A DNA stretch of 64,000 bases. It comes from Candidatus Rokuibacteriota bacterium. Its GTDB lineage: Bacteria > Methylomirabilota > Methylomirabilia > Rokubacteriales > CSP1-6. Both the position numbers and the translations under genes were made by a program. Location of the stretch: the NCBI GenBank assembly GCA_030647435.1, contig JAUSJX010000081.1, positions 2,913-66,912 of the forward strand, given 5' to 3'. Every line of letters starts with the position of its first letter. Within the stretch, counting starts at the first letter, position 1. Below the pieces are notes generated by a model, which saw nothing but the letters and a program-made list of their open reading frames with translations, had not been told where the DNA came from and ran no database searches. Shown here in pieces: positions 1 to 64,000 of this stretch.

Positions 1-719
1 AGGACACGCTCGCCTATGGCAGGGAGCTGCCCGGAAACGGCGACATCGGCGATTTGCTCCTCGCGCTCTCTGAGACGCGCATGCCGTGGATCAGGCCCAT
101 GTACGTCCACCCAGCGCACGTAAACGATCGCCTGGTGGACAAGTGGCGGCGCGCGCGCGTCGTGCCGTATCTCGACATGCCGGTGCAGCACGGCGACGAT
201 GCGATCCTCCGGGCCATGCGCCGCGCCGTCACCGCGCGACGGATGAGAGAGATCGTGGCGCAGTTCCGCGAAGCCATCCCGGGCGTCACGATCCGCACGA
301 CGGTCCTCGTGGGCTTTCCCGGCGAGACGGACGCCGCTTTCGACAACCTCCTGTCTTTCGTCGAGGACACGGCCTTCGACCGCCTGGGCGTCTTCACCTA
401 CTCGGTCGAGGAGGGCACGCCTGCGGCAACCATGCCTGACCAGGTGCCCGCGGACGTGATGGCGGCGCGCGCGCACCAGGTCCAGGACCTTCAGGATAGC
501 CTCGCCTGGGAGCGTCAGAAGGCGCTCTACGGCACGAAGCAGACCGTCCTGGTGGACGGCGCGAGCGCCGATCCCGCCTTCCCCTTCGAGGGGAGGACGG
601 CGGGACAGGCGCCGGAAATCGACGGCGTCGTCTACCTCCGCGATCCCGAGCTCAGCCCCGGACGCTTCGCAGAGGTCCGCATCGTCGAAGTGGACGGCTA
701 CGAGCTCGTGGGGGAATAG
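1..719 (+). CDS. rimO: Ribosomal protein S12 methylthiotransferase RimO, C-terminal part (5' end outside window)
   Basis: Frame-0 ORF ending at 719. Radical-SAM MTTase C-terminal/TRAM-like region (VLVGFPGETD...GVFTYSVEEGTPA...VRIVEVDGYELVGE). Confidence 0.75.
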   Translation, partial: DTLAYGRELPGNGDIGDLLLALSETRMPWIRPMYVHPAHVNDRLVDKWRRARVVPYLDMPVQHGDDAILRAMRRAVTARRMREIVAQFREAIPGVTIRTTVLVGFPGETDAAFDNLLSFVEDTAFDRLGVFTYSVEEGTPAATMPDQVPADVMAARAHQVQDLQDSLAWERQKALYGTKQTVLVDGASADPAFPFEGRTAGQAPEIDGVVYLRDPELSPGRFAEVRIVEVDGYELVGE

Positions 720-812
720 CCGATCCGCATCGCGGACCGCCTGGCCTTCGTTATCGCCAGCGGCGCGGGCGCGGGCTACTTCCCCGTTGCGCCCGGCACC
801 GCCGGCAGCCTG

Positions 813-1187
813 GTGGCGGCCGTCGGGCTCTGGCTCATCCCGTTCTCCCGCGTCGGCCTCTGGGCCGCGCTGGCGGCGGTCGTCGTCGTCGGGATCTGGG
901 CCTCGCACCGCGTCGAGGCCGTGCTCGAGCGCAAGGATCCCGGCGTGATCGTCATCGACGAGGTGGCGGGTATGATGGTGGCGGTCCTGCTCCTGCCCCG
1001 CACCCTCGGTGTCCTCCTCTGCGCATTCCTCCTCTTCCGGCTCTTCGACATCTGGAAGCCCTTCCCGGCGCGCGAGGTCGAGGCCCTGCGCGGCGGCTTC
1101 GGCGTCGTGGCGGACGACCTGATCGCGGGCGTCTACGCCCTCGTGCTGATCATGGGCGCGCGGATGCTCTTCGGAGTGCCTCGGTGA
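813..1187 (+). CDS. pgpA: Phosphatidylglycerophosphatase A
   Basis: Hydrophobic PgpA-like ORF. The conserved N-terminal motif (ASGAGAGYFPVAPGTAGSL) lies upstream of the ORF-track ATG, so the true start is probably near 723-740 with a non-ATG codon. Confidence 0.65.
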   Translation: MAAVGLWLIPFSRVGLWAALAAVVVVGIWASHRVEAVLERKDPGVIVIDEVAGMMVAVLLLPRTLGVLLCAFLLFRLFDIWKPFPAREVEALRGGFGVVADDLIAGVYALVLIMGARMLFGVPR

Positions 1188-2407
1188 GCCCGGCTCATGT
1201 GCTCACGGTGGCGGACGGCGCGGCCGACGACAGGGCGGCCCGTGACGTGGCGCGCGCGCTGGCCGCAGCGGGCACCCTGGTCGCGTCGCGCCAGGTGGTG
1301 GACCCGAGCGAGGCGGCGCTCGAGCCCGCGCTGCGCGGACCGCTCGAGGGCGGCGGGCTCACGGTCGTGCTCGCAGAGCCCGGTGGCTCGGCGGGTGAGT
1401 TGGTGCCCCGCGTGGTCGCGCGCCTCACTGGCGCGCGGCTCGTCCTCAACGAGCGGCGCCTGGCGCTGCTCGAGGCCTCGTTTGCCCAGCGCGGCCAGGC
1501 CATGCCGAGGCGGCTCGACAGGCTCGGACTCTTGCCCAAGGGCGCCCTACTTCTGCCGTCGGCGCCCGACGGCTGGGATGGCTGGTCGCTCGCGGGGAAG
1601 AACGGAGTCCTCGTCGTCCTGCCCCTGGGCTCTCCACACCTCGGGAGCATGGTGAGCGACTTTCTCAAGGCGCCGGCCGGACTCGAAGCGGCGGAGGCGC
1701 TCGTCCAGCGCGTGCTCCTGACGACCGGACTCGAAGCGGCGGATGCCGAGGCGCGCGTCGGTGCATGGCTCGGCAAGGAGGGCGACGTCACGGTCTCCTG
1801 CGTGCCCGTCGAGGGCGACGTCCATGTGCGCCTGCTCGGGCGCGGCGCCACTCGCGCGCTGGCCGAGTCCGCGCTGGCGCCGGTCGAGGCCGAGGTGCGC
1901 GCGGCGCTCGGCGCCGACTGCTACGGCCGGGACGACGACCTCCTCGAGGAGGTTGTCGGGCGGCTCCTCTTGGAGCGCGCGTGGACCGTGTCGGTCGCCG
2001 AGTCGTGCACGGGCGGCCTCCTCGGCCACCGGCTGACCAATATCGCGGGTTCGTCGCGTTACGTCGAGCGCGGGGTCATCGTTTACTCGAACCGCGCCAA
2101 GGAAGACCTCCTCGGCGTCCCCGAGCCGCTCCTGCGCGCCCACGGCGCCGTCAGCGCGCCCGTCGCCCAGGCGATGGCGGCGGGCGTCTGCCGCATCTCG
2201 GGCTCGCCCTGCGGCTTGGCCGTCACGGGCATCGCCGGCCCGGACGGCGGCAGCGCGGAGAAGCCGGTCGGCACGGTCTACATCGGCTGCGCGACGCCGG
2301 CCGGCGTTGAGACGCGCCGCTGTCGCTTCGCCGGCGACCGCGTGGCCATCAAGTGGCAGTCCTCCCAAGCGGCGCTCGACATGCTTCGCCGCCGGCTGGT
2401 GCCCTGA
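1184..2407 (+). CDS. cinA: CinA family competence/damage-inducible protein (MocF-like N-domain plus NMN amidohydrolase C-domain)
   Basis: C-terminal motif VAESCTGGLLG...GIAGPDGG typical of CinA/PncC. Start overlaps the pgpA stop. Confidence 0.8.
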   Translation: MSPAHVLTVADGAADDRAARDVARALAAAGTLVASRQVVDPSEAALEPALRGPLEGGGLTVVLAEPGGSAGELVPRVVARLTGARLVLNERRLALLEASFAQRGQAMPRRLDRLGLLPKGALLLPSAPDGWDGWSLAGKNGVLVVLPLGSPHLGSMVSDFLKAPAGLEAAEALVQRVLLTTGLEAADAEARVGAWLGKEGDVTVSCVPVEGDVHVRLLGRGATRALAESALAPVEAEVRAALGADCYGRDDDLLEEVVGRLLLERAWTVSVAESCTGGLLGHRLTNIAGSSRYVERGVIVYSNRAKEDLLGVPEPLLRAHGAVSAPVAQAMAAGVCRISGSPCGLAVTGIAGPDGGSAEKPVGTVYIGCATPAGVETRRCRFAGDRVAIKWQSSQAALDMLRRRLVP

Positions 2408-2997
2408 TGCCGCGCGCCTTCGTCGCCGTCGTGCTGGACGAGCAGACGAGGCGGACCGTCGCTGCGCAGATCGACCGTCTGCGCCCGCTCTCCAAGACCG
2501 TCGCCTGGGTGCCGCCCCACAACCTCCACCTGACGCTCCGATTCCTCGGCGACCAGACAGAGGAGCAGCTGGCGGACGTGGTGCCGGCTCTCGAGGAGGC
2601 TGCCTCGGGCGTGCCGACCTTCACGCTGAGTCTCAAGGGGTTGGGCGCCTTCCCCGCCCTCGACCATCCGCGCACCCTCTGGGTCGGTGTCTCCGAGGGC
2701 GTGCAGGACGTGCAACGGCTGCAGGCCCGCGTGGCCGAGGCGCTCGAGAGGCGGGGCGTCCCGATCGAAGCGCGCGCCTGGCAGGCGCACGTCACCATCG
2801 GCCGCGTCACCGACGAGAAGCGCTGGCGGCGCGAGGGCATGCCGGAGCTCCGCTCGGCGGTGGTGCGCGGGGCCGCCACGCCCTTCGGCTCGATGCCCGT
2901 CGCCTCGATCGCGCTCATGCGGAGCGACCTCTACACTTCGGGGGCTCGCTACACGGGCATCGCCTCCGTGCCGCTGTCCTCCGAGTACGACGTCTGA
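2407..2997 (+). CDS. thpR: RNA 2',3'-cyclic phosphodiesterase (2'-5' RNA ligase LigT/ThpR family)
   Basis: Two H-x-T/S-x motifs (HLTLRFLG and HVTIGRV). ATG at 2407 overlaps the cinA TGA as ATGA. Confidence 0.75.
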   Translation: MPRAFVAVVLDEQTRRTVAAQIDRLRPLSKTVAWVPPHNLHLTLRFLGDQTEEQLADVVPALEEAASGVPTFTLSLKGLGAFPALDHPRTLWVGVSEGVQDVQRLQARVAEALERRGVPIEARAWQAHVTIGRVTDEKRWRREGMPELRSAVVRGAATPFGSMPVASIALMRSDLYTSGARYTGIASVPLSSEYDV

Positions 2998-3153
2998 CTC
3001 CCCGCCGCGTATCGCTTTCGGGACATTGACACGCCGGAAGAGCGCGTCAGGATGGATGTGTCGGACGCGCTGATTGACTTTGGGGTCCACGGGCCCCTAC
3101 AATGATGAAACTGCTCGTCGAATTGGGCGTTTACGCGCCTCGGAGGAGAACCC

Positions 3154-5283
3154 ATGGCTGAAGTAGCGAAGAGCGATCGGCGGCAGGCCCTCGACCTGGC
3201 CATCGCGTCCATCGACCGTCAGTTCGGCAAGGGTGCCATCATGCGCCTGGGCCAGGGGGGCGTGTTCGACGAGATCTCGGTCATCCCGACCGGGGCGCTC
3301 TCCCTCGACGTCGCGCTCGGCATCGGCGGCATCCCGCGCGGTCGCGTCACCGAGATCTACGGGCCGGAGTCCTCCGGCAAGACGACGCTGGCGCTGCACA
3401 TCATCGCGGAAGCCCAGCACATGGGCGGCACGGCCGCCTTCATCGACGCCGAGCACGCCCTCGACCCGAAGTACGCCAAGAACCTCGGCGTCAATACCGA
3501 CGAGCTCCTGATCTCCCAGCCGGACACCGGGGAGCAGGCGCTCGAGATCGCCGAGACGCTCGTGCGCTCGAACGCCGTGGACGCGATCGTGATCGACTCG
3601 GTCGCGGCGCTCGTGCCGCGGGCCGAGCTCGACGGCGACATGGGCGACTCGCTGCCGGGCCTGCAGGCGCGGCTCATGTCCCAGGCGCTCCGCAAGCTCA
3701 CGGCGGCCATCGCGCGCTCCGGCGGCGCCGTGATCTTCATCAACCAGATCCGCGAAAAAATAGGCGTCATGTTCGGCTGTTTCCACTACACGACGCGAGT
3801 CGTCCTGGCCGATGGAAGCACGGAGAAGATCGGCAAGCTGGTGAACCAGCGTCGAGCCGTGGAAGTCCTCTCGTACGATTCCGCCACGGGTCGGATCGAG
3901 CCGCGCCGCGTGGTGAACTGGTTCGACAACGGCCGTGTCGATCATTTCCTCCAGTTCGAGGTCGAAGGGGGACGGTCCGGTCGCCGCCATTTTGGAGCCA
4001 CGGAGAGCCACGTCATCTTCACTCCTAACGGACCGACCGCGGCCGCCGATCTGGAGGTTGGTGATGAGGTGCTCGTCTCGGTACGAGACTACGACCTCAC
4101 GGCCGGCCAGTGGCAGGTGATCCTCGGCGGCAGCTTCGGGGACGGTTCCCTCCGGAAGGTGGGCACGCACGCGGCGTCGTTCCGGGTAGGGCACAGCGAA
4201 GCGCAGAAGGACTATCTGCGCTGGAAACACTCGATGCTGGCGCCGTTCTCGAGTCCCATTCGCCGCACGGGCAATGGGTTCGGCTTTGACACGCTGGCAA
4301 TTCCGGCGCTCGCCGATCTGCGGAGCCACTACTACGGCACCGGCCGCGAGCGTCTCGCTGCCCAGGCCGTTCTCGACCGGCTCGATACGCGGGGGCTGGC
4401 CGTTTGGTACGCCGATGACGGGTCATTCATGGGGTCCTATGCCCGCTGGGGCAAGGGCAAAGCCGTGCTCTACAACACGGCCCTCTCAGCGGAATCCCGC
4501 GCTCGTGTGGTGGGTCTCTTTGAGCGCCTCGGTATCGGGCACCCCCGCGATGACGGCCGGGGTTTCTGGCTCTCCTCGGAGCAGACCGCCACATTCCACC
4601 GGATGATCGCGCCGTATGTGCATCCCTCGATGGACTTCAAGCTCCATCCGAGCGAGCGAGGCCGGTTCGAGTGGCAGCCCGAGCTCGACGGATCCGTGGC
4701 GCCCCTGGCGAATCGTGCCCGCTTGCGCGCAGTGCCGGCCCGTATCCTGAAGCGGTACGTCAAGCCCGCAACCCGTTCGACCCACCGCTTCGATCTGGAA
4801 ATTGAAGGGAATCACACCTACCTCGTGGACGGCGTGGTCGTGCACAACTCGCCCGAGACGACCACGGGAGGCCGGGCTCTCAAGTTCTACTCGTCCATCC
4901 GCCTCGACATCCGGCGGCAGGAGGCGATCAAGAACGGCACCGAGTCGATCGGCGTGCACACCAAGGTCAAGGTCGTGAAGAACAAGCTCGCGCCGCCGTT
5001 CCGCGAGGCGGAGTTCGACGTCATCTACGGCGAGGGCATCTCCAAGGAAGGTTCCGTCCTCGATGCCGCGGTCGAGCAGAACCTCGTCGAGAAGTCCGGC
5101 ACCTGGCACACGTACGGGACAGAGCGGATCGGCCAGGGCCGCGAGAACGCCAAGAAGTACCTCAAGGACAACCCCAAGATTCTGGCGGACCTCGAGGTCA
5201 AGGTGCGCGCGGCGCTGGGCCTCAAGCCGGTCGGTGGCGGGCCGGCGCCGGTGCGCGCCGAGCCCCAGAAAGCGGCCAAGTAG
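3154..5283 (+). CDS. recA: Recombinase RecA precursor interrupted by an in-frame intein (exteins 3154-3777 and 4849-5283)
   Basis: N-extein carries the Walker A motif GPESSGKTT and ends ...[16 protein letters not shown]-extein resumes [23 protein letters not shown]... through the RecA C-terminus. Shine-Dalgarno GGAGGAG lies upstream of the ATG. Confidence 0.92.
3778..4848 (+). mobile_element. RecA intein (357 aa) with LAGLIDADG homing-endonuclease domain
   Basis: Begins with Cys (CFHYTT...) immediately after RecA ...GVMFG and ends ...VVHN followed by a +1 Ser (SPETTTGG). Two LAGLIDADG-like motifs ([11 protein letters not shown] and [11 protein letters not shown]). Local GC is visibly lower than the flanking recA exteins. 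Confidence 0.85.
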
Positions 5284-5291
5284 GAGCGACC

Positions 5292-6452
5292 ATGGACTTC
5301 CACCAGCTCCTGAGCGAGTGCGTGAAGCGCAGCGCCTCCGACCTGCACCTCAAGTCTGGCTCGCGCCCCATCGTGCGCGTGCACGGCCACCTCGAGACGC
5401 AGGACGACCTTCCGGCGGTGACGCGCGACTTCATGCGCAAGACGGCCATGACGCTGCTGGGCGAGATCCGCTACAACGCGCTGATGGAGGGCGAGGAGAT
5501 GGACCTCGCCCACAGCGTCCCGAGCGTCGGGCGCTTCCGCATCAACGTCTTCCTCTGCCAGGGCGACGTGCGCGCCGTGCTCCGCCACATCCCCGAGCGC
5601 ATCCCGCCCTTCGAGGAGCTGCACCTGCCCAAGGTGCTGGAGCGCCTCTGCCTGGAGCGCCGCGGCATGGTGCTGGTCACCGGCATCACCGGTTCCGGCA
5701 AGACCACGACGCTCGCGGCCATGCTCGACTTCATGAACCGGACGCGCAACGACCACATCGTCACCATCGAGGACCCGGTCGAGTTCGTCCACGAGGACAA
5801 GAAGTGCGTCATCAGCCAGCGCGAGATCGGGCAGGACTCGACGAGCTTCGCGCAGGCGCTGCGCGCCGCCCTCCGCCAGGACCCGGACATTATCCTCGTC
5901 GGCGAGATGCGCGACGCCGAGACGATGGAAGTGGCGCTGCACGCCGCGGAGACGGGCCACCTCGTGCTCTCGACCCTCCACACGCTGAACGCGACCGAGA
6001 CGATCAACCGCATCATCTCGATCTTCCCGCCGCACCAGGAGGACCAGATCCGCGCCCAGCTCTCCGCCGTCATCCAGGGCGTCGTCTCCCAGCGCCTGGT
6101 GGTCCGCGCCGACGGCAAGGGGCGCGTGCCGGCGGTCGAGGTGATGATGATGACCGGTCTCATCCGCGAGTCCATCCGCGAGAGGCTCAAGACGCCGCAG
6201 ATCCCCACCGTCATCGCGGCGGGCCAGGCGCAGTACGGCATGCAGACCTTCGACCAGTCCCTGCTCGGCCTCTACCGCCAGGAGCTCGTGACGTACGAGA
6301 CGGCGCGGGACGCCGCGACCAACCCCGACGACTTCGATCTCAAGATCAAGGGCATCTTCTCCACCGGTGAGATGACCTGGGACGCGAGCAGCCCCGGCTT
6401 CGTGGGCGCCCCCAGCGTCGGCAGGCTGCCGGGCCCCGCCAAGCGGAACTAG
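5292..6452 (+). CDS. pilT: Type IV pilus retraction ATPase PilT (twitching motility)
   Basis: Walker A TGITGSGKTT, Asp box, and the PilT-specific AIRNLIRE-like motif (GLIRESIRE). 386 aa. Confidence 0.85.
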   Translation: MDFHQLLSECVKRSASDLHLKSGSRPIVRVHGHLETQDDLPAVTRDFMRKTAMTLLGEIRYNALMEGEEMDLAHSVPSVGRFRINVFLCQGDVRAVLRHIPERIPPFEELHLPKVLERLCLERRGMVLVTGITGSGKTTTLAAMLDFMNRTRNDHIVTIEDPVEFVHEDKKCVISQREIGQDSTSFAQALRAALRQDPDIILVGEMRDAETMEVALHAAETGHLVLSTLHTLNATETINRIISIFPPHQEDQIRAQLSAVIQGVVSQRLVVRADGKGRVPAVEVMMMTGLIRESIRERLKTPQIPTVIAAGQAQYGMQTFDQSLLGLYRQELVTYETARDAATNPDDFDLKIKGIFSTGEMTWDASSPGFVGAPSVGRLPGPAKRN

Positions 6453-6454
6453 CC

Positions 6455-6994
6455 GTGGCGTCGCGGGGCCGCCGCCCGGCGCGCGGGCCCCGGGAGCGGC
6501 GGGAGCTGGACGCGAAGGCCGCCAAGCTGGCGGCCTTCGACCTTCTCGCCCGCAAGTCCTGGAGCGCCCGCGAGCTGACGAGCCGGCTGAAGCGCCGCGG
6601 CGCGCCCGACGAGATCGCGCGTGCGGTGGTCGCCGAGCTCTGCTCCCGAGGCTACGTGGACGACGCCTCGTTCGCGCGCTTCTGGGCCGAGTCGCGCGCG
6701 CGCGGGCGGCGCGTCGGCAGCCGCCGTCTCCGCCAGGAGCTTCTCCAGAAGGGCATTCCGCGCGACGTGGCCGCCGCGGCGATCGCCGCCGCCTTCGAGG
6801 AGGCGCCCGAGGCTCTGCGGTGCCTCGAGGCGGGACGCCGCCGGCTGCCGGCCCTCCTGCGGGCCGGCCTCCCACGGGCGGCGCCGCGGCTGCGCGACTA
6901 CCTCGTGCGCCGCGGATACCCCCTAGCGGTCGTCATGCGGACGGTCGCGGCGCTCACCGGGACGCGCCCCGACGGAGACGCACCGTCCGACTGA
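6455..6994 (+). CDS. recX: RecA regulator RecX
   Basis: 179-aa Arg-rich helical repeat protein (LAAFDLLARKSWSARELTSRLKRRG...). Sits in the classic recA-recX-alaS arrangement. GTG start. Confidence 0.75.
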   Translation: MASRGRRPARGPRERRELDAKAAKLAAFDLLARKSWSARELTSRLKRRGAPDEIARAVVAELCSRGYVDDASFARFWAESRARGRRVGSRRLRQELLQKGIPRDVAAAAIAAAFEEAPEALRCLEAGRRRLPALLRAGLPRAAPRLRDYLVRRGYPLAVVMRTVAALTGTRPDGDAPSD

Positions 6995-7013
6995 CCCCCG
7001 GTATAATGACGCC

Positions 7014-9701
7014 ATGGCCATGACCGGTAGCGAGCTCCGCCAGCGCTTCCTGGAGTACTTCAGCCGCCACGGGCACACCGTGGTGCGCTCGTCGCCCCTC
7101 GTGCCCGCCCACGACCCGACGCTCCTCTTCACCAACGCCGGGATGGTCCAGTTCAAGAGCGTGTTCCTGGGCGAGGAGCGGCGGGAGTACAAGCGCGCGG
7201 CCACCGTGCAGAAGTGCGTGCGGGCGGGCGGCAAACACAACGACCTGGAGAACGTGGGCCGCACGGCCCGGCACCACACCTTCTTCGAGATGCTGGGCAA
7301 TTTCTCCTTCGGGGACTACTTCAAGGCCGAGGCCGTGGCCTTCTGCTGGGAGCTCCTGACCGGGGAGCTGGGGCTGCCGAAGGACCGGCTCAAGGCGACC
7401 GTCTTCACCGACGACGACGACGCGTTCGCGCTGTGGAAGAAAGTCGCCGGCTTGGGCGACGAGCGCATCCTGCGCCTGGGCGAGAAGGACAATTTCTGGG
7501 CCATGGGTGACACCGGCCCCTGCGGGCCGTGCTCCGAGGTGCACTTCCACCAGGGCGACCATTTCCCGTGCCCGGAGGAGCAGGCGGGCCGGACATGCCT
7601 GGGCCCGGCCTGCGACTGCGACCGCTGGCTCGAGATCTGGAACCTCGTCTTCATGCAGTTCAACCGGGACGCGTCGGGGAAAATGACGCCCCTGCCCAAG
7701 CCCTCGATCGACACGGGCATGGGCCTCGAGCGCCTCGCCGCCGTGATGCAGGGCACGCCGTCCAACTACGACACCGACCTCCTGCGCCCGCTGATCACCC
7801 GCGTCGAGCGCCTCGCGTCGAAGCGCTACGGCGCAGATGCCGAGCACGACGTCTCGATGCGGGTCATCGCCGACCACGCGCGCGCGGCCACCTTCCTCAT
7901 CACCGACGGCGTGACGCCGTCGAACGAGTGGCGCGGCTACGTGCTGCGCCGGATCATGCGCCGGGCCATGCGCCACGGCCGCATGCTCGGGCTCGAGCGG
8001 CCCTTCCTCTGGGAGGTGACCTCGACCGTGGTGGAGATTCTGGGCGGAGCGTACCCGGAGATCATCGAGGCCCGCGGGCACGTCGCGGATGCCGTGAAGC
8101 AGGAGGAGGAGCGCTTCAGCGAGACGCTCGGCCTCGGCACGGCCAAGATCCACGAGTACCTCGAGGCTCATGCCCACGACCCGCGAAAAGTCGCCGACGG
8201 GAAGTTTCTCTTCACGCTCTACGACACCCATGGCTTCCCGACCGATCTCGCGCAGGAGGTCTTCCAGGACGCCGGCTGGTCCGTGCCGCCGGAGGCGATG
8301 CAGCAGTTCGAGACCGAGATGGAGGCCCAGCGCGAGCGCGCGCGGGCGGGCGCTTCTTTCGGCGCGGCGGCCGCCGACGGGGACGGCACGGTCGAGATCT
8401 ATCGCCAGCTCTCGGCGCAGATCGGCAAGCCTGAGTTCCTCGGCTACTCCCAGCTGGCGACGCCCGCGCGGATCCTGGCCCTGGTCGGCGAGGGACGGCG
8501 GCTCACCGAGGCGGTGCAGGGCCAGGTCGTCGAGGTCATCCTCGACCGCACGCCCGCCTATGCCGAGTCCGGCGGCCAGATGGGCGATACCGGCGCCATC
8601 ATGGGGCGCGAGGGGCAGGGGTCCATCGAGGACACGTACTACCGGAGCGGCCATCTGATCGTCCACCGCGTCCGCGTCAACCAGGGGAGGTTGAGGGAAA
8701 ACGAAGAGGTGGCCGTGTCCGTCGAATCGGCCCGGCGCCAGGGTTTGAAACTCCACCACACGGGGACGCACCTGCTCCACGCGGCGCTCAGGAGGGTCCT
8801 CGGCACCCACGTGACGCAGGCGGGTTCGCTGGTCGCGCCCGACCACCTGCGCTTCGACTTCTCCCACGGCGGGCCGCTCAAGGACGGCGAGATCGAGAAG
8901 GTCGAGGATCTCGTCAACGAGCACGTCCAGGCCAACATCGTCGTCACGCCCGCCGAGATGGATCTCCAGGCCGCGCTCAAGAGCGGGGCCATGGCGCTGT
9001 TCGGCGAGAAGTACGGCGACCGCGTGCGCGTCATCCGCATCGGGGATTTCTCCACCGAGCTCTGCGGCGGCACGCACCTCGAGGCCACCGGCCAGATCGG
9101 CCTCTTCAAGGTCGTCTCCGAGGGCGCCGTCGCCTCTGGCGTCCGCCGCATCGAGGCGGTGACGGGCGAGGCCGCGCTGAGACATGTAGGCCGGCAGGAG
9201 GCGGCGCTGCGCGAGTCGGCAGGCCTCCTCAGGATCCCGCCGCTCGAGCTGCCGCGGCGCCTCCAGAAGCTCCTCGACGAGCAGAAGCAGCTCGAAAAGC
9301 AGGTGCAGCAGCTCGAGGCGCGACTCGCGAAGAACAGGGCGCAGGAGCTGGCTCTAGCCGCGAAGACCGTCGCGGGTGTGACCGTGCTGGCGGCGCGCAT
9401 CGACGGCCTCGACGCCGAAGGGCTGCGCTCGGTCGTGGATACGCTGCGCGAACGCATGGGTCCGGGCGTGATCTGTCTGGGATCCTTGATGGATGGGAAG
9501 GTCGCCTTGGTGGCGTCCGTTTCCAAGGACCTGACGAAACGCATTCAGGCCGGGAAGCTCGTGCAGGAGGTGGCGCCGCTCGTCGGCGGCAAGGGCGGTG
9601 GTCGGCCTGACCTGGCGCAGGGCGGCGGCACCGATGCCTCACGGCTCGACGAAGCCTTGGCCCTTGTGCCGGCCTTTATCGAGCGCGCGTACAAGGTCTA
9701 G
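7014..9701 (+). CDS. alaS: Alanine--tRNA ligase
   Basis: 895 aa with the class II AlaRS catalytic core (FTNAGMVQFK, HHTFFEMLGNFSFGDYFK) and a C-terminal editing domain with HTGTHLLH and CGGTH motifs. Confidence 0.95.
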   Translation: MAMTGSELRQRFLEYFSRHGHTVVRSSPLVPAHDPTLLFTNAGMVQFKSVFLGEERREYKRAATVQKCVRAGGKHNDLENVGRTARHHTFFEMLGNFSFGDYFKAEAVAFCWELLTGELGLPKDRLKATVFTDDDDAFALWKKVAGLGDERILRLGEKDNFWAMGDTGPCGPCSEVHFHQGDHFPCPEEQAGRTCLGPACDCDRWLEIWNLVFMQFNRDASGKMTPLPKPSIDTGMGLERLAAVMQGTPSNYDTDLLRPLITRVERLASKRYGADAEHDVSMRVIADHARAATFLITDGVTPSNEWRGYVLRRIMRRAMRHGRMLGLERPFLWEVTSTVVEILGGAYPEIIEARGHVADAVKQEEERFSETLGLGTAKIHEYLEAHAHDPRKVADGKFLFTLYDTHGFPTDLAQEVFQDAGWSVPPEAMQQFETEMEAQRERARAGASFGAAAADGDGTVEIYRQLSAQIGKPEFLGYSQLATPARILALVGEGRRLTEAVQGQVVEVILDRTPAYAESGGQMGDTGAIMGREGQGSIEDTYYRSGHLIVHRVRVNQGRLRENEEVAVSVESARRQGLKLHHTGTHLLHAALRRVLGTHVTQAGSLVAPDHLRFDFSHGGPLKDGEIEKVEDLVNEHVQANIVVTPAEMDLQAALKSGAMALFGEKYGDRVRVIRIGDFSTELCGGTHLEATGQIGLFKVVSEGAVASGVRRIEAVTGEAALRHVGRQEAALRESAGLLRIPPLELPRRLQKLLDEQKQLEKQVQQLEARLAKNRAQELALAAKTVAGVTVLAARIDGLDAEGLRSVVDTLRERMGPGVICLGSLMDGKVALVASVSKDLTKRIQAGKLVQEVAPLVGGKGGGRPDLAQGGGTDASRLDEALALVPAFIERAYKV

Positions 9702-9730
9702 CGACGCTGCTGGAGACAGCCAAACACCGC

Positions 9731-10435
9731 ATGGCTGACACGCGCGGGACCATCCTCATCGTGGACGACGAGCCCGCCACGATCGAGCTGCTCTCCGACT
9801 ACCTCGGCGGCAAGCGGCTTGCCGTCGCCCGCGCGCACAACCTCGACGAGGCGCTGGCTGAGCTCGACCGGGAGCGCCCCAACGCCGTCCTCATCAGCCT
9901 GCGCCTGGGCGAGGCCGATGGGCTCGAGGTGCTCCAACGCATCCGGGAGGTCAACGTGCAGGTGGGGCTCCTCGTCATGGCCGAGCAGGAGGACGCGGGC
10001 CGCGCCAAGGAGGCGCTCGCGCTCGGGGCCATGGACTACCTCCTCAAGCCCATCGACTTCGACTATCTGAACCGCGCCATCGAGAAGGCCCTGAGCGTCT
10101 CGGCGCCGATGATCGACTACGCGGAGACGCCGCCCGAGCCCGCGGCGGCTCTGACGCCGTCCGGTCTGCTTTACGCGCTTGCCCTCGAAGTCTTCCGGGC
10201 GACGCGAGCGTTCTCTCCTGAGGCGCGCGCCTCGGTCGGCACCGGGCTCGAGCAGGCGGCGCTCGCCGCCATGCAGCGAGGTGTCGGCGGCGAGAAGGCC
10301 GAGGTCATTCGCGCGCTCAACCAGGTGCGCAACATGATCCGCTTCGCGTTTGACCTGGGCGACATCAGCGCCGAGACGGCCGGGCGTCTCGACGAGCACA
10401 TGGCGCGGGCGCGCCGGTCCGTGGGGCTGTCGTAG
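9731..10435 (+). CDS. Response regulator (CheY-like receiver) with C-terminal helical domain of unknown function
   Basis: N-terminal REC domain (ILIVDDEP...D...KP). The C-terminal ~100 aa is helical and has no recognisable DNA-binding motif. Confidence 0.65.
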   Translation: MADTRGTILIVDDEPATIELLSDYLGGKRLAVARAHNLDEALAELDRERPNAVLISLRLGEADGLEVLQRIREVNVQVGLLVMAEQEDAGRAKEALALGAMDYLLKPIDFDYLNRAIEKALSVSAPMIDYAETPPEPAAALTPSGLLYALALEVFRATRAFSPEARASVGTGLEQAALAAMQRGVGGEKAEVIRALNQVRNMIRFAFDLGDISAETAGRLDEHMARARRSVGLS

Positions 10436-10479
10436 CGCCCGGGCGCGCGCAGTCTTCCGTCCCGACTGGAGAGGACCTC

Positions 10480-11154
10480 GTGAATTCCGCCGTGCTGTTC
10501 GACTTCGGGGGCACGCTCGACGCCGACGGCCTGACGTGGAAGGAGCGCTTCCACCGCCTCTTCGAGGCCGAGGGCGTCGCCGTCGAGCCCGCGCGCTTCG
10601 ATCCCGTCTTCTACGCGGCCGACGATGCCCTCGTCGGCACCGTGCCGGAGTCCTTCTCGCTCGAGGAGACCGTCCGCCGTGTTGCCGACGGCGTGGCGAA
10701 AGCGCTTCGACCGAATGTTCCGGCGCTCGGCTCGCGGGTCGCGGCGCGCTTCCTTGCCGACGCCCGGGCCTGCTTCGAGTCGAACGCGCCGATCCTGGAG
10801 CGCCTCGCCCGCCGCTACCGCCTCGGCATCGTGTCCAACTTCTATGGCAATCTCGCGACGGTGTGCGATAATGCGCAGGTTCGGCGGTACTTTGGCGTCA
10901 TCATAGACTCGGCGCGGGTGGGGATCAGCAAGCCGGACCCGCGCATTTTCATGAAAGCTTTAGACGCGCTGGGGATCGAGCCGGGCCGCACGGTCATGGT
11001 TGGCGACTCACTGGCCCGCGACATGGCGGGAGCGCGCGCGGCCGGCATGGCCCACATCTGGCTCACGCCGGCCCCAGAGCGGCAGGGACGGCCGTGCTGC
11101 CCGGGCGACCGCGTGATCCAGTCGCTGCGCGACCTGGAGGGAATACTGCCGTGA
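10480..11154 (+). CDS. HAD-superfamily hydrolase (phosphatase), first gene of the IPCT/DIPPS-like operon
   Basis: DxG motif at the N-terminus (FDFGGTLD) and HAD motifs III/IV (ISKPDP, MVGDSLARD). GTG start. Its stop overlaps the next gene's start. Confidence 0.7.
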   Translation: MNSAVLFDFGGTLDADGLTWKERFHRLFEAEGVAVEPARFDPVFYAADDALVGTVPESFSLEETVRRVADGVAKALRPNVPALGSRVAARFLADARACFESNAPILERLARRYRLGIVSNFYGNLATVCDNAQVRRYFGVIIDSARVGISKPDPRIFMKALDALGIEPGRTVMVGDSLARDMAGARAAGMAHIWLTPAPERQGRPCCPGDRVIQSLRDLEGILP

Positions 11155-11873
11155 CATTGGATCCGGGCCTCTCTGGGTCGCCGGGCCTATCGGGCGGCAT
11201 CATCGCCGCGGGCGAGGGCAGCCGCCTGAGGCAAGCCGGCTGGGCCGTGCCCAAGCCCATGGTAGAGGTGGCGGGCGTGCCGCTGATCGAGTCGGCGATC
11301 CGGAACTTCGTCGCCGCGGGCATCACGCGGCTGTCGATCATCGTCAACGAGCAGGAGCGCGACTGCGCGGCGTGGGTCCGCGGCCGGTTCCCCGAGCTCG
11401 ACCTCCGGCTGACCGTGAAGACGACCGCCTCGTCGCTCGAGAGCTTCCGCGAGGTCGCCGGCGGTCCCGGCGCGGGGCGCATGCTGGTCTCGACGGTGGA
11501 CGCCTGGTGCCGCGCGGCGGACTTTCGGCGCTTCGTGGAGGCGGCGCTCCGCCGGCCGCGCGAGGCGACGGTACTGGCGGTGACGCCGCTCGTAGCCGAC
11601 GAGAAACCGCTGGGAGCGGTCGTGGACGCCCTAGGCCGCATCACCGCGCTCGGCGTCGAGTCGCCCGCGCTCGTGACGGCCGGTGTGTACCTCCTGTCGG
11701 AGCGGGTGCGGCGCATCGAGCCGCCCGTCGGCCTCGGCAGGCTGCGGGAGCACCTGGCCTGGCTCCTGGAGTCAGGCGAGCCGATGTACGGGGACGTGAT
11801 CGAGACCGTCGTGGACGTGGATCGAGCCGAGGACGTGGCGCTGGCCGAAGCGCTGGCGGCGCGGGCCTCGTGA
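11151..11873 (+). CDS. Sugar/alcohol-phosphate nucleotidyl(cytidylyl)transferase, IPCT-like
   Basis: N-terminal G-rich loop IIAAGEGSRL...PKPMVEVAGVPLIE resembles the CTP:inositol-1-phosphate cytidylyltransferase signature (AAGxGTRL...PKPLv.VgG). The GTG start overlaps the upstream TGA. Confidence 0.65.
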   Translation: MTLDPGLSGSPGLSGGIIAAGEGSRLRQAGWAVPKPMVEVAGVPLIESAIRNFVAAGITRLSIIVNEQERDCAAWVRGRFPELDLRLTVKTTASSLESFREVAGGPGAGRMLVSTVDAWCRAADFRRFVEAALRRPREATVLAVTPLVADEKPLGAVVDALGRITALGVESPALVTAGVYLLSERVRRIEPPVGLGRLREHLAWLLESGEPMYGDVIETVVDVDRAEDVALAEALAARAS

Positions 11874-11892
11874 GCGGACCGGGAGGAAGTGC

Positions 11893-12732
11893 GTGAACGA
11901 TTCTCATTGCTGGGGCATCTTCCGCGAGGAGGCGCACTCGCCGGGGCGGGAGAGCGACGACACCGAGATCCTGCGCCTGACCGCGAAGGGTCTCGAGGCC
12001 AAGGGGTTCCAGGTCGACCTGAAGACGCCTGACGAGCTGGGTGTCGTCACCGACACCAGGCCGCGCGGCATGTTCCTCATGTGCGAGCAGCCCGGGGCGC
12101 TCCAGGCGGTCACGGCGCTGGAGGTCTCCGGGGTTCGCGCGGTCAACAGCCCGGCCGCCGTGCTCAACACCTATCGCGAGCGCATGATCGCGCAGTTCGC
12201 GGAAGCGCGCGTGCCGTTCATCGCGAGCCGGCTCGTGACGACGTCGGACGAGCGCATCGCCGCGCCGCGGTCGCTGTGGGTCAAGCGCGCCGACGTCCAC
12301 AACACCCAGGAGGGCGACGTCGTCTATGCCGCGGACGCGGCGGCCGCCGCGCTCGCGCTCGAGGGGCTCGCGGCGCGCGGCATCCCGCGCGCCGTCCTCC
12401 AGCCCCACGTGGACGGCGACTTGATTAAGTTCTACGGCATCGGTCCCGGCGGCGGCGCCCACGGCGAGCCGCCCTGGTTCCGGTGGTTCTACCACAAGGA
12501 CCAGCAGCTCAGCGGCCACGCCTTCGACCAGCGCGCGCTCGCGCGCCTCGTGCGCCAGGCGGCCGGCGCGCTCGGCCTCGAGATCTACGGCGGCGACTGC
12601 ATCGCGACCGCTTCGGGCGAGCTCGTCCTGATCGACCTCAACGCGTGGCCGAGCTTCGCGCTCTTCCGCGAGGAGGCCGCCTCCGCCATCGCCGCGTACC
12701 TCTCGGTGCGCTTCACGGGGAGGCCGCGGTGA
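11893..12732 (+). CDS. ATP-grasp family ligase (RimK / glutathione-synthetase-like fold)
   Basis: 279 aa with a C-terminal ATP-grasp pattern (GDLIKFYGIG...ELVLIDLNAWPSF). Lies inside the coupled operon. Confidence 0.55.
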   Translation: MNDSHCWGIFREEAHSPGRESDDTEILRLTAKGLEAKGFQVDLKTPDELGVVTDTRPRGMFLMCEQPGALQAVTALEVSGVRAVNSPAAVLNTYRERMIAQFAEARVPFIASRLVTTSDERIAAPRSLWVKRADVHNTQEGDVVYAADAAAAALALEGLAARGIPRAVLQPHVDGDLIKFYGIGPGGGAHGEPPWFRWFYHKDQQLSGHAFDQRALARLVRQAAGALGLEIYGGDCIATASGELVLIDLNAWPSFALFREEAASAIAAYLSVRFTGRPR

Positions 12733-14072
12733 GCGGGATGCGCGAGCCCGGGCCGCGGGAGCCAGGGCCGCGATCCAAGGAGATCGTCGAGCGCGAGCGG
12801 CGCCACGCCGCCGCCGGCGGGCAGGGCTTCGCGCTCTACGCGGGGCTCGCCATGGCGCGCGGCCAGGGGTGCACGCTCGTGGACGAGGACGGCCAGGAGT
12901 ACATCGACTTCATCGCGGGCGTCGCCGTGGGCTCCGTCGGTCACTGCCACCCGCACTACGTCGAGGCGCTCAAGAACCAGGTCGAGAAGCTCACCTTCGG
13001 CAGCTTCACGACCGAGGCGCGCGCGCGCTTCCTCGAGCTGGTCGCCTCCGTGACGCCCGAGGGGCTGACGCGCATCCAGATGTTCTCGGGCGGCGCTGAG
13101 GCTGTCGAGGCGGCGTTGAGACTCGCCAAAGTTGCCACGGGCAAGGACGAGGTCATCGGCTTCTGGGGCGGCTTCCACGGCAAGACCGGCGGCGTGCTGG
13201 GTCTCCTCGGCAGCGACTTCAAGCACCACCTGGGTCCCTTCATGCCGGGCCAGTACTCGACGCCGTATGCCGACTGCTACCGCTGCCCGCTCAAGCTCAC
13301 GTATCCCGACTGCGGCATCGCCTGCGCCGAGTTCGTTGGCGACGTGATCCGCTACCAGACGGGCGGCGAGATCGCGGCCATCATCGTCGAGCCGATGCAG
13401 GGCACGGCCGGGAACATCATCCCGCCCGAGGGTTTCCTGCGCGCCATTCAGCAGATCGCCAAGGATGCAGGCGCGCTCCTGATCGCGGACGAGATGATCA
13501 CGGGCTTTGGGCGAACGGGCCTCATGTGGGGCTCGGAGCACGACCGGGTCGTGCCCGACATCATGACCGTCGGCAAGGGCGTGGGCGGCGGCTTCCCGCT
13601 GTCCGCCGTCATCTCCACGGATGACCTGACGAGCCGGAAGCCCTGGTCCAACCCGTCCGCCAGCTCGTCCTCGTACGGCGCCAACCCGCTCGCCTCAGCG
13701 GCGGGGCTGGCGGCGCTCGAGATCATTCTCAAGGAAGACCTCGTCAAGAACGCCGACCGCGTGGGCGCCGTCATGCTCACCCGGCTCGAGGCGATGAAGG
13801 AGAAGTACCGGTGCGTGGGCGAGGTGCGCGGCCGCGGCCTGATGCTGGGCATGGAGCTGGTCAAGGACCGCCGCACCAAGGAGCCGCTCGGCAAGGACGT
13901 GACGCAGGCGCTCTACAAGGAGTGCCTCAGGCGCGGGCTTGCCGCGATGACGTATTCACCGACGGTGCGCATCAACCCGCCGCTGATCATCCGCGAAGAG
14001 GCCGCGCTCAACGGGCTCGCCATCCTCGACGAGGCCCTGGGGACGATAGTCAGGGAGCACCGGCTCCAGTAG
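12729..14072 (+). CDS. Class III pyridoxal-phosphate-dependent aminotransferase
   Basis: AT-III hallmarks: GHCHP, FSGGAEAVEAALRLA, LLIADEMITGFGRTG, and the PLP-binding Lys in TVGKGVGGGFP. The GTG start overlaps the preceding TGA. Confidence 0.8.
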   Translation: MSGMREPGPREPGPRSKEIVERERRHAAAGGQGFALYAGLAMARGQGCTLVDEDGQEYIDFIAGVAVGSVGHCHPHYVEALKNQVEKLTFGSFTTEARARFLELVASVTPEGLTRIQMFSGGAEAVEAALRLAKVATGKDEVIGFWGGFHGKTGGVLGLLGSDFKHHLGPFMPGQYSTPYADCYRCPLKLTYPDCGIACAEFVGDVIRYQTGGEIAAIIVEPMQGTAGNIIPPEGFLRAIQQIAKDAGALLIADEMITGFGRTGLMWGSEHDRVVPDIMTVGKGVGGGFPLSAVISTDDLTSRKPWSNPSASSSSYGANPLASAAGLAALEIILKEDLVKNADRVGAVMLTRLEAMKEKYRCVGEVRGRGLMLGMELVKDRRTKEPLGKDVTQALYKECLRRGLAAMTYSPTVRINPPLIIREEAALNGLAILDEALGTIVREHRLQ

Positions 14073-14073
14073 C

Positions 14074-15108
14074 ATGCTGCGCGGCGCCGTCATCGGGCTC
14101 GGCAATGTCGCCATCTACGGGCATCTGCCCGGGTGGCTCGGCCGCCCGGACGTTCGGATCGCGGCCGCCGCCGACTCCCGTCCCGCCCAGCGCGCCCTGT
14201 GCGAGGCGCGGCTTCCCGGCGCGCGCTGGTACGACTCGCCCGAAGATCTCCTGGCCGGCGAGCCGCTCGACTTCGTGGACATCTCCACCCCTCCCTCGAG
14301 CCACGCGCCCCTTATCGTCAGTGCCCTCGAGCGGGGCCTGCACGTGCTGTGCGAGAAGCCGCTCGTGAGTTCGCCCGCTGATCTGCGCCGCGTCACCCTA
14401 GCGGCCCGCTCGGCCGGCCGCGTGCTGCACACCGTGCACAACTGGCACCACGCGCCCATCCTCTCACTGACCGCCGACCTCATCCGCGAGGGCGAGATCG
14501 GTCGGGTGCGGCGCATTGTCTGGGAGACGCTGCGGGTGAGACCGGCAGCGGGCGGCAGTATCAACTGGCGGGTGGACCCCGCGGTGGCCGGCGGCGGCGT
14601 CCTCACCGACCACGGCTGGCACGTCTTCTACGTCCTGCCGGCCTGGGTCGGCGCGCGGCCGACAAGCGTCGGCGCGCGGCTCGAGACGCGGCGCCACACG
14701 GCTTTCGCCGTCGAGGACACGGCGTCGGTGCGGCTCGAGTTTGCCGACGCGAGCGCCGAGATTCTCCTGACCTGGGCCGCGGAGGAGCGGCGCAACCGGG
14801 TCGAGGTGGACGGCACGGAGGGGAGGATCGAGCTCCGCGACGACACGCTCGTGCTCACCGGCAAGGGTGGCGAGCGGCGCTGGTCGGGGCTGCCGGCGCT
14901 GTCGGACGGCTCGCATCATCCCGATTGGTTCCACAAGGTGGCGGGCCGCTTCATTGGGGCGGTGTCAGGAGGCGAGGGGCACGCGGACACCAACCTCGCG
15001 GAGGCGGCGCTCTGCTGCGAGATCGAGTACCTGGCTCGCGAGTCGAGCAGGCGGGGCGGAGCGCAGATACCGCTCAGCCGGGCGCCCCTCGCGGGGTCGC
15101 GTCTGTGA
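14074..15108 (+). CDS. Gfo/Idh/MocA family NAD(P)-dependent oxidoreductase (inositol-2-dehydrogenase-like)
   Basis: N-terminal Rossmann fold GAVIGLGNVAIYGHLPG and the EKP motif (LCEKPL). 344 aa. Confidence 0.8.
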   Translation: MLRGAVIGLGNVAIYGHLPGWLGRPDVRIAAAADSRPAQRALCEARLPGARWYDSPEDLLAGEPLDFVDISTPPSSHAPLIVSALERGLHVLCEKPLVSSPADLRRVTLAARSAGRVLHTVHNWHHAPILSLTADLIREGEIGRVRRIVWETLRVRPAAGGSINWRVDPAVAGGGVLTDHGWHVFYVLPAWVGARPTSVGARLETRRHTAFAVEDTASVRLEFADASAEILLTWAAEERRNRVEVDGTEGRIELRDDTLVLTGKGGERRWSGLPALSDGSHHPDWFHKVAGRFIGAVSGGEGHADTNLAEAALCCEIEYLARESSRRGGAQIPLSRAPLAGSRL

Positions 15109-16187
15109 CGGAGAGCCTTCTCGTGGTCGTGGATGCCGGCGTGGCGCCCGACATCACTCCCGAGACGATGGTGGCGGGGCTGCCGCTCGGGCGGCGCCTC
15201 TTGCTCGCCGGGGCGCGCGCGGGACTCGCCTCCGCCCCGTCCTCGGAGCCGGGACGCCGGCGTGTGATCCTCGTACCGTCCAACGTCATCCCGCAGCCGC
15301 GGTGGCTGCGGGCCCTGGCCGCCATGCCGCTCCAGCCCGAGACGCTCTGGGTGGATCCCGCGCAGGTCGCCGTGGTGGACACCGACGATCCGAAGCCGGT
15401 GCTCGACGCCGCCGGCCGCGCGGCGAGCGCGGCCGAGTGCGTCGCCGCCCTCAAAGGCCGGTTCGCGACGATCGAGGGGACCGCGGATCACAGGGGCCGC
15501 TTCGCGGTTCGCACGGCCGGCGACCTGCGCCGCGCCGAGTCGTGGCTGCTGCGCGGTCTCATCAAGGACTCCGAGGGCTTCATGTCCCGCCACGTCGAGC
15601 GGCTGGTCTCGCTCGCGCTGACGCGGCGCCTCGTCTGGACCTCGGTCACCCCGAACGCGATGACGCTCGTCTCGCTCGCCATCGGCCTGGCGGCGGCGCC
15701 GTTCTTCCTCTCCTCGACCCCCGGCTGGCAGCTCGCGGGCGCGCTCCTCTTCCTCCTGCACTCGATCCTGGACGGCTGCGACGGCGAGATCGCGCGGCTG
15801 AAATTCCTCGAATCCGCGGGCGGGGCGGCGCTGGATTTCTGGGGCGACAACAGCGTCCACGTGGCGGTCTTCGGCTGCATGGCTGTCGGCTGGAGCCTCT
15901 CCGCGCATTCGCCATGGCCGCTCTGCGTGGGAGCGGTCGCCGTCGCCAGCACGCTCGCCGCCGCGTTCGTCGTCGCGCCCCACATGGTCTCGGCGTTCGC
16001 GACGGCGGGGTCGCGCTCGGCGGGGGCCAAGACGGCCGACGCGCTCGCCAACCGCGACTTCATCTACCTGATCGTGGCGTTGTCGGTCTTCGGCAAGGCG
16101 GGGTGGTTCATCGTCTTCGTCGCGATCGGCACGCCGATCTTCGTGCTCGTGCGGCTCTGGGCCGACCGGCCGCAGGGGAGAGCCTAG
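15105..16187 (+). CDS. DIPPS-like CDP-alcohol phosphatidyltransferase with degenerate N-terminal nucleotidyltransferase-like domain
   Basis: C-terminal membrane domain has PNAMTLVSL...HSILDGCDGEIARL. This nearly matches the signature of bifunctional IPCT/DIPPS (di-myo-inositol-phosphate-phosphate synthase): PNQMTLISF...SSILDGCDGEIAR. The N-terminal ~190 aa lacks an intact GxGxRL loop. The GTG start overlaps the upstream stop. Confidence 0.75.
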   Translation: MTESLLVVVDAGVAPDITPETMVAGLPLGRRLLLAGARAGLASAPSSEPGRRRVILVPSNVIPQPRWLRALAAMPLQPETLWVDPAQVAVVDTDDPKPVLDAAGRAASAAECVAALKGRFATIEGTADHRGRFAVRTAGDLRRAESWLLRGLIKDSEGFMSRHVERLVSLALTRRLVWTSVTPNAMTLVSLAIGLAAAPFFLSSTPGWQLAGALLFLLHSILDGCDGEIARLKFLESAGGAALDFWGDNSVHVAVFGCMAVGWSLSAHSPWPLCVGAVAVASTLAAAFVVAPHMVSAFATAGSRSAGAKTADALANRDFIYLIVALSVFGKAGWFIVFVAIGTPIFVLVRLWADRPQGRA

Positions 16188-16190
16188 CCC

Positions 16191-17762
16191 GTGGCCGGGT
16201 TCATCGACGTCCTGCTCCGGGGGCTGGCCCTCTGCGGCCAGGCCGCCGCCATCGGAGGCGTGCTGTTCGCGCTGCTCGTCCTCAAGCCCGCCGCGCGCCG
16301 GCGCCCCGAGCTCTCCGCGCTGCTGGGCCGCCTCCTGCTCCTCGTCGTCGCGGGCGCAGTCGCCGTCACGGCAGGACAGCTTCTGGCGCTGACGGTCCAG
16401 CAGGTGGTGTTGGCGGGCGGGCAGGCGTGGCCCATCCGCGAGGTGCTCGGCACGGCCTACTTCCAGGCGAGCGCGCTCCGCGTGCTGACCTGCATTGCGC
16501 TCATCGTGGGCGCGCTTCGGCTCAGGCGGCGCCCCGACGCGCCCGGGTGGTGGCCCGCGATGGTGGCGCTGACCGTGGCGTTGGCCGCCACGGCAGCGGG
16601 GATCAGCCATGCGGCCGCGCGCCTCGAGCACGGCGGCGTCTTGTTTCTCCTGGACGCCGTGCACCAGTATGCCGCGTCAGTCTGGGTGGGAGGCCTCATG
16701 CATCTCACGGCCATGGCCTACGGGCGCGGCGGCGATGCGTGGCCGGCGCTCCTGCTCAAGCGCTTCTCGTCGATGGCGCTCTGCTCGGTGGTGGCGCTCG
16801 TCGCGGGGGGCGTCGGGTTGACGGTCTACTACGTGGACGGCTTCTCGGCTTTCACCGGGACGGCCTACGGCATGATGGTCGGCACCAAGATGACGATCCT
16901 GGCGCTCATCCTCGTGCTGGGCGCGCTCAACTTCTTCGTGGTGCGACGGCTGCCGTCGGCCGACCCCGTCTCGCTGCTGCGTCTCCGCCGCTTCGTGGAG
17001 GTCGAGCTGGGGCTCGGCGTCACCGTGCTCTTCGCCGCGGCCTCCCTGACGTCGCTGCCGCCCGCTGTGGACGTGGTCAATGACCGCGCCACGTTCGCCG
17101 AGGTCGCCCACGTGTTCACGCCCCGCGTGCCGTCCTTTACCTCGTCCAAGCTCGAGGACATGCCGCTGACCGACCGCGAGGCCCCGCGGACCGACGCGGA
17201 CCGGCAGTGGAGCGAGTACAACCACCACGTGGCCGGGCTGATCGTCCTGATCATGGGCATCCTCGCCATCCTCTACCGCACGGGCTGGGCGCCGTGGGCG
17301 CGGCACTGGCCGCTCGTCTTCTTCGCGCTGGCGGCTTTCCTGCTGGTGCGCAACGATCCGGGCTCCTGGCCATTGGGTCCGCAAGGTTTCTGGGCGGGCA
17401 TGCTCTTCACGGAGGTGCTCCAGCACCGGATCTTCGTGCTTCTCGTGCTGGGCTTCGGCACCTTCGAGTGGATGGTGCGCACGGGGCGTATCCGCTCGCC
17501 CCGCGCCGCCCTGGTCTTCCCCATCCTCTGCTCGGTGGGCGGCGCCCTTCTCCTCACGCACTCTCACGCCTCGCTGAACCTCAAGGCGGAGTACCTGATC
17601 GAAGTAACGCACATGCCCCTGGGCGGGATCGCCATGCTCGTGGGCTGGGGGCGCTGGCTCGAGCTGCGGCTCCAGCCCGGGGAGACGGCCCTGCCCGGGC
17701 GCGTCTGGTCGATCGGCTTGGCGATGGTCGGCGTGCTTCTTCTGCTTTACCGCGAGAGCTAG
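16191..17762 (+). CDS. CopD-family multi-pass membrane protein (copper-resistance/export-like) with extra C-terminal TM domain
   Basis: 523 aa with about 12 predicted TM helices. N-terminal half is CopD-like; the C-terminal half has His-rich loops (HSHAS). GTG start. Confidence 0.5.
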   Translation: MAGFIDVLLRGLALCGQAAAIGGVLFALLVLKPAARRRPELSALLGRLLLLVVAGAVAVTAGQLLALTVQQVVLAGGQAWPIREVLGTAYFQASALRVLTCIALIVGALRLRRRPDAPGWWPAMVALTVALAATAAGISHAAARLEHGGVLFLLDAVHQYAASVWVGGLMHLTAMAYGRGGDAWPALLLKRFSSMALCSVVALVAGGVGLTVYYVDGFSAFTGTAYGMMVGTKMTILALILVLGALNFFVVRRLPSADPVSLLRLRRFVEVELGLGVTVLFAAASLTSLPPAVDVVNDRATFAEVAHVFTPRVPSFTSSKLEDMPLTDREAPRTDADRQWSEYNHHVAGLIVLIMGILAILYRTGWAPWARHWPLVFFALAAFLLVRNDPGSWPLGPQGFWAGMLFTEVLQHRIFVLLVLGFGTFEWMVRTGRIRSPRAALVFPILCSVGGALLLTHSHASLNLKAEYLIEVTHMPLGGIAMLVGWGRWLELRLQPGETALPGRVWSIGLAMVGVLLLLYRES

Positions 17763-17765
17763 CCG

Positions 17766-17880
17766 GCCGCCGATAAGGGCCCATCTGCTTCGTTGGCGCC
17801 CTCGGCCGCAGGCTCAACGTAGCAGGGCTACGCCTCGCCTGCGACCTTCGAGCGCCGCCTCGCATCTGGACCCTTCTCGA
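17766..17880 (-). repeat. Intergenic repeat family R1 (~110 bp), copy 1
   Basis: Its reverse complement is ~90% identical to 28222-28330 (shared core cagatgcgaggcggcgc...cgcaggcgaggcgta...gagcctgcgg..agggcgccaacgaagcagatgg.ccttatcggc). Generates the spurious MRGGARRSQARR ORF. Confidence 0.8.
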
Positions 17881-17904
17881 CGCCCTCCACCTCGGACAAA
17901 GACT

Positions 17905-19065
17905 TCAGACCGCTTCGAGGAGTAGTCCCTTCAGGTAGCGGGATTCTGGGACGGTCAATAGGACGGGGTGGTCGCGGCTCTGGGACAGCGTGCGCAGCAC
18001 CCGCACGTTGACGCCCGCATCGCCGGCGGCCTCGCGGCAGATCTCCTCGAAGAGCCCCGGCGTGATGTGGTGCGAGCAGGAGAAGGTCGCCAGCACCCCG
18101 CCGGGCTCGAGCAGCCTGAGACCCCGGATGTTGATCTCCTTGTAGCCGCGCGCCGCCGCCTCGATCGCGTCCTTCCGACGCGTGAAGGGCGGAGGATCGA
18201 GGACGACCACGCCGAAGCGCTCGCCTGCCGCCTCGAGACCCCGCAGGAGGTCGAAGGCATTGCCCTCCCTGAGCTCCGCCCGGGCCGTCGCGCCGTTCAG
18301 CTCCAGATTCCGTCGCGCCAGCGCGAGAGCGGCGGCCGACGAATCGAGCAGGAGCGCCTGGGTAGCGCCCGAGCGAAGCGCGTGGCAGGCGAAGCCGCCC
18401 GAGAAGCAGAAGGCGTCGAGCACGCGCCGCCCGTCGGCATGCCGAGCTACGAGGGCGCGGTTCTCGGCCTGGTCGAGGTAGAGGCCGGTCTTGTGGCCCG
18501 CGCCGGGGGTGACGCCGAAGCGGCAGTCACCCTCGGTGACCACGAGCTCTTGCCCTGCCGGATCCTGGCGGGCGTCGAAGCCCTCGAGGTGTGCCGCCGT
18601 CGGCTCGTCGAGCCGGTGGATGCTCCCGTCGGGGAATTGCCGCCAAAGGGCTGCCAAGATCCAGCCCTCCGCCTTGAACATCCCGAGCGTCAGGCACTGG
18701 ACCACGCTCACGGGGCCGTAACGGTCCACCACGAGACCGGGCAGCCCGTCCGCCTCGCTCCAGCAGAGGCGATAGGCATCGGAGACCAGGCCTGCCGTCC
18801 GGCGGTACTCCCAGGCGGCCTCGAGCCGGCGCCTGAAGAACGCGGCGTCAATGGCCTCGTCACGCCTCGTGAGGAGGCGACAGCAGAGCGACGGGCGGGG
18901 ATTGTAGAAGCCCTGGCCGAGGTAGCGGCCGCCGGCATCCACCACCTCGACGGCCTCGCCGGCCTGCGAGAAGCCCTTGAGGTCGGCGACCTGCGTCCGG
19001 TAGATCCAGGGGTGGCCGGCGTTGACTCGATGCTCGGCGCCGCGCTTGAGAATGAGCCTGGCCAT
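17905..19065 (-). CDS. rlmI: 23S rRNA (cytosine1962-C5)-methyltransferase RlmI (PUA plus class I SAM MTase)
   Basis: 386 aa with an N-terminal PUA-like region, the SAM-binding motif VLDAFCFSGGF and the catalytic motif DPPPF. Confidence 0.8.
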   Translation of the reverse strand: MARLILKRGAEHRVNAGHPWIYRTQVADLKGFSQAGEAVEVVDAGGRYLGQGFYNPRPSLCCRLLTRRDEAIDAAFFRRRLEAAWEYRRTAGLVSDAYRLCWSEADGLPGLVVDRYGPVSVVQCLTLGMFKAEGWILAALWRQFPDGSIHRLDEPTAAHLEGFDARQDPAGQELVVTEGDCRFGVTPGAGHKTGLYLDQAENRALVARHADGRRVLDAFCFSGGFACHALRSGATQALLLDSSAAALALARRNLELNGATARAELREGNAFDLLRGLEAAGERFGVVVLDPPPFTRRKDAIEAAARGYKEINIRGLRLLEPGGVLATFSCSHHITPGLFEEICREAAGDAGVNVRVLRTLSQSRDHPVLLTVPESRYLKGLLLEAV

Positions 19066-19125
19066 AGTGGTCTAGACGCTCCCCCTCACTGTTTCAGCCC
19101 TCGCCTCACCGCTCGAGGCGAGCGT
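19066..19125 (-). repeat. Intergenic repeat family R2 (~55 bp), single copy
   Basis: Its reverse complement (gagctgaaacgctcgcctcgagcggtgaggcgagggctgaaacagtgaggg) closely matches the tandem units at 30961-31076. Confidence 0.7.
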
Positions 19126-19162
19126 TTCAGCTCGAACTCCGGCCCTCTCCCCCAGAGGGAGC

Positions 19163-19191
19163 GAGGGTTTCAATTCTCCCTCTCCCCGCTG
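19163..19191 (-). terminator. GC-rich perfect hairpin (10-bp stem ccctctcccc/ggggagaggg, loop gct) between the methyltransferase gene and rlmI
   Basis: Perfect inverted repeat read directly from the sequence. No clear U-tract follows, so it may be a processing or stability element rather than an intrinsic terminator. Confidence 0.35.
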
Positions 19192-19220
19192 GGGAGAGGG
19201 CCGGGGTGAGGGGAAACTCC

Positions 19221-19994
19221 TCAGAGCTTTCTCAGGACGACGACCATCAGGAGCGGGTGGTGGGCCCGGTCGAGCTTGAGGTGGGGCCTGAAGCCGTAGA
19301 ACCATTCGACCAGGTCAAAGCCTCCCGCCAATGCGACCAGCGCCCGGAGCTCCTGCGGAAAGACCATGCGGGAGGCGTGACGCTGGCGGTAGACGTGCCG
19401 GCGGCCGTCCTCGTGCGCCTCGAGCTCCATGTCCTCGTAGAACGTCTGGGTCACCGGGTTGAGGTCTTTGAGGGCCTCGAATGTCGCGCGCACCGTCGCC
19501 CGCCCGCGCCGCCTCGTCCAGGACCAGCGCCGCGCCGGGTCGGTCCACGACGAGCACATGTAGCGGTCGAAGACGTAGAGTCCGCCCTTGCGGACGGCCT
19601 TGGCCACGCAGCGGAGATGGGCCAGGATGGCCTCGTTCGTGAGCAGGTGCCCTTGCGAGTCCTGCATGCAGATGGCGGCGTCCACGGGGCGGGGCAGCGT
19701 GAAGCGGGTCATGTCCGCCACGTGGAGACCTACGTCGAGGCCCTCCTCCGCCGCCCGCTCCCGGAGGAAGGCGATATTCTCGGGCGACAGGTCGAGGCCC
19801 GACATGCGGTAGCCGCGCCGGCCGAGCCTGATCAGGTGCGGGCCCGTGCCGCAGGCGATGTCGAGCACGGTCTTCACGGGGCGCCTCGCATAGCGGCGGA
19901 AGCAGTGGGCGAGGAAGTCCACCTCCTGCTTCCGGTTCATGTCGAACGCGATCTCGTAGTAGCGCGGCGCCGAGTACTGACCCTTCTGGCTCAC
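19221..19994 (-). CDS. Class I SAM-dependent methyltransferase
   Basis: Motif I VLDIACGTG and motif II/post-I region. Likely GTG start at 19994 with a GAGG Shine-Dalgarno 5 nt upstream. The ORF-track ATG at 20075 would overlap speB by 77 nt. Confidence 0.65.
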   Translation of the reverse strand: MSQKGQYSAPRYYEIAFDMNRKQEVDFLAHCFRRYARRPVKTVLDIACGTGPHLIRLGRRGYRMSGLDLSPENIAFLRERAAEEGLDVGLHVADMTRFTLPRPVDAAICMQDSQGHLLTNEAILAHLRCVAKAVRKGGLYVFDRYMCSSWTDPARRWSWTRRRGRATVRATFEALKDLNPVTQTFYEDMELEAHEDGRRHVYRQRHASRMVFPQELRALVALAGGFDLVEWFYGFRPHLKLDRAHHPLLMVVVLRKL

Positions 19995-19998
19995 GGCC

Positions 19999-20856
19999 TC
20001 ATTTTCCCCACCAGGTGAGAATCGCCTCGCGGAGAATCCAGGAGGCGGTGATGCCCGTCCGCCCCGACGGGTCAAAGACGTGGGCGACCTCCATGAGATC
20101 GGTGCCCACGACCGTGCAGGGCTCGAGCAGCCGGACGATCTCGACCAGCTCAGAGGCCCTGAGCCCGCAGGGCTCGGGAGCGCCTGTCCCGGGCGCCTCC
20201 GATGGGTCGAGCACGTCCACGTCTATCGTGACGTAGAGCGGGTGCCGGCTGAGCTCGGGCACGAGGCTTCGGACGGCCTCGACCGGGTGGATGGCGTGCG
20301 CCGGGTAGAGGTGCGGCGCCCGGCGCCGGTACTCCTCGCGGGCACCCGTCCGCATGCCCACCTGGTAGACCCGCTCGGGCTCGACGACGTCCATCACGCG
20401 GGCCATGGCTGAGGCGTAATTGTAGCGCTCGCCGAGGAACTCTTCTCTCAAGTCGGGATGGGCGTCCAGCTGGAGGATGCGAAGGTCGGGGATGGCCGGA
20501 GCCAGGATCTCGATCACGGGCAAGGTCGCCGTGTGGTCGCCGCCCAGCATGACGGGCAGGAGGCCCGGCCGCCAGAAGCCGCGCACCTCCTCGCGGGCCC
20601 TCTGCAGCTGCTCCCGGGGGCTCCCAGAGCCCAGCTCGCAATCTCCCAGGTCGGCCATGCCGAGATCTTCCAGATCCCGATCGAGGGCGGGCGAGTAGGT
20701 CTCGATGGAGTCCGAGGCGATCCTGAGATCCCGGGGGCCGTGGTCGGCGCCGGTGCGGAGGTTGACGGAGCCTTCGAAGGGGATGCCGAAGAGGACGATA
20801 CGGGCGTCCGGGTAGGGCGCCCGGCACGCGATGAAGCGTGGGTCGGCTGGCGTCAC
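19999..20856 (-). CDS. speB: Agmatinase (arginase/ureohydrolase family)
   Basis: Mn-binding motifs GGDHTAT, DAHPD and TIDVDVLDPS. Confidence 0.8.
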   Translation of the reverse strand: MTPADPRFIACRAPYPDARIVLFGIPFEGSVNLRTGADHGPRDLRIASDSIETYSPALDRDLEDLGMADLGDCELGSGSPREQLQRAREEVRGFWRPGLLPVMLGGDHTATLPVIEILAPAIPDLRILQLDAHPDLREEFLGERYNYASAMARVMDVVEPERVYQVGMRTGAREEYRRRAPHLYPAHAIHPVEAVRSLVPELSRHPLYVTIDVDVLDPSEAPGTGAPEPCGLRASELVEIVRLLEPCTVVGTDLMEVAHVFDPSGRTGITASWILREAILTWWGK

Positions 20857-20922
20857 GTGGGTAGCTCGCCTCGGACGGCGGGGCCCCAGCCCCGCGACGT
20901 CCTGCAGTTCGCAGTTCCCGAA

Positions 20923-21405
20923 CTAAACGACGTCGTCGTCGGAGAGCAGCGTCACGGCCGCCAGGGCGCAGCCCGTGCGCTCGACGCGGTGCTCGACGGC
21001 GCAGACCTTCATGTCGCGGATCGTCCAGCCGCGGCTCTTGAACGACTCCTCCAGCATGTGGACGATGGCCCGTTCGGCCTCTTCCCGGGTGGCCTTGTCG
21101 TGAAATTCCATGATCACGCCGTTGGCCTTGGGGTCGGCGGGGCGGGCCCAGCCGACCGCGGCGGCGACCACTTCGCCGGGCACTTCGCTGGTCATGGCGG
21201 CGTAGGCCGTGGGCACGACCGCGCCGGGCCGGAGCCGGGGCAGGTCCACAATCGCGGCCTCGGGCGGCAGGATGGAGGAGACCTTCACGAGGTTGATGTT
21301 GCCGATGCCCGCCGCCAGGAGGGCGTTGTCGAAGGCGTTGAGCGGGGTCGTTCCCTCAGCGCTTCCGGACGTCGTGGCTGCCTTGGTCACCGGTTTCCAG
21401 CCCAT
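20923..21405 (-). CDS. pdaD: Pyruvoyl-dependent arginine decarboxylase (archaeal-type PdaD)
   Basis: 161 aa from an ATG at 21405 with a perfect GGAGG Shine-Dalgarno. The Ser-Ser self-cleavage site (LVKVSSILP) is characteristic of PdaD. The longer track ORF is an N-terminal over-extension. Confidence 0.75.
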   Translation of the reverse strand: MGWKPVTKAATTSGSAEGTTPLNAFDNALLAAGIGNINLVKVSSILPPEAAIVDLPRLRPGAVVPTAYAAMTSEVPGEVVAAAVGWARPADPKANGVIMEFHDKATREEAERAIVHMLEESFKSRGWTIRDMKVCAVEHRVERTGCALAAVTLLSDDDVV

Positions 21406-21719
21406 TTCTCCTCCTCGCCTCCTTGGTTGAAGTGAAACGCCGCGGAAATTTTTCTTCGCCCATGTTAGCGAGTCGGGAGTGGAACGCAAGAGAAAAGTGG
21501 CCGCCGGCCGGCTTCCGATCGCTCGGCCGGCGGCTCCACGGCGGCTCATCCCGCCGCTTGACGACCGCCGATCGGGCCCGCGGCGGGCGCCTCGGCCTCG
21601 CCGACAGCCTCCGGAGAGGGCATTTTTTCCTTGCAATGCTAAAAACATGGCCCTACATTCAGAAAAATCGCATTCGCAGGTTTTTCGCGAGCGAGAAACG
21701 AACGGAGAGGAGAAAAAGA

Positions 21720-22184
21720 GTGCAAGCACTGGGGCGACACCTGCTGCTCGAGCTGTTCGACTGCGACGCGGAAGCGCTTAACAGCCTTGAGACCGTGAAG
21801 GCGTCCATGGTGGAGGCGGCGAAGCGCGCCCAGGCCACCATCGTCGACGTCGTCTTTCACGAGTTCAACCCGTTCGGCATCAGCGGTGTTGTCGTGATCG
21901 CCGAGTCGCACCTCGCCATCCACACGTGGCCCGAGTACCGCTTCGCTGCGGTGGACATCTTCTCCTGCGGCGACGTGCTCCAGCCCCAGACGGCGGCCAA
22001 CTACCTGGTCGAGCAGTTCGGGGCCTGCCGGGCCTCCGTCGTCGAGCTCCAGCGCGGCATCTTTCTCCAGGCCTCACCCATGCCCCACAAGCCGGCCGGC
22101 GCCAAGATGCCAGTCGCCAAGGTGCCAGTCGCCAAGATGCCAGTCGCCAAGGTGCCAGGCGCCAAGGTGCCAGTGGGAGGATGA
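21720..22184 (+). CDS. speH: S-adenosylmethionine decarboxylase proenzyme (small pyruvoyl SpeH type)
   Basis: LGRHLLLELFDCD...ESHLAIHTWPE core. GTG start with a GGAGAGGAG Shine-Dalgarno. The C-terminus carries a (K-M/V-P-V-A)n tandem-repeat tail. Confidence 0.8.
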   Translation: MQALGRHLLLELFDCDAEALNSLETVKASMVEAAKRAQATIVDVVFHEFNPFGISGVVVIAESHLAIHTWPEYRFAAVDIFSCGDVLQPQTAANYLVEQFGACRASVVELQRGIFLQASPMPHKPAGAKMPVAKVPVAKMPVAKVPGAKVPVGG

Positions 22185-23101
22185 GCGGTCCCCCGCAGTA
22201 CAAGTGGTTCTTCGAGAGCACCACGCCGGTTGAAGGCCACATGCACGCCATCGCCCGCACCATCGCCACCCGCCAGACCAAGTTCCAGTTCATGGAGATC
22301 TTCGAGACTCACTCCTACGGCAAGGTCCTGGTCCTCGACGGCCGCATCCAGTCGAGCCAGCACGACGAGTTCATCTACCACGAGATCCTGGTCCAGCCGG
22401 GCCTCCTGGCACACCCAAAGCCGGTCCGCGCCATGGTCATCGGCGGGGGCGAGGGCGCCACGGTCAGGGAGATCCTGCGGCATCCGAGCATCAGCGACTG
22501 CCTCATGGTGGATATCGACGGCGAGGTGGTCGAGGAGTGTAAGAAGCACCTGCCCGAGATGCACCAGGGCGCCTTCGAGGACTCGCGCACCCGGGTGCTC
22601 CACGAGGACGCCCGGGCCTACCTTGAGAAGACCAAGGAGCGCTTCGACCTGATCGTGGTGGACTTGCCGGAGCCGCTCGGGGAGGGCCCGGCCTGCCTGC
22701 TCTTCACGACCGAGTTCTACACCCTGATCCGCGACCGGCTGACGGACAACGGGATCATGACCATGCAGGCGGGCATGACCAAGATCAACGAGCTGTTCTT
22801 CTACGGCGCCGTCAACCGGACCCTCCGCGAGGTGTTCCAGGTCGTCGCGCCGTACCAGGGCTTCATCTCCTGCTTCGGGACTCCCTGGGGCTTCATCCTG
22901 GCCTCCAAGGGCACCGACCCGCGCAAGCAGACGGCTCGCGAAATCGACGGGCTGATTTCTTCGCGGATGAACCCAGATACTCTCGGCTACTGGAACGGGG
23001 CCGCGCACCTGCACTCATTCAACCTGCCCAAGTTCCTGACCAATGCCCTGGCCAAGAACGACCGGGTCATTACGGACAAGAACCCCCTGATCGTCAGCTG
23101 A
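22181..23101 (+). CDS. speE: Polyamine aminopropyltransferase (spermidine synthase)
   Basis: WFFE...HAIA tetramerisation region, SAM-site motif VIGGGEGAT and DLIVVDLPEP. The ATG overlaps the speH TGA as ATGA. Confidence 0.85.
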   Translation: MSGPPQYKWFFESTTPVEGHMHAIARTIATRQTKFQFMEIFETHSYGKVLVLDGRIQSSQHDEFIYHEILVQPGLLAHPKPVRAMVIGGGEGATVREILRHPSISDCLMVDIDGEVVEECKKHLPEMHQGAFEDSRTRVLHEDARAYLEKTKERFDLIVVDLPEPLGEGPACLLFTTEFYTLIRDRLTDNGIMTMQAGMTKINELFFYGAVNRTLREVFQVVAPYQGFISCFGTPWGFILASKGTDPRKQTAREIDGLISSRMNPDTLGYWNGAAHLHSFNLPKFLTNALAKNDRVITDKNPLIVS

Positions 23102-23679
23102 GCAGCAAGCCAGCCCTCGTCCTCGCCTCTGCCTCGCCCCGCCGTCAGGATCTCCTCGCGGGGCTCGGCATCCCGTTCACCGTGCAGCCGAGCCGTATCG
23201 CCGAGGTCCATCCGCCGGGGCCGGCGGAGGCGGCAGTGGCCGCCGTCGCGCTGGACAAGGCGCGCGCCGTCGCGCGCGAGTGGACGGGCGGCCCGGCGGT
23301 TGTCCTGGGTGCCGACACCGAGGTGGTCTTGGACGGCCGCTACCTGGGCAAGCCCCGCGATACAGCCGACGCCGCCCGCATGCTCCGGGAGCTCAGCGGC
23401 CGCACCCACGAGGTTGTCACCGGCCTTGCCCTCGTCGATGCGCCGTCGGGCCGAGAGGAGACTCTCGCCGTGACGACGCGGGTGACCATGATCGACGCCG
23501 GCGCCGAGGAGATCGCGGCCTACGTGGCGACCGGCGAGCCGCTCGACAAGGCCGGCGCCTATGCCGTCCAAGGGCTCGGTGCCCGGCTCGTGGCCCGCGT
23601 GGACGGCTGCTTCACCAACGTGGTCGGCCTGCCGGTCGAGACGACGCGGCGGCTGTTGAAGCGGTGGGGGCTCGTCTAG
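23098..23679 (+). CDS. maf: Maf-like nucleoside triphosphate pyrophosphatase (septum formation protein Maf)
   Basis: Conserved N-terminus LVLASASPRRQDLL begins at ~23113, but no ATG/GTG/TTG lies in frame between the speE stop and this motif. The candidate start is CTG at 23098. The track ORF (ATG 23182) truncates the conserved N-terminus. Confidence 0.65.
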   Translation: MSSKPALVLASASPRRQDLLAGLGIPFTVQPSRIAEVHPPGPAEAAVAAVALDKARAVAREWTGGPAVVLGADTEVVLDGRYLGKPRDTADAARMLRELSGRTHEVVTGLALVDAPSGREETLAVTTRVTMIDAGAEEIAAYVATGEPLDKAGAYAVQGLGARLVARVDGCFTNVVGLPVETTRRLLKRWGLV

Positions 23680-24749
23680 CGGGGCGGCGGCTCTCCCGCA
23701 ACCGTGGCCCGCTCGAGCGGGCCGGTGCGGAGCAGGGGAGACCACCGGAACCAGGGCAGCTTGACGGCGGCGGGCATCTCGACGCGCTCGCGGGCCTGGC
23801 GAAGGCTCGCCTTGAGCATGTCTTCCGTGACCCGCCCACGGGGCAGATAGATCTGCCGCGCGCCGGCCACGCGCAGTGCGAAGTCGCCGGGCTGGCCGAT
23901 CACCGACGCCGGCAGGCCGGCGGCGAGCGTCTCCGCGGGGGCGTCGCTGACGCGGGCCACTGCGCGGAGGAGTGCCTTGGCCAGGGCGACGAGATCCTGC
24001 TCTCCGACTGCGGCGTCGGCACGGAGGAAGAGGGCGGCGTGGACCGTCTCGGCACCGAGCCAGCGGGCCGCGTCGGATCGGGTCCGCAGATCCACAAGTA
24101 TGGAGACTGCGTTTTTCTCAGCCCTCGGCTCGCCTTCGGCTGCGCCTCGAACTGCGCTCTTCTCAGCCCTCGGCTCGCCTCCGGCTGCGCCTCGAACTTC
24201 CACGTCTTCTACCAAGCGGGTGACCCAGGGGTCGGCCATGACGGCGGCCGCCACCTCACCCTGCTCGAGCGCGCCGGCGAGCGCACGGTTGGAGAAGCTC
24301 CTGAGCGGCACATGGTAGATCCTGACGCCCGCGCGCGCGAGAATGGTCGCGAGCATCGCCTGCTCGGGCGTGCCGACGCCGGGCAGGCCCACGGGCTGGC
24401 CGCGCAGGTCGCGGGGAGAGCGGACGGTCTCCTTGTGGCCCGGAGAGACGAGGATCGCGACAGGCGGCGCCGCCGTCAGGCCGAAGAGGAGCGGCGGCGG
24501 GGCGCCCTTGACATGTCCCAGGCGATAGGCCGCGTCGAGCGAGGTGGCGGCGATATCGGCGCGGCCCCGGGCCATCGCCTGCGCGGCGTCGCTCTCCGAG
24601 CGCTCGATCGTGAGCGTCACCTCGAGCTTCTCCTGGGCGAAGTATCCTTCCGACTGGGCGACGAAGAGCGGCAGGTACTCTGGCGAGGTTGCCGGTCCCG
24701 CCACAGCGATGGTGATCGCGGCCCAGAGTCCCAATCCCGCTGCCGTCAT
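23676..24749 (-). CDS. ABC transporter periplasmic substrate-binding protein (NMT1/SsuA/TauA-like)
   Basis: Signal peptide MTAAGLGLWAAITIAVAG, then an SsuA-like fold. Contains an in-frame 45-bp tandem duplication (VRGAAGGEPRAEKSA x2). Confidence 0.6.
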   Translation of the reverse strand: MTAAGLGLWAAITIAVAGPATSPEYLPLFVAQSEGYFAQEKLEVTLTIERSESDAAQAMARGRADIAATSLDAAYRLGHVKGAPPPLLFGLTAAPPVAILVSPGHKETVRSPRDLRGQPVGLPGVGTPEQAMLATILARAGVRIYHVPLRSFSNRALAGALEQGEVAAAVMADPWVTRLVEDVEVRGAAGGEPRAEKSAVRGAAEGEPRAEKNAVSILVDLRTRSDAARWLGAETVHAALFLRADAAVGEQDLVALAKALLRAVARVSDAPAETLAAGLPASVIGQPGDFALRVAGARQIYLPRGRVTEDMLKASLRQARERVEMPAAVKLPWFRWSPLLRTGPLERATVAGEPPPR

Positions 24750-24760
24750 CAAGCCTCCCC

Positions 24761-25426
24761 GTGAGCCTGCGCCACCGTCTCCTGCGCGTCTATACAGCAC
24801 TGCACGCCCGCTACGGCCCTCAGGACTGGTGGCCGGCCCGGAGCCGCTTCGAAGTCGCCGTGGGTGCCGTCCTGACCCAGCATACCGCTTGGCCTGGCGT
24901 CGAGCGGGCCATACACAATCTCCGCGCCGCGCGGAGGCTCGGGCCCCGGCGGCTGGCCCGGCTGGCGCTACCGCGGCTCGGACGGCTCATCCGCCCAGCG
25001 GGGACTTGGCGTCTCAAGGCGCGGCGTCTCCACGCGCTCGCGGTCTTTTTCCTGGCGCGAGCCGGCGGGCGCCTCGACCGGCTGCGCGGGGCGCCTCTCG
25101 AGACCCTGAGAGCCCAGCTCCTCGCGGTGCCCGGCATCGGCCCCGAGACAGCCGGCGCCATACTGCTCTACGCCCTGGGGCGGCCGGTCTTCGTCGCCGA
25201 CGCCTACACGCGCCGCGTGCTCTCGCGCCACCGGATGGTGCCCGCCGACATCGGCTACGATGAGCTCAGGCGTTTCCTCGAGGGGCACCTGCCCGGCGAC
25301 CCGGCGCTCTTCAACGAGCTCCACGCGCTCCTGGTGGCCGTCGCCAAGTCTCACTGCCGCGCGCGGCCCCGATGCGAGGGCTGCCCGCTGCGCTTCGACC
25401 TCAGGGGGCGGCGACCTCGCGGATGA
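24761..25426 (+). CDS. Endonuclease III-like HhH-GPD base-excision DNA glycosylase
   Basis: HhH-GPD motifs (VLTQHTAW, LPGIGPETAGAILLYALGRPVFVADAYTRRV) with catalytic Asp. GTG start. No C-terminal 4Cys FeS cluster (only CxxC at ...CEGC). Confidence 0.6.
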   Translation: MSLRHRLLRVYTALHARYGPQDWWPARSRFEVAVGAVLTQHTAWPGVERAIHNLRAARRLGPRRLARLALPRLGRLIRPAGTWRLKARRLHALAVFFLARAGGRLDRLRGAPLETLRAQLLAVPGIGPETAGAILLYALGRPVFVADAYTRRVLSRHRMVPADIGYDELRRFLEGHLPGDPALFNELHALLVAVAKSHCRARPRCEGCPLRFDLRGRRPRG

Positions 25427-26522
25427 GCCGGGCCAGGCGTTGGGCGGCGTCGGGGACGGCGAGCGTCCGGGCGCGCGCGCCCATCGCCTCGAGGGCCGCG
25501 CGATCCGCCAGGAGGCGCGTGAGCGTGTCCACGAGGCGCTCTACCGTGAGATCGCCCTGCGGAAGGACCACGGCGCCCCCCGCGGCCTCCACGAGCCCGG
25601 CGTTGGCCGTCTGCTCGTCACCGCTCGCCCCCGGAAGCGGGATGAAGACGGCCGGCACGCCGAGACTGCAGCACTCGATGACGGTGCCCGCCCCGCTGCG
25701 CCCCACGAGCAGGGTCGTCGCCGCGTAGACGTCGCGGAGCTCGGCGCCGATGTATGTTCTCACGGCGTAGCGCGGCCGGATCGCAGGCGGCAGGGCGCGG
25801 GCCCGATCCTGGAGCCAGGAGTGATCGCCGGTCTCGGCGTTGTCACCGCACTGGTGGAGGATCTGGCAGATCGCGAGAAGCCGCGGCAGCGCCTCGCCCA
25901 CCACGCGGTTGATCCGGTGAGAGCCTTGGGCGCCGCCCGTGATGTAGACCAGCGGCCTAGCCGCGTCGAAGCCGAAGTGCCCGAGCGCGGCCTCGCGGCT
26001 GCCTCCCAGGATTTCCTCTCTCACGGGATTGCCCGTCAGGACGACCCGGTCCGTCGGGAATCCGCTGCCCAACCCAGGAGAGGACACGGCGAAGGACACG
26101 GCGATCCGGGCGGCGAAGCGCGCCGTCAAGCGATTGGCGAGGCCGGGGACGGCCGTCTGCTCGTGGACCACGATGGGGATGCCGAGAACGCGGGCCGCGA
26201 GCGCGGGCGGCACGCTGACGAAGCCGCCCAAGGAGAAAAGAACCGCGGGTCTCAGGCTCCGCAGGAGCCTCCAGGACTGGATCAGGCCCGCGGGCACGCG
26301 CACGAGGAGATCGCTCGCGTTGCGCCGGTCCCAGTAGCGGCGGAGCTTGCCCGTCGAGATGGGATGGAAGGGCAGGCCCGCCTCGGGCACGCGCCGCGCC
26401 TCGACGCCATCGTGGCTGCCGATCCAGTGGACCTCTGCGCCGTCCCGGACGAGCGCCGCCGCCACCGCCAGCCCCGCGCTCGTGTGCCCGCCGGTGCCGC
26501 CGCCGGCGATGACGACGCGCAC
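25401..26522 (-). CDS. murG: Undecaprenyldiphospho-muramoylpentapeptide beta-N-acetylglucosaminyltransferase MurG (GT28)
   Basis: N-terminal VVIAGGGTGGH G-loop and a C-terminal GT28 domain. Likely GTG start at 26522. The track ORF extends into an Arg-rich leader. Confidence 0.7.
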   Translation of the reverse strand: MRVVIAGGGTGGHTSAGLAVAAALVRDGAEVHWIGSHDGVEARRVPEAGLPFHPISTGKLRRYWDRRNASDLLVRVPAGLIQSWRLLRSLRPAVLFSLGGFVSVPPALAARVLGIPIVVHEQTAVPGLANRLTARFAARIAVSFAVSSPGLGSGFPTDRVVLTGNPVREEILGGSREAALGHFGFDAARPLVYITGGAQGSHRINRVVGEALPRLLAICQILHQCGDNAETGDHSWLQDRARALPPAIRPRYAVRTYIGAELRDVYAATTLLVGRSGAGTVIECCSLGVPAVFIPLPGASGDEQTANAGLVEAAGGAVVLPQGDLTVERLVDTLTRLLADRAALEAMGARARTLAVPDAAQRLARLIREVAAP

Positions 26523-26544
26523 GCCGATCAGCAGCCCTGGCCCA

Positions 26545-27048
26545 TCAGCAGCCCTGGCCCAAGGACGGGCTCGACGGCGGCGGGCCGCCCGAGGCGTCGC
26601 AGCGTGTGATGCTGCCGTCCGGCGTGGCGAAGAGGGAGGCGGAGAGTCCCTTGGCGTTGCCGCCGACACCCGCGACGGAGACCTGGCCGACGGGTACGGA
26701 CCCCGCGGCGCTCGTGCTGAGGTGGGCGACGGTGATCTGCCAGCGTCCGTCGGCGCTCTGGCCCGTCGGTCCGACGCCGGCGTTCCCGGCGACTTCGGCG
26801 AACGAGCATGAGCGGCCGGCCAGGCCCTTGGCTTGCGCGCAGAGGGTCAGCGCCACGATGGTGCGGGTGAGCAGCCCCTGGGCCTCGGCGAGCCGCGCGC
26901 CCTGGTCCGGACGGACGCTTTCCCCGGAAAGGTCCCGCGTGAGCGGCCCGACGGTCGCCTGGAAGTACCCCTGGAGGATCACCCCCGTGAGAGCGCTGAC
27001 GATCAGGAGAGAGATCAGGACGGAGATGAGGCCGAAGCCGCGCTGCAT
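26545..27048 (-). CDS. Small secreted/membrane-anchored protein with prepilin-like N-terminal helix
   Basis: N-terminus MQRGFGLISVLISLLIVSALTG resembles a type IV pilin/pseudopilin leader plus hydrophobic helix. It lacks the conserved Glu5 (Ser instead). Gly/Ser/Ala-rich C-terminus. Confidence 0.4.
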   Translation of the reverse strand: MQRGFGLISVLISLLIVSALTGVILQGYFQATVGPLTRDLSGESVRPDQGARLAEAQGLLTRTIVALTLCAQAKGLAGRSCSFAEVAGNAGVGPTGQSADGRWQITVAHLSTSAAGSVPVGQVSVAGVGGNAKGLSASLFATPDGSITRCDASGGPPPSSPSLGQGC

Positions 27049-27052
27049 GCGC

Positions 27053-28162
27053 TCACCGGCGCTCGAGGGCGAGATCGATCAGGCGGGAGATCAGCTCGGT
27101 GTAGGAGATGCCCGAGGCCTCCCAGAGCTTGGGGTAGGCGCTCGTCGCGGTGAAGCCGGGCAGGGTGTTGATCTCGTTGACGAGCACGCCCGCCTCCCCC
27201 TCGATGAAGAAGTCCACGCGCGCGAGCCCCGCGCAGTCGATGGCCTTGAACGCGCGGATCGCCAGCTCGCGCACCCGCGCCGTCACCTCGGGGCCGAGCG
27301 GCGCCGGCACCTTGAAGGTCGTGTGGCCGGCACCGTACTTGGTCTCGTAGTCGTACCACTCGCGAGCAAAGCAGACCTGGCCCGGGACGGATGCCTGCGG
27401 CTCGTCGTTGCCCAGCACGGCGACCTCGACCTCTCGCCCCTGCACGGCGCGCTCGACCAGCACGCGGCGGTCGTGTCCGGCGGCCAGGGCCAGCGCGGCG
27501 GCCAGGTCCTCCGGCGCCTTGACCTTGCTGATGCCGACGCTCGAGCCGAGGTTGGCGGGTTTGACGAAGCAGGGGAATCCGATGGTTTCAGCGACGGCGC
27601 GCTCGATCGCGGCGGGGTCGCGCCGCCATTCGTGGCGCTTCACGACGAGATAGTCCACGACCGGCAGACCATGGGCGCGGAACATGTCCTTCATCGCGGC
27701 CTTGTCCATGCCGATGGCCGAGGCGAGCACGGCCGCGCCCACGTACGGCAGCCCCGCCAGCTCGAGCAGGCCCTGGATCGTGCCGTCCTCGCCGCGGGGG
27801 CCGTGGAGCATGATCCAGACCACGTCGAGCCGCTCACGGAGGCCCGGCGGCAGGCCCTCGCTCGACTCGACGCGCTGGAGCGCCGTCGAGGACGCCGCGC
27901 CGCCCGCGCGGACCGCGAGCTCCTGCTTGACCGACGCCTCGGGGCCGCCTTCGCCGAGCGCCTTGCCCGCGGCCTCCTGGGCGAGCGCCCGCAGCGGGTC
28001 GCCGCCCACGAGCCAGCGCCCCTCGCGCGTGATGCCGATCGGCACCGGCTCGAAGCGCTCGCGGTCCATGGCGGCCATCACGGACGCCGCGCCGGCGAGC
28101 GACACCTCGTGCTCGCCCGATTCGCCGCCGAAGACCACGCCCACGCGGAGCTTCTTCGCCAT
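27053..28162 (-). CDS. ddl: D-alanine--D-alanine ligase
   Basis: 369 aa ATP-grasp with Ddl motifs (VGVVFGGESGEHEVSL, HGPRGEDGTIQGLLELAGLPYVG, EINTLPGFT). Confidence 0.9.
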   Translation of the reverse strand: MAKKLRVGVVFGGESGEHEVSLAGAASVMAAMDRERFEPVPIGITREGRWLVGGDPLRALAQEAAGKALGEGGPEASVKQELAVRAGGAASSTALQRVESSEGLPPGLRERLDVVWIMLHGPRGEDGTIQGLLELAGLPYVGAAVLASAIGMDKAAMKDMFRAHGLPVVDYLVVKRHEWRRDPAAIERAVAETIGFPCFVKPANLGSSVGISKVKAPEDLAAALALAAGHDRRVLVERAVQGREVEVAVLGNDEPQASVPGQVCFAREWYDYETKYGAGHTTFKVPAPLGPEVTARVRELAIRAFKAIDCAGLARVDFFIEGEAGVLVNEINTLPGFTATSAYPKLWEASGISYTELISRLIDLALERR

Positions 28163-28221
28163 CGCCCTACTCTAACAGAGGGTCGCTAGATGGCCACGCA
28201 GGCTGTCGAGAAGGGGTCAGA

Positions 28222-28330
28222 TGCGAGGCGGCGCCCGAAGATCGCAGGCGAGGCGTACTCTCTGTACGTCGAGCCTGCGGTCAAGGGCGCCAACGAAGCA
28301 GATGGCCCCTTATCGGCAGCCTGCGCGCGT
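28222..28330 (+). repeat. Intergenic repeat family R1, copy 2 (overlaps the 3' end of the MFS gene)
   Basis: ~90% identical to the reverse complement of 17766-17880. Gives the spurious MRGGARRSQARR ORF on the track. Confidence 0.8.
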
Positions 28331-29632
28331 GAACTCCTTGAAGCGCACCGTGAGCGGTCCCAGCAGCGCCACGGCGCCGAGGAGCCCGAAGCCCCAGATC
28401 CACTTGGACTCGGCCGAGGCGCCCCAGCGCGGCGCCCAGTCGAGCACGAATCCCACGGCCCATGGTGACAGCGCGCCGGCCGTGAAGCCCACCGTGGACT
28501 GGAGCGCCATGGTTCGCCCGAGATAGGTCGACTCGGCCGCATCGGCGATGCCGGTCGAGACGATGGCCGACTCGGACGTGATGAGCACGCCGTAGAGGAG
28601 CCCGAGCGCGACGAGGGTGGAGAACGGCCAGGCGAGACCCCAGCCGATCGCGAACGAGCACGCCGCCGAGAGCAGCATGAGCACGCTGATCGGCCGCGCG
28701 CGGCCGAAGCGATCGGAGACCAGGCCCGTGAAGGGATGGGGCAGGGCGCCGATGGCCAGCACGGCCGAGGCCGCGAGCGCGGCCCGCTGGTTGGCCTCGG
28801 CCAGGGCCGCTCCCGAGGCGACGAGGCTCGCGGTGAAGAAGGGGACGATCCAGCCGCGCATGCCCATGAGCTCGAAGGTGTGCGCACCGTAGGCCGTGAT
28901 GAGCCGCATGGCGGGGCGGTTCTTGAGGACAGGGCCCAGCCGCTCTCTATTGGTGCTGGCGGCGCCTGGCCTCCCGCTCGAGGGAACGGGCTTGGGCGCA
29001 GCCGCCATCCCACGGGGCAGGACGAACCAGCCGATCAGCCCTGCCAGGAGCGGCCCCGCCGCCGTCAGCGCGAAGGCCCAGCGCCAGCCCCACAGCCCAT
29101 TGGCCCAGCCCGTCAGCAGGAGCGACACGGATGTGCCAAGGGTGAAGCTGCCGATATAGCAGCCCATGGCGAAGCCGCGCCGGCCTTCAGCGAAGCGCTC
29201 GGCGACCATGCGCATGCCCGGCATGTACGTGCCGGCGAGCCCGAGCCCGACGGCGCCGCGCAGGAGGATGGCCGAGAGGAACCCCTGCGCCCAGAACGCG
29301 AAGGCCAGGCTGGCCGCGGCCGTCCAGAACGCGCTCCAGAGATAGATGCGGCGCGGCGGCATGTAGTCGGTCAGGGTCGCGAGGATCATGACCGCGCCGA
29401 TATAGCCGAACTGGTAGAAGGAGACGATCAGTCCCGCCTCGCTATTGCTGAGCCCCCAGTCCTTCTGGAGGATGGGCAGGAGCGCCGAGAAGTTGGAGAA
29501 GACCAGCAGTGTCCCGAGCTCGGAGGCGCAGATGGCGGCGAGCCAGGCGCGGTCGCTGTAGGTGAACCGGCCGCGGGCGCTGTAGGTGAACCGGCCGCGG
29601 GCGCTGTAGGCGAGTCGGCCGCGGGCGCTCAC
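28310..29632 (-). CDS. MFS transporter
   Basis: 12-TM major facilitator pattern ([22 protein letters not shown] loop motif). GTG start at 29632 overlaps the rarA TGA. The N-terminus carries three tandem SARGR(L/F)(A/T)Y units encoded by 24-bp repeats. Confidence 0.7.
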
Positions 29633-30951
29633 CGCTTGCCCTGCTGCTCCCGCCACTTCCTCCACGCCTCGAGGCGCGCTGCCAACTCCTTCTCGAGCCC
29701 GCGGTCCACGGGCCGGTAATAGACGCGGCCGCGCAGCGCCTCGGGCAGATGTTCCTGGCTCACGCGCGCCTCCGCTGCGTCGTGCGCGTACTGGTAGCCC
29801 TTGCCGTATCCCTGGTTCGCCATGAGCCCGGTCGGGGCGTTGCGGAGGTGTAGCGGCACGGGCTCGGCGGGCTTGTCCTGGATGTCCTGGCGGACCTGGT
29901 TCCACGCGGCGTAGACGGCGTTCGACTTGGGCGCGAGCGCCAGGTAGCAGGCCGCCTGCGCGAGCGCGAGGTCACCCTCGGGCGAGCCCAGGAAGTGATA
30001 GGCCTCCTTGGCGTCGAGCGCCAGGCGCAGCGCCTGCGGGTCCGCGTTGCCCACGTCCTCGGAGGCGAAGCGCACGAGGCGCCGCGCGACGTAGAGCGCG
30101 TCCTCACCGGCCTCCAGCATGCGCCCGAGCCAGTAGAGCGCGCCGTCGGGGTCGGAGTCGCGCAGCGACTTGTGCAGGGCCGAGATCAGGTTGTAGTGCT
30201 CCTCGCCCGACTTGTCGTAGAGGAGCGCCTTCTTCTGGACGGCGTCGCGGATCGCGCCTTCCGTCACCGCGCCCGCGTGCAGCGTCACCGTCAGCTCGAG
30301 GATGTTCAGCGCGCCTCGCGCGTCGCCGTCCGAGAGGCGCGCGATCAGCCTCAGCGCGTCGGTATCGGCAGCGGCGGCCGTCCCGCCGAGCCCGCGCTCG
30401 GGATCGCGCAGCGCGCGCTCGAGGATGGCCACGATGTCCTCCTCCGACAGCGGCTGGAGCACGTAGACGCGGCAGCGCGAGAGGAGCGCGGCGTTGACTT
30501 CGAAGGACGGGTTCTCCGTGGTGGCGCCGATGAGGATGAGCGTGCCCTTCTCGACGTGGGGCAGGAAGGCGTCCTGCTGGCTCTTGTTGAAGCGGTGGAT
30601 CTCGTCCACGAAGAGGATGGTGCGCTTGCCGCCGCGCGCCCGGTCCGCCTCGGCCTCGGCCACGACCTGCCGGATCTCCTTGACGCCCGCCAGCACCGCC
30701 GAGAAGAGCACGAAGCGCGCGCCCGCGACGTGCGCCATGAGCGACGCAAGCGTCGTTTTGCCGGTGCCCGGCGGGCCCCAGAGGATCATGGAGTGAAGCT
30801 GCCCCTCTTCGAGCGCGCGGCGGAGGACCTTGCCCGGGCCGATCAGGTGCTGCTGGCCCACGACCTCGTCGAGGGTGCGCGGTCGGATGCGATCCGCGAG
30901 CGGAGCGGGGGCGGCGGGCGTGGCGGACGGCGGGGGATCGAAGAGATCCAC
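29629..30951 (-). CDS. rarA: Replication-associated recombination protein A (AAA+ ATPase RarA/MgsA)
   Basis: Walker [10 protein letters not shown], Walker [11 protein letters not shown], and the MgsA C-terminal tetramerisation helices. Confidence 0.9.
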
Positions 30952-30960
30952 GGCGGGAGT

Positions 30961-31076
30961 ATACCCCGCAGTGCGAGCCGAAACGCCCGCCTCGGGCGGT
31001 GAGGCGAGGGCTGAGAGGCAGTGCGAGCCGAAACGCTCGCCTCGGGCGGTGAGGCGAGGGCTGAGAGAGTGGGGGG
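30961..31076 (+). repeat. Repeat family R2, two tandem ~57-bp units
   Basis: Unit gcagtgcgagccgaaacgc(c/t)cgcctcgggcggtgaggcgagggctgagag(g/a) repeated twice, related to 19066-19125. Each unit contains an internal inverted repeat (cgcctcg / cgaggcg). Confidence 0.75.
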
Positions 31077-31712
31077 CTACGCCAGCGCAGCGGGGAGATC
31101 GAGGAGCGAGGTGATGCGGGCCGTGACGCTGACGCCGCGGCGGTCGAGCTCGGCCGGGTCCGCGCGGTAGGCGATGAAGGGAATGCCGCCGGCCTGGGCG
31201 GCGAGCCCGTCCACCCAGGCGTCGCCCACCATCACCATGTGGGGCGCCGCGGGCCAGCGTAGGCGGACCACGCGGAGGCCGTCGGGATCCGGCTTAAGCG
31301 CGGTGACGTCGTCGCGGGTCACGACCAGGTCCAGGTGAGGCAGCAGGTCGAAGCGCGCGAGGACGAAGTCGGCGACCACGCGGTCGTTGTTGGTCCAGAT
31401 CGCGGTGGCGAAGCCCAGTTGCCTCATGGCGCGGAGCGCCTCGTCGGCGAAGGGCTCCAGCACCGCCTGCTCCATGGCGTGCCGCTCGTGGCGTTGGGGA
31501 ATGGCGAGGATCTCCGCCTCGAGATGGGGGGCCTCGCTTCGCACGAAGGCGAACAGCTCGGGCCCCGACCAGCGCAGCTCGCGCCGGGGCAGGGGCAGGC
31601 CCCGCTCGCGCACGAATGCTTCCATCTCGCGCCCCACCGCCTTGAGATCGAGCGGCGAGCTGACGAGGGTGTGGTCAAGGTCGAAGACGCAGACGGGAGG
31701 GCTCTGCGTCAC
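31077..31712 (-). CDS. HAD-superfamily hydrolase
   Basis: N-terminal DxDxT motif (VFDLDHTLV), Lys, and DD motif (MVGDAWVDG). Confidence 0.7.
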
Positions 31713-31716
31713 CGCC

Positions 31717-32742
31717 TCAGCCGCCGTGCGCAGTCCCGCGGTCGGGCTGCCCGCGGTCGGGCTGGTTGAGGAGATCGCGTAGGAGCTCGATGCCGCCGCT
31801 GTCCAGCGTACGGTCGGCCACGATCAGCTCGACATCCTTGGGCAGGCTCTCCCGGATGCGGGCCGCGGCTTGCTCGGAGCAGACGACGGTGCGCGTGCGC
31901 TCCAGCATGCGGTCCAGCGACCAGCTGTCGTCCGTGGAAGCGAGTACCGGGGTGACGTGCATGAGCCCCGCCGACTGCACGGAGCGCAGGAGGTTCTGGC
32001 CGCCGCTCGCGGTCGTGCAGACCAGTCCCACGGTGGAGCCCTCGGGCAGCTCGGTCAGCCGCAGGAGCGTCTTGATGCTTGCCTCGGCCAGCAGGGCCAC
32101 GGTAGGCGGGCCGTCCGGCGGCATGACGCGCCTCACCTCGTGGATGTGAAAGAAGGTCGTGATCACGACCCGGTAACCCTTGAGGAAGCCGGGATCACGG
32201 GCGGCTTTCGCCTCGAACTCGTCCACCAGCATCCGGTCGACCTGGAGCGGCAGCTCCGCCTCGAGCTCGTCTCGGTAGCGCGCCAGCTCCGCGTCGTTGC
32301 ACTCGACCAGGATGGCGCGGCGGCGCGCTACCTTGCCCGCGCGGCCCGCCGGCGCGCTCGAGGCCAGCGCGGCCAGGAATTCGTCCTGTGTGAAGCCGAG
32401 CCGCCGCACGCGCTCGAGGCTCTCGCCGACCAGGCGCTGGAGGCTGTGCGCCGCGCGCCCCTCCCGCGTCGGGCGGTCGGCCACGAAGGTGCCGCGTCCC
32501 TGCTGCCCCTCGACATAGCCGTCGCGCTCGAGGTCGGCGAGGGCGCGGGCGACCGTGTTGGGATTGATGCGGAGGAAGCCCGCCAGCTGGCGCACCGTGG
32601 GCAGCTGCATGCCCGGCTTGAGCGCGCCCGTGGAGATCAGGTGGCGGATCTGGGTCATGAGCTGCACGTGCACGGGCACGGCGCTCTTGCGGTTGACCCG
32701 GAGCCCCGAGGGTGGCGCTATGCGTGACGACTCACGCGCCAT
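31717..32742 (-). CDS. GntR-family transcriptional regulator with C-terminal effector-binding domain
   Basis: N-terminal winged HTH (LPTVRQLAGFLRINPNTVARALADLERDGYV). Start uncertain (ATG 32742 or GTG ~32697). C-terminus ends with a QPDRG x2 mini-repeat. Confidence 0.7.
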   Translation of the reverse strand: MARESSRIAPPSGLRVNRKSAVPVHVQLMTQIRHLISTGALKPGMQLPTVRQLAGFLRINPNTVARALADLERDGYVEGQQGRGTFVADRPTREGRAAHSLQRLVGESLERVRRLGFTQDEFLAALASSAPAGRAGKVARRRAILVECNDAELARYRDELEAELPLQVDRMLVDEFEAKAARDPGFLKGYRVVITTFFHIHEVRRVMPPDGPPTVALLAEASIKTLLRLTELPEGSTVGLVCTTASGGQNLLRSVQSAGLMHVTPVLASTDDSWSLDRMLERTRTVVCSEQAAARIRESLPKDVELIVADRTLDSGGIELLRDLLNQPDRGQPDRGTAHGG

Positions 32743-32752
32743 GAATGTGGTG

Positions 32753-33025
32753 CTAGACCGTGGCGCGTCGCGGCCCGGTGGCGCTCTTGACAGCCTGTCC
32801 CGCGAGGGACCGGCCCACCCGGATCAGCGCCAGCCCCAGGGCCACCCGCAGGGGAACGGGGGTCGGGCGCGTGGAGCCCATCAGTCTCGCCTGGGTCGCC
32901 ATGGCCCGCGCCTCTGCCAGCCGGTCTTTCCCGATCTGCTCAGCCAGGTAGTAGTTGATCACGTCCGTCCTCCTTTCGGGCCTCTCTGCCCGTCTTGCGG
33001 TCTCCGTAATAGTGTATTGGTACAT
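32753..33025 (-). CDS. Candidate small protein (90 aa), first gene of the gntR operon
   Basis: ATG at 33025 embedded in a palindrome (MYQYTITETARRAERPERRTDVINYYLAEQIGKDRL...). Its stop lies 11 nt before the gntR start. No family recognised. Confidence 0.3.
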   Translation of the reverse strand: MYQYTITETARRAERPERRTDVINYYLAEQIGKDRLAEARAMATQARLMGSTRPTPVPLRVALGLALIRVGRSLAGQAVKSATGPRRATV

Positions 33026-33045
33026 TGATACACTATTAACCGGCC
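33011..33045. promoter_or_regulatory. Perfect 10-bp inverted repeat AATAGTGTAT-N10-ATACACTATT, a candidate GntR-type operator
   Basis: Read directly from the sequence. GntR/FadR-type operators are GT..AC-containing palindromes. It lies at the 5' end of the small-ORF/gntR/HAD transcription unit. Confidence 0.45.
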
Positions 33046-33104
33046 ACACGCAACTCCCGGCGACATAGCTGGGCGGGCCCGAAAACACCCCCGCTCGCAG
33101 GCGG

Positions 33105-33235
33105 CTCAAAAAGGTCCAGATGCGAGGCGGCGCCCGCCGGCCGCACGCGAGGCGTACTCCTGTACGTTGAGCGTGCGGCCGAGGGCGCCCCCACAGTCTT
33201 CATGCTAAATGGCGCAGATGGGCCTTTTTCAGCCG
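33105..33235 (+). repeat. Intergenic repeat family R1, copy 3
   Basis: Shares the core ggtccagatgcgaggcggcgccc...cgcgaggcgtactcctgtacgttgagcgtgcggccgagggcgcc...gcagatgggcc with copies 1 and 2. Confidence 0.7.
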
Positions 33236-33241
33236 CCTGCA

Positions 33242-34588
33242 CTAGACGAGCCAGCGGAGGAGGAGGGTGGCGAGAGAGAGGAAGATCGTGACGCCGAGAA
33301 CGTCCTGGAAGGCGGTCTCGAACGGGCCGGCCGTGAGGGCGGGGTCGAAGCCCAGCCGCTTGGACAGCATGGGGATCGCCGTCCCCGCGCAGCCCGAGAG
33401 ATTGACCGAGACGAACATGGAGGTGGCGACCACGAACCCGAAGGTGAAGGAGTGCCACAAGAGCCCGATCGAGCCGACCACCACGGCGCAGACAGCCCCG
33501 AGGATGGCGGACGTCTGGGCCTGCCTCCAGAGCGGCTCCCACCACCGGCTGAGCTGGACCTGTCCCGTCGCCAAGCCCCGCACGACCATCGTTACCGACT
33601 GGAGGCCCGTATTGCCGGAGATCGCCTGGATCACCGGCATAAAGGACGCCAGGAGGATGACCTTGCCGAGGGTCTGGTCGAAGTAGTGGATGACCACGCC
33701 CGCCAGCATCTCGATCAGCAGCGTCAGCAGCACCCAGGGCAGGCGCAGCATGGCGACCTGGCGCGGGGAGCGGCGCTCGAGCTCGGCGGCATCCGAGCCG
33801 GCCATGCGGAAGATGTCTTCCGATGCTTCCTCCTGGACCACGTCCATGACGTCGTCCACGGTGATGGTGCCCACCAGCCGGTTCTGGTCGTCCACGACCG
33901 GGACGGTCACGAGGTCGTACTTCACGACGACCCGCGCGACCTCTTCCTTGTCCATCGTCGCGTTGACGCTCACGACCTCCTCCGCTTCGAGGATGCCGAG
34001 GATGAGGCTGCGCGGGTCGGCGAGAAGGAGGCGCCGGAGCGGCACCCGCCCGATGAGGTGCTGGTGATCGTCCACCGCGTACACGCCGAAGGGGCGCTCC
34101 TCGGTGACGGTCTTCCTGATGTGCTGGATGGCCTCCTCGACGGTCGACGTCTCGCGGATTGCCACGACGTCCTGGGACATGAGGCGCCCCGCCGAGTCTT
34201 CGGGATACTCGAGGATCTCCTGGATCTCTTCCGACTTCTCCTCTTCCATGAGGTCCAGGATCTTTTCCGCATGCTCGCTCGAGAGCTCGTCCACGACGTC
34301 GGCCGCGTGCTCCGCCGGCATCCGGTCGAGGATCATCGACACCTCGACGTCGTCCAGGGCGCGCACGAGCTCGAGCAGCGTGGCGTCGTCGAGCTCGGAC
34401 AGGACGTCGCCGGCCTGGTCCTGCCGGAGCGAGCGGAAGATCGTCGCGCGGTCGGCGAGCGGCAGCTGCTGGAGCACGTGGGCGATGTCGGCCGCGTGGG
34501 CTTCGACGAGCGCCTGAGTTGCGCGAACGTCGTCGCGGTTCTGGAGCAGCTCTTCGGCTGCGCGTAGCAGGCGCTCGCTCGTGTCCAT
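33242..34588 (-). CDS. mgtE: Magnesium transporter MgtE
   Basis: N-domain, tandem CBS domains, and the C-terminal MgtE TM domain (FMPVIQAISGNTGLQS...GFDPALTAGPF). ATG at 34588. The longer track ORF is an over-extension. Confidence 0.9.
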   Translation of the reverse strand: MDTSERLLRAAEELLQNRDDVRATQALVEAHAADIAHVLQQLPLADRATIFRSLRQDQAGDVLSELDDATLLELVRALDDVEVSMILDRMPAEHAADVVDELSSEHAEKILDLMEEEKSEEIQEILEYPEDSAGRLMSQDVVAIRETSTVEEAIQHIRKTVTEERPFGVYAVDDHQHLIGRVPLRRLLLADPRSLILGILEAEEVVSVNATMDKEEVARVVVKYDLVTVPVVDDQNRLVGTITVDDVMDVVQEEASEDIFRMAGSDAAELERRSPRQVAMLRLPWVLLTLLIEMLAGVVIHYFDQTLGKVILLASFMPVIQAISGNTGLQSVTMVVRGLATGQVQLSRWWEPLWRQAQTSAILGAVCAVVVGSIGLLWHSFTFGFVVATSMFVSVNLSGCAGTAIPMLSKRLGFDPALTAGPFETAFQDVLGVTIFLSLATLLLRWLV

Positions 34589-34694
34589 GGTGTGATCTCC
34601 GGAGTCGATTGTACCGGGCTGCCCGCGTTGCCGCGACGGAATATCCATCAGTAGAGGCCGGGCCGGGGCACCGTGGTAGCCTGACGGTATCCGT

Positions 34695-36089
34695 ATGGTG
34701 CACCTCCGCGCGTTCTCCGGCTTGCTCCTCGCGGGACTCGTAGCCGTCTCCGCCGGGCCCGCGCTGGCCCTCGACGAGGCCGAGCGCCTCATGCTGGTCG
34801 GCGAGAAGTCCTACGAGGACGGGCTCTACGCGCTCTCCCGCCGCACGCTCGAGCGCTTTCTCGAGCGCTTCCCCGGTGACAAGCGGGCTGGCGAGGCGAT
34901 GCTCCTCCTGGGCAAGGCCCGGCTCTCCCAGGGGTCTCTCGAGGCCGCGCTCGACGCCTTCAGGAAGACGGAGGGGTTCTCGCCCGTTCCCGGGAAGCCC
35001 CAGGAAGCGCGCTTCTGGGAGGCCGAGACGCTGTACCGGCTGAAGCGCTTCACCGACGCGCGCGCGGCCTATGCCCGCGTCATCTCGGCCGAGCCTGCCT
35101 CGCCGCTCCTCCCCGACGCCCTCTACTCGATCGGCTGGACCGACCTCGAGCTCAAGCGCCGGGATGCGGCCGTGATCGAGTTCGGACGGCTCGTCAAGGA
35201 ATTTCCCGATCACGCGGCGGGGCCCTCGGCCGCCATCCAGCTCGCCCGCGCCCTCATCGAGACGAAGCACGCCGACGAGGCCGTGGCGGTGCTCGAGCCG
35301 TTCCCGGCGAAGTACCCGGAGCACCGGCTGGTGCCGGAGGCGCGCTACTACCTGGCGCGCGCCCGGCTGGCGGCGGGCGACATGGACAAGGGCGTGGCCG
35401 AGCTCCGGGCCTTCGCGCGGGCCAACCCGGGGCACGAGCTGGCGCTCTCCGCGCGCCGCGTAGCGCTCGACACCCAGATCAAGGCCGGCAAGAAGAAGGA
35501 GCTCGCCGAGGAGTACGCGGCGCTGATGGGCCAGAAGCCTCCGGCGCCCGAAGGCCTCTACGACGCGGGCACCATCGCGGCGGCCCTCGACCGCCCGCGC
35601 GACGCAGACGCCGCGTGGGCGCGGCTCAGGAAAGAATTCCCGGAGCACGTCTTGACCGCCCGCGCCTCGCTGGAGCAGGCTCAGACGGCGTTCGGCAAGA
35701 AGAACTTCAAGGACGCCGCGACGCTGGGGCGCGCCGCCGCCAAGAGCCCCGAGGACGCCGTGCGGGGCGAGGCGCTCCTTGTCGTCGGCGAGAGCGAGAT
35801 GAAGCTACGGCACCCCGCCCAGGCGCTCCCGGCCTTCCAGGCCGCTGCGGACACGCCCGGGCTCGAGCCCGCGCTCCACTTCCGCGCGCTGGCAGGCAGC
35901 GGGCTCGCCCACGAGGACCAGAAGCAGTGGACGCAGGCCGCGAAGTACTACGAAGACGTCGCGGAGAAGAGCCCGGACAAGACGCTGGCCAACTGGGCCA
36001 AGACGCGCCGCGCGGCGATCGCGGCCCACCTCAAGCCGGCGCCCAAGCCGGCGCCCAAGCCGGCGCCCAAGACGGACAAGAAGCGATGA
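34695..36089 (+). CDS. Secreted tetratricopeptide-repeat protein (YbgF/CpoB-like)
   Basis: Signal peptide followed by multiple TPR-like helices. Low-complexity (KPAP)n tail. Confidence 0.65.
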   Translation: MVHLRAFSGLLLAGLVAVSAGPALALDEAERLMLVGEKSYEDGLYALSRRTLERFLERFPGDKRAGEAMLLLGKARLSQGSLEAALDAFRKTEGFSPVPGKPQEARFWEAETLYRLKRFTDARAAYARVISAEPASPLLPDALYSIGWTDLELKRRDAAVIEFGRLVKEFPDHAAGPSAAIQLARALIETKHADEAVAVLEPFPAKYPEHRLVPEARYYLARARLAAGDMDKGVAELRAFARANPGHELALSARRVALDTQIKAGKKKELAEEYAALMGQKPPAPEGLYDAGTIAAALDRPRDADAAWARLRKEFPEHVLTARASLEQAQTAFGKKNFKDAATLGRAAAKSPEDAVRGEALLVVGESEMKLRHPAQALPAFQAAADTPGLEPALHFRALAGSGLAHEDQKQWTQAAKYYEDVAEKSPDKTLANWAKTRRAAIAAHLKPAPKPAPKPAPKTDKKR

Positions 36090-39064
36090 CCCGCCCGCTC
36101 CTCTCGGCCGCGCTCCTGCTTCTCTCCGTTGCCCCGGCTGCCGCCGTCGAGCCCGCGTTCAAGCTGCCGCCGCCAGACCTGGCCGAGGTCCTGCCGCTGG
36201 TCTCGCCGGCGCTGGACAAGCCGGCGCTTCCGGGCTCGCTCGCGGCGTATCCACCCTCGCCCCAACCCGTGCCGCCGCTGCCGCGGGCCCGCGTGGAGAC
36301 CGACCTCGCGGTCCAGCCCGTGGCGGCCGCGCCGCCGCCGCGCTTCCTCGCGTGCAACCCGCTCGGCACCGTGCTCGGCGTCGTCTCCGAGCTCGTCGAA
36401 TGCGGCCGCGCGCGCTTCCAGCGCGGCGAGTTCGAAGACGCGCGCGAAGCGCTCGACGGCGCCGCCAAGCGCGCGACCGAGGCGCCCCTGCTTCGAGAGG
36501 CGCGCTACTGGCTGGGCGAGACTTTGATCCGGCTCGGCCAGCCCGACCAGGCGGCGCAGGCGATGCTCCTCGTGGTCCAGGGCGACCCGCGCTCGGACGT
36601 GGGGTTTCACGCCGCGCTCAAGTATGGCTGGCTGTCGCTGATGGCGGGCGATCCGGCGCGGGGGCTCGCGACGCTGGACGCGCTCGTCAAGAGCGGTCCG
36701 CCTCCGGACCTCGTCCCCTGGGCGCAGCACGGCCGCGCCGTGGCGCTGTACGGTCTCGGGCGCTACGCCGAAGCGCGCGAGGTCTGGACCCGCCTCCTCG
36801 GCCGGACCCTGCCCGCGCCGGTGGCAGGAGAGGCGCCCTTCTGGCTCGGCGACACGCTGGGGCGGCTCGGCGAGTACAAGGAGGCCGTCGCGCGGCTCAA
36901 GACCTTTACCGGCGGCGGCCCGCGCCTCCAGATCGACACGGCGCTCCTGCGCCTCGCCTGGTGGAGCCGCGCGGCAGGTGAGCCGCTCGCGGCCGTGCAG
37001 ACCTACCGCGGGGTGATGTCGGCGTATCCGAAGATGCCCGAGATCCTCTGGGCGAGGGCCGGGCTCGCGCTGGCCCTCCTCGACCTCGACGACTATGCAG
37101 CCGCCCTCGCCGAAGCGCGCACGCTCGACGCCGCCGACAAGGCGGGCGCGCTCGGCCTGCCTGTACTCCTGGCAGTGGATCGTTGGGCGACTTCGAGCCG
37201 CCGCGCCGACGACGCGCGGGCGCTCGAGCAGGAGCTCCTCGGACGCACCCTCGAGCCCGCCACGCGCGCCTACGTCCTCCTGCTGGCCGGCGAGGTCGAG
37301 CGCGACGCCGGCCAGATGTCGGAGGCCCGCGGCCGCTTCGAGCTCGTCCTGGCGCGTCCCGGGGCGCCGGCGCTCGGCTGGTACGCGGGGCTGCGCCTGG
37401 CGCAGACGGATCTCGAGAGCCGCGAGATCGCCCAGGCGCGGACGCGCATCGACGCGCTCCTCAACGAGCCGCTGACGGCCGAGCTCCGCGGCGCGGCCCT
37501 CGCGCTCGGCGGCGAGGCCGCCTACGCCGGTCGCGCCTGGGACGAGGCCGCGGCGCGCTACAGCCGGTTTCTCGCCGAGTTCCCGACCTCGCCGCAGGCG
37601 CCCTCGGTCCTGCTGGCGCTAGGCTGGGCGGAGTTCCGCCGCGGGCGTCTCGAGGCGGCGCGCGACACCTGGACGCGCTTCGCCACGATTAACCGCGCCG
37701 ATCCGCGGGCGCCCGCCGCGCTCCTTCTGGCGGCGGAGCTCGCGGCGCGCTCGGGCGACACCGCGGGCGCCCGCGCGCTGCTCGACGGGCTCGTCACGCG
37801 CTACCCGGAAGGCGAGTACGCGGACATTGCGCGGCTCAACCGGTCGATCCTCGCCATCCGCGCCGGCCGGGCCCCGACTGTCCTCGCCGATCTCACGGAG
37901 CTGATCCGCCGCGCGCCGCTGTCTCCCTACGTCGGGCGGATGAGGCTCGCGCGCGGCGTGGTCCTCGTGACGACCGGCAAGGCCGCGGAGGCCGCGCGCG
38001 AGTTCAAGAGCGCGCAGGGGCAGGGCGAGGGCGCGTCGGCGAACCTGGGGCTCGGGCGCGTCGCTTTCGATCTCGGGCAGTGGGACGAGGCCGAGCGGGA
38101 ATTCGTCGAGGCGCGCGACACGGGGGCGGGCGCCGTCGCGGCTGCGGCCGAGTACGGCATGGCCGCCGTGTTGTGGAACCAGGGCAAGAGCGACGACTTC
38201 AAGCGCTTCGCCCAGGCGCTCCTCGCGCGGCCGGCCGATCCGGCGATCACGCCCTACGTGCTCGCGGCCGTGGCGGCGCTGGCGGCCGACGAGGGGCGGT
38301 GGAAGGACGCGCGCACGCTCGCGATGCGCGCGGTCAACGAGTTCCCGACGAGCGATGCCGCGCCGACGGCGCTGTCGCTCGTAGGCACGGCGGCCGCGCG
38401 CGCGGGGGAGTGGCCGGTGGCGAGCGAGAGCTTCCAGCTCCTGACCGGCCGCTACCCCGGCTACAAGACCGGACGCGAGGCGCGGCACGGCTACGCCGAG
38501 GCGGGCTATAGAACTGGCGCCCACGCGGAGGCGAGCGCGAGGCTCCAGGAGTTCATCGACGCATCGCCGAGGGACCCCGAGCTGCCGCGCGCGCTCGTAC
38601 TGCTGGGCCGTACCCGCGAGGCGGCCGGCGACGGGGCTGGGGCGCTCGACGTCTACACGCGCGTGGAGCGCGAGTTCCATGCCTTCCAGGGCGCGGCGCT
38701 TCTCGGCAACGCCAGGGTGCTCCTGCTCGCCGGAAACTGGGACGAGGCGCGGCCGCTCCTCGAGCGCGCGGTGGAGGCGGGGGATGGGGGGGTGGCTGCC
38801 GAGGCGGCGTACCGCCTCGGTGAAGGGCTCCGGGGCGCGGGCCGTCACCAGCAGGCCGTCGACTCGTACATGATGGCGGCCTACGTCGCGCCCGACACGC
38901 CGCTCGCGCGCCGCGCGCTCCTCGGCGCCGGGCAGTCGTTCACCGCGCTCAAGCAGCCCGACTCGGCGATCATCGTGTACAAGAAGCTGCTGGCGGGGAA
39001 GGGCGTCGAGCCGGACGTGGCCGACGCCGCGAAGAAGGGGCTGAAAGCTCTCGGGGTCAACTAA
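36086..39064 (+). CDS. Large secreted tetratricopeptide-repeat protein (992 aa)
   Basis: ATG at 36086 overlaps the upstream TGA. Signal peptide MTRPLLSAALLLLSVAPAAA, then extensive TPR-like repeats. The 1149-aa track ORF is over-extended. Confidence 0.65.
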   Translation: MTRPLLSAALLLLSVAPAAAVEPAFKLPPPDLAEVLPLVSPALDKPALPGSLAAYPPSPQPVPPLPRARVETDLAVQPVAAAPPPRFLACNPLGTVLGVVSELVECGRARFQRGEFEDAREALDGAAKRATEAPLLREARYWLGETLIRLGQPDQAAQAMLLVVQGDPRSDVGFHAALKYGWLSLMAGDPARGLATLDALVKSGPPPDLVPWAQHGRAVALYGLGRYAEAREVWTRLLGRTLPAPVAGEAPFWLGDTLGRLGEYKEAVARLKTFTGGGPRLQIDTALLRLAWWSRAAGEPLAAVQTYRGVMSAYPKMPEILWARAGLALALLDLDDYAAALAEARTLDAADKAGALGLPVLLAVDRWATSSRRADDARALEQELLGRTLEPATRAYVLLLAGEVERDAGQMSEARGRFELVLARPGAPALGWYAGLRLAQTDLESREIAQARTRIDALLNEPLTAELRGAALALGGEAAYAGRAWDEAAARYSRFLAEFPTSPQAPSVLLALGWAEFRRGRLEAARDTWTRFATINRADPRAPAALLLAAELAARSGDTAGARALLDGLVTRYPEGEYADIARLNRSILAIRAGRAPTVLADLTELIRRAPLSPYVGRMRLARGVVLVTTGKAAEAAREFKSAQGQGEGASANLGLGRVAFDLGQWDEAEREFVEARDTGAGAVAAAAEYGMAAVLWNQGKSDDFKRFAQALLARPADPAITPYVLAAVAALAADEGRWKDARTLAMRAVNEFPTSDAAPTALSLVGTAAARAGEWPVASESFQLLTGRYPGYKTGREARHGYAEAGYRTGAHAEASARLQEFIDASPRDPELPRALVLLGRTREAAGDGAGALDVYTRVEREFHAFQGAALLGNARVLLLAGNWDEARPLLERAVEAGDGGVAAEAAYRLGEGLRGAGRHQQAVDSYMMAAYVAPDTPLARRALLGAGQSFTALKQPDSAIIVYKKLLAGKGVEPDVADAAKKGLKALGVN

Positions 39065-39591
39065 TCGAGGGCGGCCACGACGTCGGACATCGGTGCGTGG
39101 TCACCCGCAAAGCGGTCCCGCCACTCGTAGCGCACGCGATCCGCCGGCCCCAGCACGAACACGCCGCCCTGCTGCACCGGATCCCCCCGCCGCGCGCCCT
39201 GCCTGAAGCCCTTCGCGAACGCCCGCAGACCCTTCACGAAGCTCCCGGGATGGAAGGTCCTGCCCCAGCCATAGGCGAGGCCGGCCGCGCGGAAGGCCTC
39301 CAGCGACGGGTCCGCGTAGAGCGGGCCCGCGTAGCCCGTGACTTCACGGAAACCCTTCAGGTACTCGGGCTTTCCCGGCCCGACGACGACGAGCGCGGCG
39401 CCCCGCCGGACTATCGAGGGCTCGGCGGCGGCCAGGTCAGCGACCTGCTGACGACAGAAGATTCAGCCGAAGTGGCGGACGAAGGCGAGGACGGCCTGCT
39501 GGTCGGCCCAGGAGCCGCCGAGCGTGACGGCGCGACCCTCGGCGTCGAGGACCGTGAGGCGCGCGAGCCGCGATGCCACAGTGTCGGACAT
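39061..39591 (-). CDS. Candidate selenoprotein: AhpC/TSA-like (Prx-like, PF13911-type) thiol-disulfide oxidoreductase with in-frame UGA (Sec43) in a U-x-x-C motif
   Basis: Minus-strand ORF from ATG 39591: MSDTVASRLARLTVLDAEGRAVTLGGSWADQQAVLAFVRHFG-[TGA 39465..39463]-IFCRQQVADLAAAEPSIVRRGAALVVVGPGKPEYLKGFREVTGYAGPLYADPSLEAFRAAGLAYGWGRTF...RVRYEWRDRFAGDHAPMSDVVAALD, ending TAG at 39063..39061. The reading frame continues through the TGA for a further 133 codons. The TGA sits at the first position of the redox dyad, where family members typically have Cys. Missed by the ORF track. Confidence 0.65.
39430..39462 (-). promoter_or_regulatory. Bacterial SECIS-like hairpin immediately downstream of the in-frame UGA
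   Basis: mRNA reads UGA-AUCUUCUGUC-GUCAGC-AGGUC-GCUGAC: a perfect 6-bp stem with a 5-nt loop containing GGUC, beginning 10-11 nt after the UGA. This spacing and loop are reminiscent of the E. coli fdhF SECIS apical loop. Confidence 0.55.
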
Positions 39592-39649
39592 GGCGCGATT
39601 CTACCCGCTTCCGGGTACTGGGCCAATTTGCTTTGCCAGATTTACTCAG

Positions 39650-39790
39650 CCCTTGCCTCACGGCGGGGCCGCTCAGCTCGAACCTCCACGTTCTCGGTCG
39701 CCAGCGACGCTCAACGTACACCCACGTACGCCTCGCGTGACTGGCTCCCTCGGGCCTCGTCTGGCTCGCAACCTGGCCCAGTACCGGACG
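39650..39790 (-). repeat. Degenerate copy of repeat family R1 with an R2-like tail
   Basis: Reverse complement contains cgcgaggcgtacgtgggtgtacgttgagcgtcg, which matches the R1 core, and ends ...ccgtgaggcaagggctgag, which resembles R2. Confidence 0.5.
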
Positions 39791-39812
39791 ACGGCGCCGC
39801 CGCGCGGGAGGA

Positions 39813-40529
39813 TTAGCGGGGGCCGATACCGAATAGTCGGAGCACGGCACGGCGCCTGAGCGCCAGGATCGAGTCCGTGGGCGAGATCTCCATGGGACAG
39901 ACGGCGGTGCAGTTGGCCTGGCCGTGACAGCGCGTCAACACGTCCTCGGCGAGCACCGCCTGGCTGCGATCGGCATGAGCCCCGTCGCGGCTGTCCCGCT
40001 GGAGCGTGAAGACGCGGTTCAGCGCCGCGGGCCCGGGGAAGCGCGGGTCGTGGCTGACCATGGTGCAGGCCGAGACGCACATGCCGCAGCCGATGCACTC
40101 GATCGCGGCGTCGATGGCGCGCCGCTCGCGCGTGCGCGAGCCGATCAGGGCGAACCCGTCGCCGTCCATCGCCCGGCGGCCGGGGACGAAGACCGCCTTC
40201 ATCTCCAGCATCTTGTTCTTGATCGGAGCCATGTCGACGACGAGGTCGCGGATCAAGGGGAACTGGTACAGCGGCCGGACGGTCACCGGCCCGCGGTCGA
40301 GATTCGAGAGCAAGGTCCGGCAGGCCCAGCGCTCGCGGCCGTTGACGACCATGGCGCAGGAGCCGCACATGCCCACGCGGCAGGCGTAGCGAAAGGCGAG
40401 CGTCGCATCGGAGTTTCGCTGGAGCTCGACCAGCGCGTCGAGGACCGTCATGCCCTGGAGGGCCTTGACCCAGTACTTCTGCAGGCGCTCGCGCGAGCCC
40501 GGGCTCCAGCGGAAGACCTTCAGTACCAT
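39813..40529 (-). CDS. sdhB: Succinate dehydrogenase/fumarate reductase iron-sulfur subunit
   Basis: 2Fe-2S motif CRVGMCGSC, then CIGCGMCVSAC and CHGQANCTAVCP cluster motifs. ATG at 40529. Confidence 0.8.
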   Translation of the reverse strand: MVLKVFRWSPGSRERLQKYWVKALQGMTVLDALVELQRNSDATLAFRYACRVGMCGSCAMVVNGRERWACRTLLSNLDRGPVTVRPLYQFPLIRDLVVDMAPIKNKMLEMKAVFVPGRRAMDGDGFALIGSRTRERRAIDAAIECIGCGMCVSACTMVSHDPRFPGPAALNRVFTLQRDSRDGAHADRSQAVLAEDVLTRCHGQANCTAVCPMEISPTDSILALRRRAVLRLFGIGPR

Positions 40530-40828
40530 CGCCACCTCCAGATGGCCGCGAAGGCCGCCACGCCGACCAGGAGCGCCAGCAGGAAGAGCAGCCGGTGCCA
40601 GCGCGCCGGCAGGCCGAAGTCGAGGAGGATGGCGCGCACGCCAAGCAGGCCGTGGAAGAGCACGAGGGCGAGGAGCGCCGCCTGGACGGGGCGCGCGAAG
40701 GGGTTCTTCAGGTGCGCCGCGATCACCGCCACGAGGCCGATGGCCGCGACGCGCTGGAGCAGCCACGCCCACATGCCCACCTTGGTGTCCCGCCACGCCT
40801 CGGCGGAGCCCATGCGGCGCGTGAGCAT
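40520..40828 (-). CDS. sdhC: Succinate dehydrogenase hydrophobic membrane-anchor subunit (single small anchor)
   Basis: ~100-aa protein with 3 TM helices and conserved His residues. Overlaps the sdhB start by 10 nt. Confidence 0.5.
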   Translation of the reverse strand: MLTRRMGSAEAWRDTKVGMWAWLLQRVAAIGLVAVIAAHLKNPFARPVQAALLALVLFHGLLGVRAILLDFGLPARWHRLLFLLALLVGVAAFAAIWRWRWY

Positions 40829-40863
40829 CTTCCGGTCACGGACCGGCTCGGCGCGCCGCGCGC

Positions 40864-42567
40864 TCAATCCCCGACCTCAACGCCTGTCGGCTGGCGCTCG
40901 CCGTCGGGCGCGAGGCGCGTGAGCCGCGTCGGCTCTTTCCAGACGCGCAAGCCCGCCGTGTCGCCGCCGGCGACGTGGATGTTGTACAGCTCGGCGCCGG
41001 TGTCCGGGTGGTCGCGGCGGAAGTGCGAGCCGCGGCTCTCCTCGCGCTCGAGCGCGCTGCGCGCGATGAGCCAGGCGGCTGCGACCTGGTTCTGGAGGTT
41101 GAGCCAGTCCTGCCACGCGAGGTTGTAGGTCGTCCCGCCCGGCACGGCCGCCCTTGGCGCGCGCTGGCCGATGTCCTCGATCTCGCGGAGCGCCGCCTTG
41201 AGGCCCGAGGCCTGACGCACGAGGCCCACCTGCTCCCACATGACGTCGCGCAGCCGCTGCTGGAGCGCGTAGAGACCCTCGCCGCCCTCACCGCGCCCGA
41301 GGGGTTCGACTATGCGGGCCGCCGGCGCCTCGACGTCCGGCGTGGACAACCGCGGCAGGGACCGGCCCACGACCCACTCCGCCATCACGTCGCCCGCGAT
41401 CCCGCCGAAGACGGTCGAGTCGGCCACGCCATTGCCCCCCAGCCGATTCGCGCCGTGGACGCCACCCGCATCCTCGCCGGCGGCGAAGAGTCCCTCAATG
41501 GCGGTCCGGCACGAGGCGTCGATGACCACCCCGCCCATCATGAAGTGCGCCGTCGGGCCCACTTCGACCGGCTCGCGGGCCAGATCCCGACCGAAGTCGC
41601 GGCAGCGCTTGACCATGCCCCGGAAGTTGGTCTCGACGAGCTTCGCGCCAAGGTGAGACACATCGATCCACACGCCGCCGTTCGGGCTGCCGAGGCCCTC
41701 CTGCACCTCGGTGAAGCAGGCGCGCGCGACGAGGTCGCGCGTGGAGCGCTCCATGCGCCCCGGATCGTAGCGCGACATGAAGCGCTCGCCCTTGCCGTTG
41801 AGGAGCCTGCCCCCCGCCCCCCGGAGCCCCTCTTCGAGCAGCGCGCCGGTCATGAGCGAGTTCGGCACGACGAGGCCCGTGGGATGGAACTGCACCATCT
41901 CCATGTCCTTAACGGGGGCGCCGGCGCGCAGCGCCAGCGCGATGCCGTCTGCGGCCTTGTCCGCCGAGCAGGCGATGACGCGGTACATCGTCGGCCCGCC
42001 GCCCATCGCGAGCAGCGTGGCGCGGCTGCGCACCGCGGTGAAGCTCCCGCGGCGGATGTCGAGCACGAGCGCCCCGCCGACGCGGCCGGCGCCGTCGCTG
42101 AGCAGCTCGACCGCCCGGTGTTCCTCCAGCGCGCGAATGGAAGGGCGAATCCACACCTGCTCGGTCAGCCGGTTCATGATCTCGATGCCGGTCAGATCTC
42201 CCTTGTGGATGGTCCGGTCGTGCGTCTGGCCGGCGAAGGGCTTCTGGTGGATGCGGCCGTCGGGGTGGCGGTCGAAGAAGCAGCCGTAGCGGCTCTCGAG
42301 CTCCAGCACGCGCCCGGGCGCCTCGGTGACGAGCGTCCAGACGAGCTCCTGGTCGTTGATCCAGCCGCCGCCCGCAAGGGTATCGAGGAGGTGCGCGTCG
42401 AGAGAGTCGGGGGAGGCGAGTACGGCGTTGTAGCCGCCCTGGACCATCCGCGTGCAGCCCGCGCGGCCGAGCAACCCCTTGACGACGACGGTCACCGACA
42501 GGTGCGGCGAGCGGTCCGCGGCGTGCAGGGCGGCGCAGAGCCCGGCGCCGCCGGCGCCCAGGATCAA
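40864..42567 (-). CDS. sdhA: Succinate dehydrogenase/fumarate reductase flavoprotein subunit
   Basis: FAD loop ILGAGGAGLCAAL and catalytic motifs HPTGL, HFMMGGV and RLGGNGVADS. TTG start at 42567. The upstream in-frame sequence (ETDLLILG) has no canonical start codon. Confidence 0.85.
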   Translation of the reverse strand: MILGAGGAGLCAALHAADRSPHLSVTVVVKGLLGRAGCTRMVQGGYNAVLASPDSLDAHLLDTLAGGGWINDQELVWTLVTEAPGRVLELESRYGCFFDRHPDGRIHQKPFAGQTHDRTIHKGDLTGIEIMNRLTEQVWIRPSIRALEEHRAVELLSDGAGRVGGALVLDIRRGSFTAVRSRATLLAMGGGPTMYRVIACSADKAADGIALALRAGAPVKDMEMVQFHPTGLVVPNSLMTGALLEEGLRGAGGRLLNGKGERFMSRYDPGRMERSTRDLVARACFTEVQEGLGSPNGGVWIDVSHLGAKLVETNFRGMVKRCRDFGRDLAREPVEVGPTAHFMMGGVVIDASCRTAIEGLFAAGEDAGGVHGANRLGGNGVADSTVFGGIAGDVMAEWVVGRSLPRLSTPDVEAPAARIVEPLGRGEGGEGLYALQQRLRDVMWEQVGLVRQASGLKAALREIEDIGQRAPRAAVPGGTTYNLAWQDWLNLQNQVAAAWLIARSALEREESRGSHFRRDHPDTGAELYNIHVAGGDTAGLRVWKEPTRLTRLAPDGERQPTGVEVGD

Positions 42568-42652
42568 AAGATCGGTCTCGAGGATGTCGATGGCGCGCTC
42601 CGCGGTGACTATAGCCCCGGGCCGGGTCCGGGCGCAATCCGACGAGGCGCCC

Positions 42653-43336
42653 TCAGCGGGCGGGCGCCTTGAGCAGGTAGTCGAGGAGCTCGCGGGTCGG
42701 GCCCTCTGCCCACGAGCGGGTGCCCGTCACGCGGCCGACCAGCTTGTGATCGCGGCCGATCAGGTAGAGCGTGGGCACCACTTTGACCTTGTAGATGTCG
42801 GTCACGCCGCCGTCTCCGTCGAGGAGGAAGACCGGCGAGAGCCCACGGCTCTTCACCCAGGGCGCGACCGCTTCCGACGTCTCCTTCGTGGTGACGGCCA
42901 GCACCGTAAAGCGGCGCGGGAGAAGCTCGCGCTGGAGCTTGTCGATGGTCAACGACAGCTCGTCCGAGGCGTAGGGCGACGTCGTGCTCCAGAAGTAGAG
43001 CAGGACCACCTGCCCCGCGAAGTCGGAGAGGGCCACGCGCTTGCCGTCGGCGCGCAGCAGGGTGAAGGAGGGCGGGTCCTTGCCGACGAGCGGGAAGAGC
43101 CGGGCCGCCTCGACCAGCCGGTCGAGCTCGGTCTTATCCCTCAGCTTGTTCCGGTCCCGCTCCCGCTTGTAGAGGTCGTATTGCCACGGCTGCATCCTCT
43201 TCTCTATCGCGCGCTCCCGGGCCTCCTCGCGCTCTCGCTCCTCCTCCGTGTCCACCTGCCCCTGCGCCGGGGGGAGCCAAGCGACCAGGAGTACCAACAG
43301 GATCGCGAGTGCGCCCGCGCGGCGGGATGCGCTCAC
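42653..43336 (-). CDS. Secreted TlpA/redoxin-like thioredoxin-fold protein lacking the CxxC active site
   Basis: Signal peptide plus a TlpA-like fold (VVLLYFWSTTSPYASDEL). Both active-site cysteines are replaced, so it is predicted redox-inactive. Confidence 0.55.
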   Translation of the reverse strand: MSASRRAGALAILLVLLVAWLPPAQGQVDTEEEREREEARERAIEKRMQPWQYDLYKRERDRNKLRDKTELDRLVEAARLFPLVGKDPPSFTLLRADGKRVALSDFAGQVVLLYFWSTTSPYASDELSLTIDKLQRELLPRRFTVLAVTTKETSEAVAPWVKSRGLSPVFLLDGDGGVTDIYKVKVVPTLYLIGRDHKLVGRVTGTRSWAEGPTRELLDYLLKAPAR

Positions 43337-43653
43337 GCCGGCTTGACCTCGGCCGAGCCCTCGAAGCGCGATCCGTGGCTGTCGAAGAACGTGACCTTGA
43401 GCGGCCCGGGCTCGGTGACCCTGAACGCGAAGCCGAACGACGGGTTCTCGCCGATCGAGGTCGAGGTGTCGAACTCCGCGATGTCGCGGCCGAGGTAGTT
43501 GACGACGATGCGGTTGACGAAGCGGTAGTTCCTGTCCACCGACTTCCCGTCCTTGCGCTCGACGCGCTCGTTGGGGTGGATCAGGAGCGCCCGCGCCCGC
43601 GCGACCGACCCGCGCGCGACCGAGTCCGGCACCCTGATCTTCACCTGCCCCAT
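43333..43653 (-). CDS. soxZ: Thiosulfate-oxidation carrier complex protein SoxZ
   Basis: 106 aa: MGQVKIRVPDSVARGSVARARALLIHPNE...NRIVVNYLGRDIAEFDTSTSIGENPSFGFAFRV...KVTFFDSHGSRFEGSAEVKPA. ATG at 43653. Only visible on the track as the tail of an over-long ORF. Confidence 0.75.
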   Translation of the reverse strand: MGQVKIRVPDSVARGSVARARALLIHPNERVERKDGKSVDRNYRFVNRIVVNYLGRDIAEFDTSTSIGENPSFGFAFRVTEPGPLKVTFFDSHGSRFEGSAEVKPA

Positions 43654-43658
43654 GGTGC

Positions 43659-44147
43659 TCACGCGGCGCACCCCGCGACGACCACGCGGACGCTCCGCTT
43701 GACCATGAGGAGCGCGCCGTCCTGCATCTCCGCCACGGCGCGCACGTCTCCGGTGTCGGCCAGCCGGAGGTTGGCGGCCACGTACGCCTGGCCGCACGCC
43801 GGCGTGAGGCTGAACTTCGCGTTGAGCGGCCGCGGGTTCTTGTCGGACATGACGTAGATGGTCTTGACGTAGCTCTGCGGCGTCATCGGCGACTTGACCT
43901 CGACCGACATGGCCACGTTGCCGCCGTCTTCCGCGATGAGCGGCAACTCGAGCGTGATGACCTGGGATCCGTCCTTGATCGGGCGGCTCCCGAACAGCCG
44001 CTGCATGGTTTTCTCGACGGGCTCCTCGGGGGCAAGGTTGGCGAGGAAGCCTTGAGCGCGCGCCTTGGCGTGAGGCCAAGCGGCGGCAAGCGCCGCCGCG
44101 GCGGCCCCCATGAACACTTCTCTCCTGGTCACCCCCTGCCGAGCCAT
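43659..44147 (-). CDS. soxY: Sulfur carrier protein SoxY (Tat-exported)
   Basis: Tat motif TRREVF, a SoxY beta-sandwich, and a C-terminal swinging-arm Cys in the variant motif VVVAGCAA-COOH (canonical GGCGG). Confidence 0.7.
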   Translation of the reverse strand: MARQGVTRREVFMGAAAAALAAAWPHAKARAQGFLANLAPEEPVEKTMQRLFGSRPIKDGSQVITLELPLIAEDGGNVAMSVEVKSPMTPQSYVKTIYVMSDKNPRPLNAKFSLTPACGQAYVAANLRLADTGDVRAVAEMQDGALLMVKRSVRVVVAGCAA

Positions 44148-44203
44148 GGCTCCCCGCTTAACCATGGCTCCATGATGCCGCGCTTCACGACCAAGTCAAA
44201 GGC

Positions 44204-47032
44204 TCACGGCTCGAGGCGGTAGGTCGAGGCATCGGGCCTGAAGGCCCGCGGCAGCCAGAGGGGGCGCCTGAGCCCGCCGGGTCCCGGCGCCGGCCGCGCC
44301 ATGGCGAGCCACTCGCGGTAGACCTGATGCGCCCGGTTGGTGTCCACGACGACGTCGCCGTAGCGGTCCTCGGGCCCCGGGCGGACGACGCGCACCTTCT
44401 GGTGCCAGCAGTGCTGGCCGCTGACGGGGTCCGGATGCACCGGGAACGTCAGGTTCTGGTGGACGCCCGGGTCCTCCCACCAGACGCGCGACGAGTCGGG
44501 GTCAGCGCTCTCGAACGGCCTCACGCCGTGGATGTGGCGGAGCCGCCACTGCCCTTCGCCCAGCCGCTGCATGTCCACGAGGGCCGTGGACCAGCGCTCG
44601 CCGCCCGCGTCCTCCTGGAGCCGCCAGCGGCCGAGGTGATGCGAGCAGGCGACGACGCCGGGCCGGATCGACTCGGTCACCCAGACCTTGTCCACGAAGT
44701 GGCCGATCTCCGTCTCCACCTTCAGGAGATCTCCCGTGCGGACGCCGAGCCGCGATGCGTCCCCGGGACTGAGCCACAGCGGGTTGGTATGCGAGATCTC
44801 GTAGAGCCACTTGGCATTGCCCGAGCGCGAGTGGATCAGGGTCGGGAGCCTGAAGGTCGGCAGGAGCAGCATCTCACCGCGGGCCGGGTCGATCTGGGAC
44901 CAGTGCACGTGGCCTTTCGCGTAGGTCGGCACCGCGTGCTCCGGCCACTTCCAGTCCTTGAGCGTCTTCGAATAGAACTCGAGCTTTCGCGAGGGCGTGG
45001 GGAACCCCGCGCGGAGCTGCCCGTCGACTTCGACACCCACGGCGCTCCCGCCCTTGACCGCCACGCGCGTGACGGGGTCCACCGCGGCCCCTAGGCACTC
45101 CGCGGGGGAGAGCGGGGTCTCGTGGGTGCGGTAGACGTGATCTTCGATGAGGAACGCGCCGTACTTGCGCATGTACTCGAGCGGAGTCAGGCCCTGCCGC
45201 GCCGCGGCCTCAGGCAGCCCGGGGACGCTGTGCTCGAAGATCCACCGGTAGAGCTCCTCGATCCTGAGCTTCTCGCCCGCGCGGTACGGGGACTCGAAGA
45301 ACTTCCTGATGCCGAGCGTCCCGTCGGGATCGATGCGCCACGACAGCTCGATCAAGAACTCGTCCTCCTCCCACACCTGCCCCAGCCCCACGGCCTCGTG
45401 GGCCTGCCAGGTCAGGTCGAACTTCTTGCCCTGCCGCTCGAGGGCCACGCGCAGGACGGGCTGGCGGAAGCCGATCCAGCGCGCCGCGTGGGTCTCCTGG
45501 CTCATGAGGTCGTGGCGCTCCGAGGCGTGCCCCATCGGCAGCACGTAGTCGGCGAACCACGCGGTCTCGCTCCAGATGGGCGTAAGACAGGCGTGCCGCT
45601 CGACCTTGGCCTCGTCCGTCAGCATCTCGATCCACGACATGCCGTCGGGGTTGGTCCAGACGGGGTTGTAGACACGCGTGAAGTACATGGCGAGCTTGCC
45701 GCGGCCTTCGCGGAGGAAGTGCGGCAGGAGGAAGCTCATCTCGAAGAAGGCCAGCGGGTACTCGCGCGGCATCAGGAGCTCGCTCCACACTTTCGCGGGG
45801 GGCGGCATCATCGGCGGCGCCGGCACGGCCTTGTTCCAGGCGCTGGGCGCGGTGCCGCCGGGAACCGCGACGGCGCCCATCAGCACCACCACCAGCTCCA
45901 GGGCGCGCGCGACTTCCCAGCCATGGAGGTTGCCCGCCGCGGCGTTCCGCCACACGTGACTCGAGAGCGCGCCGCCCGAGCGGCCGATCTCCCGCGCCAC
46001 TTCCTCGATGCGCGCCGCGGGGACACCGCTCTCGGCCTCTGCGAACTCCGGCGTGTACGTCGCGTAGATCTCGCCCAGCGCCCGCTCGAATTCTTCGAAG
46101 GCGACCGGCACGCCCGGCCGCTCGTGGCGCAGGTACTCCTCCCAGTTGACCCAGCGGCGGACGAACTCGCGGTCCCAGGTGCCGTCACGCAGCAGGACGT
46201 GGACGAAGGCCAGGAGCATCGCGGCCTCGGTCCCCGGCCAGGGCGACAGCCAGTAGTCCGCCATCGATGCGGTGTTGGACAGACGCGTGTCCACCACGCA
46301 AACCTTGGCGCCCGCCATCTTGCCCTCGATGATCCGCTGGGCGTGCGGATTGAAGTAGTGCCCCGCCTCGAGGTGGGAGGACAGGAGGAGGATGAAGCGC
46401 GCGCGGCTGTGATCGGGCGAGGGCCGGTCGAACCCGTGCCAGAAAGCGTAGCCGGCACGCGCCCCCGCCGAGCAGACGTTGGTGTGGCTGTTGTGCCCGT
46501 CGATGCCCCAGGCGTGGAAGACGCGCTGGAGGTAGACGAGCTCGTGCCCCGGGCGGCCCAGGTGATACATGATCTCCTTCTGCCTGCCCTCGACGAGCGC
46601 CTTGCGGATCCGACCGGCAATGTCGTCCAGCACCTCGTCCCAGCTGACGCGCTCCCACTTGCCTTCCCCGCGCTTCCCGGCGCGCTTCAGCGGGTAGAGG
46701 ATGCGCTCCGGATCCTGCACCTGGTTGAGCGTGGCCGGGCCCTTGGCGCAGTTGCGGCCGCGGCTGCCCGGGTGCTCGGGGTTGCCCTCGAACTTCTGGA
46801 TCTTGAGCGTCTGCTTGTCCACGTAGGCGAGGAGCCCGCAGCCCGCCTCGCAGTTGAAGCAGATGGTGGGGATGAGCGAGTAGCGCCGCGGCACGCGCTT
46901 CGGCCACGCTTTCGAGTCGTACTCCTCCCAGTCGTCCCACCGATCGACGGGCGGAAAGGGGCTGAGCCCGGGCGCCGGCGGGTCGAGGTCGCGGGCGTGC
47001 GGGTGAAGCGGGTCGGCTGACTTGTCGGTCAT
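44204..47032 (-). CDS. Molybdopterin (bis-MGD) oxidoreductase catalytic subunit, DMSO-reductase/complex iron-sulfur molybdoenzyme (CISM) family, cytoplasm-facing (SoeA-like)
   Basis: 942 aa with the N-terminal 4Fe-4S motif C-x2-C-x3-C...C (CFNCEAGCG...NCAKG) and a likely Mo-ligand region HTNVCSAGAR. No twin-arginine signal. AGGA Shine-Dalgarno before the ATG. No in-frame TGA. Confidence 0.75.
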   Translation of the reverse strand: MTDKSADPLHPHARDLDPPAPGLSPFPPVDRWDDWEEYDSKAWPKRVPRRYSLIPTICFNCEAGCGLLAYVDKQTLKIQKFEGNPEHPGSRGRNCAKGPATLNQVQDPERILYPLKRAGKRGEGKWERVSWDEVLDDIAGRIRKALVEGRQKEIMYHLGRPGHELVYLQRVFHAWGIDGHNSHTNVCSAGARAGYAFWHGFDRPSPDHSRARFILLLSSHLEAGHYFNPHAQRIIEGKMAGAKVCVVDTRLSNTASMADYWLSPWPGTEAAMLLAFVHVLLRDGTWDREFVRRWVNWEEYLRHERPGVPVAFEEFERALGEIYATYTPEFAEAESGVPAARIEEVAREIGRSGGALSSHVWRNAAAGNLHGWEVARALELVVVLMGAVAVPGGTAPSAWNKAVPAPPMMPPPAKVWSELLMPREYPLAFFEMSFLLPHFLREGRGKLAMYFTRVYNPVWTNPDGMSWIEMLTDEAKVERHACLTPIWSETAWFADYVLPMGHASERHDLMSQETHAARWIGFRQPVLRVALERQGKKFDLTWQAHEAVGLGQVWEEDEFLIELSWRIDPDGTLGIRKFFESPYRAGEKLRIEELYRWIFEHSVPGLPEAAARQGLTPLEYMRKYGAFLIEDHVYRTHETPLSPAECLGAAVDPVTRVAVKGGSAVGVEVDGQLRAGFPTPSRKLEFYSKTLKDWKWPEHAVPTYAKGHVHWSQIDPARGEMLLLPTFRLPTLIHSRSGNAKWLYEISHTNPLWLSPGDASRLGVRTGDLLKVETEIGHFVDKVWVTESIRPGVVACSHHLGRWRLQEDAGGERWSTALVDMQRLGEGQWRLRHIHGVRPFESADPDSSRVWWEDPGVHQNLTFPVHPDPVSGQHCWHQKVRVVRPGPEDRYGDVVVDTNRAHQVYREWLAMARPAPGPGGLRRPLWLPRAFRPDASTYRLEP

Positions 47033-47075
47033 TGAGTCCTCAAGAGAGTGGGGATCCTCACGAGAGTGGGCGTCC

Positions 47076-48623
47076 TCACGAAAGGGGCAGCGCTTGGCCG
47101 GCGCGCACCCAGATGTCTTCCCAGAGCCAGAGGCCGAAAAGACCGAGCACGGTCGCCGCGACGGCCGCCCATGGCTGCGGCGAGAGCACGAGCAGGACGA
47201 GCGGCACGGCGGTGCCGCCCACCACGATGCCCCACCAGAAGCGGACGCGGTACGGGCCCCGCGTGATCAGCCGCGCGGCGCGGGCGGCATCCTGGGTGGC
47301 ATGCGCCGTGAAGGCCTCGGCGAAGAGCACGACGCCGTTCAGGGCGAGCGAGAACCAGAGCGCCATGCGGAGCCCCTCGGCCACGCGCGGATCGTGGCTG
47401 ATGGCGAGCGCGGCGAGCAGGAGGCCCGCGCAGCCGGCCGTGACAGCGGCCACGAGGAGATGGGGCAGCACGAGCGGGCTCTGCCAGAAGTCGCGCCCCT
47501 CGGCCTGGCCGAAGAGGAAGGCGCTGTAGCCGGCCGACGCCGTGGCCACGAGCAGCACGGGCCAGCCCAGGGCGAAGAACGCCATGTAGCTCTGCGTCCA
47601 GCCCGCGACGAGCCAAGCGACGCCCAGGAGACCGTGCGCCGTCAAAATCCACCCGCCCCAGACCAGCCAGGAGCGCCAGTTCGGCTTCAAGAGGAGATAG
47701 AGGAATCGCTCCGGGCGCTTGAGGTCGAGGACGAGAAGCGCGGTCGTCAGCGCGAGGAAGACGAGGCTGATGAGCGGCGCCGCGAGACCCGCCACGGGTC
47801 CCGCAAAGGACAGCCCGGCGATCGCGGTGATCGCCGCGACGAGAAGCGCACCCGCCGCGACCGACTTGGTCCAGAGATACGTCGAGACCTTCCACCCCCA
47901 GGGCCGCTCCGGATGCGCCACGTCGTACACTGTCCGCGCCATGCCGAGCAGGTCCACGCCTTCACCGGCGACGGCTGCAGCCCGGCCGGCGACGTTGGGC
48001 CCGCCCGGCACCGGGATGCGGCTCGCCTCGGCGAACATATAGCGGTCACCGGCCTCCTGCATGGCCGGCCTCAGCGCGGCTTCGTCGGCGCCGATATAGA
48101 AGAGCTTGGGCTGCGTCCCCTGCTCCGGCTTGCGCACCGCCACCTGCTGCGTGGCGACCAGACGCGCGATCCCCGAGTTGGGGTCGTCCAGGTCGCCCGG
48201 GACGATGGCCTGCACCGGGCACACGATGACGCACGCCGGCTCGAGCCCGACCTCGACCCGGTGCGCGCAGTAGTGGCACTTGGCCGCCGTCTGCGTCTCC
48301 GGGTCGATGTAGAGCGCGTCGTACGGGCAGGCCTGCATGCACGACTTGCAGCCGATGCAGCGGTCACCGTCGAAGTCCACGATGCCGTCGGGGCGCCGGT
48401 AGAGCGCGACGGTCGGGCAGATCGTCACGCACGGGGCGTTGTCGCAGTGGTTGCACCGCATGACGGAGAAGTAGCGCCGCGTGTCGGGGAACGTGCCCTT
48501 CTCGATGTACTTGACCCAGGTGCGGTTGACGCCGAGGGGCACCTGGTTCTCTTCCTTGCACGCCACCGTGCAGGCGTGACACCCGATACATTTCCGCTGG
48601 TCGATCACGAAGCCGTAGCGCAA
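47076..48623 (-). CDS. Fused 4x[4Fe-4S] ferredoxin subunit and NrfD/PsrC-like membrane anchor (CISM B-C fusion)
   Basis: N-terminal ~200 aa has four Cys clusters (CIGCHACTVAC, CNHCDNAPC, CIGCKSCMQAC, CHYCAHR...CVIVCP). The C-terminal ~300 aa is polytopic and NrfD-like. Confidence 0.75.
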   Translation of the reverse strand: MRYGFVIDQRKCIGCHACTVACKEENQVPLGVNRTWVKYIEKGTFPDTRRYFSVMRCNHCDNAPCVTICPTVALYRRPDGIVDFDGDRCIGCKSCMQACPYDALYIDPETQTAAKCHYCAHRVEVGLEPACVIVCPVQAIVPGDLDDPNSGIARLVATQQVAVRKPEQGTQPKLFYIGADEAALRPAMQEAGDRYMFAEASRIPVPGGPNVAGRAAAVAGEGVDLLGMARTVYDVAHPERPWGWKVSTYLWTKSVAAGALLVAAITAIAGLSFAGPVAGLAAPLISLVFLALTTALLVLDLKRPERFLYLLLKPNWRSWLVWGGWILTAHGLLGVAWLVAGWTQSYMAFFALGWPVLLVATASAGYSAFLFGQAEGRDFWQSPLVLPHLLVAAVTAGCAGLLLAALAISHDPRVAEGLRMALWFSLALNGVVLFAEAFTAHATQDAARAARLITRGPYRVRFWWGIVVGGTAVPLVLLVLSPQPWAAVAATVLGLFGLWLWEDIWVRAGQALPLS

Positions 48624-48641
48624 GCGAGTCTCCCGTGAACC

Positions 48642-49424
48642 CTAGTGCAGAACGTCGATCCAGACGCGCAGGGCCGCCAGCGCGATGACGGCGCCGAGTA
48701 TTACACGCAGGACGCCCACGGGAGCGCGCCTGCTGAGATGCGCGCCGAGGCTCGCGCCCGGCAATGAGCCCGCCACGACGGCGACGGCCGCGATGAAAGG
48801 GACCTGGCCCGTCGCGAGCTTGCCCACGAACCCCAAGCACGCGCCGGCGCCGACCATCACGAGCGAGGTGCCGATGCTGAGCCGCACCGGGAGCCGCATG
48901 ACGCCCACGAGCGCGGGCATCAGGAGAAACGCCCCGCCGGCGCCGACCAAGCCCGAGAAGACGCCGACCACTCCCGGGATCGCGACGGCCTCGGCCCGGT
49001 TGAACAGCATGGTCTCCGCGCGCGCGCCCGGCGCGGCGACGATAGGCGGGATGAACATGAGCAGCAGCGCCGCTGTGGCCATCAGGGCGAAGACGAGGAG
49101 CAGCACGCGCCCCCCGACGTAGTGTGCTCCAACCGCTCCCGCCAGCGAGCCCGCGGCCATGGCCGACCCGCCCCAGAGGGCCAGGCGGCGGTGCACCATG
49201 GCGCCGCGGCCGTGGGTCCATGCGCCCATCACGGAGGCCGCCAGCACCTGCGCCATGGTCACGCCCGCCACCAGCTTGATGTCGAGGCTGCCCACGGCGA
49301 GGAGCGGCGGGACATAGAAGAGGAGCGGGATCATCACGATGGCCCCGCCCACGCCGACCAGTCCCGACGCGAACGCGCCCACGAAGCCCAGCGCGGCCAG
49401 CGTCAGGATGAAGACCGCGCTCAT
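48642..49424 (-). CDS. TauE/SafE-family sulfite exporter (DUF81)
   Basis: 8-TM protein with duplicated TauE halves containing G-rich motifs (GLVGVGGAIVMIPLL and GLVGAGGAFLLMPAL). Start chosen at M47 of the track ORF. Confidence 0.6.
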   Translation of the reverse strand: MSAVFILTLAALGFVGAFASGLVGVGGAIVMIPLLFYVPPLLAVGSLDIKLVAGVTMAQVLAASVMGAWTHGRGAMVHRRLALWGGSAMAAGSLAGAVGAHYVGGRVLLLVFALMATAALLLMFIPPIVAAPGARAETMLFNRAEAVAIPGVVGVFSGLVGAGGAFLLMPALVGVMRLPVRLSIGTSLVMVGAGACLGFVGKLATGQVPFIAAVAVVAGSLPGASLGAHLSRRAPVGVLRVILGAVIALAALRVWIDVLH

Positions 49425-49626
49425 GCGGAAGCGCCAGGGTCCGGTTGCGACATGGGCAGCATGATACCTCGACCGCCCCCCGCGCCGATGGCCCGCGTCG
49501 ATGACGGTCCCGCAGGCCCCGAGTGCGAAGCCTACAGGCAGCAGCCAGAGGGGTTCGGGCATGAGTCGCCGAAAGCTCGGCGGCCCATTCTGCCACGGCG
49601 TCCCCGGGCGGGCGCCGGATTCCGGG

Positions 49627-50235
49627 CTAGCGGAGGCTCGAGTAGTACGCGGCCAGATCGGCGAACTGGCCGTCCGGGATGATCTTCATCAGCGCCTTCT
49701 TGGCCGCGAGCAGCGGTTCGCCCGGGTCCCGCGTGTCCACCTTGAAGAGCACCATCTGCTGCGCGAGGTAGCCGGGCGGCTGTCCGGCGAGTCCCGGGAT
49801 CAGCCGCGCGGGATCACCCTTGCCGTCCGGCCCGTGGCAGATCACGCACTGGGCCGCAACCGTCTTGCCTCTCGCGGCGGCTTCGGCCGAAGAGCGAATG
49901 GGCGTGGGCACGCGCTTCTGCGCGGCGAAGTACGCCGCGATCTGGTTCAGCCCGAGGAACTGGATCTCCTTGGCGTAGGGCTCCATCTCGGGCGACGGGC
50001 GCTTGCCGGCGGCGTAGTTCTCGATCTGCCGCTTGAAGTAGGCCGGGTCGAGCCCGGAGATGATCGGCATCATGTTGGAGCCGCTGTTGCCGTTGGCACC
50101 GTGGCAGGCCGCGCACGTGATGACCTTCGCGAAGCCCGGGTCGTCGAGCGGGCCGGCGGCGCAGGCCGCGCCGGGCCCGGCCGCGAGTACGAAAACTGCC
50201 GCCGCGAGGGCGGCCGCGAAGCGTGAGGTCGTCAT
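49627..50235 (-). CDS. fccA: Diheme cytochrome c, flavocytochrome c sulfide dehydrogenase cytochrome subunit (FccA-like)
   Basis: Signal peptide and two CxxCH motifs (CAACH, CVICH). Confidence 0.7.
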   Translation of the reverse strand: MTTSRFAAALAAAVFVLAAGPGAACAAGPLDDPGFAKVITCAACHGANGNSGSNMMPIISGLDPAYFKRQIENYAAGKRPSPEMEPYAKEIQFLGLNQIAAYFAAQKRVPTPIRSSAEAAARGKTVAAQCVICHGPDGKGDPARLIPGLAGQPPGYLAQQMVLFKVDTRDPGEPLLAAKKALMKIIPDGQFADLAAYYSSLR

Positions 50236-50250
50236 GATCGCCGTCCCCCT

Positions 50251-51546
50251 CTACGACAGCATGTCGGCCCAGATGCTCTGCCGCCAGCCCTCTGCACGCT
50301 GGGCGACGGAGACGCTCTGGGCGGGCGTGAGCTTCTGCTCGATCTGGACCACCTTGCCGTTCTCGATCTTGTAGGAATTCACCACCGCGATGGCTTCGCG
50401 GTCGCTGACCCAGCTGTAGCAGGTGTTGCCTGGAGGCATGAGCGGCACGGCTTGCCCGTTGAGCAGGCTCACGATGCTGAGCGCCGCCGCCTTGCCCATG
50501 TTGTTGGCGACGTTTCCGGACTTCGGCACGGGCAGTCCGATGGTCGCGTCGCCGACCACGTGGATGTTCTTCTGCTTCACCGACTCGTACGTGACGTGGT
50601 CCACCTCGCACCAGCGCTTGTCGGCGCCGACGAGGTCCGCCTGGACGGCAATCGTGCCCGCGCGCTGGGGCGGGATCAGGTTGAGCACGTCGTACTTGAC
50701 GCGGTCGAACTCGGTGCGGACTTCGCGCGTCGAGGTATCGACGCCGATCACCTTCTGCGAGGCGCGGTAGTCGATGTTCGGGTACGCCTGCCACGCCGCG
50801 CGGAAGAGCGCGGTCTTCGACACGATGTTCTGGTTGGCGTCGAGCACGATCACCTTGCTCTTCGGCTTGTGCTGCTTGAGGTACCACGCGACCTGGCAGA
50901 TGCGCTCGTAGGGGCCCGGCGGGCAGCGGAAGGCGACGGGAGGCACCGTCAGGACGAAGACGCCGCCGTCCGGCATGGACTGGATCTGCGCCGCCAGCTG
51001 CACCGTCTGCGGCCCCGCCTTCCACGCGTGGAGCACCGTGTCCTTGGCGGCCGCGAGCCCCTCGATCTGCTCCCACTGGAAGTCGATGCCGGGCGAGACG
51101 ACGAGACGGTCGTAGGCGAGGTAGCCTTGGCCGATGCGGACCCTCTTGGTGTCGGGCTCGATGGCGGTCGCTGACTCGTGGATGATCTTGACGCCGCGGG
51201 CCCGGAGCCCCGCGTAGGAAAGCGTCAGGCTCTCGATGGTCCGCTGCCCGCTCAACACGAGATTGCTGAACGGGCAGGAGACGAACTCGCGGTTGGGCTC
51301 GAGCAGCACCACTTCGATCGACGGGTCGGCGATCCGGATGTATCTGGCCGCGGTGGACCCGCCCCAGCCGCCGCCGATCACCACCACCCTGCGACCGCTC
51401 TTTGGCGCGATGTCGCCCGTCATGGTACTGGCGCAGCCCGAGAGTCCAAGACCAGCGCCCAAGCCCAACCTGACACCGACACCCACACCCGAGGAGCGGA
51501 GGAAATCTCTGCGCGTCAGCCCGCTCATAGACCCCGCCTCCTTCAT
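50251..51546 (-). CDS. fccB: Flavocytochrome c sulfide dehydrogenase flavoprotein subunit (FccB/SoxF-like)
   Basis: Tat signal SGLTRRDFLRSSG, then the FAD motif VVVIGGGWGGSTAARY. FccB-like C-terminal domain. Confidence 0.8.
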   Translation of the reverse strand: MKEAGSMSGLTRRDFLRSSGVGVGVRLGLGAGLGLSGCASTMTGDIAPKSGRRVVVIGGGWGGSTAARYIRIADPSIEVVLLEPNREFVSCPFSNLVLSGQRTIESLTLSYAGLRARGVKIIHESATAIEPDTKRVRIGQGYLAYDRLVVSPGIDFQWEQIEGLAAAKDTVLHAWKAGPQTVQLAAQIQSMPDGGVFVLTVPPVAFRCPPGPYERICQVAWYLKQHKPKSKVIVLDANQNIVSKTALFRAAWQAYPNIDYRASQKVIGVDTSTREVRTEFDRVKYDVLNLIPPQRAGTIAVQADLVGADKRWCEVDHVTYESVKQKNIHVVGDATIGLPVPKSGNVANNMGKAAALSIVSLLNGQAVPLMPPGNTCYSWVSDREAIAVVNSYKIENGKVVQIEQKLTPAQSVSVAQRAEGWRQSIWADMLS

Positions 51547-51620
51547 TGATTGGCTCGTTTATCGACCGGAATACGGAGAAATGTACTAAGCCATTTGCAT
51601 CATGTCAACAGCGTTTTTGG

Positions 51621-52856
51621 CTAGAGGCCGAGGGCCTTCCTGACACGGGCGAGGACCTGCGCCTCGTCGCCTTCAAGGTGCACCGGAGCCGGCAGCGCCG
51701 GCGGCGAGTTCTTGATCCCCGCGCCCGTGAGCACGATGACGATGCGCGAGCCCGCATCCACCTCGCCGGTCTCCTTCATCTGGCAGAGCGCGGCGAGCGC
51801 GGCGGCGGCTTCGGGCGCCGTCCAGATGCCCTCGACGCGCGCCAGGAGCTTCTGCGCCTCCACGATCTCCTGCTCGCTCACGGCGCGCGCGTGGCCGCCC
51901 GTATCGCGCATGATCTTGAGCATCTGGCGCCCCGCGAAGGGGCCCGGCACGCGAAGGCCGGGCGCGTCGGTGACGGGGTTCTCCCAGAGCGTCGTCGTCT
52001 CGGCCTTGTCGTCCCACGCCTTCACGAGCGGGGCGCACCCTTCGGCCTGGACCGCGACGAAACGGGGCTGAGCGGCCTTGATCCAGCCCATGGCCGCCAG
52101 CTCCTCGTAGGCCTTCCAGATCCCGACCAGACCCGTCCCGCCGCCCGTCGGGTACATGAGGAGATCCGGCATCTGCCAGCCGAGCTGCTCGGCCAACTCG
52201 AGCCCCATCGTCTTCTTGCCCTCGAGGCGATAGGGCTCCTTCAGCGTGGCCAGATCGAACCAGCCGATCTTGGACGCGATGCCGGCGATCAACTTGCCCG
52301 CCGTCGCGATCGAGCCGTCGACCGTGAAGACGTAGGCGCCCGCGATGATCGCCTCCGCGATGGCGGCCTCGGCCGTGCCGCGCGGGACGACCACGACCAC
52401 CGGGATCCCACCGCGCGCCCCGTAGACCGCCGCGGCGCCGCCCGCGTTGCCCGCCGACGGGATCATCAGCCCCTTGACGCCGAGCGTGCGCGCCTTGGTG
52501 AGCGCCATGCCGAGGCCGCGCGCCTTGAACGAGCCCGTCGGGTTCTGGCCTTCGTCTTTCGCCCAAACGTGGCGCAGGCCCAGGTGCGCGCTCAGGCGCG
52601 GGAGCGGGATCAACGGCGTGCCGCCCTCGCCGAGAGTGATCGGTTCCTCGCCGTCGTCGAGCGGCGTCAACTCGCGGAAGCGGTACATCCCGGGCGCGCG
52701 CCGCAGGAGGTCGTCCTTCGTGACAGCGGCGGCGACCTTGGGCAGGTCGTAGCGCACGGCCAGCATCTGGCCGCAGCCTTGGCAGACGGTGAGGAGGCGG
52801 CCGGCCTCGTGGCGCCGGCCGCAGACAGTGCACTCGATGTGGGTGACGAAGGACGG
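51621..52856 (-). CDS. thrC: Threonine synthase with N-terminal Cys4 zinc-ribbon
   Basis: PLP motif TGSFKARG plus ThrC-like N- and C-regions. In-frame upstream of the track ATG (52766) is HIECTVCGRRHEAGRLLTVCQGCGQ. This is a typical ThrC zinc-ribbon, but no ATG/GTG/TTG is present in frame, so the 5' limit is approximate. Confidence 0.75.
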   Translation of the reverse strand, partial: PSFVTHIECTVCGRRHEAGRLLTVCQGCGQMLAVRYDLPKVAAAVTKDDLLRRAPGMYRFRELTPLDDGEEPITLGEGGTPLIPLPRLSAHLGLRHVWAKDEGQNPTGSFKARGLGMALTKARTLGVKGLMIPSAGNAGGAAAVYGARGGIPVVVVVPRGTAEAAIAEAIIAGAYVFTVDGSIATAGKLIAGIASKIGWFDLATLKEPYRLEGKKTMGLELAEQLGWQMPDLLMYPTGGGTGLVGIWKAYEELAAMGWIKAAQPRFVAVQAEGCAPLVKAWDDKAETTTLWENPVTDAPGLRVPGPFAGRQMLKIMRDTGGHARAVSEQEIVEAQKLLARVEGIWTAPEAAAALAALCQMKETGEVDAGSRIVIVLTGAGIKNSPPALPAPVHLEGDEAQVLARVRKALGL

Positions 52857-52857
52857 G

Positions 52858-54936
52858 CTAATGGGCCTTCTCTTTCTCTGCCTTCGCGGCGGCGACGACT
52901 TTCTCCGCGAGGTGGGCCGGGACTTCTTCGTAGTGCGAGAAGTCCATGGAGTAGCCGCCGCGCCCGCCGGTCATGGAGCGGAGCGAGGACTCGTACGTCA
53001 GCATTTCGGCCATGGGCGCCTGTGCGCGGACGGACACGACTTCGCCGTCGGGCTCCATGCCCACGATGCGCCCGCGGCGGCCGTTCAGGTCACCGATGAC
53101 GTCGCCCGCGTGGTCGGACGGCGCCGTCACCTCGACGTGCATGATGGGCTCGAGGAGGATCGGGTGCGCCTCCATGAAGCCCTTCTGCAGGCCCATCGAG
53201 GCCGCGATCTGGAAGGCCATGTCCGAGGAATCCACGTCGTGGTAGGAGCCGTCGTAGAGCGAGACCTTGAGGTCCACGATGGGGTAGCCGGCGAAGATGC
53301 CGCGCTTCAGGCAGTCGCGGACGCCTTTCTCCACCGACGGGATGAAGTTACGCGGCACGGACCCGCCGAAGATATCGTCCACGAACTCGAAGCCGCCGCC
53401 GCGCTGGAGCGGCTCGACCTTGAGCCACACGTCGCCGTACTGCCCGCGGCCACCCGTCTGCTTCTTGTACTTGCCCTGGACTTCGGCGCGCCCCTTGACG
53501 GTCTCCTTGTAAGGGATGCGCGGCGGCAGGAGGCTCACGTCCACGTTGTACTTGCGCTTCATCCGCTCGACGACCGTCTCGACGTGCAGCTGCCCCATGC
53601 CGGAGACGAGCAGCTGCTTCGTCTCGGGGTCGAAGTGGTGGTGGAGCGTCGGGTCCTCCTCCGTCATCCGGTGGAGCGCCGTCGAGATCTTGTCCTCGTC
53701 GCCGCGCGTCTTGGGCTGGATCGCGAAGGAGATGGAGGGCTCCGGGAAGGCGATGCCCGGCAGGACGACCGGGTGCGCCTCGTCGCAGAGCGTGTCGCCC
53801 GTCAGCGTGTCTTTCAGCTTCGCGACGACGCCGATCTCCCCGGGCCCCAGCGCCTCGACGGGCTTCTGCGTCTTGCCCATGAGCCACCCGATATGCCCGA
53901 TGCGCTCCTTGGCCCCGCGCGTGGAGTTGAGCACCTGGCTGTCGGCCTTGAAGGTGCCGGAGTACACGCGGAAGAGCGAGAGCTTGCCCACGTGCGGGTC
54001 CGCGATGGTCTTGAAGACAACGGCCGCGAGCGGAGCCTTGGGATCGGGCGCCAGCGTGACGGCCTGCTTGGTGCGCGGGTCGATGCCCTCGACCGGGCCG
54101 GCCTCGGCGGGCGACGGGAACTCCTTGACGATCAGGTCCATCAGCGGCTGGACGCCGATGCCCTTGGCGGCGGAGGCGGCCATGACGGGCACGAGGCTCC
54201 CCTGCCCGATGGCCTTGCCGAGGGCCTTGACCATCTCCTCCTCGCCAATGCTGCCCTCTTCGAGATACTTGGCGAGAAGGTCGTCGTCGGTCTCGGCCAC
54301 GGCCTCCATGAGCTTCTCGCGCCACGCCTTAGCGTCGTCCATCGCCTCGCCGGGGATCTCGGCTTCCTTCGGCTTGCCGTCGGCCGTAAGGAGCGCCTTC
54401 ATCGCGACCAGGTCCACCACGCCCTTGAGGCCCGCCTCGGACCCGATCGGCAGCTGGAGCGGGCAGAGCCGGCCCTTCAAGCGCTTCTGGAGTGACTCGA
54501 GGGTGCGGAAGAAATCGGCGCGCTCGCGGTCGAGGCGGTTGATGACAACAGCGCGCGGCAGGGTGTACTCGTTGGCGTACTTCCAGACCTTCTCCGTCTG
54601 CACCTGCACGCCGGCGACCGCGTCCACCACGATGACCGCCGCGCCCGCCACGCGCAGCCCCCCGCGCGCGTCGGCGACGAAGTCGCCGTACCCGGGCGTG
54701 TCGATCAGGTTGAGGCGGTGGCCCTTCCAGTCGCAGTAGGCGACCGAGGTGCCCAGCGAGATCTTGCGCTTGATCTCGTCGGGGTCGAAGTCGGTGGTGG
54801 TGGTGCCGTCGTCCACCTTGCCGAGCCGGTTGATGGCCCCGGCCGCGAACAGGATGGCTTCCACCAGGGATGTCTTGCCGACCCCGCCGTGCCCCGCGAA
54901 GCCCACGTTGCGGATCTTGGAGATGTCCGTCGCCAT
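52858..54936 (-). CDS. Elongation factor G paralog (EF-G2-like translational GTPase)
   Basis: G1 AGHGGVGKTS, G3 DTPGYGDF and G4 NRLD motifs, then EF-G domains II-V. ATG at 54936 with a GGAGG Shine-Dalgarno. No adjacent ribosomal-protein genes. Confidence 0.85.
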   Translation of the reverse strand: MATDISKIRNVGFAGHGGVGKTSLVEAILFAAGAINRLGKVDDGTTTTDFDPDEIKRKISLGTSVAYCDWKGHRLNLIDTPGYGDFVADARGGLRVAGAAVIVVDAVAGVQVQTEKVWKYANEYTLPRAVVINRLDRERADFFRTLESLQKRLKGRLCPLQLPIGSEAGLKGVVDLVAMKALLTADGKPKEAEIPGEAMDDAKAWREKLMEAVAETDDDLLAKYLEEGSIGEEEMVKALGKAIGQGSLVPVMAASAAKGIGVQPLMDLIVKEFPSPAEAGPVEGIDPRTKQAVTLAPDPKAPLAAVVFKTIADPHVGKLSLFRVYSGTFKADSQVLNSTRGAKERIGHIGWLMGKTQKPVEALGPGEIGVVAKLKDTLTGDTLCDEAHPVVLPGIAFPEPSISFAIQPKTRGDEDKISTALHRMTEEDPTLHHHFDPETKQLLVSGMGQLHVETVVERMKRKYNVDVSLLPPRIPYKETVKGRAEVQGKYKKQTGGRGQYGDVWLKVEPLQRGGGFEFVDDIFGGSVPRNFIPSVEKGVRDCLKRGIFAGYPIVDLKVSLYDGSYHDVDSSDMAFQIAASMGLQKGFMEAHPILLEPIMHVEVTAPSDHAGDVIGDLNGRRGRIVGMEPDGEVVSVRAQAPMAEMLTYESSLRSMTGGRGGYSMDFSHYEEVPAHLAEKVVAAAKAEKEKAH

Positions 54937-55091
54937 GCCTACCTCCCCGTGCCCCTGCTGCGAAGGGAAAACTCGACTGCCGGAGAAAAGGGCGATGTGG
55001 GCGGAAATGCTACCACAGCGCCGCGGGACAGGCCAGCCGCAGGTCCGGGCCGCAGGTCCGGGCAGCCAGGAGTCCACCGCGACACCGGCAG

Positions 55092-57698
55092 CTATCTGAG
55101 CATGTCCGGGTCTTCGATCACCTGCCAGAGTGAGCACAAGCTCCATCCGCAGAAAATACCTGTGGGGAATGATACTCCCGGGGGCGGGTCGGCCAGCCGT
55201 TTCAGAGACGCAAGGTCCGGATCCTCGGGAGGGAATCCCGGTGTCCCTACCCGCGGAAGAACGACGGTCCCGTCCGCAGTCCAACCCTTCACGAAATAGG
55301 TGGGAGTGGCGGTACGGAGCAGATGGTCGGGTGCTACGGGGAGCAGTGACGCCGCCCAGACCGATAGGACATCCGCCTCTCCAGCGCCGATCTCCGTGGA
55401 GGTCCCGTCGACGAGTGAAGACAGGTACACCCGGTTGTTATCGCTGTTCACCCACAGGAGATGCCTGCCTCCGCGCTGAGGGTCAGGATAGTACGGCATT
55501 CCGAATGGCTCCCAGCCCATGAGCGTGGTCACCACACTACCATTCCCATCGACAACTCCCAGATACACGCGGTACGAATCGTTGTCGGCGTAAATGTTGT
55601 GAAAGCCCTCCACAACGATGCGGCTTTCGCCAGGATTGCTGGCGTCGAGGCGCAGCACCATCGACGCAAAGACCCCAGTGAAACCCAGCCCTCCGCTGGG
55701 CGCACCCAGGGCACTCGGGGGCAGATCGAAGACTATCGTGCGCGCCGTGTGGTTCACCACCAGGGCATGGCACTCTTCTCGTTCCATGTGGAACGGATCC
55801 GGGATGTCGAGACAGTAGTCCCCGGGAAGGATCACGTTGAGATTGTCATCAAGAAGGGCACGGTAGTTTAAAACTTGTGGCCTGGCGAAGGGCGGCAGCT
55901 GCGAGAGCATGAAGAACGGGTCGAAGAGATCGGGTCCACGCACGAGGGTCGCCACGGGTGGGTCGCGGAAGACTTGATCGGGCCGTGGCCGGTTCAGGGT
56001 GAACACGTAGAAATGCGACACACCCTCACCAGGAACACCCCCTTCCACCAGGAAGGTGTCGTTGCGGGTGCCCCACGAGCGCAGAATGACGAGGCTGCCA
56101 GACGGGAGTTGAGAGCGTACGTTGAGCTTTGTCACCAGCGTCCCATTGCGAAAGTACACGTCGCCGTCGGCCGCGTTGACGAAGAGTTGCTCGATGGTCC
56201 CCACGTACTTCGCGGCCTTGCCGATGACGGCACCCCCAAACCCAGGCGGGTTATCCTTCTTCTCCTCGCCCAAGCTCCCCTGATACACCACCATGTAGCG
56301 CTCCGGAATCGGCCGGTCAGTCGGAGGACGGAAGCTGAGAGTCTGGTCGGACAGAGCATCCCCGGACGCCACCGGCCCCGAAATCGTCCAGGACCCGAGC
56401 TCGCGGCGCCCCTCACTCGCGTAGTCGCCGAAGACCTTCAGCATGCCGTCCTTCAGCGGTTCTTGCGACTCGTTCTTGCCCGTCAACAGGAACGCTTGCG
56501 GATCCGCCGGGTCCGGCGCGATCCTCGCCCCGAGCTTCCCCCGGAAGAAGTAATCCAGCAGCGCAGCGGAGTAACTGACGGCCTTCGGTAGGAGCCGCGC
56601 GGCGTAATTCTCCAGAACCTTGTCATCTAGGGCCTTCTCTTGGTCTCGTAGTGCATCGGGGAGGCTCTCATACAGGGCGCTCGGAACCGCCAGCCGATAT
56701 CCAGTGTCTCCGTCCTGCGTCTTAAGGAAGTAGCGGCGACGCACACCGCCGGGCGCATCCTCTTCATTGCCGAGCTCGACGCTCGCAAAGGATGGATACC
56801 GAAAACTGGGATTACCCGGCGCGTGATCCTCGAAGACTGTATGGTCACTGAAGAAGTTGGCGTTCGTATACTCTGCCAGCCCGACGGTGAGACGCATCGT
56901 ATCTGTGGGATTGGTCCCATCGTACCGATCGGTGTCCATGAGCCGTGCTATTGGAACTTTCGCCACCTGATCATCTACGGGCACGTTGATCGAGAAGATG
57001 CTCGGATCGACCGGCTGAAGGGTCGCGCTCAGAATGGAATCGACCCTTGGCTTGTTCCTCAGTGCCCACGCCTCAAAGCGGTCCGATACGGGGCAATGGA
57101 TGTCGTTGCGTGTATGCGCCGGTACCACCAGGTCAGCCACGAGATGCATTTGCTGACCCAGGACCTGAAGGGTCCGGGTCCATCCGTCGTCGCGGTCGAC
57201 CATCGCCCCAAGTGTTAGGGCCTCGAAATACGCCTTCCGAGCGTCGGCCCAAGCTGCCTGTCCACTCTGCCCCTGGTCGGCGTTCTGAGCCCATCGCGGC
57301 GACGACTCTCCGGAGATGACGAAAGGCAGACAAATGCTCAGCGTCCTCAACCCGGAGTCCGCCCACGACGCCACGATTGGGTTGTGGAAATGGTTCTTCG
57401 ATCGGTATGCCGCGCCGAACCACTCGCTCTCGTCGTACAGGTCCTCGGCGCGCCCGCCAAACTGAATCCATCGGAAACCGGTCCGCTCGTCGTCCGGTTT
57501 CCGTCGAAATGTCTTACCAAGCCCATCCTTCAGGCCGAGCTCATCCTTCAGATATGCCCCAGTCCCCGATATGACGGCGGCGCGATCGTTGATCGAGACG
57601 TGGGTCTCCAGCTTGAAGGCCACCGCGCCGGGGATGTCCGCCGTCGTCAGGACTGCGAGGATCAATGTCCCAAAAAAGCGGGGCTTGTACGCGATCAT
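55092..57698 (-). CDS. Large secreted hypothetical protein (~868 aa)
   Basis: Signal peptide MIAYKPRFFGTLILAVLTTADIPGAVA. No family recognised. Lies in a lower-GC (~60%) segment. Confidence 0.45.
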   Translation of the reverse strand: MIAYKPRFFGTLILAVLTTADIPGAVAFKLETHVSINDRAAVISGTGAYLKDELGLKDGLGKTFRRKPDDERTGFRWIQFGGRAEDLYDESEWFGAAYRSKNHFHNPIVASWADSGLRTLSICLPFVISGESSPRWAQNADQGQSGQAAWADARKAYFEALTLGAMVDRDDGWTRTLQVLGQQMHLVADLVVPAHTRNDIHCPVSDRFEAWALRNKPRVDSILSATLQPVDPSIFSINVPVDDQVAKVPIARLMDTDRYDGTNPTDTMRLTVGLAEYTNANFFSDHTVFEDHAPGNPSFRYPSFASVELGNEEDAPGGVRRRYFLKTQDGDTGYRLAVPSALYESLPDALRDQEKALDDKVLENYAARLLPKAVSYSAALLDYFFRGKLGARIAPDPADPQAFLLTGKNESQEPLKDGMLKVFGDYASEGRRELGSWTISGPVASGDALSDQTLSFRPPTDRPIPERYMVVYQGSLGEEKKDNPPGFGGAVIGKAAKYVGTIEQLFVNAADGDVYFRNGTLVTKLNVRSQLPSGSLVILRSWGTRNDTFLVEGGVPGEGVSHFYVFTLNRPRPDQVFRDPPVATLVRGPDLFDPFFMLSQLPPFARPQVLNYRALLDDNLNVILPGDYCLDIPDPFHMEREECHALVVNHTARTIVFDLPPSALGAPSGGLGFTGVFASMVLRLDASNPGESRIVVEGFHNIYADNDSYRVYLGVVDGNGSVVTTLMGWEPFGMPYYPDPQRGGRHLLWVNSDNNRVYLSSLVDGTSTEIGAGEADVLSVWAASLLPVAPDHLLRTATPTYFVKGWTADGTVVLPRVGTPGFPPEDPDLASLKRLADPPPGVSFPTGIFCGWSLCSLWQVIEDPDMLR

Positions 57699-58291
57699 GG
57701 TTGGGACCCCGGTTTGCGAAAGGGTTGAAGGCCGAGTTGGCTGCGTTCCTCGTTGATGAGCCGCATCAGATTCGGCACTTGCTCCCATCGGACCATCTCC
57801 ATGCCGAGCGGCAGATCGGCGTCGTGAATGCGGGCCCCTCTGGTAGTCGGACGCCTCAATGGAATCGTCACATAGGTCTCGGGGCGGTCCCGATCACGCG
57901 GATCCCGGGGCGGACGATCCACAACTGGGACATCACGACCGTAGTAGGCTGCATATCCGGGCGTGTATGCCGGGTAATACACCTTGAGCTTGGGCTCAAG
58001 GATCCATCCAAAGGGTGTGAAGTGTGTACGGTGTGGAATCGCGAACTGCCCATTGCCATCGCTGAGGGTTTCGTAGACATCCCAATCGCCCTCGGCTACC
58101 TCCGGCCCAGTCGGCATTTCACGCGTCCAGATGGCGACCACGGCCGCACCAGCGACGGGCCGACCGGTTTCGGCATCGACGACTTGGCCGCTGTATGGAC
58201 CACTCGAATAGACCAAGTGTCCGCAGCCTGCGGCCAGGCTGAACGCCACCCCCAGCAGCAGACAGACACTCGCACTGCTCCTCCAGCCCAT
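57695..58291 (-). CDS. Lipoprotein with carboxypeptidase-regulatory-like (transthyretin-like) domain
   Basis: Lipobox LAAGC, then GQVVDAETGRPVAGAAVVAIW...SDGNGQFAIP. Confidence 0.45.
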   Translation of the reverse strand: MGWRSSASVCLLLGVAFSLAAGCGHLVYSSGPYSGQVVDAETGRPVAGAAVVAIWTREMPTGPEVAEGDWDVYETLSDGNGQFAIPHRTHFTPFGWILEPKLKVYYPAYTPGYAAYYGRDVPVVDRPPRDPRDRDRPETYVTIPLRRPTTRGARIHDADLPLGMEMVRWEQVPNLMRLINEERSQLGLQPFRKPGSQP

Positions 58292-58301
58292 GACGAGCCT
58301 C

Positions 58302-61142
58302 CTAAAAGAAATGCAGCCGCCAGACGCCGTCTGCGTCGCGCACGAAGAGCACCAGGTGGCCAATGGGCTGCCCGTTGTCGATCCGGGTCATGTTCAATTC
58401 GGCCCACTCACCGTCGAAGGACACGAGACTGATATCGGTCAGGACTGAGTCGATCTGGCTCAAGGGAATCGTGAGGTTGCTCAGCAGCGTTTGGTAGCTG
58501 TCACGTTTTCTCATTGCGATGGATTCGACGGCGGTCGTGAGCGCCCCGCGACGGAGCGCATCCTTGAACCCGATCCACCGCGCCTGCAGGAATGCCACGA
58601 GCGCCGCCCGATCCAACACCTGGATGATGGCCGCGGCGTTGGTCTGAGTGCGCTGGCTGTCGGTGACGGCCACGCTCGCCACGTAGAGTCCCGGCTGGGA
58701 GTAGGTGAAACTCTGCCCGTCGAGGCTCGCGCCCTGGAAATCCACGGAGCCGTTGCCGTCGATGTCGAGCGCGACCTGGGTCACGGGGCGAGGCGCCGAT
58801 ACCGAGAAGGTGACCTGGAGGGGCGCGATGCCGCTCTCGGGATTTGGGCGGAGGACGACGGCATCGGAAGGATTTCCGGTAACGCCGATGGGGATGGTGC
58901 TGCTCGTCGTGGCTCCGGTGACGGTGGTCGCCACGGCGATCAGCTGCGTGGTGCTTTGGTCCACAGACACCAACGCGGCGAACGCGCTCCCGTGCACCGC
59001 CGCGGGGCGCCCGTTGACGGCGACCCCGACATCTTTGCCGCCCGCATTCACACTCCCGCGCACCAGGAGCAGGCCGGCCTGAACGGTGGCGCCTGCCGGG
59101 GGTGAGGTCACCTGGATGCTCAGCGTGCTGACGGTGAAGCTCTGCTGGGCGGGAGTGGGATCCTCGTTGCCGGCCAGGTCCCGGGCCTTGACCTCGAAGG
59201 TGTGCCCGCCGGGAGTGAGACCGCTGAGCAGAATCTGTGTGCTGGGGTCGAAGGCCGAGTAGGGTCCGCCGTCGAGCCGCCAGGCGTATTGGAGGCGGGC
59301 GACGGACACGAGGTTGTCCGTGCCGGTGACGGTGAAGGTGGCGGACGTGTCGGTGATGGGGCCGCTGGGCCCTGCCGTGATTTGCGTGTCGGGCGGAGTG
59401 TTGTCCACGATCACCGCGCGCGTCGCTGCGGCAGTGTTGCCCGCCTGATCGGTCGCTGTCGCGGTCAGCGTCTGGGCGCCGTCGAGGATACCGCTTGTGT
59501 TCCAGCTCGCTGTTGCCGTCACCGACGGGGCCGGAGGCGCCGGGCTGAGGGTAACCGTGAGGGACTGGCCACCCGCGCTCACGACAAGGCTCGTCACAGC
59601 GCTGCCTCCACCCCCGCTCGCCTGGGCCTGCACGGTCACCGTCTGGCGCACGTAGGCGTTGCCGAGAGGTGTGACGAAGGTGATGACGGGCAGCTGGTTG
59701 TCGTGGGCGATGCTCGCCTGCGCCGGGGCGCTCGTGAGCCCGTTTCCGAGCCGCGCCGTGGCAAACACCTCGAGCGTGTTCTTGGCGTTCAACGCCAGCG
59801 GCGACGCCAGTGAGAAGGCGCCCCTGTTGTCCGAAAAACCCGTGATCGCGGTCGTCGCGTCGTTGACGAAGAGATCTACGCGGGCGAAGGGCACGGCGGT
59901 GCCGCTCACGGTCAGCGGAGAGTCTCTGGTGAAAGCCGGCAGCCCCGCGAGGCTGGGGGCCGGGGGCGCGCGGAACCGCAGCAAGCGCCCCGAGCGGCCG
60001 TCGGCGACATAGAGCGAGCCGTCGGGGCCGAGGGCCAGGCCCCGCGGGTCCACCAGGGACTCCGCGAATCGCGTGAGGTGCGCATCCCCGTGCACCTTGA
60101 CTATAGCGCGGGACCGGGGCGTGACGTAGAGCGACGCGAGCTGGTCCAGGACGAGACCGCGCGGATCCTGGAGACCGCCCGGGACGAAGTAGGTGGGCGG
60201 ATCCAGGCGGCCGTCCGGGAGCAGCGGATAGCGCGCGATGACGCCCTGTGCCTGCCGCAGCCCCTCGACCCAGCGGGCTGCGGCAAAGAGCGCGGTGCCG
60301 TTCAGCGCCAGGGCCTCGAGCTGGTGGAGGCCGGTGGCAACCACCTCGAGCTGGCCCGTCGAGGGGTCCCGGCGGATGATGACCTTCGCCTCGGCCGTGA
60401 TGTAGACGGTGCCATCGTGGCCTCTGGCAAGCCAGCGCGGCGTCCGCAATCCTCTGGCGAGAACCGACTGCGCTCCCCCGGGCGTCACGCGCAACACGCG
60501 TCCGGCGTCCTCCTCGGCGATCAGGAGATCCGCGCCGTCGAGCGCCAAGCCGGAGGGACGTCGCAGCCCGGCGGCAATGATGACCGCTGAACCCGCCGGA
60601 TCTACCCTGAAGATCTCGCCGTGTCTCACATCTGACACATAGGCGGTGCCGTCGGACGCCACGGCCACGCCCAGGAGCTCGCCTTGAGTCTGCAGCAGCG
60701 ACTCTACGACCGAGACGCCGCCCCGCACAGACGTCGTGAAGCGGATGTCCCTCCCAGACGGGTTCTTGAATTTCAGGACCAGGTTCTGCACGCGCCCGCC
60801 GGGGCCAAGGAACCCGTCCGGCAGCGGCACGCTCACGAACGGCAGGCCGTCGCCAGTCTGGCCGGAGGAATTGGCCAGGATCACGCCCGAGCTTACGCTC
60901 GTCAGCACGAGAGACAGCGGCTCGAGCAAGACATCCGACGAAATGTTAGTCAGCGTGCCCGAGGTGACGAAGACCTGCTCGGCGCGGTCGTGGCGGAAGC
61001 CGCCGAACTGAACCCGCACGCGGCTGTCGAGATTGACCTCCTGTGCGGAGAGCGAGGGCGGCCCGAGGATGGCAATGAGAACCACCCAGACACCCGCGAG
61101 CGCCCAACCGAGACCTGCGGAGCGATTCTCGGAACTGGCCAT
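58302..61142 (-). CDS. Large cell-surface protein with NHL/beta-propeller repeats, Ig-like/PKD-like domains and a C-terminal NTF2-like domain
   Basis: Signal peptide, then repeated GLALDGADLLIAEEDAGRVLRV-type propeller blades, Thr/Ser-rich Ig-like repeats and a C-terminal SnoaL-like segment. Confidence 0.5.
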   Translation of the reverse strand: MASSENRSAGLGWALAGVWVVLIAILGPPSLSAQEVNLDSRVRVQFGGFRHDRAEQVFVTSGTLTNISSDVLLEPLSLVLTSVSSGVILANSSGQTGDGLPFVSVPLPDGFLGPGGRVQNLVLKFKNPSGRDIRFTTSVRGGVSVVESLLQTQGELLGVAVASDGTAYVSDVRHGEIFRVDPAGSAVIIAAGLRRPSGLALDGADLLIAEEDAGRVLRVTPGGAQSVLARGLRTPRWLARGHDGTVYITAEAKVIIRRDPSTGQLEVVATGLHQLEALALNGTALFAAARWVEGLRQAQGVIARYPLLPDGRLDPPTYFVPGGLQDPRGLVLDQLASLYVTPRSRAIVKVHGDAHLTRFAESLVDPRGLALGPDGSLYVADGRSGRLLRFRAPPAPSLAGLPAFTRDSPLTVSGTAVPFARVDLFVNDATTAITGFSDNRGAFSLASPLALNAKNTLEVFATARLGNGLTSAPAQASIAHDNQLPVITFVTPLGNAYVRQTVTVQAQASGGGGSAVTSLVVSAGGQSLTVTLSPAPPAPSVTATASWNTSGILDGAQTLTATATDQAGNTAAATRAVIVDNTPPDTQITAGPSGPITDTSATFTVTGTDNLVSVARLQYAWRLDGGPYSAFDPSTQILLSGLTPGGHTFEVKARDLAGNEDPTPAQQSFTVSTLSIQVTSPPAGATVQAGLLLVRGSVNAGGKDVGVAVNGRPAAVHGSAFAALVSVDQSTTQLIAVATTVTGATTSSTIPIGVTGNPSDAVVLRPNPESGIAPLQVTFSVSAPRPVTQVALDIDGNGSVDFQGASLDGQSFTYSQPGLYVASVAVTDSQRTQTNAAAIIQVLDRAALVAFLQARWIGFKDALRRGALTTAVESIAMRKRDSYQTLLSNLTIPLSQIDSVLTDISLVSFDGEWAELNMTRIDNGQPIGHLVLFVRDADGVWRLHFF

Positions 61143-61342
61143 CTCCCCTCCCGCGGCGCGCGTATCGTTCGCACGCGCCGAACTGGAGGCTCACCGTAGG
61201 CCCGCTCCTGGCGTGTTTCAAGAGTGCTTGTTTCGATACAGGACCCTGTCACGAATGGAGGACACTCCCGCGCGCACGGGACATGAAAAGGGGGCGCCGG
61301 CGATGCCGGCGCCCCCGAGGTGAACCGCTGCGGGATCGGCTG

Positions 61343-62518
61343 CTACTGGTTCCGGCCGCGCATCGATGCCGGCTGGCCGGGCAGCTTGAGCGTCTTGCCG
61401 GTGTTGATGACGCGGATGCCCTTCTTCGTCTCCTCGACGCGGAGGATGGACACGTCGCTGTCCATGTAGTTGCCGACGAACAGGTACTTGCCGTCGGCGC
61501 TCCACACGGCCCCTTCGGGCAGGCCGCGCACCTCGACCTCGTCGAGCTTCGTCACCTTCTTGCCGTCGATCTTGAGGATGACCACGCTGCCGTTGCGGTT
61601 GTAGAGCCACGAGCTCCACGCCTGGTTGCTGCCGCGGAGCAGGATGGCCGCGGCCAGGTTGCCCTTGGGGCTGATGGCGAGACCCTCGGGCGCGTCGCCC
61701 ACCACCACGCGGTCGATCACGCGGGGCGGGGTCGCCTCGAGGTCGATCACGCTGACCGTGTCCACGTTGCCGTCGGAGCCGCCGGCGAAGCCGTTGTCGG
61801 CTGTCAGCGCGATGCTGCCGTCGGGCACCACGTCCACGTTGTAGGGCCAGAGGCCCACGGCCATGTTGTGCTTGCTGTCGGTTACCTTCTGGCCGTCTAC
61901 GTTCAGCACGGCGATCTTGTGGCCGGGGAACTTGGCGACCAGCGCCCGCTTGCCGTCGGGCGTGAAGACCACGTGCGCCACCTGCTCGCCCATGGGCACG
62001 GTGTCGATCAGCTTGACGTCCTTCCCGGAGATGGACAGCACACTGATCGAGTTGTCGGCGCGGTTGGCGACAAGCGCCAGGTTGCCGGCTTTATTAATGG
62101 ATAGCCCCGAGGGCTGCTTGCCGACCTCGACCGTCCCGATGTGAGCGGGAGGGTTCGTCGTCAGGTCAATGACGTAGAGCTTGTTGTCCGGCACCGGCTT
62201 CCAGTCGTCGCCGTCCTTCTGCCAGTCCATCGAGTTGGCCACGATCGCCAGCTTCTGGTCGGGCGTGATGGCCAGGTTGGTCGGCGGGCCGACCACGGTG
62301 TTCATCAGCGGCAGGCTGCCGACGATCTTCGGCGCCTCAGGGTTGCTGATGTCCACGATGGCCACGGCGTCTTTCCCGGGGGGCCGGCGGATCTGTTTGC
62401 CGGTCTTGTCGAAGACGATCTTGTCGTCGATGCCGATGATCATCAGCTGGGCGTGGGCGGCGAGCGGCGCGAGGACGAGCGACAGTGCCAGGGCCAGCGT
62501 CTTTGCTGTGCGCATGCG
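61343..62518 (-). CDS. Secreted YVTN-family 7-bladed beta-propeller protein (lactonase-like)
   Basis: Signal peptide MRTAKTLALALSLVLAPLAAHA and repeated ~40-aa YVTN/PQQ-like blades. Confidence 0.55.
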   Translation of the reverse strand, partial: RMRTAKTLALALSLVLAPLAAHAQLMIIGIDDKIVFDKTGKQIRRPPGKDAVAIVDISNPEAPKIVGSLPLMNTVVGPPTNLAITPDQKLAIVANSMDWQKDGDDWKPVPDNKLYVIDLTTNPPAHIGTVEVGKQPSGLSINKAGNLALVANRADNSISVLSISGKDVKLIDTVPMGEQVAHVVFTPDGKRALVAKFPGHKIAVLNVDGQKVTDSKHNMAVGLWPYNVDVVPDGSIALTADNGFAGGSDGNVDTVSVIDLEATPPRVIDRVVVGDAPEGLAISPKGNLAAAILLRGSNQAWSSWLYNRNGSVVILKIDGKKVTKLDEVEVRGLPEGAVWSADGKYLFVGNYMDSDVSILRVEETKKGIRVINTGKTLKLPGQPASMRGRNQ

Positions 62519-62547
62519 AAATCCCCCTCTCGTCTGGTGGGTTGGGG

Positions 62548-63489
62548 CTACGGCCGGGCGACTCTGTTGGCGAGCACGCCGATCTTCTCGACTTCCGCCT
62601 CCATGCGGTCCCCGGCCTTGAGGTAGTTGCCGGTAGCGGCGCCCACGCCGTTGGGCGTGCCGGTGGCGATCAGGTCGCCGGGCAGGAGCGTCATGGAGAG
62701 CGACAGCACCTCGATGCACTGGTCCAAGGGGAAGATCATCTTGCTGGTGTTGCTCGACTGCCGTACTTGTCCGTTAACGCGCATGGCGATGCTGAGCGCC
62801 TGCGGGTTCGGGATCTCGTCGGCCGTGACCAGCACTGGGCCCATGGGGCAGAAGGTGTCGAGCGACTTGCCCTTGAACCACTGCGTGTGGCGCTTCTGGA
62901 GGTCGCGGGCGGTCACGTCGTTGATGATCGTGTAGCCGAAGACGTGCTTGAGCGCGTCGGCGCGGCTGATGTCGCGACCGGCCGTGCCGATCACCGCCGT
63001 CAGCTCCACCTCGTAGTCGAGCTCGCTGGTGACCGCGTGGTGGACAACGTCGTCGCCGGGGCCGACGACGGCCGTGCCGGGCTTGGTGAAGTACACGGGG
63101 TGCTCGGGCACGGCGGCGCCGCGCTCGGCGGCGTGGTCGGCGTAGTTGCGGCCGAGGCAGAAGACGTTGCGCGCCGGGTGCGGGATGGGGGCCAGCAGAC
63201 GCACCCGCTTGAGCGGGTAAGCCAGCTTGCGCTTCGCCAGCTCTTCGATGGCCTGCTGGTCTACCAAGCGCTTGCCGTACTCCCAGGCCTCGTGCGCGAG
63301 GAGGAGCGCGGCTTCGCCACCCTGGATCAGCTCGAGCAGGCTCTTCGGGAAGCCGCTGCGGCCGCGCCTGACCGTCCCCCGCTGCGCGGCCAGATCCTTC
63401 GCCAGGCCGCCCAGGTCCAGCACGGCCTCGTGCCACACGGCGCCCGGCTTGGGCTCGCCGCGCCCGCGACGGAAGGTGACGAGGTGCAC
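62548..63489 (-). CDS. Fumarylacetoacetate hydrolase (FAH)-family hydrolase/isomerase
   Basis: FAH-fold motifs (NYADHAAE, FTKPGTAVVGPGDDV, ELDYEVELTAVIG, GDLIATGTPNGVG). GTG start at 63489. The upstream Arg-rich track extension is rejected. Confidence 0.75.
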   Translation of the reverse strand: MHLVTFRRGRGEPKPGAVWHEAVLDLGGLAKDLAAQRGTVRRGRSGFPKSLLELIQGGEAALLLAHEAWEYGKRLVDQQAIEELAKRKLAYPLKRVRLLAPIPHPARNVFCLGRNYADHAAERGAAVPEHPVYFTKPGTAVVGPGDDVVHHAVTSELDYEVELTAVIGTAGRDISRADALKHVFGYTIINDVTARDLQKRHTQWFKGKSLDTFCPMGPVLVTADEIPNPQALSIAMRVNGQVRQSSNTSKMIFPLDQCIEVLSLSMTLLPGDLIATGTPNGVGAATGNYLKAGDRMEAEVEKIGVLANRVARP

Positions 63490-63491
63490 GG

Positions 63492-64000
63492 CTACTCGCT
63501 CACCGCGGCGGCGCCGCTGCGCTCGGGCAGGGCCTTGCCGCCCTGGCGGGCGATGTCCTCCAGCTCGCGCGGCAGCCCGAAGCGCACGTCCTCCTCGACC
63601 ACGTGCACCTCGCGCACCGCGACGCGGCCGGCGTGCTGGAGCGCCTCGACCACCTGGGTGACGAGGAACTCGGGCGTCGAGGCGCCTGCCGTCACGCCGA
63701 TGCGCTTGGAGCCGTCCAGCCACTCGGGCCTGATGTCGTTCTTGTCGTTGATCAGGTAGGACGGCGTGCCCATCACCGTCGAGACCTCGACCAGGCGGTT
63801 CGCGTTGGAGCTGTTGGCGGCGCCGATGACGAGCAGCACGTCCACCTGCCCCGCCACGGTCTTGGCCGAGGCCTGGCGGTTCTGGGTCGCGTAGCAGATG
63901 TCGTCCTTGGCGGGCCCGGCGATCTTCGGGAAGCGGCGGCGCAGCGCCTCGATGCAGGCGCGCGTGTCGTCGAGGGAGAGCGTCGTCTGGGTGAGATAGG
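63492..64000 (-). CDS. ispH: 4-hydroxy-3-methylbut-2-enyl diphosphate reductase IspH/LytB, C-terminal part (start beyond window)
   Basis: DVLLVIGAANSSNANRLVEV...GVTAGASTPE C-terminal IspH motifs. Confidence 0.8.
   Translation of the reverse strand, partial: YLTQTTLSLDDTRACIEALRRRFPKIAGPAKDDICYATQNRQASAKTVAGQVDVLLVIGAANSSNANRLVEVSTVMGTPSYLINDKNDIRPEWLDGSKRIGVTAGASTPEFLVTQVVEALQHAGRVAVREVHVVEEDVRFGLPRELEDIARQGGKALPERSGAAAVSE

Follow-up and report, generated by a model that had tools for sequence, protein, structure and literature searches.

Introduction

Several selenoproteins of the peroxiredoxin-like (Prx-like) type with a UxxC or UxxS motif have been catalogued in bacteria. They possess a thioredoxin fold with selenocysteine (Sec) as the first residue of the motif, the SECIS element lies within the coding sequence just past the UGA codon, Cys homologs are abundant, and their function is predicted. 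The locus described here resembles them in all of these respects. According to the catalogue descriptions, however, pfam00578 underlies the UxxC entry, whereas PF13911 is matched best here, and the cd02970 entry is of the UxxS type, whereas the protein described here has UxxC and its relatives in the Desulfobacterota mostly have UxxA.

The eukaryotic SelL, after which the family NF040769 is named, is likewise a Prx-like selenoprotein and carries its redox motif at the equivalent place. SelL contains two Sec residues, which are two residues apart (PMC3316567), and its SECIS element is located in the 3'-UTR, as in eukaryotes; in contrast, a single Sec in a U-x-x-C motif and a bacterial hairpin within the coding region were found here. 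The prostamide/PGF synthase (PRXL2B) is a Cys enzyme of low identity, and nothing suggests a prostaglandin substrate for the bacterial protein.

The SECIS element of fdhF in E. coli exposes an apical GCAGGUC, in which G23 and U24 contact SelB. The loop at the present locus (GC-AGGUC-GC) resembles this apex, but GGU is positioned one nucleotide closer to the UGA, and the hairpin has neither the bulged U nor the long lower stem, with only 5-6 bp being conserved.

For one metagenome-assembled genome (MAG) of the Methylomirabilota, 63 selenoprotein genes are predicted according to PMC13188914, which cites an earlier study, and Sec-type hydrogenases were reported in this phylum (PMC13582414). The Thermodesulfobacteriota (formerly Deltaproteobacteria) are ranked among the most selenoprotein-rich bacteria in PMC13188914. 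The papers describing deep-Sep and BSepDB mention neither the SelL-related/Prx-like family treated here nor the Methylomirabilota.

Results and Discussion

Gene structure and upstream region

The window, i.e. the whole stretch of DNA analysed (64 kb), had been proposed in the initial annotation to contain a hidden selenoprotein gene on the minus strand. An ORF of 42 codons starting with the ATG at 39591 was thought to end at a TGA (39465-39463) and to continue in the same frame for 133 codons up to a TAG (39063-39061). Translation of the minus strand from 39591 to 39061 yielded exactly this arrangement (MSDTVASRLARLTVLDAEGRAVTLGGSWADQQAVLAFVRHFG*IFCRQQ...AALD*). The features of the locus are listed in Table 1.

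Table 1. Positions of the features of the selenoprotein candidate locus within the window.
Feature	Position	Strand	Evidence
Complete CDS of a 176-residue peroxiredoxin-like (AhpC-TSA_2 / PRX-like2) protein, very probably a selenoprotein	39061..39591	minus	translation, Pfam, homolog alignment, dN/dS
Start codon ATG	39589..39591	minus	sequence and upstream comparison
In-frame TGA, probable Sec43 (U43), opening the U-I-F-C redox motif	39463..39465	minus	homologs, 9us9 alignment
TGT codon, Cys46, presumed resolving residue of U-x-x-C	39454..39456	minus	translation
Sigma-70-like promoter match (TTGGCC / 17-nt spacer / TAGAAT)	39598..39626	minus	consensus scan
SECIS-like hairpin	39436..39452	minus	-8.0 kcal/mol, covariation, RNAalifold

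The ATG is the first start codon past an in-frame TAG located four codons upstream, and no Shine-Dalgarno sequence was evident in the upstream sequence inspected. The consensus scan revealed one sigma-70-like site upstream (0.0 expected), whose -10 hexamer is separated from the ATG by 6 nt. A TACAAT/TAGAAT/TAAGAT box at 6-7 nt upstream of the start codon recurs in the homologs of the Methylomirabilota clade. This distance between promoter and ATG suggests that the mRNA might be leaderless or nearly leaderless.

In the frame of the gene, only the 42-aa ORF (39463..39591) and a 58-aa ORF starting with GTG (39061..39237) were listed; the first in-frame start codon is therefore reached only 76 codons past the TGA. 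When both strands of the window were scanned for in-frame TGA codons with coding-like flanks (GC3 >=0.82 and GC2 <0.62 on both sides), the TGA at 39465-39463 was the only site detected, which is more than expected by chance.

Family affiliation of the joined protein

The joined protein had been regarded as AhpC/TSA_2-like, and this affiliation was confirmed by a match to Pfam PF13911 (AhpC-TSA_2; 72.5 bits at a gathering cutoff of 27; profile positions 2-113 of 114). This was the best Pfam family, above PF00578 (AhpC-TSA; 33.4 bits, residues 11-106). The PF00578 match spans the TGA, and in the alignment of the homologs the upstream 42 codons correspond to the N-terminus of the family, as the initial annotation had required.

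The sole NCBIfam match was NF040769 (SelL_rel_redox), with 168 of 173 profile positions aligned (5-172). If Cys is put in place of Sec, the joined protein scores 113.2 bits and thus falls below the curated cutoff of 120 bits, so that it would not be named SelL-related by the NCBI pipeline. Two close relatives also remained below this cutoff (L001, 111.9 bits; L013, 112.4 bits), whereas the TGA-containing L030 (138.2 bits) and P0010 (120.6 bits) exceeded it. P0010 is a Cys homolog with 59% identity and is named 'SelL-related redox protein' by NCBI, while the Sec forms P0098 and P0115 stand there as truncated entries of a 'peroxiredoxin-like family protein'. The joined protein narrowly misses the cutoff and lies at the margin of this SelL-related subfamily. 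It is not a selenoprotein L, which would have U-x-x-U with two Sec residues, as there is a single TGA and the second motif position is a TGT (Cys). The T/S-x-x-C context of the peroxidatic residue in typical peroxiredoxins, for which Table 1 of PMC13188914 gives the motif TxxU, is not present either, the motif being HFG-U-IF-C.

The nearest solved structure is that of the prostamide/PGF synthase (PDB 9us9; E = 8.7e-15, residues 17-173). Its motif RRFG-C-VV-C-R aligns with VRHFG-U-IF-C-R, which places the TGA at the first Cys of its CxxC motif. In the companion entry 9usa, both Cys positions are occupied by Ser.

Conservation of the TGA codon and selection

It had been assumed that the TGA takes the position of the redox-active Cys. 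In full-length homologs, the position of the TGA is indeed occupied by the conserved first Cys of VRHLG-C-IFC-RQQ; the alignment contained 14 full-length homologs with the first Cys of CxxC at this position, and at about 60% identity they read VRHLGCIFCRQQ. The closest homologs in the databases (79-91% identity) are all fragments of 108-140 aa. Six of these were checked at the DNA level, and all six contained the in-frame TGA; in four of them the upstream 45-aa ORF had been called separately.

In total, a TGA at the same codon was found in 33 distinct homologous sequences from independent assemblies of the Methylomirabilota/Rokubacteria and Desulfobacterota, and TGC or TGT in eight homologous loci. 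The homolog of Desulfatibacillum alkenivorans DSM 16219 has retained the TGA at 42% identity. The second motif residue is Cys in the Methylomirabilota clade and Ala in most homologs of the Desulfobacterota. The dN/dS ratios ranged from 0.26 to 0.56 before the TGA and from 0.10 to 0.36 after it at dS values of up to about 1, and both halves of the gene are under purifying selection. Compared to the nearest relative (91% identity), dN/dS was about 0.3 in both halves.

These data bear on the question of whether a nonsense mutation or a base-call error has turned TGC or TGT into TGA, leaving a pseudogene or an assembly artifact. The sequence originates from a metagenome-assembled genome, and related MAGs hold TGC or TGT at this codon, so that one base change would interconvert the Cys and TGA forms. 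Nevertheless, the TGA is shared by the 33 sequences from at least two phyla, purifying selection on both halves persists up to the dS values given above, and the hairpin described below co-varies with the state of the TGA codon. The conservation of the TGA effectively refutes a dead or erroneous gene, whose probability is negligible.

SECIS-like hairpin downstream of the UGA

The initial annotation had also described a perfect 6-bp stem (GUCAGC-AGGUC-GCUGAC) starting 10 nt past the UGA. This hairpin is present, with the spacer at 39462-39453, the 5' arm GTCAGC at 39452-39447, the loop AGGTC at 39446-39442 and the 3' arm GCTGAC at 39441-39436. The bSECIS consensus model comprises a loop of 3-9 nt, a stem of 4-16 bp, a G among the first two nucleotides of the loop, a UGA-to-loop distance of 16-37 nt and an MFE of <= -7.5 kcal/mol (PMC13188914, Fig. 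2 legend). The SECIS geometry claimed for the locus agrees with the model as given there: the loop has 5 nt with a G at position 2, the stem has 6 bp, the isolated hairpin reaches -8.0 kcal/mol, and the UGA-to-loop distance of 16 nt equals the lower limit. The model is loose, since an equivalent hairpin followed 143 of the 1328 TGA trinucleotides (11%) in the window, which has 70% G+C; only comparative data therefore carry weight. Folding of a single 71-nt sequence was dropped as uninformative, because it was not unusually stable compared to shuffles (z = +0.53) and the MFE structure used other pairings than the stem. No SECIS family of Rfam was detected in the whole window at the gathering threshold, and at E <= 10 only chance matches, none of them to the hairpin, occurred over 39350-39520.

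The stability of the hairpin, on which the proposal depended, was substantiated by comparison: the stem was the sole consensus helix obtained with RNAalifold on 32 Sec-form sequences, and it showed compensatory changes. In the Sec forms 93% of the stem cells were paired, four of the six pairs were changed on both sides, and none of 500 shuffles reached the observed pairing values, although this control ignores phylogeny. The compensatory stems were GUCAGC/GCUGAC, GCCAGC/GCUGGC, GGCAGC/GCUGCC, GGCGGC/GCCGCC and ACCAGC/GCUGGU, and the GG[U/C] feature is retained in the loop. In the Cys forms, on the other hand, the stem was imperfect in all eight sequences, 75% of the cells were paired, and the A-U pair was lost in seven.

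The codon usage shows the same pattern. At its synonymous third base, the Arg codon follows the second base of the Asp/Gly/Ala codon with which it pairs, also in the nearest relatives (CGT with GAC in L047, CGC with GGC in L048). The Ala codon is GCT in 28 of 32 Sec forms and in one of eight Cys forms; for the base T at its third position the counts are 29 of 32 and one of eight (Fisher p = 4.7e-5, phylogeny ignored). The hairpin thereby uses codons that are rare in the window, as GCT accounts for 4.3% of the Ala codons and CGT for 3.7% of the Arg codons, and the nearest relative (91% identity) keeps an identical stem. Where the UGA is present, selection on the RNA preserves the hairpin.

Sec machinery and genetic code

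Neither selA, selB and selD nor tRNA-Sec was detected within the window by ARAGORN, Rfam and Pfam. SelA, SelB and SelD were absent from the about 40 ORFs of the window scanned with Pfam and from the gaps inspected by composition, and the sole EF-type GTPase was an EF-G-like protein. With ARAGORN, the window yielded no tRNA of any kind, and 39 related loci yielded no tRNA-Sec. A reassigned code, in which UGA is read as Trp or Gly, was ruled out because TGA terminates 11 of the 21 Pfam-supported genes in the window. The AlaRS encoded in the window shows 100% identity to that of a MAG recorded at NCBI as 'Candidatus Rokubacteria bacterium', and support for Sec machinery comes from the reports on the phylum cited in the Introduction.

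The lack of Sec machinery in the window would be compatible with a genuine or leaky stop, at which a 42-residue peptide is released, perhaps with occasional read-through by near-cognate Trp or Cys tRNAs. The hairpin, which is short, is without an Rfam match and is of a type following 11% of the TGAs by chance, would then be incidental or a generic read-through or pausing element and not a SECIS bound by SelB. The TGA lies exactly where a CxxC redox motif has its catalytic Cys, however, and this residue is the classic site of Sec/Cys exchange. Furthermore, the 133 downstream codons are strongly conserved despite having no start codon for 76 codons, the GG[U/C] loop and the spacing fit the bacterial SECIS model, and the same arrangement extends across the Desulfobacterota including D. 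alkenivorans. A genuine or leaky stop is quite improbable.

The gene might also be a relic, i.e. a former selenoprotein gene which is no longer expressed at full length since the Sec-decoding trait was recently lost. The genome was seen only within the window, and the neighbour-joining tree indicates at least three Sec-to-Cys conversions in the clade, so that the use of selenium appears to be labile. A relic would, however, hardly have retained a fully paired stem of 6 bp, which is formed with two rare codons and is identical in the nearest relative, and the dN/dS of about 0.3 in both halves reveals no decay. This explanation is highly improbable.

Proposed function

The Sec/Cys alignment, the retained TGA, the purifying selection and the covariation of the hairpin all strongly support the proposed selenoprotein. 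Judged from the sequences, the locus is very likely a genuine selenoprotein gene with UGA-encoded Sec in place of the catalytic Cys. With high probability, the locus represents a single gene for a thioredoxin-fold PRX-like 2 (AhpC-TSA_2, SelL-related) oxidoreductase in which Sec replaces the N-terminal active-site Cys.

Recoding of the UGA during translation is probable; the short hairpin, which starts 10 nt downstream and places the GGU-containing loop 16 nt past the UGA, would be bound by SelB loaded with Sec-tRNA(Sec). In the resulting thiol/selenol oxidoreductase the selenolate of U43 would act as the attacking nucleophile. Resolution by Cys46 would yield a selenenylsulfide, and a cellular thiol reductant would finally reduce it.

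As a tentative reading, whose parts taken together are about as likely to fail as to hold and rather the former, Methylomirabilota/Rokubacteria of soil and groundwater hold a PRXL2/SelL-related clade which is ancestrally Sec-containing and is systematically truncated by current pipelines. Its members would have a minimal SECIS of 5-6 bp at the shortest permitted spacing of 16 nt, and their mRNA may be leaderless, with the conserved -10 box lying 6-7 nt upstream of the start codon and no Shine-Dalgarno sequence present. At least three reversions to Cys would have taken place. In each of them, the hairpin would have decayed and the Phe two positions ahead of the active site would have been replaced by Leu. 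The branch of the Desulfobacterota, whose U-x-x-A motif has no resolving Cys, may constitute an uncatalogued motif variant.

Significance

The gene is a member of the known bacterial Prx-like UxxC / SelL-related kind which is not annotated as such and is routinely split by gene callers, and the main weight of the finding lies in the correction of the annotation. Close Sec and Cys forms encode the same amino acids in the hairpin (RQQVAG) with different synonymous codons; this contrast is a natural experiment, which shows directly which bases are constrained by the SECIS. The compact element of 17 nt is a candidate for binding by SelB in a phylum that has been little studied. In this MAG and many related assemblies, the gene is either missing or divided into a 45-aa ORF and a 'peroxiredoxin-like' fragment of 108-141 aa without the active site, and the selenoproteomes and the redox capacity of the Rokubacteria/Methylomirabilota are therefore undercounted.

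The redoxin gene and its in-frame TGA

The reading frame for which the initial annotation had proposed an AhpC/TSA-like selenoprotein, namely 42 codons from an ATG, an in-frame TGA and 133 further codons up to a TAG, is exact in the window sequence. The positions of its parts and of the adjacent hairpin are compiled in the table. Mechanical listing of ORFs in this frame returned only a 42-aa ORF and a 58-aa ORF with a GTG start at the far 3' end, so that 76 codons following the TGA are without a start codon. Both strands were scanned for in-frame TGA codons flanked on each side by at least 25 stop-free codons of coding-like composition, and exactly one such site was found in 64 kb, the TGA of the redoxin gene. 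The genetic code of the window is standard, since TGA terminates 11 of the 21 window genes with Pfam support.

Features of the redoxin locus and of the hairpin following the TGA
Feature	Position	Strand	Description	Basis
Redoxin start	39591	minus	ATG, then 41 codons ending ...AFVRHFG	sequence reading
In-frame TGA	39465-39463	minus		sequence reading
Post-TGA segment	to TAG 39063-39061	minus	133 codons, IFCRQQVADL...VVAALD	translation
Hairpin spacer	39462-39453	minus	10 nt	sequence reading
Hairpin 5' arm	39452-39447	minus	GTCAGC	sequence reading
Hairpin loop	39446-39442	minus	AGGTC	sequence reading
Hairpin 3' arm	39441-39436	minus	GCTGAC	sequence reading

For profile and sequence searches, cysteine was put in at the position of the TGA. 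The 176-residue product matched the Pfam families AhpC-TSA_2 (PF13911; 72.5 bits, cutoff 27) and AhpC-TSA (PF00578; 33.4 bits), the latter over residues 11-106 and across the TGA. The sole NCBIfam match was the model of SelL-related redox proteins (NF040769), to which the protein aligned from end to end with 113.2 bits versus a cutoff of 120 bits. The nearest solved structure is a prostamide/prostaglandin F synthase (PDB entry 9us9, E = 8.7e-15), in which RRFG-C-VV-C-R aligns with VRHFG-U-IF-C-R of the redoxin; in the companion entry 9usa, both cysteines of the motif are replaced by serine. The locus is one gene for a thioredoxin-fold protein of the PRX-like2 type, in whose CxxC-type dyad the nucleophilic position is encoded by UGA.

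Homologues and conservation of the TGA

Two classes of matches were returned when 5.8 billion proteins were searched for homologues. Full-length proteins of 176-200 aa and about 60% identity all carry VRHLG-C-IFC-RQQ, and their N-termini align to the first 42 residues of the redoxin. The closest matches (79-91% identity) are all fragments of 108-140 aa, which begin past the position of the TGA. In all six of these loci that were examined as DNA an in-frame TGA is present, and in four of the six, a 45-aa ORF immediately upstream of the fragment was called on its own. Downstream, a convergent TPR gene follows, as in the window.

A scan for homologous loci with one genome per species yielded 37 loci, 28 of which have TGA at the active-site codon (Sec forms) and 8 TGC or TGT (Cys forms). 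The TGA forms originate from MAGs of Methylomirabilota/Rokubacteria and from a few bins with other labels; others, with 37-45% identity, occur in Desulfobacterota, including Desulfatibacillum alkenivorans DSM 16219. Once the window and two additional close relatives were included, the number of distinct TGA-carrying sequences came to 33. Among relatives with dS up to about 1, dN/dS was 0.26-0.56 for the 39 codons upstream and 0.10-0.36 for the 130 codons downstream of the TGA, which argues that both halves are translated and constrained. As an indication only, the Cys forms fell into three or more groups nested within clades of Sec forms in a neighbour-joining tree.

In the Methylomirabilota-type clade (loci L009-L044 and the window), the sequence is H-F-G-U in every Sec form and H-L-G-C in every Cys form, so that a switch between Phe and Leu two codons before the active-site residue accompanies each switch between Sec and Cys. 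This could reflect how selenium fits the structure or which codons surround the UGA. The homologues from Desulfobacterota mostly possess U-x-x-A instead of U-x-x-C (L029, L031, L033, L034 and L036-L042) and thus a motif without the resolving cysteine. UxxA is not among the Prx-like motifs in the reviews consulted, in which UxxC/UxxU and UxxS are given.

The SECIS-like hairpin

The hairpin, a 6-bp stem about 10 nt after the UGA, is present in the window exactly as initially described. It agrees with all four constraints of a published model of bacterial SECIS elements (PMC13188914, Fig. 2 legend), the spacing of 16 nt being the lower limit. In isolation, its energy is -8.0 kcal/mol. By the same criteria, a comparable hairpin follows 143 of the 1328 TGA triplets (11%) of the window, the G+C content of which is 70%. 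A fold of 71 nt did not exceed shuffled sequence in stability (z = +0.53) and lacked the stem, and an Rfam search over the window and around the hairpin gave no match for it. By itself, the hairpin is unremarkable, and the case for a selenoprotein therefore rests on comparative evidence.

In a gap-free alignment of 32 distinct Sec-form sequences, RNAalifold predicted a single helix, which is the hairpin of the redoxin gene. Within the 6-bp stem, 93% of the cells are paired and four pairs show changes in both bases; these values were not matched in any of 500 column shuffles, and pairing dropped to 18-78% when the register of the stem was slid. The stem GUCAGC/GCUGAC is shared by the window and L047, its nearest relative, while other Sec forms have GCCAGC/GCUGGC, GGCAGC/GCUGCC, GGCGGC/GCCGCC or ACCAGC/GCUGGU, besides one G-U variant. 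In two loci (L030 and L035), the stem appears by eye to be displaced by one nucleotide.

The codons under the stem encode Arg-Gln-Gln-Val-Ala-(Asp/Gly/Ala). The third position of the Arg codon, where changes are synonymous, is paired with the second position of the last of these codons and varies in step with it (CGU with GAC, CGC with GGN, and CGG or AGG with GCC), and the third base of the Ala codon is the partner of the A in CAG. For this Ala codon, 28 of 32 Sec forms use GCT, and 7 of 8 Cys forms, with the same amino acids, use GCC or GCG. A T at its third base occurs in 29/32 Sec versus 1/8 Cys forms (Fisher p = 4.7e-5, not corrected for phylogeny). Since GCT accounts for 4.3% of the Ala codons and CGT for 3.7% of the Arg codons in the window, its stem is made from two rare codons. 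The SECIS-like hairpin is maintained only where the UGA is present.

Selenocysteine machinery and genomic surroundings

No tRNA genes were found in the window, and SelA, SelB and SelD were detected neither among the approximately 40 window ORFs scanned nor in the remaining gaps. An EF-G-like GTPase of 692 aa (52861-54936, minus strand) is not SelB, since EFG_III, IV and C domains are present; it is probably an EF-G paralog and shows an atypical P-loop region (GFAGHGGVGKT). The AlaRS encoded in the window matches a protein of a Candidatus Rokubacteria MAG at 100% identity. For Methylomirabilota, PMC13188914 mentions a MAG with 63 predicted selenoprotein genes, and Sec-type [NiFeSe] hydrogenases were reported (PMC13582414). 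The literature backing for the Sec trait is at the phylum level only.

Upstream of the redoxin gene (39598-39626, minus strand), a -10-like hexamer, TAGAAT in the window and TACAAT or TAAGAT in relatives, is located 6-7 nt before the start codon. Throughout the Methylomirabilota clade (window, L001-L028, L043, L044, L047 and L048), it occurs without a Shine-Dalgarno sequence, whereas the homologues from Desulfobacterota have a canonical AGGAGG. This sequence pattern suggests a leaderless mRNA for the selenoprotein of the Methylomirabilota clade.

At the 3' end, the stop codon of the convergent TPR gene (plus strand, 1149 codons, end at 39064) overlaps the TAG of the redoxin gene (39061-39064); in relatives this neighbour is conserved, with a gap of at least 12 nt. 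Directly upstream on the same strand lies a succinate dehydrogenase/fumarate reductase-like operon (39813-42567, minus strand) for a flavoprotein, a small membrane subunit and an Fe-S subunit. The flavoprotein ORF has its first available start, TTG 42567, within the FAD-binding motif. Conservation does not extend to this operon: in relatives, its place is taken by an aminotransferase and/or an aldehyde:ferredoxin oxidoreductase on the opposite strand. Further away, six genes form an apparent sulfur-oxidation and respiration cluster (43659-51558, minus strand), encoding SoxY, a molybdopterin oxidoreductase of about 1000 aa, a fused 4Fe-4S/NrfD protein, TauE, a dihaem-type cytochrome c and a flavocytochrome-c sulfide dehydrogenase flavoprotein. 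The RecA gene (3109-5280, plus strand; 724-codon frame) contains an intein: Pfam matches RecA in two pieces, an N-terminal one (residues 26-229) and RecA_C (648-703), and a LAGLIDADG_2 homing-endonuclease domain is located at residues 335-471.

Proposed function and significance

The alignment of TGA with cysteine, the conservation of the TGA, the constraint on both halves and the hairpin of the Sec forms support the selenoprotein interpretation of the initial annotation, and the redoxin locus is very probably a functional Sec-encoding gene. By analogy with bacterial Sec insertion (PMC13188914), SelB with GTP and Sec-tRNA(Sec) would bind the hairpin and deliver Sec at the UGA. According to thioredoxin-fold chemistry, a disulfide or peroxide substrate would then be attacked by Sec43, and the resulting intermediate resolved by Cys46 in the form of a selenenylsulfide.

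Catalogues of selenoproteins have included Prx-like U-x-x-C members since 2005-2008 (PMC1088965, PMC2398784), and a UxxS family of cd02970 (PRX-like2) is given in a 2026 review (PMC13188914). The redoxin thus belongs to an already known kind of selenoprotein, for which a SelL-related NCBIfam model exists, and the new content is modest. What is new is a clade just below the NCBIfam cutoff, which is deposited in public records in truncated form under the names 'peroxiredoxin-like family protein' or 'hypothetical protein', and whose Sec and Cys sister sequences show the constraint on the SECIS with unusual clarity.

Follow-up and report, generated by a model that had tools for sequence, protein, structure and literature searches.

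A PSRLC3-type molybdoenzyme within a sulfur gene cluster of a Candidatus Rokuibacteriota bacterium: probable sulfite oxidation beside the genes of complex II

Introduction

In green sulfur bacteria, PSRLC3 (polysulfide-reductase-like complex 3) has been described as an alternative or inferred sulfite-oxidising system (PMC6338057; PMC9324843). Through citations in PMC9324843, PMC6338057 and PMC5473276, the system is traced to Frigaard & Bryant 2008 and Gregersen et al. 2011, and the genome paper on Prosthecochloris sp. HL-130-GSB lists '2 genes encoding PSRLC3' (PMC5473276). A second system is SoeABC of Allochromatium vinosum and Aquifex aeolicus, a complex of the Mo-bisPGD/FeS/NrfD type that is bound to the membrane with its catalytic and FeS subunits on the cytoplasmic (N) side (PMC8076601); reports of SoeC-type genes are limited to Proteobacteria, Clostridia and Aquificae (PMC8076601). 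In A. vinosum, the precedent set by SoeABC is for sulfite (Dahl et al. 2013, cited by PMC9324843 and PMC8076601), and the title of that paper, as given in PMC9324843, links SoeABC functionally to periplasmic SoxYZ. Solved structures are available for PsrABC of Thermus thermophilus (PDB 2vpw) and for ArrAB (PDB 6cz7), both of which are reductases that are exported by Tat, face the periplasm and have B and C as separate subunits. Truncated Sox systems comprise SoxYZ, SoxXA and SoxB, without SoxCD.

Here we compare with these systems a gene cluster of a Candidatus Rokuibacteriota bacterium (GCA_030647435.1 JAUSJX010000081.1:2913-66912). The host belongs to the Rokubacteria/Methylomirabilota. The whole stretch of 64,000 nucleotides that was analysed is referred to below as the window.

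Results

Organization of the region

Positions 39813-51546 of the window carry eleven genes on the minus strand, and Pfam/NCBIfam matches recovered all of the domain content listed for these same-strand genes in a preliminary description of the region. That description had also reported tight spacing (0-90 bp, with overlaps). Most junctions are indeed short or overlapping (in gene order, fccA/TauE excepted, 15, 18, 43, 56, 5, -4, ~43-85, 35 and -7 nt, as read from the sequence), but the gap between fccA and the TauE gene is 202 nt when TauE starts as in its orthologues (261 aa); it shrinks to 64 nt only if the longest ORF is taken. The same order of the first seven or eight genes recurs on other Rokubacteria contigs; the arrangement of the sulfur cluster is thus not due to chance. 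The other window ORFs that were scanned were housekeeping throughout, and tblastn searches of the window detected no soxXA, soxB, persulfide dioxygenase (PDO), YeeE, DsrE, TusA, aconitase, icd or mdh.

Three sigma-70-like sites were present in the region, compared with 0.5 expected from shuffled sequences. Two promoter-like sites and a tandem repeat are as follows:

51580..51608, minus strand: sigma-70-like candidate promoter 5' of fccB, TTGACA-17-TACATT (10/12 matches; consensus match only)
44172..44199, minus strand: weaker second promoter-like site TTGACT-16-CATCAT between the Mo subunit gene and soxY (9/12; consensus match only)
47037..47089, no strand assigned: 18-nt tandem repeat in three copies (period 18, 3.0 copies, 83% matches)

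The repeat, every copy of which contains GAGGA, covers the stop codon of the fusion gene (47076-47078) and the spacer before the start of the Mo subunit gene.

FccAB and TauE

The first three genes of the cluster are:

50251..51528, minus strand: fccB, flavocytochrome c sulfide dehydrogenase flavoprotein (FCSD_central 1.4e-38, FCSD-flav_bind 4.3e-12, Pyr_redox_2)
49627..50235, minus strand: fccA, dihaem cytochrome c that pairs with FccB (Cytochrom_C and Cytochrome_CBB3 domains)
48642..49424, minus strand: TauE/SafE-family anion transporter (TauE 1.2e-35; orthologues 261 aa)

FccB contains a Tat motif (RRDFL), by which it is periplasmic, and shows 72-78% identity in Rokubacteria loci; a Shine-Dalgarno sequence, AAGGAGG, lies 7 nt 5' of its ATG at 51528. 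The translation of fccA has two CxxCH motifs and a signal peptide. FCSD-specific domains, the Tat signal and the adjoining dihaem cytochrome c gene together identify the pair as FccAB.

A two-gene molybdoenzyme of the PSRLC3 type

Next in the cluster are two genes for a membrane-bound molybdoenzyme:

47076..48623, minus strand: PsrB-like four-cluster ferredoxin fused with an NrfD/PsrC-like anchor (Fer4_11 and NrfD; 8 predicted TM helices)
44204..47032, minus strand: catalytic Mo-bisPGD subunit, PSRLC3-type (Molybdop_Fe4S4, Molybdopterin and Molydop_binding domains; no Tat motif)

The fusion subunit (515 aa) has four Cys groups, and its NrfD/PsrC-like part is of the quinone-binding anchor type. 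Its top PDB match was PsrB (2vpw_B, 1.2e-52) and its top NCBIfam match was TtrB (203 bits vs a cut-off of 416). The FeS domain begins at residue 1 and, because the protein has no signal peptide, is predicted to be cytoplasmic; the K/R-rich loops of the NrfD part are on the N-terminal side, a positive-inside pattern. In the Mo subunit, we identified an FS0 Cys motif (C58/C61/C65/C95) and a candidate Mo-ligand, Cys187, within DGHNSHTNVCS. No Tat motif with a hydrophobic region was found in the Mo subunit, in the fusion subunit or in nine orthologues from five phyla, and the catalytic and FeS domains of the enzyme probably face the cytoplasm.

The top PDB matches of the Mo subunit were ArrA and PsrA, and its top NCBIfam match was PhsA, yet no NCBIfam equivalog cut-off was reached (PhsA, 190 vs 694 bits; TtrA, 89 vs 1750; ArrA, 118 vs 1600). 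With the TtrB match of the fusion subunit, these hits place the Mo subunit in the DMSO-reductase superfamily on its sulfur/arsenic branch and not among nitrate- or formate-type enzymes, which the preliminary description had named as a case against its reading. The IMG label for its family is 'anaerobic selenocysteine-containing dehydrogenase' only. The missing Tat motif and the scores under the cut-offs speak against membership in the periplasmic Psr/Phs/Ttr/Arr reductases. PsrABC and ArrAB are the closest solved structures for the catalytic and FeS parts and have the cofactor-binding motifs and the eight-helix NrfD-type anchor in common with this enzyme; however, for the catalytic subunit the similarity is only at the level of 1e-35 and covers its N-terminal 40%.

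Much closer relatives occur in green sulfur bacteria. The Mo subunit is 61% identical, over 948 aa and its full length, to WP_085658763 of Prosthecochloris sp. HL-130-GSB, and the fusion subunit is 49% identical, over its full length of 515 aa, to the partner protein of P. aestuarii. Judged by homology, the two-gene layout and the missing export signal, all of them read from sequence, the molybdoenzyme belongs to the PSRLC3 type. In both settings a PsrA-like Mo subunit is paired with a fused FeS/membrane subunit, neither having a signal peptide (the layout is also that of P. aestuarii DSM 271 and Chlorobium); both have a TauE neighbour, which in Chlorobium and Prosthecochloris is encoded after the Mo gene; and cytoplasmic sulfite oxidation has been proposed for both. 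In contrast, the Rokubacterium unit is located between fccBA-tauE and soxYZ rather than beside dsr.

Because it would face the cytoplasm and, as proposed, convert sulfite to sulfate with transfer of electrons to quinone, we propose that the PSRLC3-type enzyme may be a functional analogue of SoeABC, to which it is likened by its Mo-bisPGD/FeS/NrfD-type make-up and its orientation. The gene layout soeA-soeB-soeC, with separate subunits, is not that of the Rokubacterium, in which a fused B-C gene lies ahead of A, and the phyla with reported SoeC-type genes differ from those carrying the two-gene fusion-Mo family.

Genomic context of the two-gene unit

The two-gene unit was found in many phyla. 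In nearly all loci long enough to reveal it, the two genes were on one strand with the fusion gene first, usually immediately before the Mo gene. The most common neighbours were PDO-rhodanese (25 loci), SulP/STAS (17), YeeE (13), SQR/FccB-like (12), TauE (10) and rhodanese (9) proteins, and approximately half of the sampled loci had no recognisable sulfur gene within 10 kb. The gene order is fusion-Mo-TauE-DUF1634-DsrE2-Rhd-TusA-DsrNCABL in Chlorobium and DsrE-TusA-fusion-Mo-Mrp on pRHL3 of R. jostii RHA1, where PDO-like MBL genes, rhodanese and CsoR/ArsR regulators surround the unit; in T. roseum, a CsoR-like regulator is present 5' of the fusion-Mo pair. PDO and rDsr each release sulfite in the cytoplasm. 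The neighbouring PDO-rhodanese, SulP, SQR, YeeE, TauE and, in Chlorobium, dsr genes point to cytoplasmic sulfite oxidation.

Within Rokubacteria, the sulfur module is kept in loci L001, L002, L010, L011 and L092; L009, L012, L019, L091 and L093 offer only partial views of it. This conservation bears out the suggestion in the preliminary description of a dedicated sulfur-oxidation unit, as regards genes 1-7 (fccB to soxZ).

SoxYZ and a redox-dead redoxin

Three further genes complete the sulfur-related part of the region:

43659..44147, minus strand: soxY, putative periplasmic sulfur-carrier subunit (SoxY 2.2e-32; Tat motif TRREV)
43333..43653, minus strand: soxZ (SoxZ 6.5e-17)
42653..43336, minus strand: secreted TlpA/ResA-fold redoxin (AhpC-TSA and Redoxin domains; motif FWSTTSPYA)

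SoxY and SoxZ both passed the Pfam cut-offs; against TIGR04488 and TIGR04490 they scored 116.1 (cut-off 125) and 51.7 (cut-off 76), respectively. At its C-terminus, SoxY has AGCAA in place of the canonical GGCGG, with the carrier Cys kept. In the alignment, the C-terminal residues are AGCA(A/V) in the sequences from the window, L091 and L093, and GGCGG in those from L001 and L002. As noted previously, soxYZ occurs in the window without soxAX, soxB or soxCD; tblastn of the window with SoxXA and SoxB of L010 gave no match. The window shares soxY and soxZ with truncated Sox systems, and in L010 and L011 soxYZ-soxXA(fused)-soxB-redoxin is located beside the orthologous Mo enzyme; unlike these, the window has soxYZ only, a SoxY arm reading AGCAA and a redoxin that is inactive by motif.

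The redoxin retains its fold, and S-P-Y-A replaces the CxxC/UxxC motif, consistent with its earlier description as Cys-less and TlpA-like. Orthologues in L010, L011 and L001 read W..-TGA-PYC (selenocysteine, U-P-Y-C); their gene follows soxYZ-soxXA-soxB in L010 and L011 and comes directly after soxYZ in L001. The redoxin of L093 is also redox-dead, that of L091 lacks the N-terminal half, and the gene is the least conserved of the cluster (61% in L093). By these motifs, the window protein is a degenerate, redox-dead descendant of a selenocysteine-containing UPYC TlpA-like protein. The preliminary description had named, as a case against itself, a soxYZ that belongs to a fuller sox operon and is degenerate here. 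This holds in part, in that relatives have the soxYZ-soxXA-soxB-redoxin array and the window redoxin is redox-dead, but the carrier Cys of the window SoxY is intact.

Complex II genes

The last three genes of the region are:

40864..~42609, minus strand: sdhA/frdA-type flavoprotein (FAD_binding_2 6.4e-80)
40520..40828, minus strand: single small three-helix membrane anchor (Sdh_cyt 29.3 vs cut-off 25.8)
39813..40526, minus strand: sdhB iron-sulfur subunit (Fer2_3 and Fer4_8; TIGR00384 180 vs cut-off 88)

The best model match of SdhA was TfrA (archaeal; 575 bits, below the 718 cut-off), and its top PDB match was M. smegmatis Sdh1. Its catalytic motifs (HPTG, HFxMGG, RLGGN and ESRGxH) are intact, and no canonical start codon was found at the orthologous position. 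RAGCT, which is kept in L091-L093, replaces RSHT, and the His for the 8-alpha-N3-histidyl-FAD linkage is missing; the Cys of RAGCT aligns with His44 of E. coli FrdA, or one position past the His of Sdh1. Absence of the covalent-FAD His is associated with fumarate-reducing rather than succinate-oxidising enzymes (FrdA/SdhA mutant work). The anchor (102-115 aa; 107 aa and conserved in L091-L093) has one His in helix 1 and one in helix 2, and weakly matches SdhC of M. smegmatis Sdh2 (8e-6). The SdhA motifs and the Sdh_cyt and TIGR00384 matches agree with the three-subunit SDH with one small anchor proposed before. The catalytic motifs of SdhA, the cluster motifs of SdhB and the TCA neighbourhood in relatives are those of complex II (SQR/QFR), which differs from the present set in that here a lone small gene encodes the three-helix anchor and Gly-Cys replaces the covalent-FAD His.

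In the closest relatives (Mo subunit 80-90% identical), sdhA-anchor-sdhB is followed by acn-icd-mdh-fum (L091, L092 and L093) or by aconitase (L001). Because aconitase, icd, mdh and fumarase follow, we regard these genes as a housekeeping complex II heading a TCA block. Other genes are inserted within the sdh genes in L092 (an ABC transporter) and L001 (an amidohydrolase, SnoaL and an opposite-strand M20 peptidase), and in L092 the adjacency is kept although soxYZ and redoxin are missing. No SDH was found beside the module in L002, L010 and L011 (other Rokubacteria) or among 76 loci sampled outside Rokubacteria, cultured hosts included. Thus, the link between SDH and sulfur oxidation suggested in the preliminary description was not sustained. 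Nevertheless, no terminator-like site was found at the redoxin-sdhA junction and, given the tight spacing, read-through co-transcription with SDH is possible.

Discussion

We consider it reasonably probable that the region comprises two units, a PSRLC3-type sulfite-oxidising sulfur cluster and an ordinary complex II as a mere neighbour. The first, a Rokubacterial sulfur-oxidation cluster, would extend from fccB to soxZ with the decaying redoxin; the second, sdhA-anchor-sdhB, would be the ordinary complex II of the cell, located next to the sulfur cluster by happenstance in this lineage. FccAB would oxidise sulfide in the periplasm and pass electrons to cytochrome c, and SoxYZ would serve as a periplasmic carrier of sulfane sulfur or sulfite. 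The two-gene molybdoenzyme, seated in the membrane with cytoplasmic catalytic and FeS domains, would oxidise sulfite to sulfate and deliver electrons to quinone, and we propose that TauE would carry sulfite or sulfate across the membrane, shuttling it between the compartments. We infer sulfite as the substrate from gene context; likewise inferred are the direction in which electrons flow and the functions of TauE and SoxYZ. Several observations count against sulfite oxidation: among characterised enzymes, those closest in sequence (PhsA, PsrA, ArrA and TtrB) are reductases, approximately half of the sampled loci lack a recognisable sulfur gene within 10 kb, and the window encodes no step making sulfite from sulfane sulfur.

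The missing sulfite-producing enzyme would also fit an oxidative, cytoplasmic enzyme whose substrate is not free sulfite, but thiosulfate or a carrier-bound persulfide/thiosulfonate delivered by TusA, DsrE or rhodanese. TusA and DsrE/DsrE2 are encoded nearby in RHA1, Chlorobium and Prosthecochloris, neighbouring genes often encode rhodanese domains, and YeeE/TsuA-type thiosulfate transporters adjoin the unit in 13 loci. However, PDO and rDsr, which are the commonest or most telling neighbours, both release sulfite, the published PSRLC3 proposal and the A. vinosum SoeABC precedent concern sulfite, and many loci have the fusion-Mo pair without any sulfur-relay gene; such a substrate is improbable.

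It is quite improbable that the enzyme acts as a polysulfide, thiosulfate or tetrathionate reductase taking electrons from quinol. Such a role could be read from the best NCBIfam (PhsA, 190 bits; TtrB, 203 bits) and PDB (ArrA, PsrA and PsrB) matches, from a B-C-A order like that of ttrBCA and of B-C-A clusters in Azoarcus/Sulfurovum (33-38% identity), and from the IMG naming of the nearest outgroup clusters as Phs/Psr, but every score is far under the family cut-offs and neither subunit has the Tat signal that, to our knowledge, all characterised Psr, Phs, Ttr and Arr enzymes possess. Moreover, the neighbours are oxidative (PDO, SQR, FccAB, dsr genes in green sulfur bacteria that oxidise sulfide, and the SulP sulfate-family permease), and the two-gene family is common in aerobic heterotroph lineages.

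Finally, a single functional operon of eleven genes, serving to couple sulfur oxidation to complex II via the quinone pool (for example, fumarate reduction driven by sulfide or sulfite oxidation), would suit the single strand, the short or overlapping junctions, the lack of a terminator-like site before sdhA, the SDH adjacency kept in four relatives with 80-90% identical Mo subunits and the SdhA without covalent-FAD His, but is very doubtful in view of the run-on of SDH into aconitase-icd-mdh-fumarase in relatives, the unrelated genes interrupting sdh in L092 and L001, the adjacency without soxYZ and redoxin in L092, and the absence of SDH beside the module in L002, L010, L011 and the 76 loci outside Rokubacteria.

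Outside Rokubacteria, the two-gene unit is found among PDO-rhodanese fusions, SQR, TauE, YeeE and CsoR/ArsR-type regulators, as in heterotrophic SQR-PDO-rhodanese detoxification clusters. In Staphylococcus aureus, the cst operon (CstR, TauE, CstA, CstB and SQR) is a further cluster of this kind. According to PMC5702731, sulfide detoxification in heterotrophs stops at sulfite or thiosulfate. Unlike these, loci with the two-gene unit add the Mo enzyme and often a SulP permease, which would take sulfide oxidation of the heterotroph type through to sulfate.

Organization of the gene cluster

The eleven minus-strand genes extending from 51528 to 39813 had the domain content previously listed for them. 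They are given below in the order of transcription.

fccB, minus strand, flavoprotein with a Tat motif and FCSD domains
fccA, minus strand, cytochrome with two CxxCH motifs
TauE-family transporter gene, minus strand, third in the cluster
FeS/NrfD fusion gene, minus strand, 515 aa, four-cluster ferredoxin and eight-helix NrfD-type anchor
Mo-bisPGD catalytic subunit gene, minus strand, 942 aa
soxY and soxZ, minus strand, after the Mo subunit gene
redoxin gene, minus strand, TlpA fold without cysteines
genes for an SdhA-type flavoprotein, one small anchor and SdhB, minus strand, end of the eleven-gene run

The tight spacing reported for these genes held for most junctions, which were short or overlapping, but not for fccA and the TauE gene, which were separated by 202 nt when an orthologue-type TauE start was used. 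This spacer (49425-49626, minus strand, about 200 nt) was unusually long, the range in relatives being from overlap to 116 nt, and had no match in Rfam; Rfam and tRNA scans across the window also gave no matches. Consensus matching revealed a good sigma-70-like site 5' of fccB and a weaker one 5' of soxY. Terminator-like sites in the region were no commoner than in shuffled sequence, so the terminator scan says nothing firm on operon boundaries. An 18-nt unit (TCTCGTGAGGAnnCCCAC, coding strand) occurred in three tandem copies at 47037-47089, spanning the FeS-NrfD stop codon and the spacer before the Mo subunit start, and each copy carried a GAGGA ribosome-binding-like core.

Upstream of the cluster were genes for threonine synthase and EF-G, and downstream were a separate putative selenoprotein gene and, on the opposite strand, TPR genes. 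The upstream PALP gene was considered as a cluster-linked cysteine synthase and ruled out, as it is the threonine synthase (467 bits vs a cut-off of 303). The soxYZ pair indeed stood alone: no further sox genes were found in the window, nor were dsr, persulfide dioxygenase (PDO) or YeeE genes. The remaining ORFs scanned in the window were housekeeping genes. Among other features, recA (3154-5283, plus strand) codes for a 709 aa product that, judging by a LAGLIDADG homing-endonuclease domain between the RecA core and the C-terminal domain, is intein-containing. An ORF of 898 aa (55092-57788, minus strand), located in a stretch of lower G+C content (61-65%; 70% for the window), had no Pfam match at E<=0.001.

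A PSRLC3-type molybdoenzyme

By sequence, the molybdoenzyme formed by the FeS-NrfD fusion and the Mo subunit falls within the DMSO-reductase superfamily, in its sulfur/arsenic branch. Its best PDB matches were ArrA (2.5e-36), PsrA (3.1e-35) and PsrB (1.2e-52), and it scored 190 bits with PhsA and 203 bits with TtrB of NCBIfam, reaching none of the curated family cut-offs. These matches place the Mo subunit outside the nitrate and formate enzymes, in keeping with the sulfur-related role first proposed for it. The FS0 cysteines were conserved in the catalytic subunit, as was DGHNSHTNVCS, which is taken to be the candidate Mo-ligand motif. Alignment of orthologues from Rokubacteria, Thermomicrobium, Rhodococcus and Natrinema revealed no twin-arginine signal in the catalytic subunit or the fusion. 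The ferredoxin domain of the fusion starts at residue 1, and its membrane part has Lys/Arg-rich loops on the N-terminal side. Together, these features predict that the catalytic side faces the cytoplasm. The Mo subunit was modelled with AlphaFold2 from 45 close homologues, and the model was too poor for use (mean pLDDT 53, pTM 0.41). PMC11237513, which deals with archaeal fusion proteins, was considered as a source on the FeS-NrfD fusion and had no bearing on it.

Homologues of the molybdoenzyme with 80-96% identity were present in Rokubacteria/Methylomirabilota metagenome bins. A scan of species-representative genomes yielded at least 591 candidate loci of the two-gene unit, the best 80 of which were all at least 59% identical and came from Rokubacteria, Binatia, Acidobacteriota, Chloroflexota, Bacteroidota, Chlorobium, Gemmatimonadota, Planctomycetota and others; further carriers were Actinomycetota and haloarchaea. 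In nearly all loci of sufficient length, the fused FeS-NrfD gene preceded the Mo gene in the same orientation, mostly with no gene between them. The unit was plasmid-borne in the cultured hosts T. roseum (65%), R. jostii RHA1 (pRHL3, 61%) and Natrinema (53-55%), a location that hints at horizontal spread.

Members from green sulfur bacteria included proteins of Prosthecochloris sp. HL-130-GSB, P. aestuarii DSM 271, Pelodictyon luteolum and Chlorobium phaeovibrioides. The HL-130-GSB genome was reported to contain "2 genes encoding PSRLC3" (polysulfide-reductase-like complex 3; PMC5473276), and PSRLC3 has been regarded as the alternative, or the inferred, system for sulfite oxidation in green sulfur bacteria (PMC6338057, PMC9324843). 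The window subunits were 61% (Mo) and 49% (fusion) identical to the green-sulfur-bacterial proteins over the full length, and we therefore assigned the enzyme to the PSRLC3 type. It is best described as a candidate PSRLC3-type, SoeABC-like cytoplasmic sulfite dehydrogenase. The likeness to SoeABC is one of proposed role: the gene order is BC-A instead of A-B-C and, unlike in SoeABC, the B and C subunits are fused. The NCBIfam search returned no Soe family model, and SoeA was the name used in none of the annotations examined for the two-gene unit. Outgroups found by a HMMER search of all libraries (33-39% identity) were unnamed or named Phs/Psr, and tblastn against 72,556 plasmids brought up no SoeA, the matches considered in this comparison being Arx-like, Phs, Dms, Fdh, Nap, Nar and Ttr proteins.

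Genomic neighbors and the likely substrate

Neighboring ORFs were clustered without prior assumptions. As greedy longest-ORF calling in high-GC loci lost real genes to antisense ORFs, presence or absence was then scored by tblastn over 88 loci.

Table. Neighbors of the two-gene unit (loci of 88)
Persulfide dioxygenase-rhodanese fusion: 25
SulP/STAS permease, directly downstream: 17
YeeE/TsuA-type transporter: 13
SQR/FccB-like flavoprotein: 12
TauE: 10
Rhodanese: 9
TusA: 6
DsrE2: 4

Several gene orders were informative. Chlorobium bins had fusion-Mo-TauE-DUF1634-DsrE2-Rhd-TusA-DsrN-DsrC-DsrA-DsrB-DsrL and P. aestuarii had fusion-Mo-TauE-DUF1634-DsrE2. In RHA1, DsrE-TusA-fusion-Mo-Mrp lay amid PDO-like genes, a rhodanese gene and CsoR- and ArsR-type regulators, and in T. 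roseum a CsoR-like regulator preceded the two-gene unit. The gene directly after the molybdoenzyme on R. jostii RHA1 pRHL3 and on a Natrinema halophilum plasmid codes for an Mrp/NBP35 (ApbC-like) iron-sulfur carrier, which may be a dedicated maturation factor of the enzyme.

Both PDO and reverse Dsr release sulfite in the cytoplasm. The two-gene molybdoenzyme would oxidise this sulfite and pass the electrons to quinone, and SulP would export the sulfate, a role that fits its position as a neighbor. The most economical reading is thus that the molybdoenzyme is a candidate cytoplasm-facing sulfite:quinone oxidoreductase working much as SoeABC does. About half of the loci had no recognisable sulfur genes within 10 kb, and sulfite is the inferred substrate. 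A quite improbable alternative is that the two-gene unit is a cytoplasmic, oxygen-independent sulfane-sulfur/sulfite dehydrogenase which, with FccAB, SoxYZ and TauE, takes sulfide to sulfate with no need of Dsr, sHdr, PDO or SoxCD; it would explain the window and the many loci of other phyla that have no sulfite-generating enzyme nearby.

A reduced sulfur module in Rokubacteria

The order fccB-fccA-tauE-(YeeE)-fusion-Mo-soxY-soxZ recurred in other Rokubacteria contigs, which bears out the dedicated sulfur-oxidation unit of the preliminary description. Three Rokubacterial loci with a related Mo subunit (L001, L010 and L011) had a PDO-rhodanese gene and YeeE added upstream. L010 and L011 also had fused SoxXA, SoxB (bona fide, 769 bits vs a cut-off of 550) and redoxin genes after soxZ. 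The window lineage has a reduced version of this module, without PDO, YeeE, soxXA and soxB. Its SoxY kept the carrier cysteine, in an arm reading AGCAA in place of GGCGG. In A. vinosum, SoxYZ is reported to be relevant to sulfite oxidation alongside SoeABC (Dahl et al. 2013, as cited in PMC9324843), and the presence of soxYZ and TauE beside a PSRLC3-type enzyme is consistent with this link.

Redoxin and selenocysteine

Redoxin orthologues in L010 (21337-21936), L011 (19593-20147) and L001 (13890-14432) contained an in-frame TGA within a W-x-x-x-U-P-Y-C motif, with a conserved GAGGG-AGUUG-CCCUC hairpin 3' of it. From these features, we identify them as selenocysteine-containing TlpA-like, sox-associated thiol-disulfide oxidoreductases, which gene callers split into two ORFs. 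The window protein, correctly described as Cys-less, had S-P-Y-A where the orthologues read U-P-Y-C. The motif was also dead in another Rokubacterial locus (L093), the redoxin of L091 lacked its N-terminal half, and within the cluster the redoxin gene showed the lowest conservation. Just 3' of sdhB, an AhpC/TSA_2 redox protein gene related to SelL (39061-39597, minus strand) had an in-frame TGA (39463-39465, motif FVRHFG-U-IFC), a six-base-pair SECIS-like hairpin (GUCAGC-AGGUC-GCUGAC) about 13 nt downstream of it and its own promoter-like site (39598-39626). This gene, which ORF finders cut in two, probably encodes a selenoprotein, suggesting that the organism probably uses selenocysteine. Taken together, these observations point to the redoxin as a remnant of the selenocysteine UPYC type that is decaying or non-catalytic, and not as a novel class of redox protein without cysteines.

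Succinate dehydrogenase genes

The SdhA flavoprotein contained the fumarate/succinate catalytic motifs, and SdhB was standard. The single anchor gene (40520-40867, minus strand) encodes a three-helix protein of about 105 aa in which two histidines are conserved, as in L091-L093. This implies that the one-anchor complex II either has its anchor as a homodimer or is otherwise unusual in subunit make-up. In complex II flavoproteins, the RSHT histidine normally carries covalently bound FAD. SdhA (40864-42609, minus strand) had RAGCT instead of RSHT at about residues 33-38, conserved in 4/4 Rokubacterial orthologues. This suggests that the flavin is bound non-covalently or through cysteine, and perhaps that the enzyme is biased towards fumarate reduction. 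No ATG, GTG or TTG was present at the start position of the orthologues (42567-42652, minus strand); the frame was open for more than 50 codons further upstream, and translation from TTG at 42567, the first canonical start, would remove part of the first strand of the FAD-binding fold. The gene may use a non-canonical start or be damaged, or the sequence may contain an error.

The functional coupling of sulfur oxidation to succinate dehydrogenase suggested earlier was not supported, as the adjacency was missing in other Rokubacteria and in every other phylum sampled. In L091 and L093, the sdh genes led into genes for aconitase, isocitrate dehydrogenase and malate dehydrogenase (fumarase too in L091), and in L092 into a HIT-family gene and then aconitase, icd and mdh. 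L092 also had an ABC transporter between sdhA and the anchor gene and lacked soxYZ and redoxin. The sdh genes of L001 were interrupted by genes for an amidohydrolase, a SnoaL protein and, on the opposite strand, a peptidase, and had a MazE/PemK pair and then aconitase 3' of them. This is the pattern of two neighboring units, not of one functional unit, although transcription may read through from the sulfur genes into the sdh genes in the window genome.

Implications

Of the original interpretation, the sulfur module stands, being conserved in Rokubacteria; the link to succinate dehydrogenase does not, and the supposed novelty of a sulfur-oxidation unit wired to this enzyme falls away. What emerges is that PSRLC3, proposed to oxidise sulfite in the cytoplasm of green sulfur bacteria, is a widespread two-gene unit. 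A sediment survey reported SoeABC as "not detected" (PMC12345210). Given this result and annotations that lack the SoeA name, surveys based only on SoeABC may overlook much sulfite-oxidation potential. Cultured carriers include R. jostii RHA1, T. roseum, P. aestuarii, Lutibacter aestuarii, Flavilitoribacter nigricans and Natrinema, and with the breadth of the PSRLC3-type family they make the long-standing sulfite-oxidation proposal directly testable.

Follow-up and report, generated by a model that had tools for sequence, protein, structure and literature searches.

A two-gene complex (BC-A) of a Rokubacteria MAG is a PSRLC3-type enzyme, i.e. a further member, and an ordinary one, of a widespread family known from genes alone. 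It is probably a cytoplasm-facing sulfite:quinone oxidoreductase, the substrate being read from gene context, with its facing reached independently of SoeABC. Neither a purified enzyme nor a knockout is on record for any of its members, hence the reliance on gene context for the substrate. PSRLC3 (polysulfide-reductase-like complex 3) is reportedly treated by Frigaard and Bryant in 2008 and by Gregersen et al. in 2011.

The window, i.e. the whole stretch of 64,000 nucleotides that was analyzed, holds the BC and A genes on the minus strand, at the positions given by the first-pass annotation, in a tight operon with the order fccB-fccA-tauE-BC-A-soxY-soxZ. The features of the cluster are as follows.

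50251-51546, minus strand: fccB, flavocytochrome c sulfide dehydrogenase flavoprotein (Pfam FCSD_central, 1.4e-38, and FCSD-flav_bind)
49627-50235, minus strand: fccA-like dihaem cytochrome c (Pfam Cytochrom_C and Cytochrome_CBB3)
48642-49562, minus strand: TauE/SafE-family anion transporter (Pfam TauE, 2.7e-35)
48054-48623, minus strand: B (ferredoxin) domain of BC, residues 1-190 (Fer4_11, 7.5e-24; TtrB profile positions 43-235; PsrB, 2vpw_B, 1.2e-52)
47904-48053, minus strand: B-C linker, residues 191-240 (no Pfam match; AF2 pLDDT < 50)
47076-47903, minus strand: C (anchor) domain of BC, NrfD/PsrC-type, residues 241-515 and stop codon (NrfD PF03916, 4.8e-21)
47037-47089, no strand assigned: 18-nt tandem repeat, three copies (TRF score 64)
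44204-47032, minus strand: A, Mo-bisPGD catalytic subunit, 942 aa (Pfam Molybdop_Fe4S4, Molybdopterin and Molydop_binding)
43659-44165, minus strand: soxY-like sulfur carrier (Pfam SoxY, 2.4e-32)
43333-43656, minus strand: soxZ-like gene, 107 aa (Pfam SoxZ)
42653-43336, minus strand: secreted TlpA/ResA-like thioredoxin-fold protein (Pfam AhpC-TSA and Redoxin)

The first gene of the operon, fccB, has a promoter-like site (51608-51580, a consensus match only) and encodes a product with a Tat leader (LTRRDFL), while the fccA-like protein starts with a Sec-type signal peptide. The TauE/SafE-family transporter likely acts on sulfite or sulfate. The soxY-like product also carries a Tat leader (TRREVF); it ends in ...VAGCAA, not GGCGG, and scores 115.9 with NCBIfam SoxY_true, below the cut-off of 125, as the soxZ-like protein does with SoxZ_true (51.6, cut-off 76). 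A 248-aa 'SoxZ' ORF is a frame artefact, the actual genes being soxY and the 107-aa soxZ, which starts at an internal ATG. The gene for the TlpA/ResA-like protein, which has STTS in place of CxxC, ends the cluster; at the other side, a 381-aa PALP gene upstream of fccB encodes a threonine synthase rather than a cysteine synthase and lies outside it. Genes for PDO, Dsr, sHdr, TusA or DsrE are absent from the 64-kb window, so that no local source of cytoplasmic sulfite is seen. The sulfur context that the first-pass annotation had drawn from TauE and FccAB is borne out. The Rokubacteria genome paper makes no mention of the enzyme.

The complex belongs to the CISM superfamily, as its three MopB Pfam domains and FS0 Cys motif (C58-x2-C61-x3-C65...C95, 46748-46861), together with a four-cluster ferredoxin and a membrane anchor, indicate. 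The Mo ligand of A, left for checking by the first-pass annotation, is putatively Cys187, located in HTNVCSAG (46472-46474) and aligned with the Cys of PsrA and ArrA. As judged from conserved columns, A has a family-specific PPxxxWDDW motif near its N terminus, and it is extended by ~70 aa at the C terminus. Translation of A is preceded by a GAGGA Shine-Dalgarno sequence 4 nt ahead of its ATG, and the 79 in-frame codons scanned upstream contain neither a start codon nor an RRxFLK motif, in agreement with the earlier proposal that A has no Tat leader; a Tat-like leader is found in 0/81 family A ORFs. The NCBIfam scores of A are far under the cut-offs, e.g. 190 versus 694 for PhsA and 89 versus 1750 for TtrA.

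In the 515-aa product of BC (47076-48623), Pfam assigns residues 1-190 to Fer4_11 and residues 240-498 to NrfD. With its 16 Cys, the B domain could hold four [4Fe-4S] clusters. BC starts with TTG and has no signal peptide; the TtrB profile match begins at profile position 43, past the TtrB leader, and a longer frame is impossible, there being an in-frame stop 7 codons upstream. The 18-nt tandem repeat, with TGAGGA in each unit, covers the BC stop codon, the intergenic spacer and the Shine-Dalgarno sequence of A; it was not found in 16 related loci. In an AF2 model of the fused protein, the ferredoxin half has pLDDT < 50 and the B-C interface is not readable, so the anchor alone was used: it forms eight transmembrane helices, as also judged by hydropathy, and Foldseek matches it to ActC and PsrC with a TM-score of 0.68 (normalized to the target). 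Of the Lys and Arg residues in the anchor loops, 11 are on the N-side and 0 on the opposite side, which predicts an N-in/C-in topology. The loop charges place both termini on the cytoplasmic side, and therefore also the ferredoxin domain and A; this and the lack of Tat leaders uphold the cytoplasmic orientation proposed in the first-pass annotation. Its (B+C)-A gene order is also confirmed.

In a neighbour-joining tree (300 bootstraps) with SoeA sampled from Burkholderiaceae only, and without W. succinogenes PsrA, TtrA or ArrA, 90-100% of replicates join A to Psr-like enzymes that bear a Tat leader, and 0% join the A family to SoeA; the family, including Chlorobium sp. N1, is monophyletic in 92%. 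The PsrABC/PhsABC-type enzymes (structure 2VPZ) share ancestry and an NrfD-fold anchor with the family, and the PsrB match is strong (1e-52), but they have a Tat leader on A; the leader and periplasmic active site that mark PsrABC, PhsABC and TtrABC are both lacking here. Clusters in Sulfurovum and Azoarcus bear Tat leaders and have the same B-C-A gene order as here; unlike here, they have a TorD chaperone, separate B and C genes, and no N-side bias in loop charge. In the Sulfurovum relative, the K/R-rich cytoplasmic loops are on the opposite face of the anchor, i.e. the bias is inverted relative to the family. A precedent for the fusion of neighbouring CISM modules in one polypeptide is provided by ActB of Alternative complex III (PMC6303296); there, however, it is a cofactor-free A-like domain that is joined to B, rather than B being joined to C, and ActB faces the periplasm.

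The two-gene module, with a full-length fused BC ORF directly upstream of A, is present in 68/80 sampled species genomes from many bacterial phyla, and the 120 BC-like protein clusters at 69-100% identity are all of about 515 aa. The fusion, which the first-pass annotation had reported, is therefore real, with no frameshift; its supposed rarity did not hold, fusion being the norm for the family across many bacterial phyla and haloarchaea. Soil lineages (Rokubacteria, Binatia, Acidobacteriota and Chloroflexota) have the family in abundance, as do Bacteroidota, Actinomycetota and haloarchaea; Natrinema carries the module too, and plasmid-borne copies occur in Thermomicrobium roseum, Rhodococcus jostii RHA1 and haloarchaea. 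The A proteins of Chlorobium sp. N1 and two Chlorobium MAGs share 62-66% identity with A; there, too, BC is a single fused gene and tauE adjoins. PSRLC3 is a two-gene complex of green sulfur bacteria, named since 2008 (PMC5473276, PMC9324843) and described as '2 genes encoding PSRLC3' (PMC5473276), which has been inferred to be an alternative sulfite oxidase in these organisms (PMC6338057, PMC5473276, PMC9324843). The present complex shares with it two genes and a catalytic subunit without an export signal. We infer that the Chlorobium copies are the published PSRLC3, the two being equated by description (two genes) and not by accession numbers. The Chlorobium complex has dsr partners, whereas here the partners are fccAB and soxYZ and the host is a Rokubacteria MAG from soil or groundwater.

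As a sulfite:quinone oxidoreductase, the complex would oxidize sulfite of cytoplasmic origin to sulfate at the Mo center, and electrons would leave by way of FS0 and the four clusters for a quinone site that the NrfD domain offers on its cytoplasmic side (SO3(2-) + H2O + Q -> SO4(2-) + QH2). The sulfite oxidation step itself should be electroneutral, and energy would be conserved in steps beyond the quinol pool. TauE may carry sulfite or sulfate across the membrane, and the exported FccAB and SoxYZ may process periplasmic sulfide and sulfane sulfur. Across the 80 related loci, TauE occurs in 10, and genes for PDO-like MBL or MBL-rhodanese proteins lie within 8 kb in 23, including one directly upstream of the module in Flavilitoribacter; in many loci no sulfur genes are found within 8 kb. 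The PDO-like genes, the DsrE and TusA genes directly upstream of the module in Rhodococcus and the tauE and dsr genes next to it in Chlorobium sp. N1 link the family to sulfite.

An unlikely alternative is that the complex is fed by quinol and, still facing the cytoplasm, reduces or otherwise converts sulfur at the sulfane level (polysulfide, persulfide, thiosulfate or tetrathionate), much as the cytoplasmic sulfur reductase of Aquifex is proposed to do. Its closest relatives are Psr/Phs-like, its B domain is nearer PsrB (182 bits) than SoeB (125 bits), and the persulfide carriers TusA and DsrE adjoin the module in several loci, e.g. directly upstream of it in Rhodococcus. However, the family is often found in aerobic heterotrophs, beside persulfide dioxygenase-like, sulfite-making genes, and after the Chlorobium sp. 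N1 module come first tauE and then dsrN-C-A-B, i.e. the module lies beside an oxidative dsr operon. Quinol-driven reduction of sulfur in the cytoplasm would also have no evident role in those organisms.

It is far less probable that the substrate is a non-sulfur oxyanion (arsenite, selenite or tellurite, for example) and that sulfur genes adjoin by coincidence. ArrA is the best solved-structure match of A (2.5e-36), but it is no better than the PsrA match, and no ars or arr genes are present in the five loci with annotation read. Regulators of the ArsR and CsoR types lie close to the Rhodococcus and T. roseum copies; these may not mean arsenic, since both families include persulfide sensors, and the recurring PDO, TusA, DsrE, TauE, Fcc and Dsr neighbours indicate sulfur.

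SoeABC is the sulfite:quinone oxidoreductase of Allochromatium vinosum, Ruegeria pomeroyi and Aquifex aeolicus (KEGG K21307-K21309). Like the present complex, it is a cytoplasm-facing, membrane-bound Mo-bisPGD enzyme without a Tat leader on A, with a Cys ligand, a four-cluster B subunit and a haem-free anchor, and it probably catalyzes the same reaction. These likenesses, the similar size of A and SoeA (942 versus 978 aa) and the sulfur context could be taken to mean that BC-A is a canonical SoeABC orthologue with soeB and soeC fused and the order rearranged, a reading that we consider slimmer still. With the KO-defined SoeABC of Paraburkholderia phymatum (pBPHY01), checked by JGI SoeA names, as the reference, A is 24% identical to SoeA with 23% gaps, and the anchors belong to different families, NrfD (PF03916) here versus DmsC (PF04976) in SoeC, with no real similarity by BLASTP. 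The reference has three genes in the order soeA-soeB-soeC, compared with two in the order (B+C)-A. No NCBIfam model reaches its cut-off for the family, and NCBIfam has no SoeA model; JGI product names for the A family are COG only, by contrast with the KO names given to SoeA orthologues, and no SoeA names were found among the distant cluster representatives looked up. Plasmid SoeA candidates of Ralstonia, Thioclava, Azospirillum, Rhizobium, Deinococcus and Caballeronia turned out to be other enzymes. The 'Soe-like' catalytic subunit of the first-pass annotation, which had allowed for a joint Soe/Psr group, is not supported, in view of the identity, the anchor and the 0% bootstraps with SoeA: A lies within the Psr-like radiation, but outside Soe, and 'Soe-like' fits orientation and likely function only, not descent. 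That the fusion itself is an assembly or sequencing artefact of the MAG can be dismissed, the same-length ORFs recurring in the 120 clusters and 68/80 genomes, including complete isolate genomes, and the sole point in its favour being one related locus (L021) with separate B and C ORFs.

The tree and the Sulfurovum relative suggest how the family arose. It is probably an offshoot of Tat-exported Psr-like enzymes with the B-C-A order, in which the Tat leader and the TorD chaperone were lost; given such descent, the likeness to SoeABC would therefore be convergence. A domain that folds and is loaded with cofactors in the cytoplasm, once fused to the anchor's N terminus, would plausibly hold the topology in its inverted state. 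It may be proposed, more tentatively and as a possibility falling somewhat short of probable, that the family adds to SoeABC a second cytoplasmic sulfite:quinone oxidoreductase of independent origin, in which, with the leader lost, the fusion of B to the NrfD N terminus itself inverts and locks the topology, and that the capacity for sulfite oxidation is perhaps systematically under-counted in soils and aerobic heterotrophs. Sulfite is a toxic, unavoidable intermediate in the oxidation of sulfide and organosulfur compounds, and metagenomic surveys score its oxidation mainly by soeABC, sorAB or apr/sat. If the proposed function is correct, such surveys would have overlooked a common sulfite sink, and the family would show cleanly how, in nature, a respiratory enzyme can be flipped across the membrane by leader loss and a two-domain fusion.

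The window has an overall G+C of about 70%, and a protein encoded in it shares 100% identity with one from a Candidatus Rokubacteria (Methylomirabilota) MAG. The ferredoxin-anchor fusion protein (BC) and the Mo-bisPGD catalytic subunit (A) are encoded by ORFs with codon-position G+C like that of real genes in the window:

47076-48623, minus strand: BC, 515 aa, identified by Pfam/profile matches
44204-47032, minus strand: A, 942 aa, with three MopB Pfam domains

Residues 1-190 of BC are a PsrB/TtrB-like ferredoxin, with 16 cysteines and four cluster motifs, and residues 240-498 an NrfD/PsrC anchor. The FS0 motif (C-x2-C-x3-C...C) is present in A, in which the cysteine of HTNVCSAG lines up with the Mo-ligand cysteine of PsrA and ArrA. 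Inspection of the in-frame upstream sequence revealed that neither BC nor A can be extended to a start with a Tat leader; this check and the domain matches bear out the first-pass annotation's observation of a fused BC followed by a Tat-less A. The gene order is fccB(Tat)-fccA(Sec)-tauE-BC-A-soxY(Tat)-soxZ-tlpA-like, with spacing of -4 to 64 nt and a putative promoter ahead of fccB. Three tandem 18-nt units (47037-47089; coding-strand TGAGGAnnCCCACTCTCn) cover both the BC stop codon and the A Shine-Dalgarno sequence; since they are missing from 16 related loci, they represent a local triplication of this junction. SoxY (43659-44165, minus strand) ends in ...VAGCAA, the canonical motif being GGCGG; SoxY and SoxZ both fall short of the thresholds of the NCBIfam 'true' models, and the annotated ORFs of the window include no soxAX, soxB or soxCD. 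The secreted TlpA/ResA-like thioredoxin-fold protein (42653-43336, minus strand) has S-T-T-S (FWSTTSPY) in place of CxxC and, as predicted from this motif, cannot work as a usual thiol-disulfide oxidoreductase. Immediately downstream of the sulfur operon is a succinate dehydrogenase/fumarate reductase cluster (39813-42567, minus strand; flavoprotein, small membrane subunit and Fe-S subunit).

The B-C fusion is genuine, and is the norm in the family of related two-gene modules. All 120 protein clusters with 69-100% identity to BC are about 515 aa and contain both domains, which dispels concern over a frameshift, and A is conserved to a similar degree. BC-then-A modules also occur on a Thermomicrobium roseum megaplasmid (65% identity), pRHL3 of Rhodococcus jostii RHA1 (61%) and haloarchaeal plasmids (52-55%). 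When one genome per species was scanned for full-length A at ≥60% identity, at least 80 loci were recovered, from (by record titles) Rokubacteria, Binatia, Acidobacteriota, Chloroflexota, Bacteroidota, Chlorobium, Gemmatimonadota and Planctomycetota, with Lutibacter, Flavilitoribacter and Gaetbulibacter isolates among the listed Bacteroidota. A full-length fused ORF lies immediately 5' of A in 68 of the 80 listed loci, the remainder being mostly truncated contigs; the earlier description of the fused architecture as unusual is thus not upheld. The sole full-length listed locus with B and C split (L021, 6431-7964; overlapping ORFs of 200 and 323 aa) reflects either reversion or a frameshift.

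The cytoplasmic orientation proposed in the first-pass annotation is supported by the lack of a Tat-like leader in all 81 family A ORFs and by the charge distribution of the anchor. Eight helices are predicted for the BC anchor both by hydropathy and in an AF2 model, the anchor part of which resembles ActC and PsrC. In fused family anchors, the N-terminal-side loops contain 10-11 Lys+Arg and the opposite loops none, a distribution from which the positive-inside rule predicts that the ferredoxin domain of BC lies in the cytoplasm, as do both termini. Split anchors of relatives with a Tat-bearing A are without such a bias, and in the alignment the Sulfurovum anchor has an insertion rich in Lys on its opposite face.

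Such an orientation is shared with SoeABC, but ancestry is not. In a neighbour-joining tree of A (717 columns, 300 bootstraps), the family has 92% support alone, 100% with Tat-bearing P0247, P0275 and P0373 (homologues sharing the family's N-terminal PPxEW motif), and that group 90% with other Tat-bearing Psr-like enzymes, including an Azoarcus B-C-A-TorD cluster; grouping with SoeA occurs in 0% of the 300 bootstraps. In the Sulfurovum relative, B and C are split and overlap, TorD is encoded and the frameshifted A carries a Tat leader. These bootstraps and genes indicate that the window enzyme is descended from exported Psr-like enzymes, resembling SoeABC in orientation; given the relatives' B-C-A order, fusion was possible in one step. 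The Sulfurovum mangrovi plasmid A (L004, 5800-9170) contains two or more frameshifts, with its Tat leader, N-terminal part and C-terminal part each in a different frame, and is either a pseudogene or a sequencing error. Three paralogue-like representatives (P0244, P0246 and P0267; 35-49% identity) are without the Mo-ligand cysteine, P0246 also missing the FS0 cysteines, and by analogy may be cofactor-less derivatives like QrcB and ActB.

The canonical SoeABC reference, from Paraburkholderia phymatum pBPHY01, has a Tat-less A (978 aa), then B, then C; JGI names homologues of that A with 83-86% identity 'sulfite dehydrogenase (quinone) subunit SoeA'. This SoeA has 24% identity to the window A, with 23% gaps, and SoeB 39% identity to the window B, to which PsrB is more similar. 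No similarity is detectable between P. phymatum SoeC (DmsC family) and the window NrfD domain, in agreement with the separation of SoeC from other NrfD-like families (PMC6303296). Of the initial reading as a Soe-like enzyme of sulfite/sulfur chemistry, orientation and sulfur context stand, whereas ancestry does not.

The window A and BC are filed here as a PSRLC3-type complex. Frigaard & Dahl (2009) reportedly described PSRLC3 as cytoplasmic and in strains without Apr/Sat. Family members from Chlorobium (62-66% identity) likewise encode B and C as one fused gene; in Chlorobium sp. N1, tauE comes next after the module, ahead of dsrN-dsrC-dsrA-dsrB. Published work describes a two-gene 'PSRLC3' in green sulfur bacteria and infers that it serves as an alternative sulfite oxidase (PMC5473276, PMC6338057, PMC9324843).

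Sulfur genes recur beside the module, as the first-pass annotation had noted for the window. Persulfide-dioxygenase-like MBL genes, often rhodanese-fused, occur no more than 8 kb away in 23 of the 80 listed loci, one being immediately upstream in Flavilitoribacter; DsrE and TusA are immediately upstream in Rhodococcus, a CsoR-like regulator is upstream in T. roseum, and TauE recurs in Rokubacteria and Chlorobium loci. This gene context supports assignment of the family enzyme as a putative sulfite oxidiser. A sulfur neighbour is absent in many loci, and no cytoplasmic sulfite-forming enzyme was found in the 64-kb window; a role in sulfane-sulfur conversion is a possible alternative to sulfite oxidation. 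In R. jostii (L002, 10799-11968) and Natrinema (L005, 10900-12060), the gene after A encodes an Mrp/NBP35 Fe-S carrier ATPase, which may be a maturation factor in TorD's place; none of the 80 listed genome loci has such a gene.

Elsewhere in the window, an intein containing a LAGLIDADG homing endonuclease domain interrupts RecA (3154-5283, plus strand; 709 aa), whose RecA match is broken around residues 320-456. An 898-aa ORF (55092-57788, minus strand) with a signal-peptide-like N-terminus and no Pfam match lies in a G+C dip (0.61), has third-position G+C of 0.72 versus about 0.9, and may be horizontally acquired.

The PSRLC3-type kind is already known, and the window locus is a further member rather than exceptional. 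It is the family-level picture that merits recording: a widely distributed family with no curated model, which probably converged with SoeABC and in which fusion may lock the topology.
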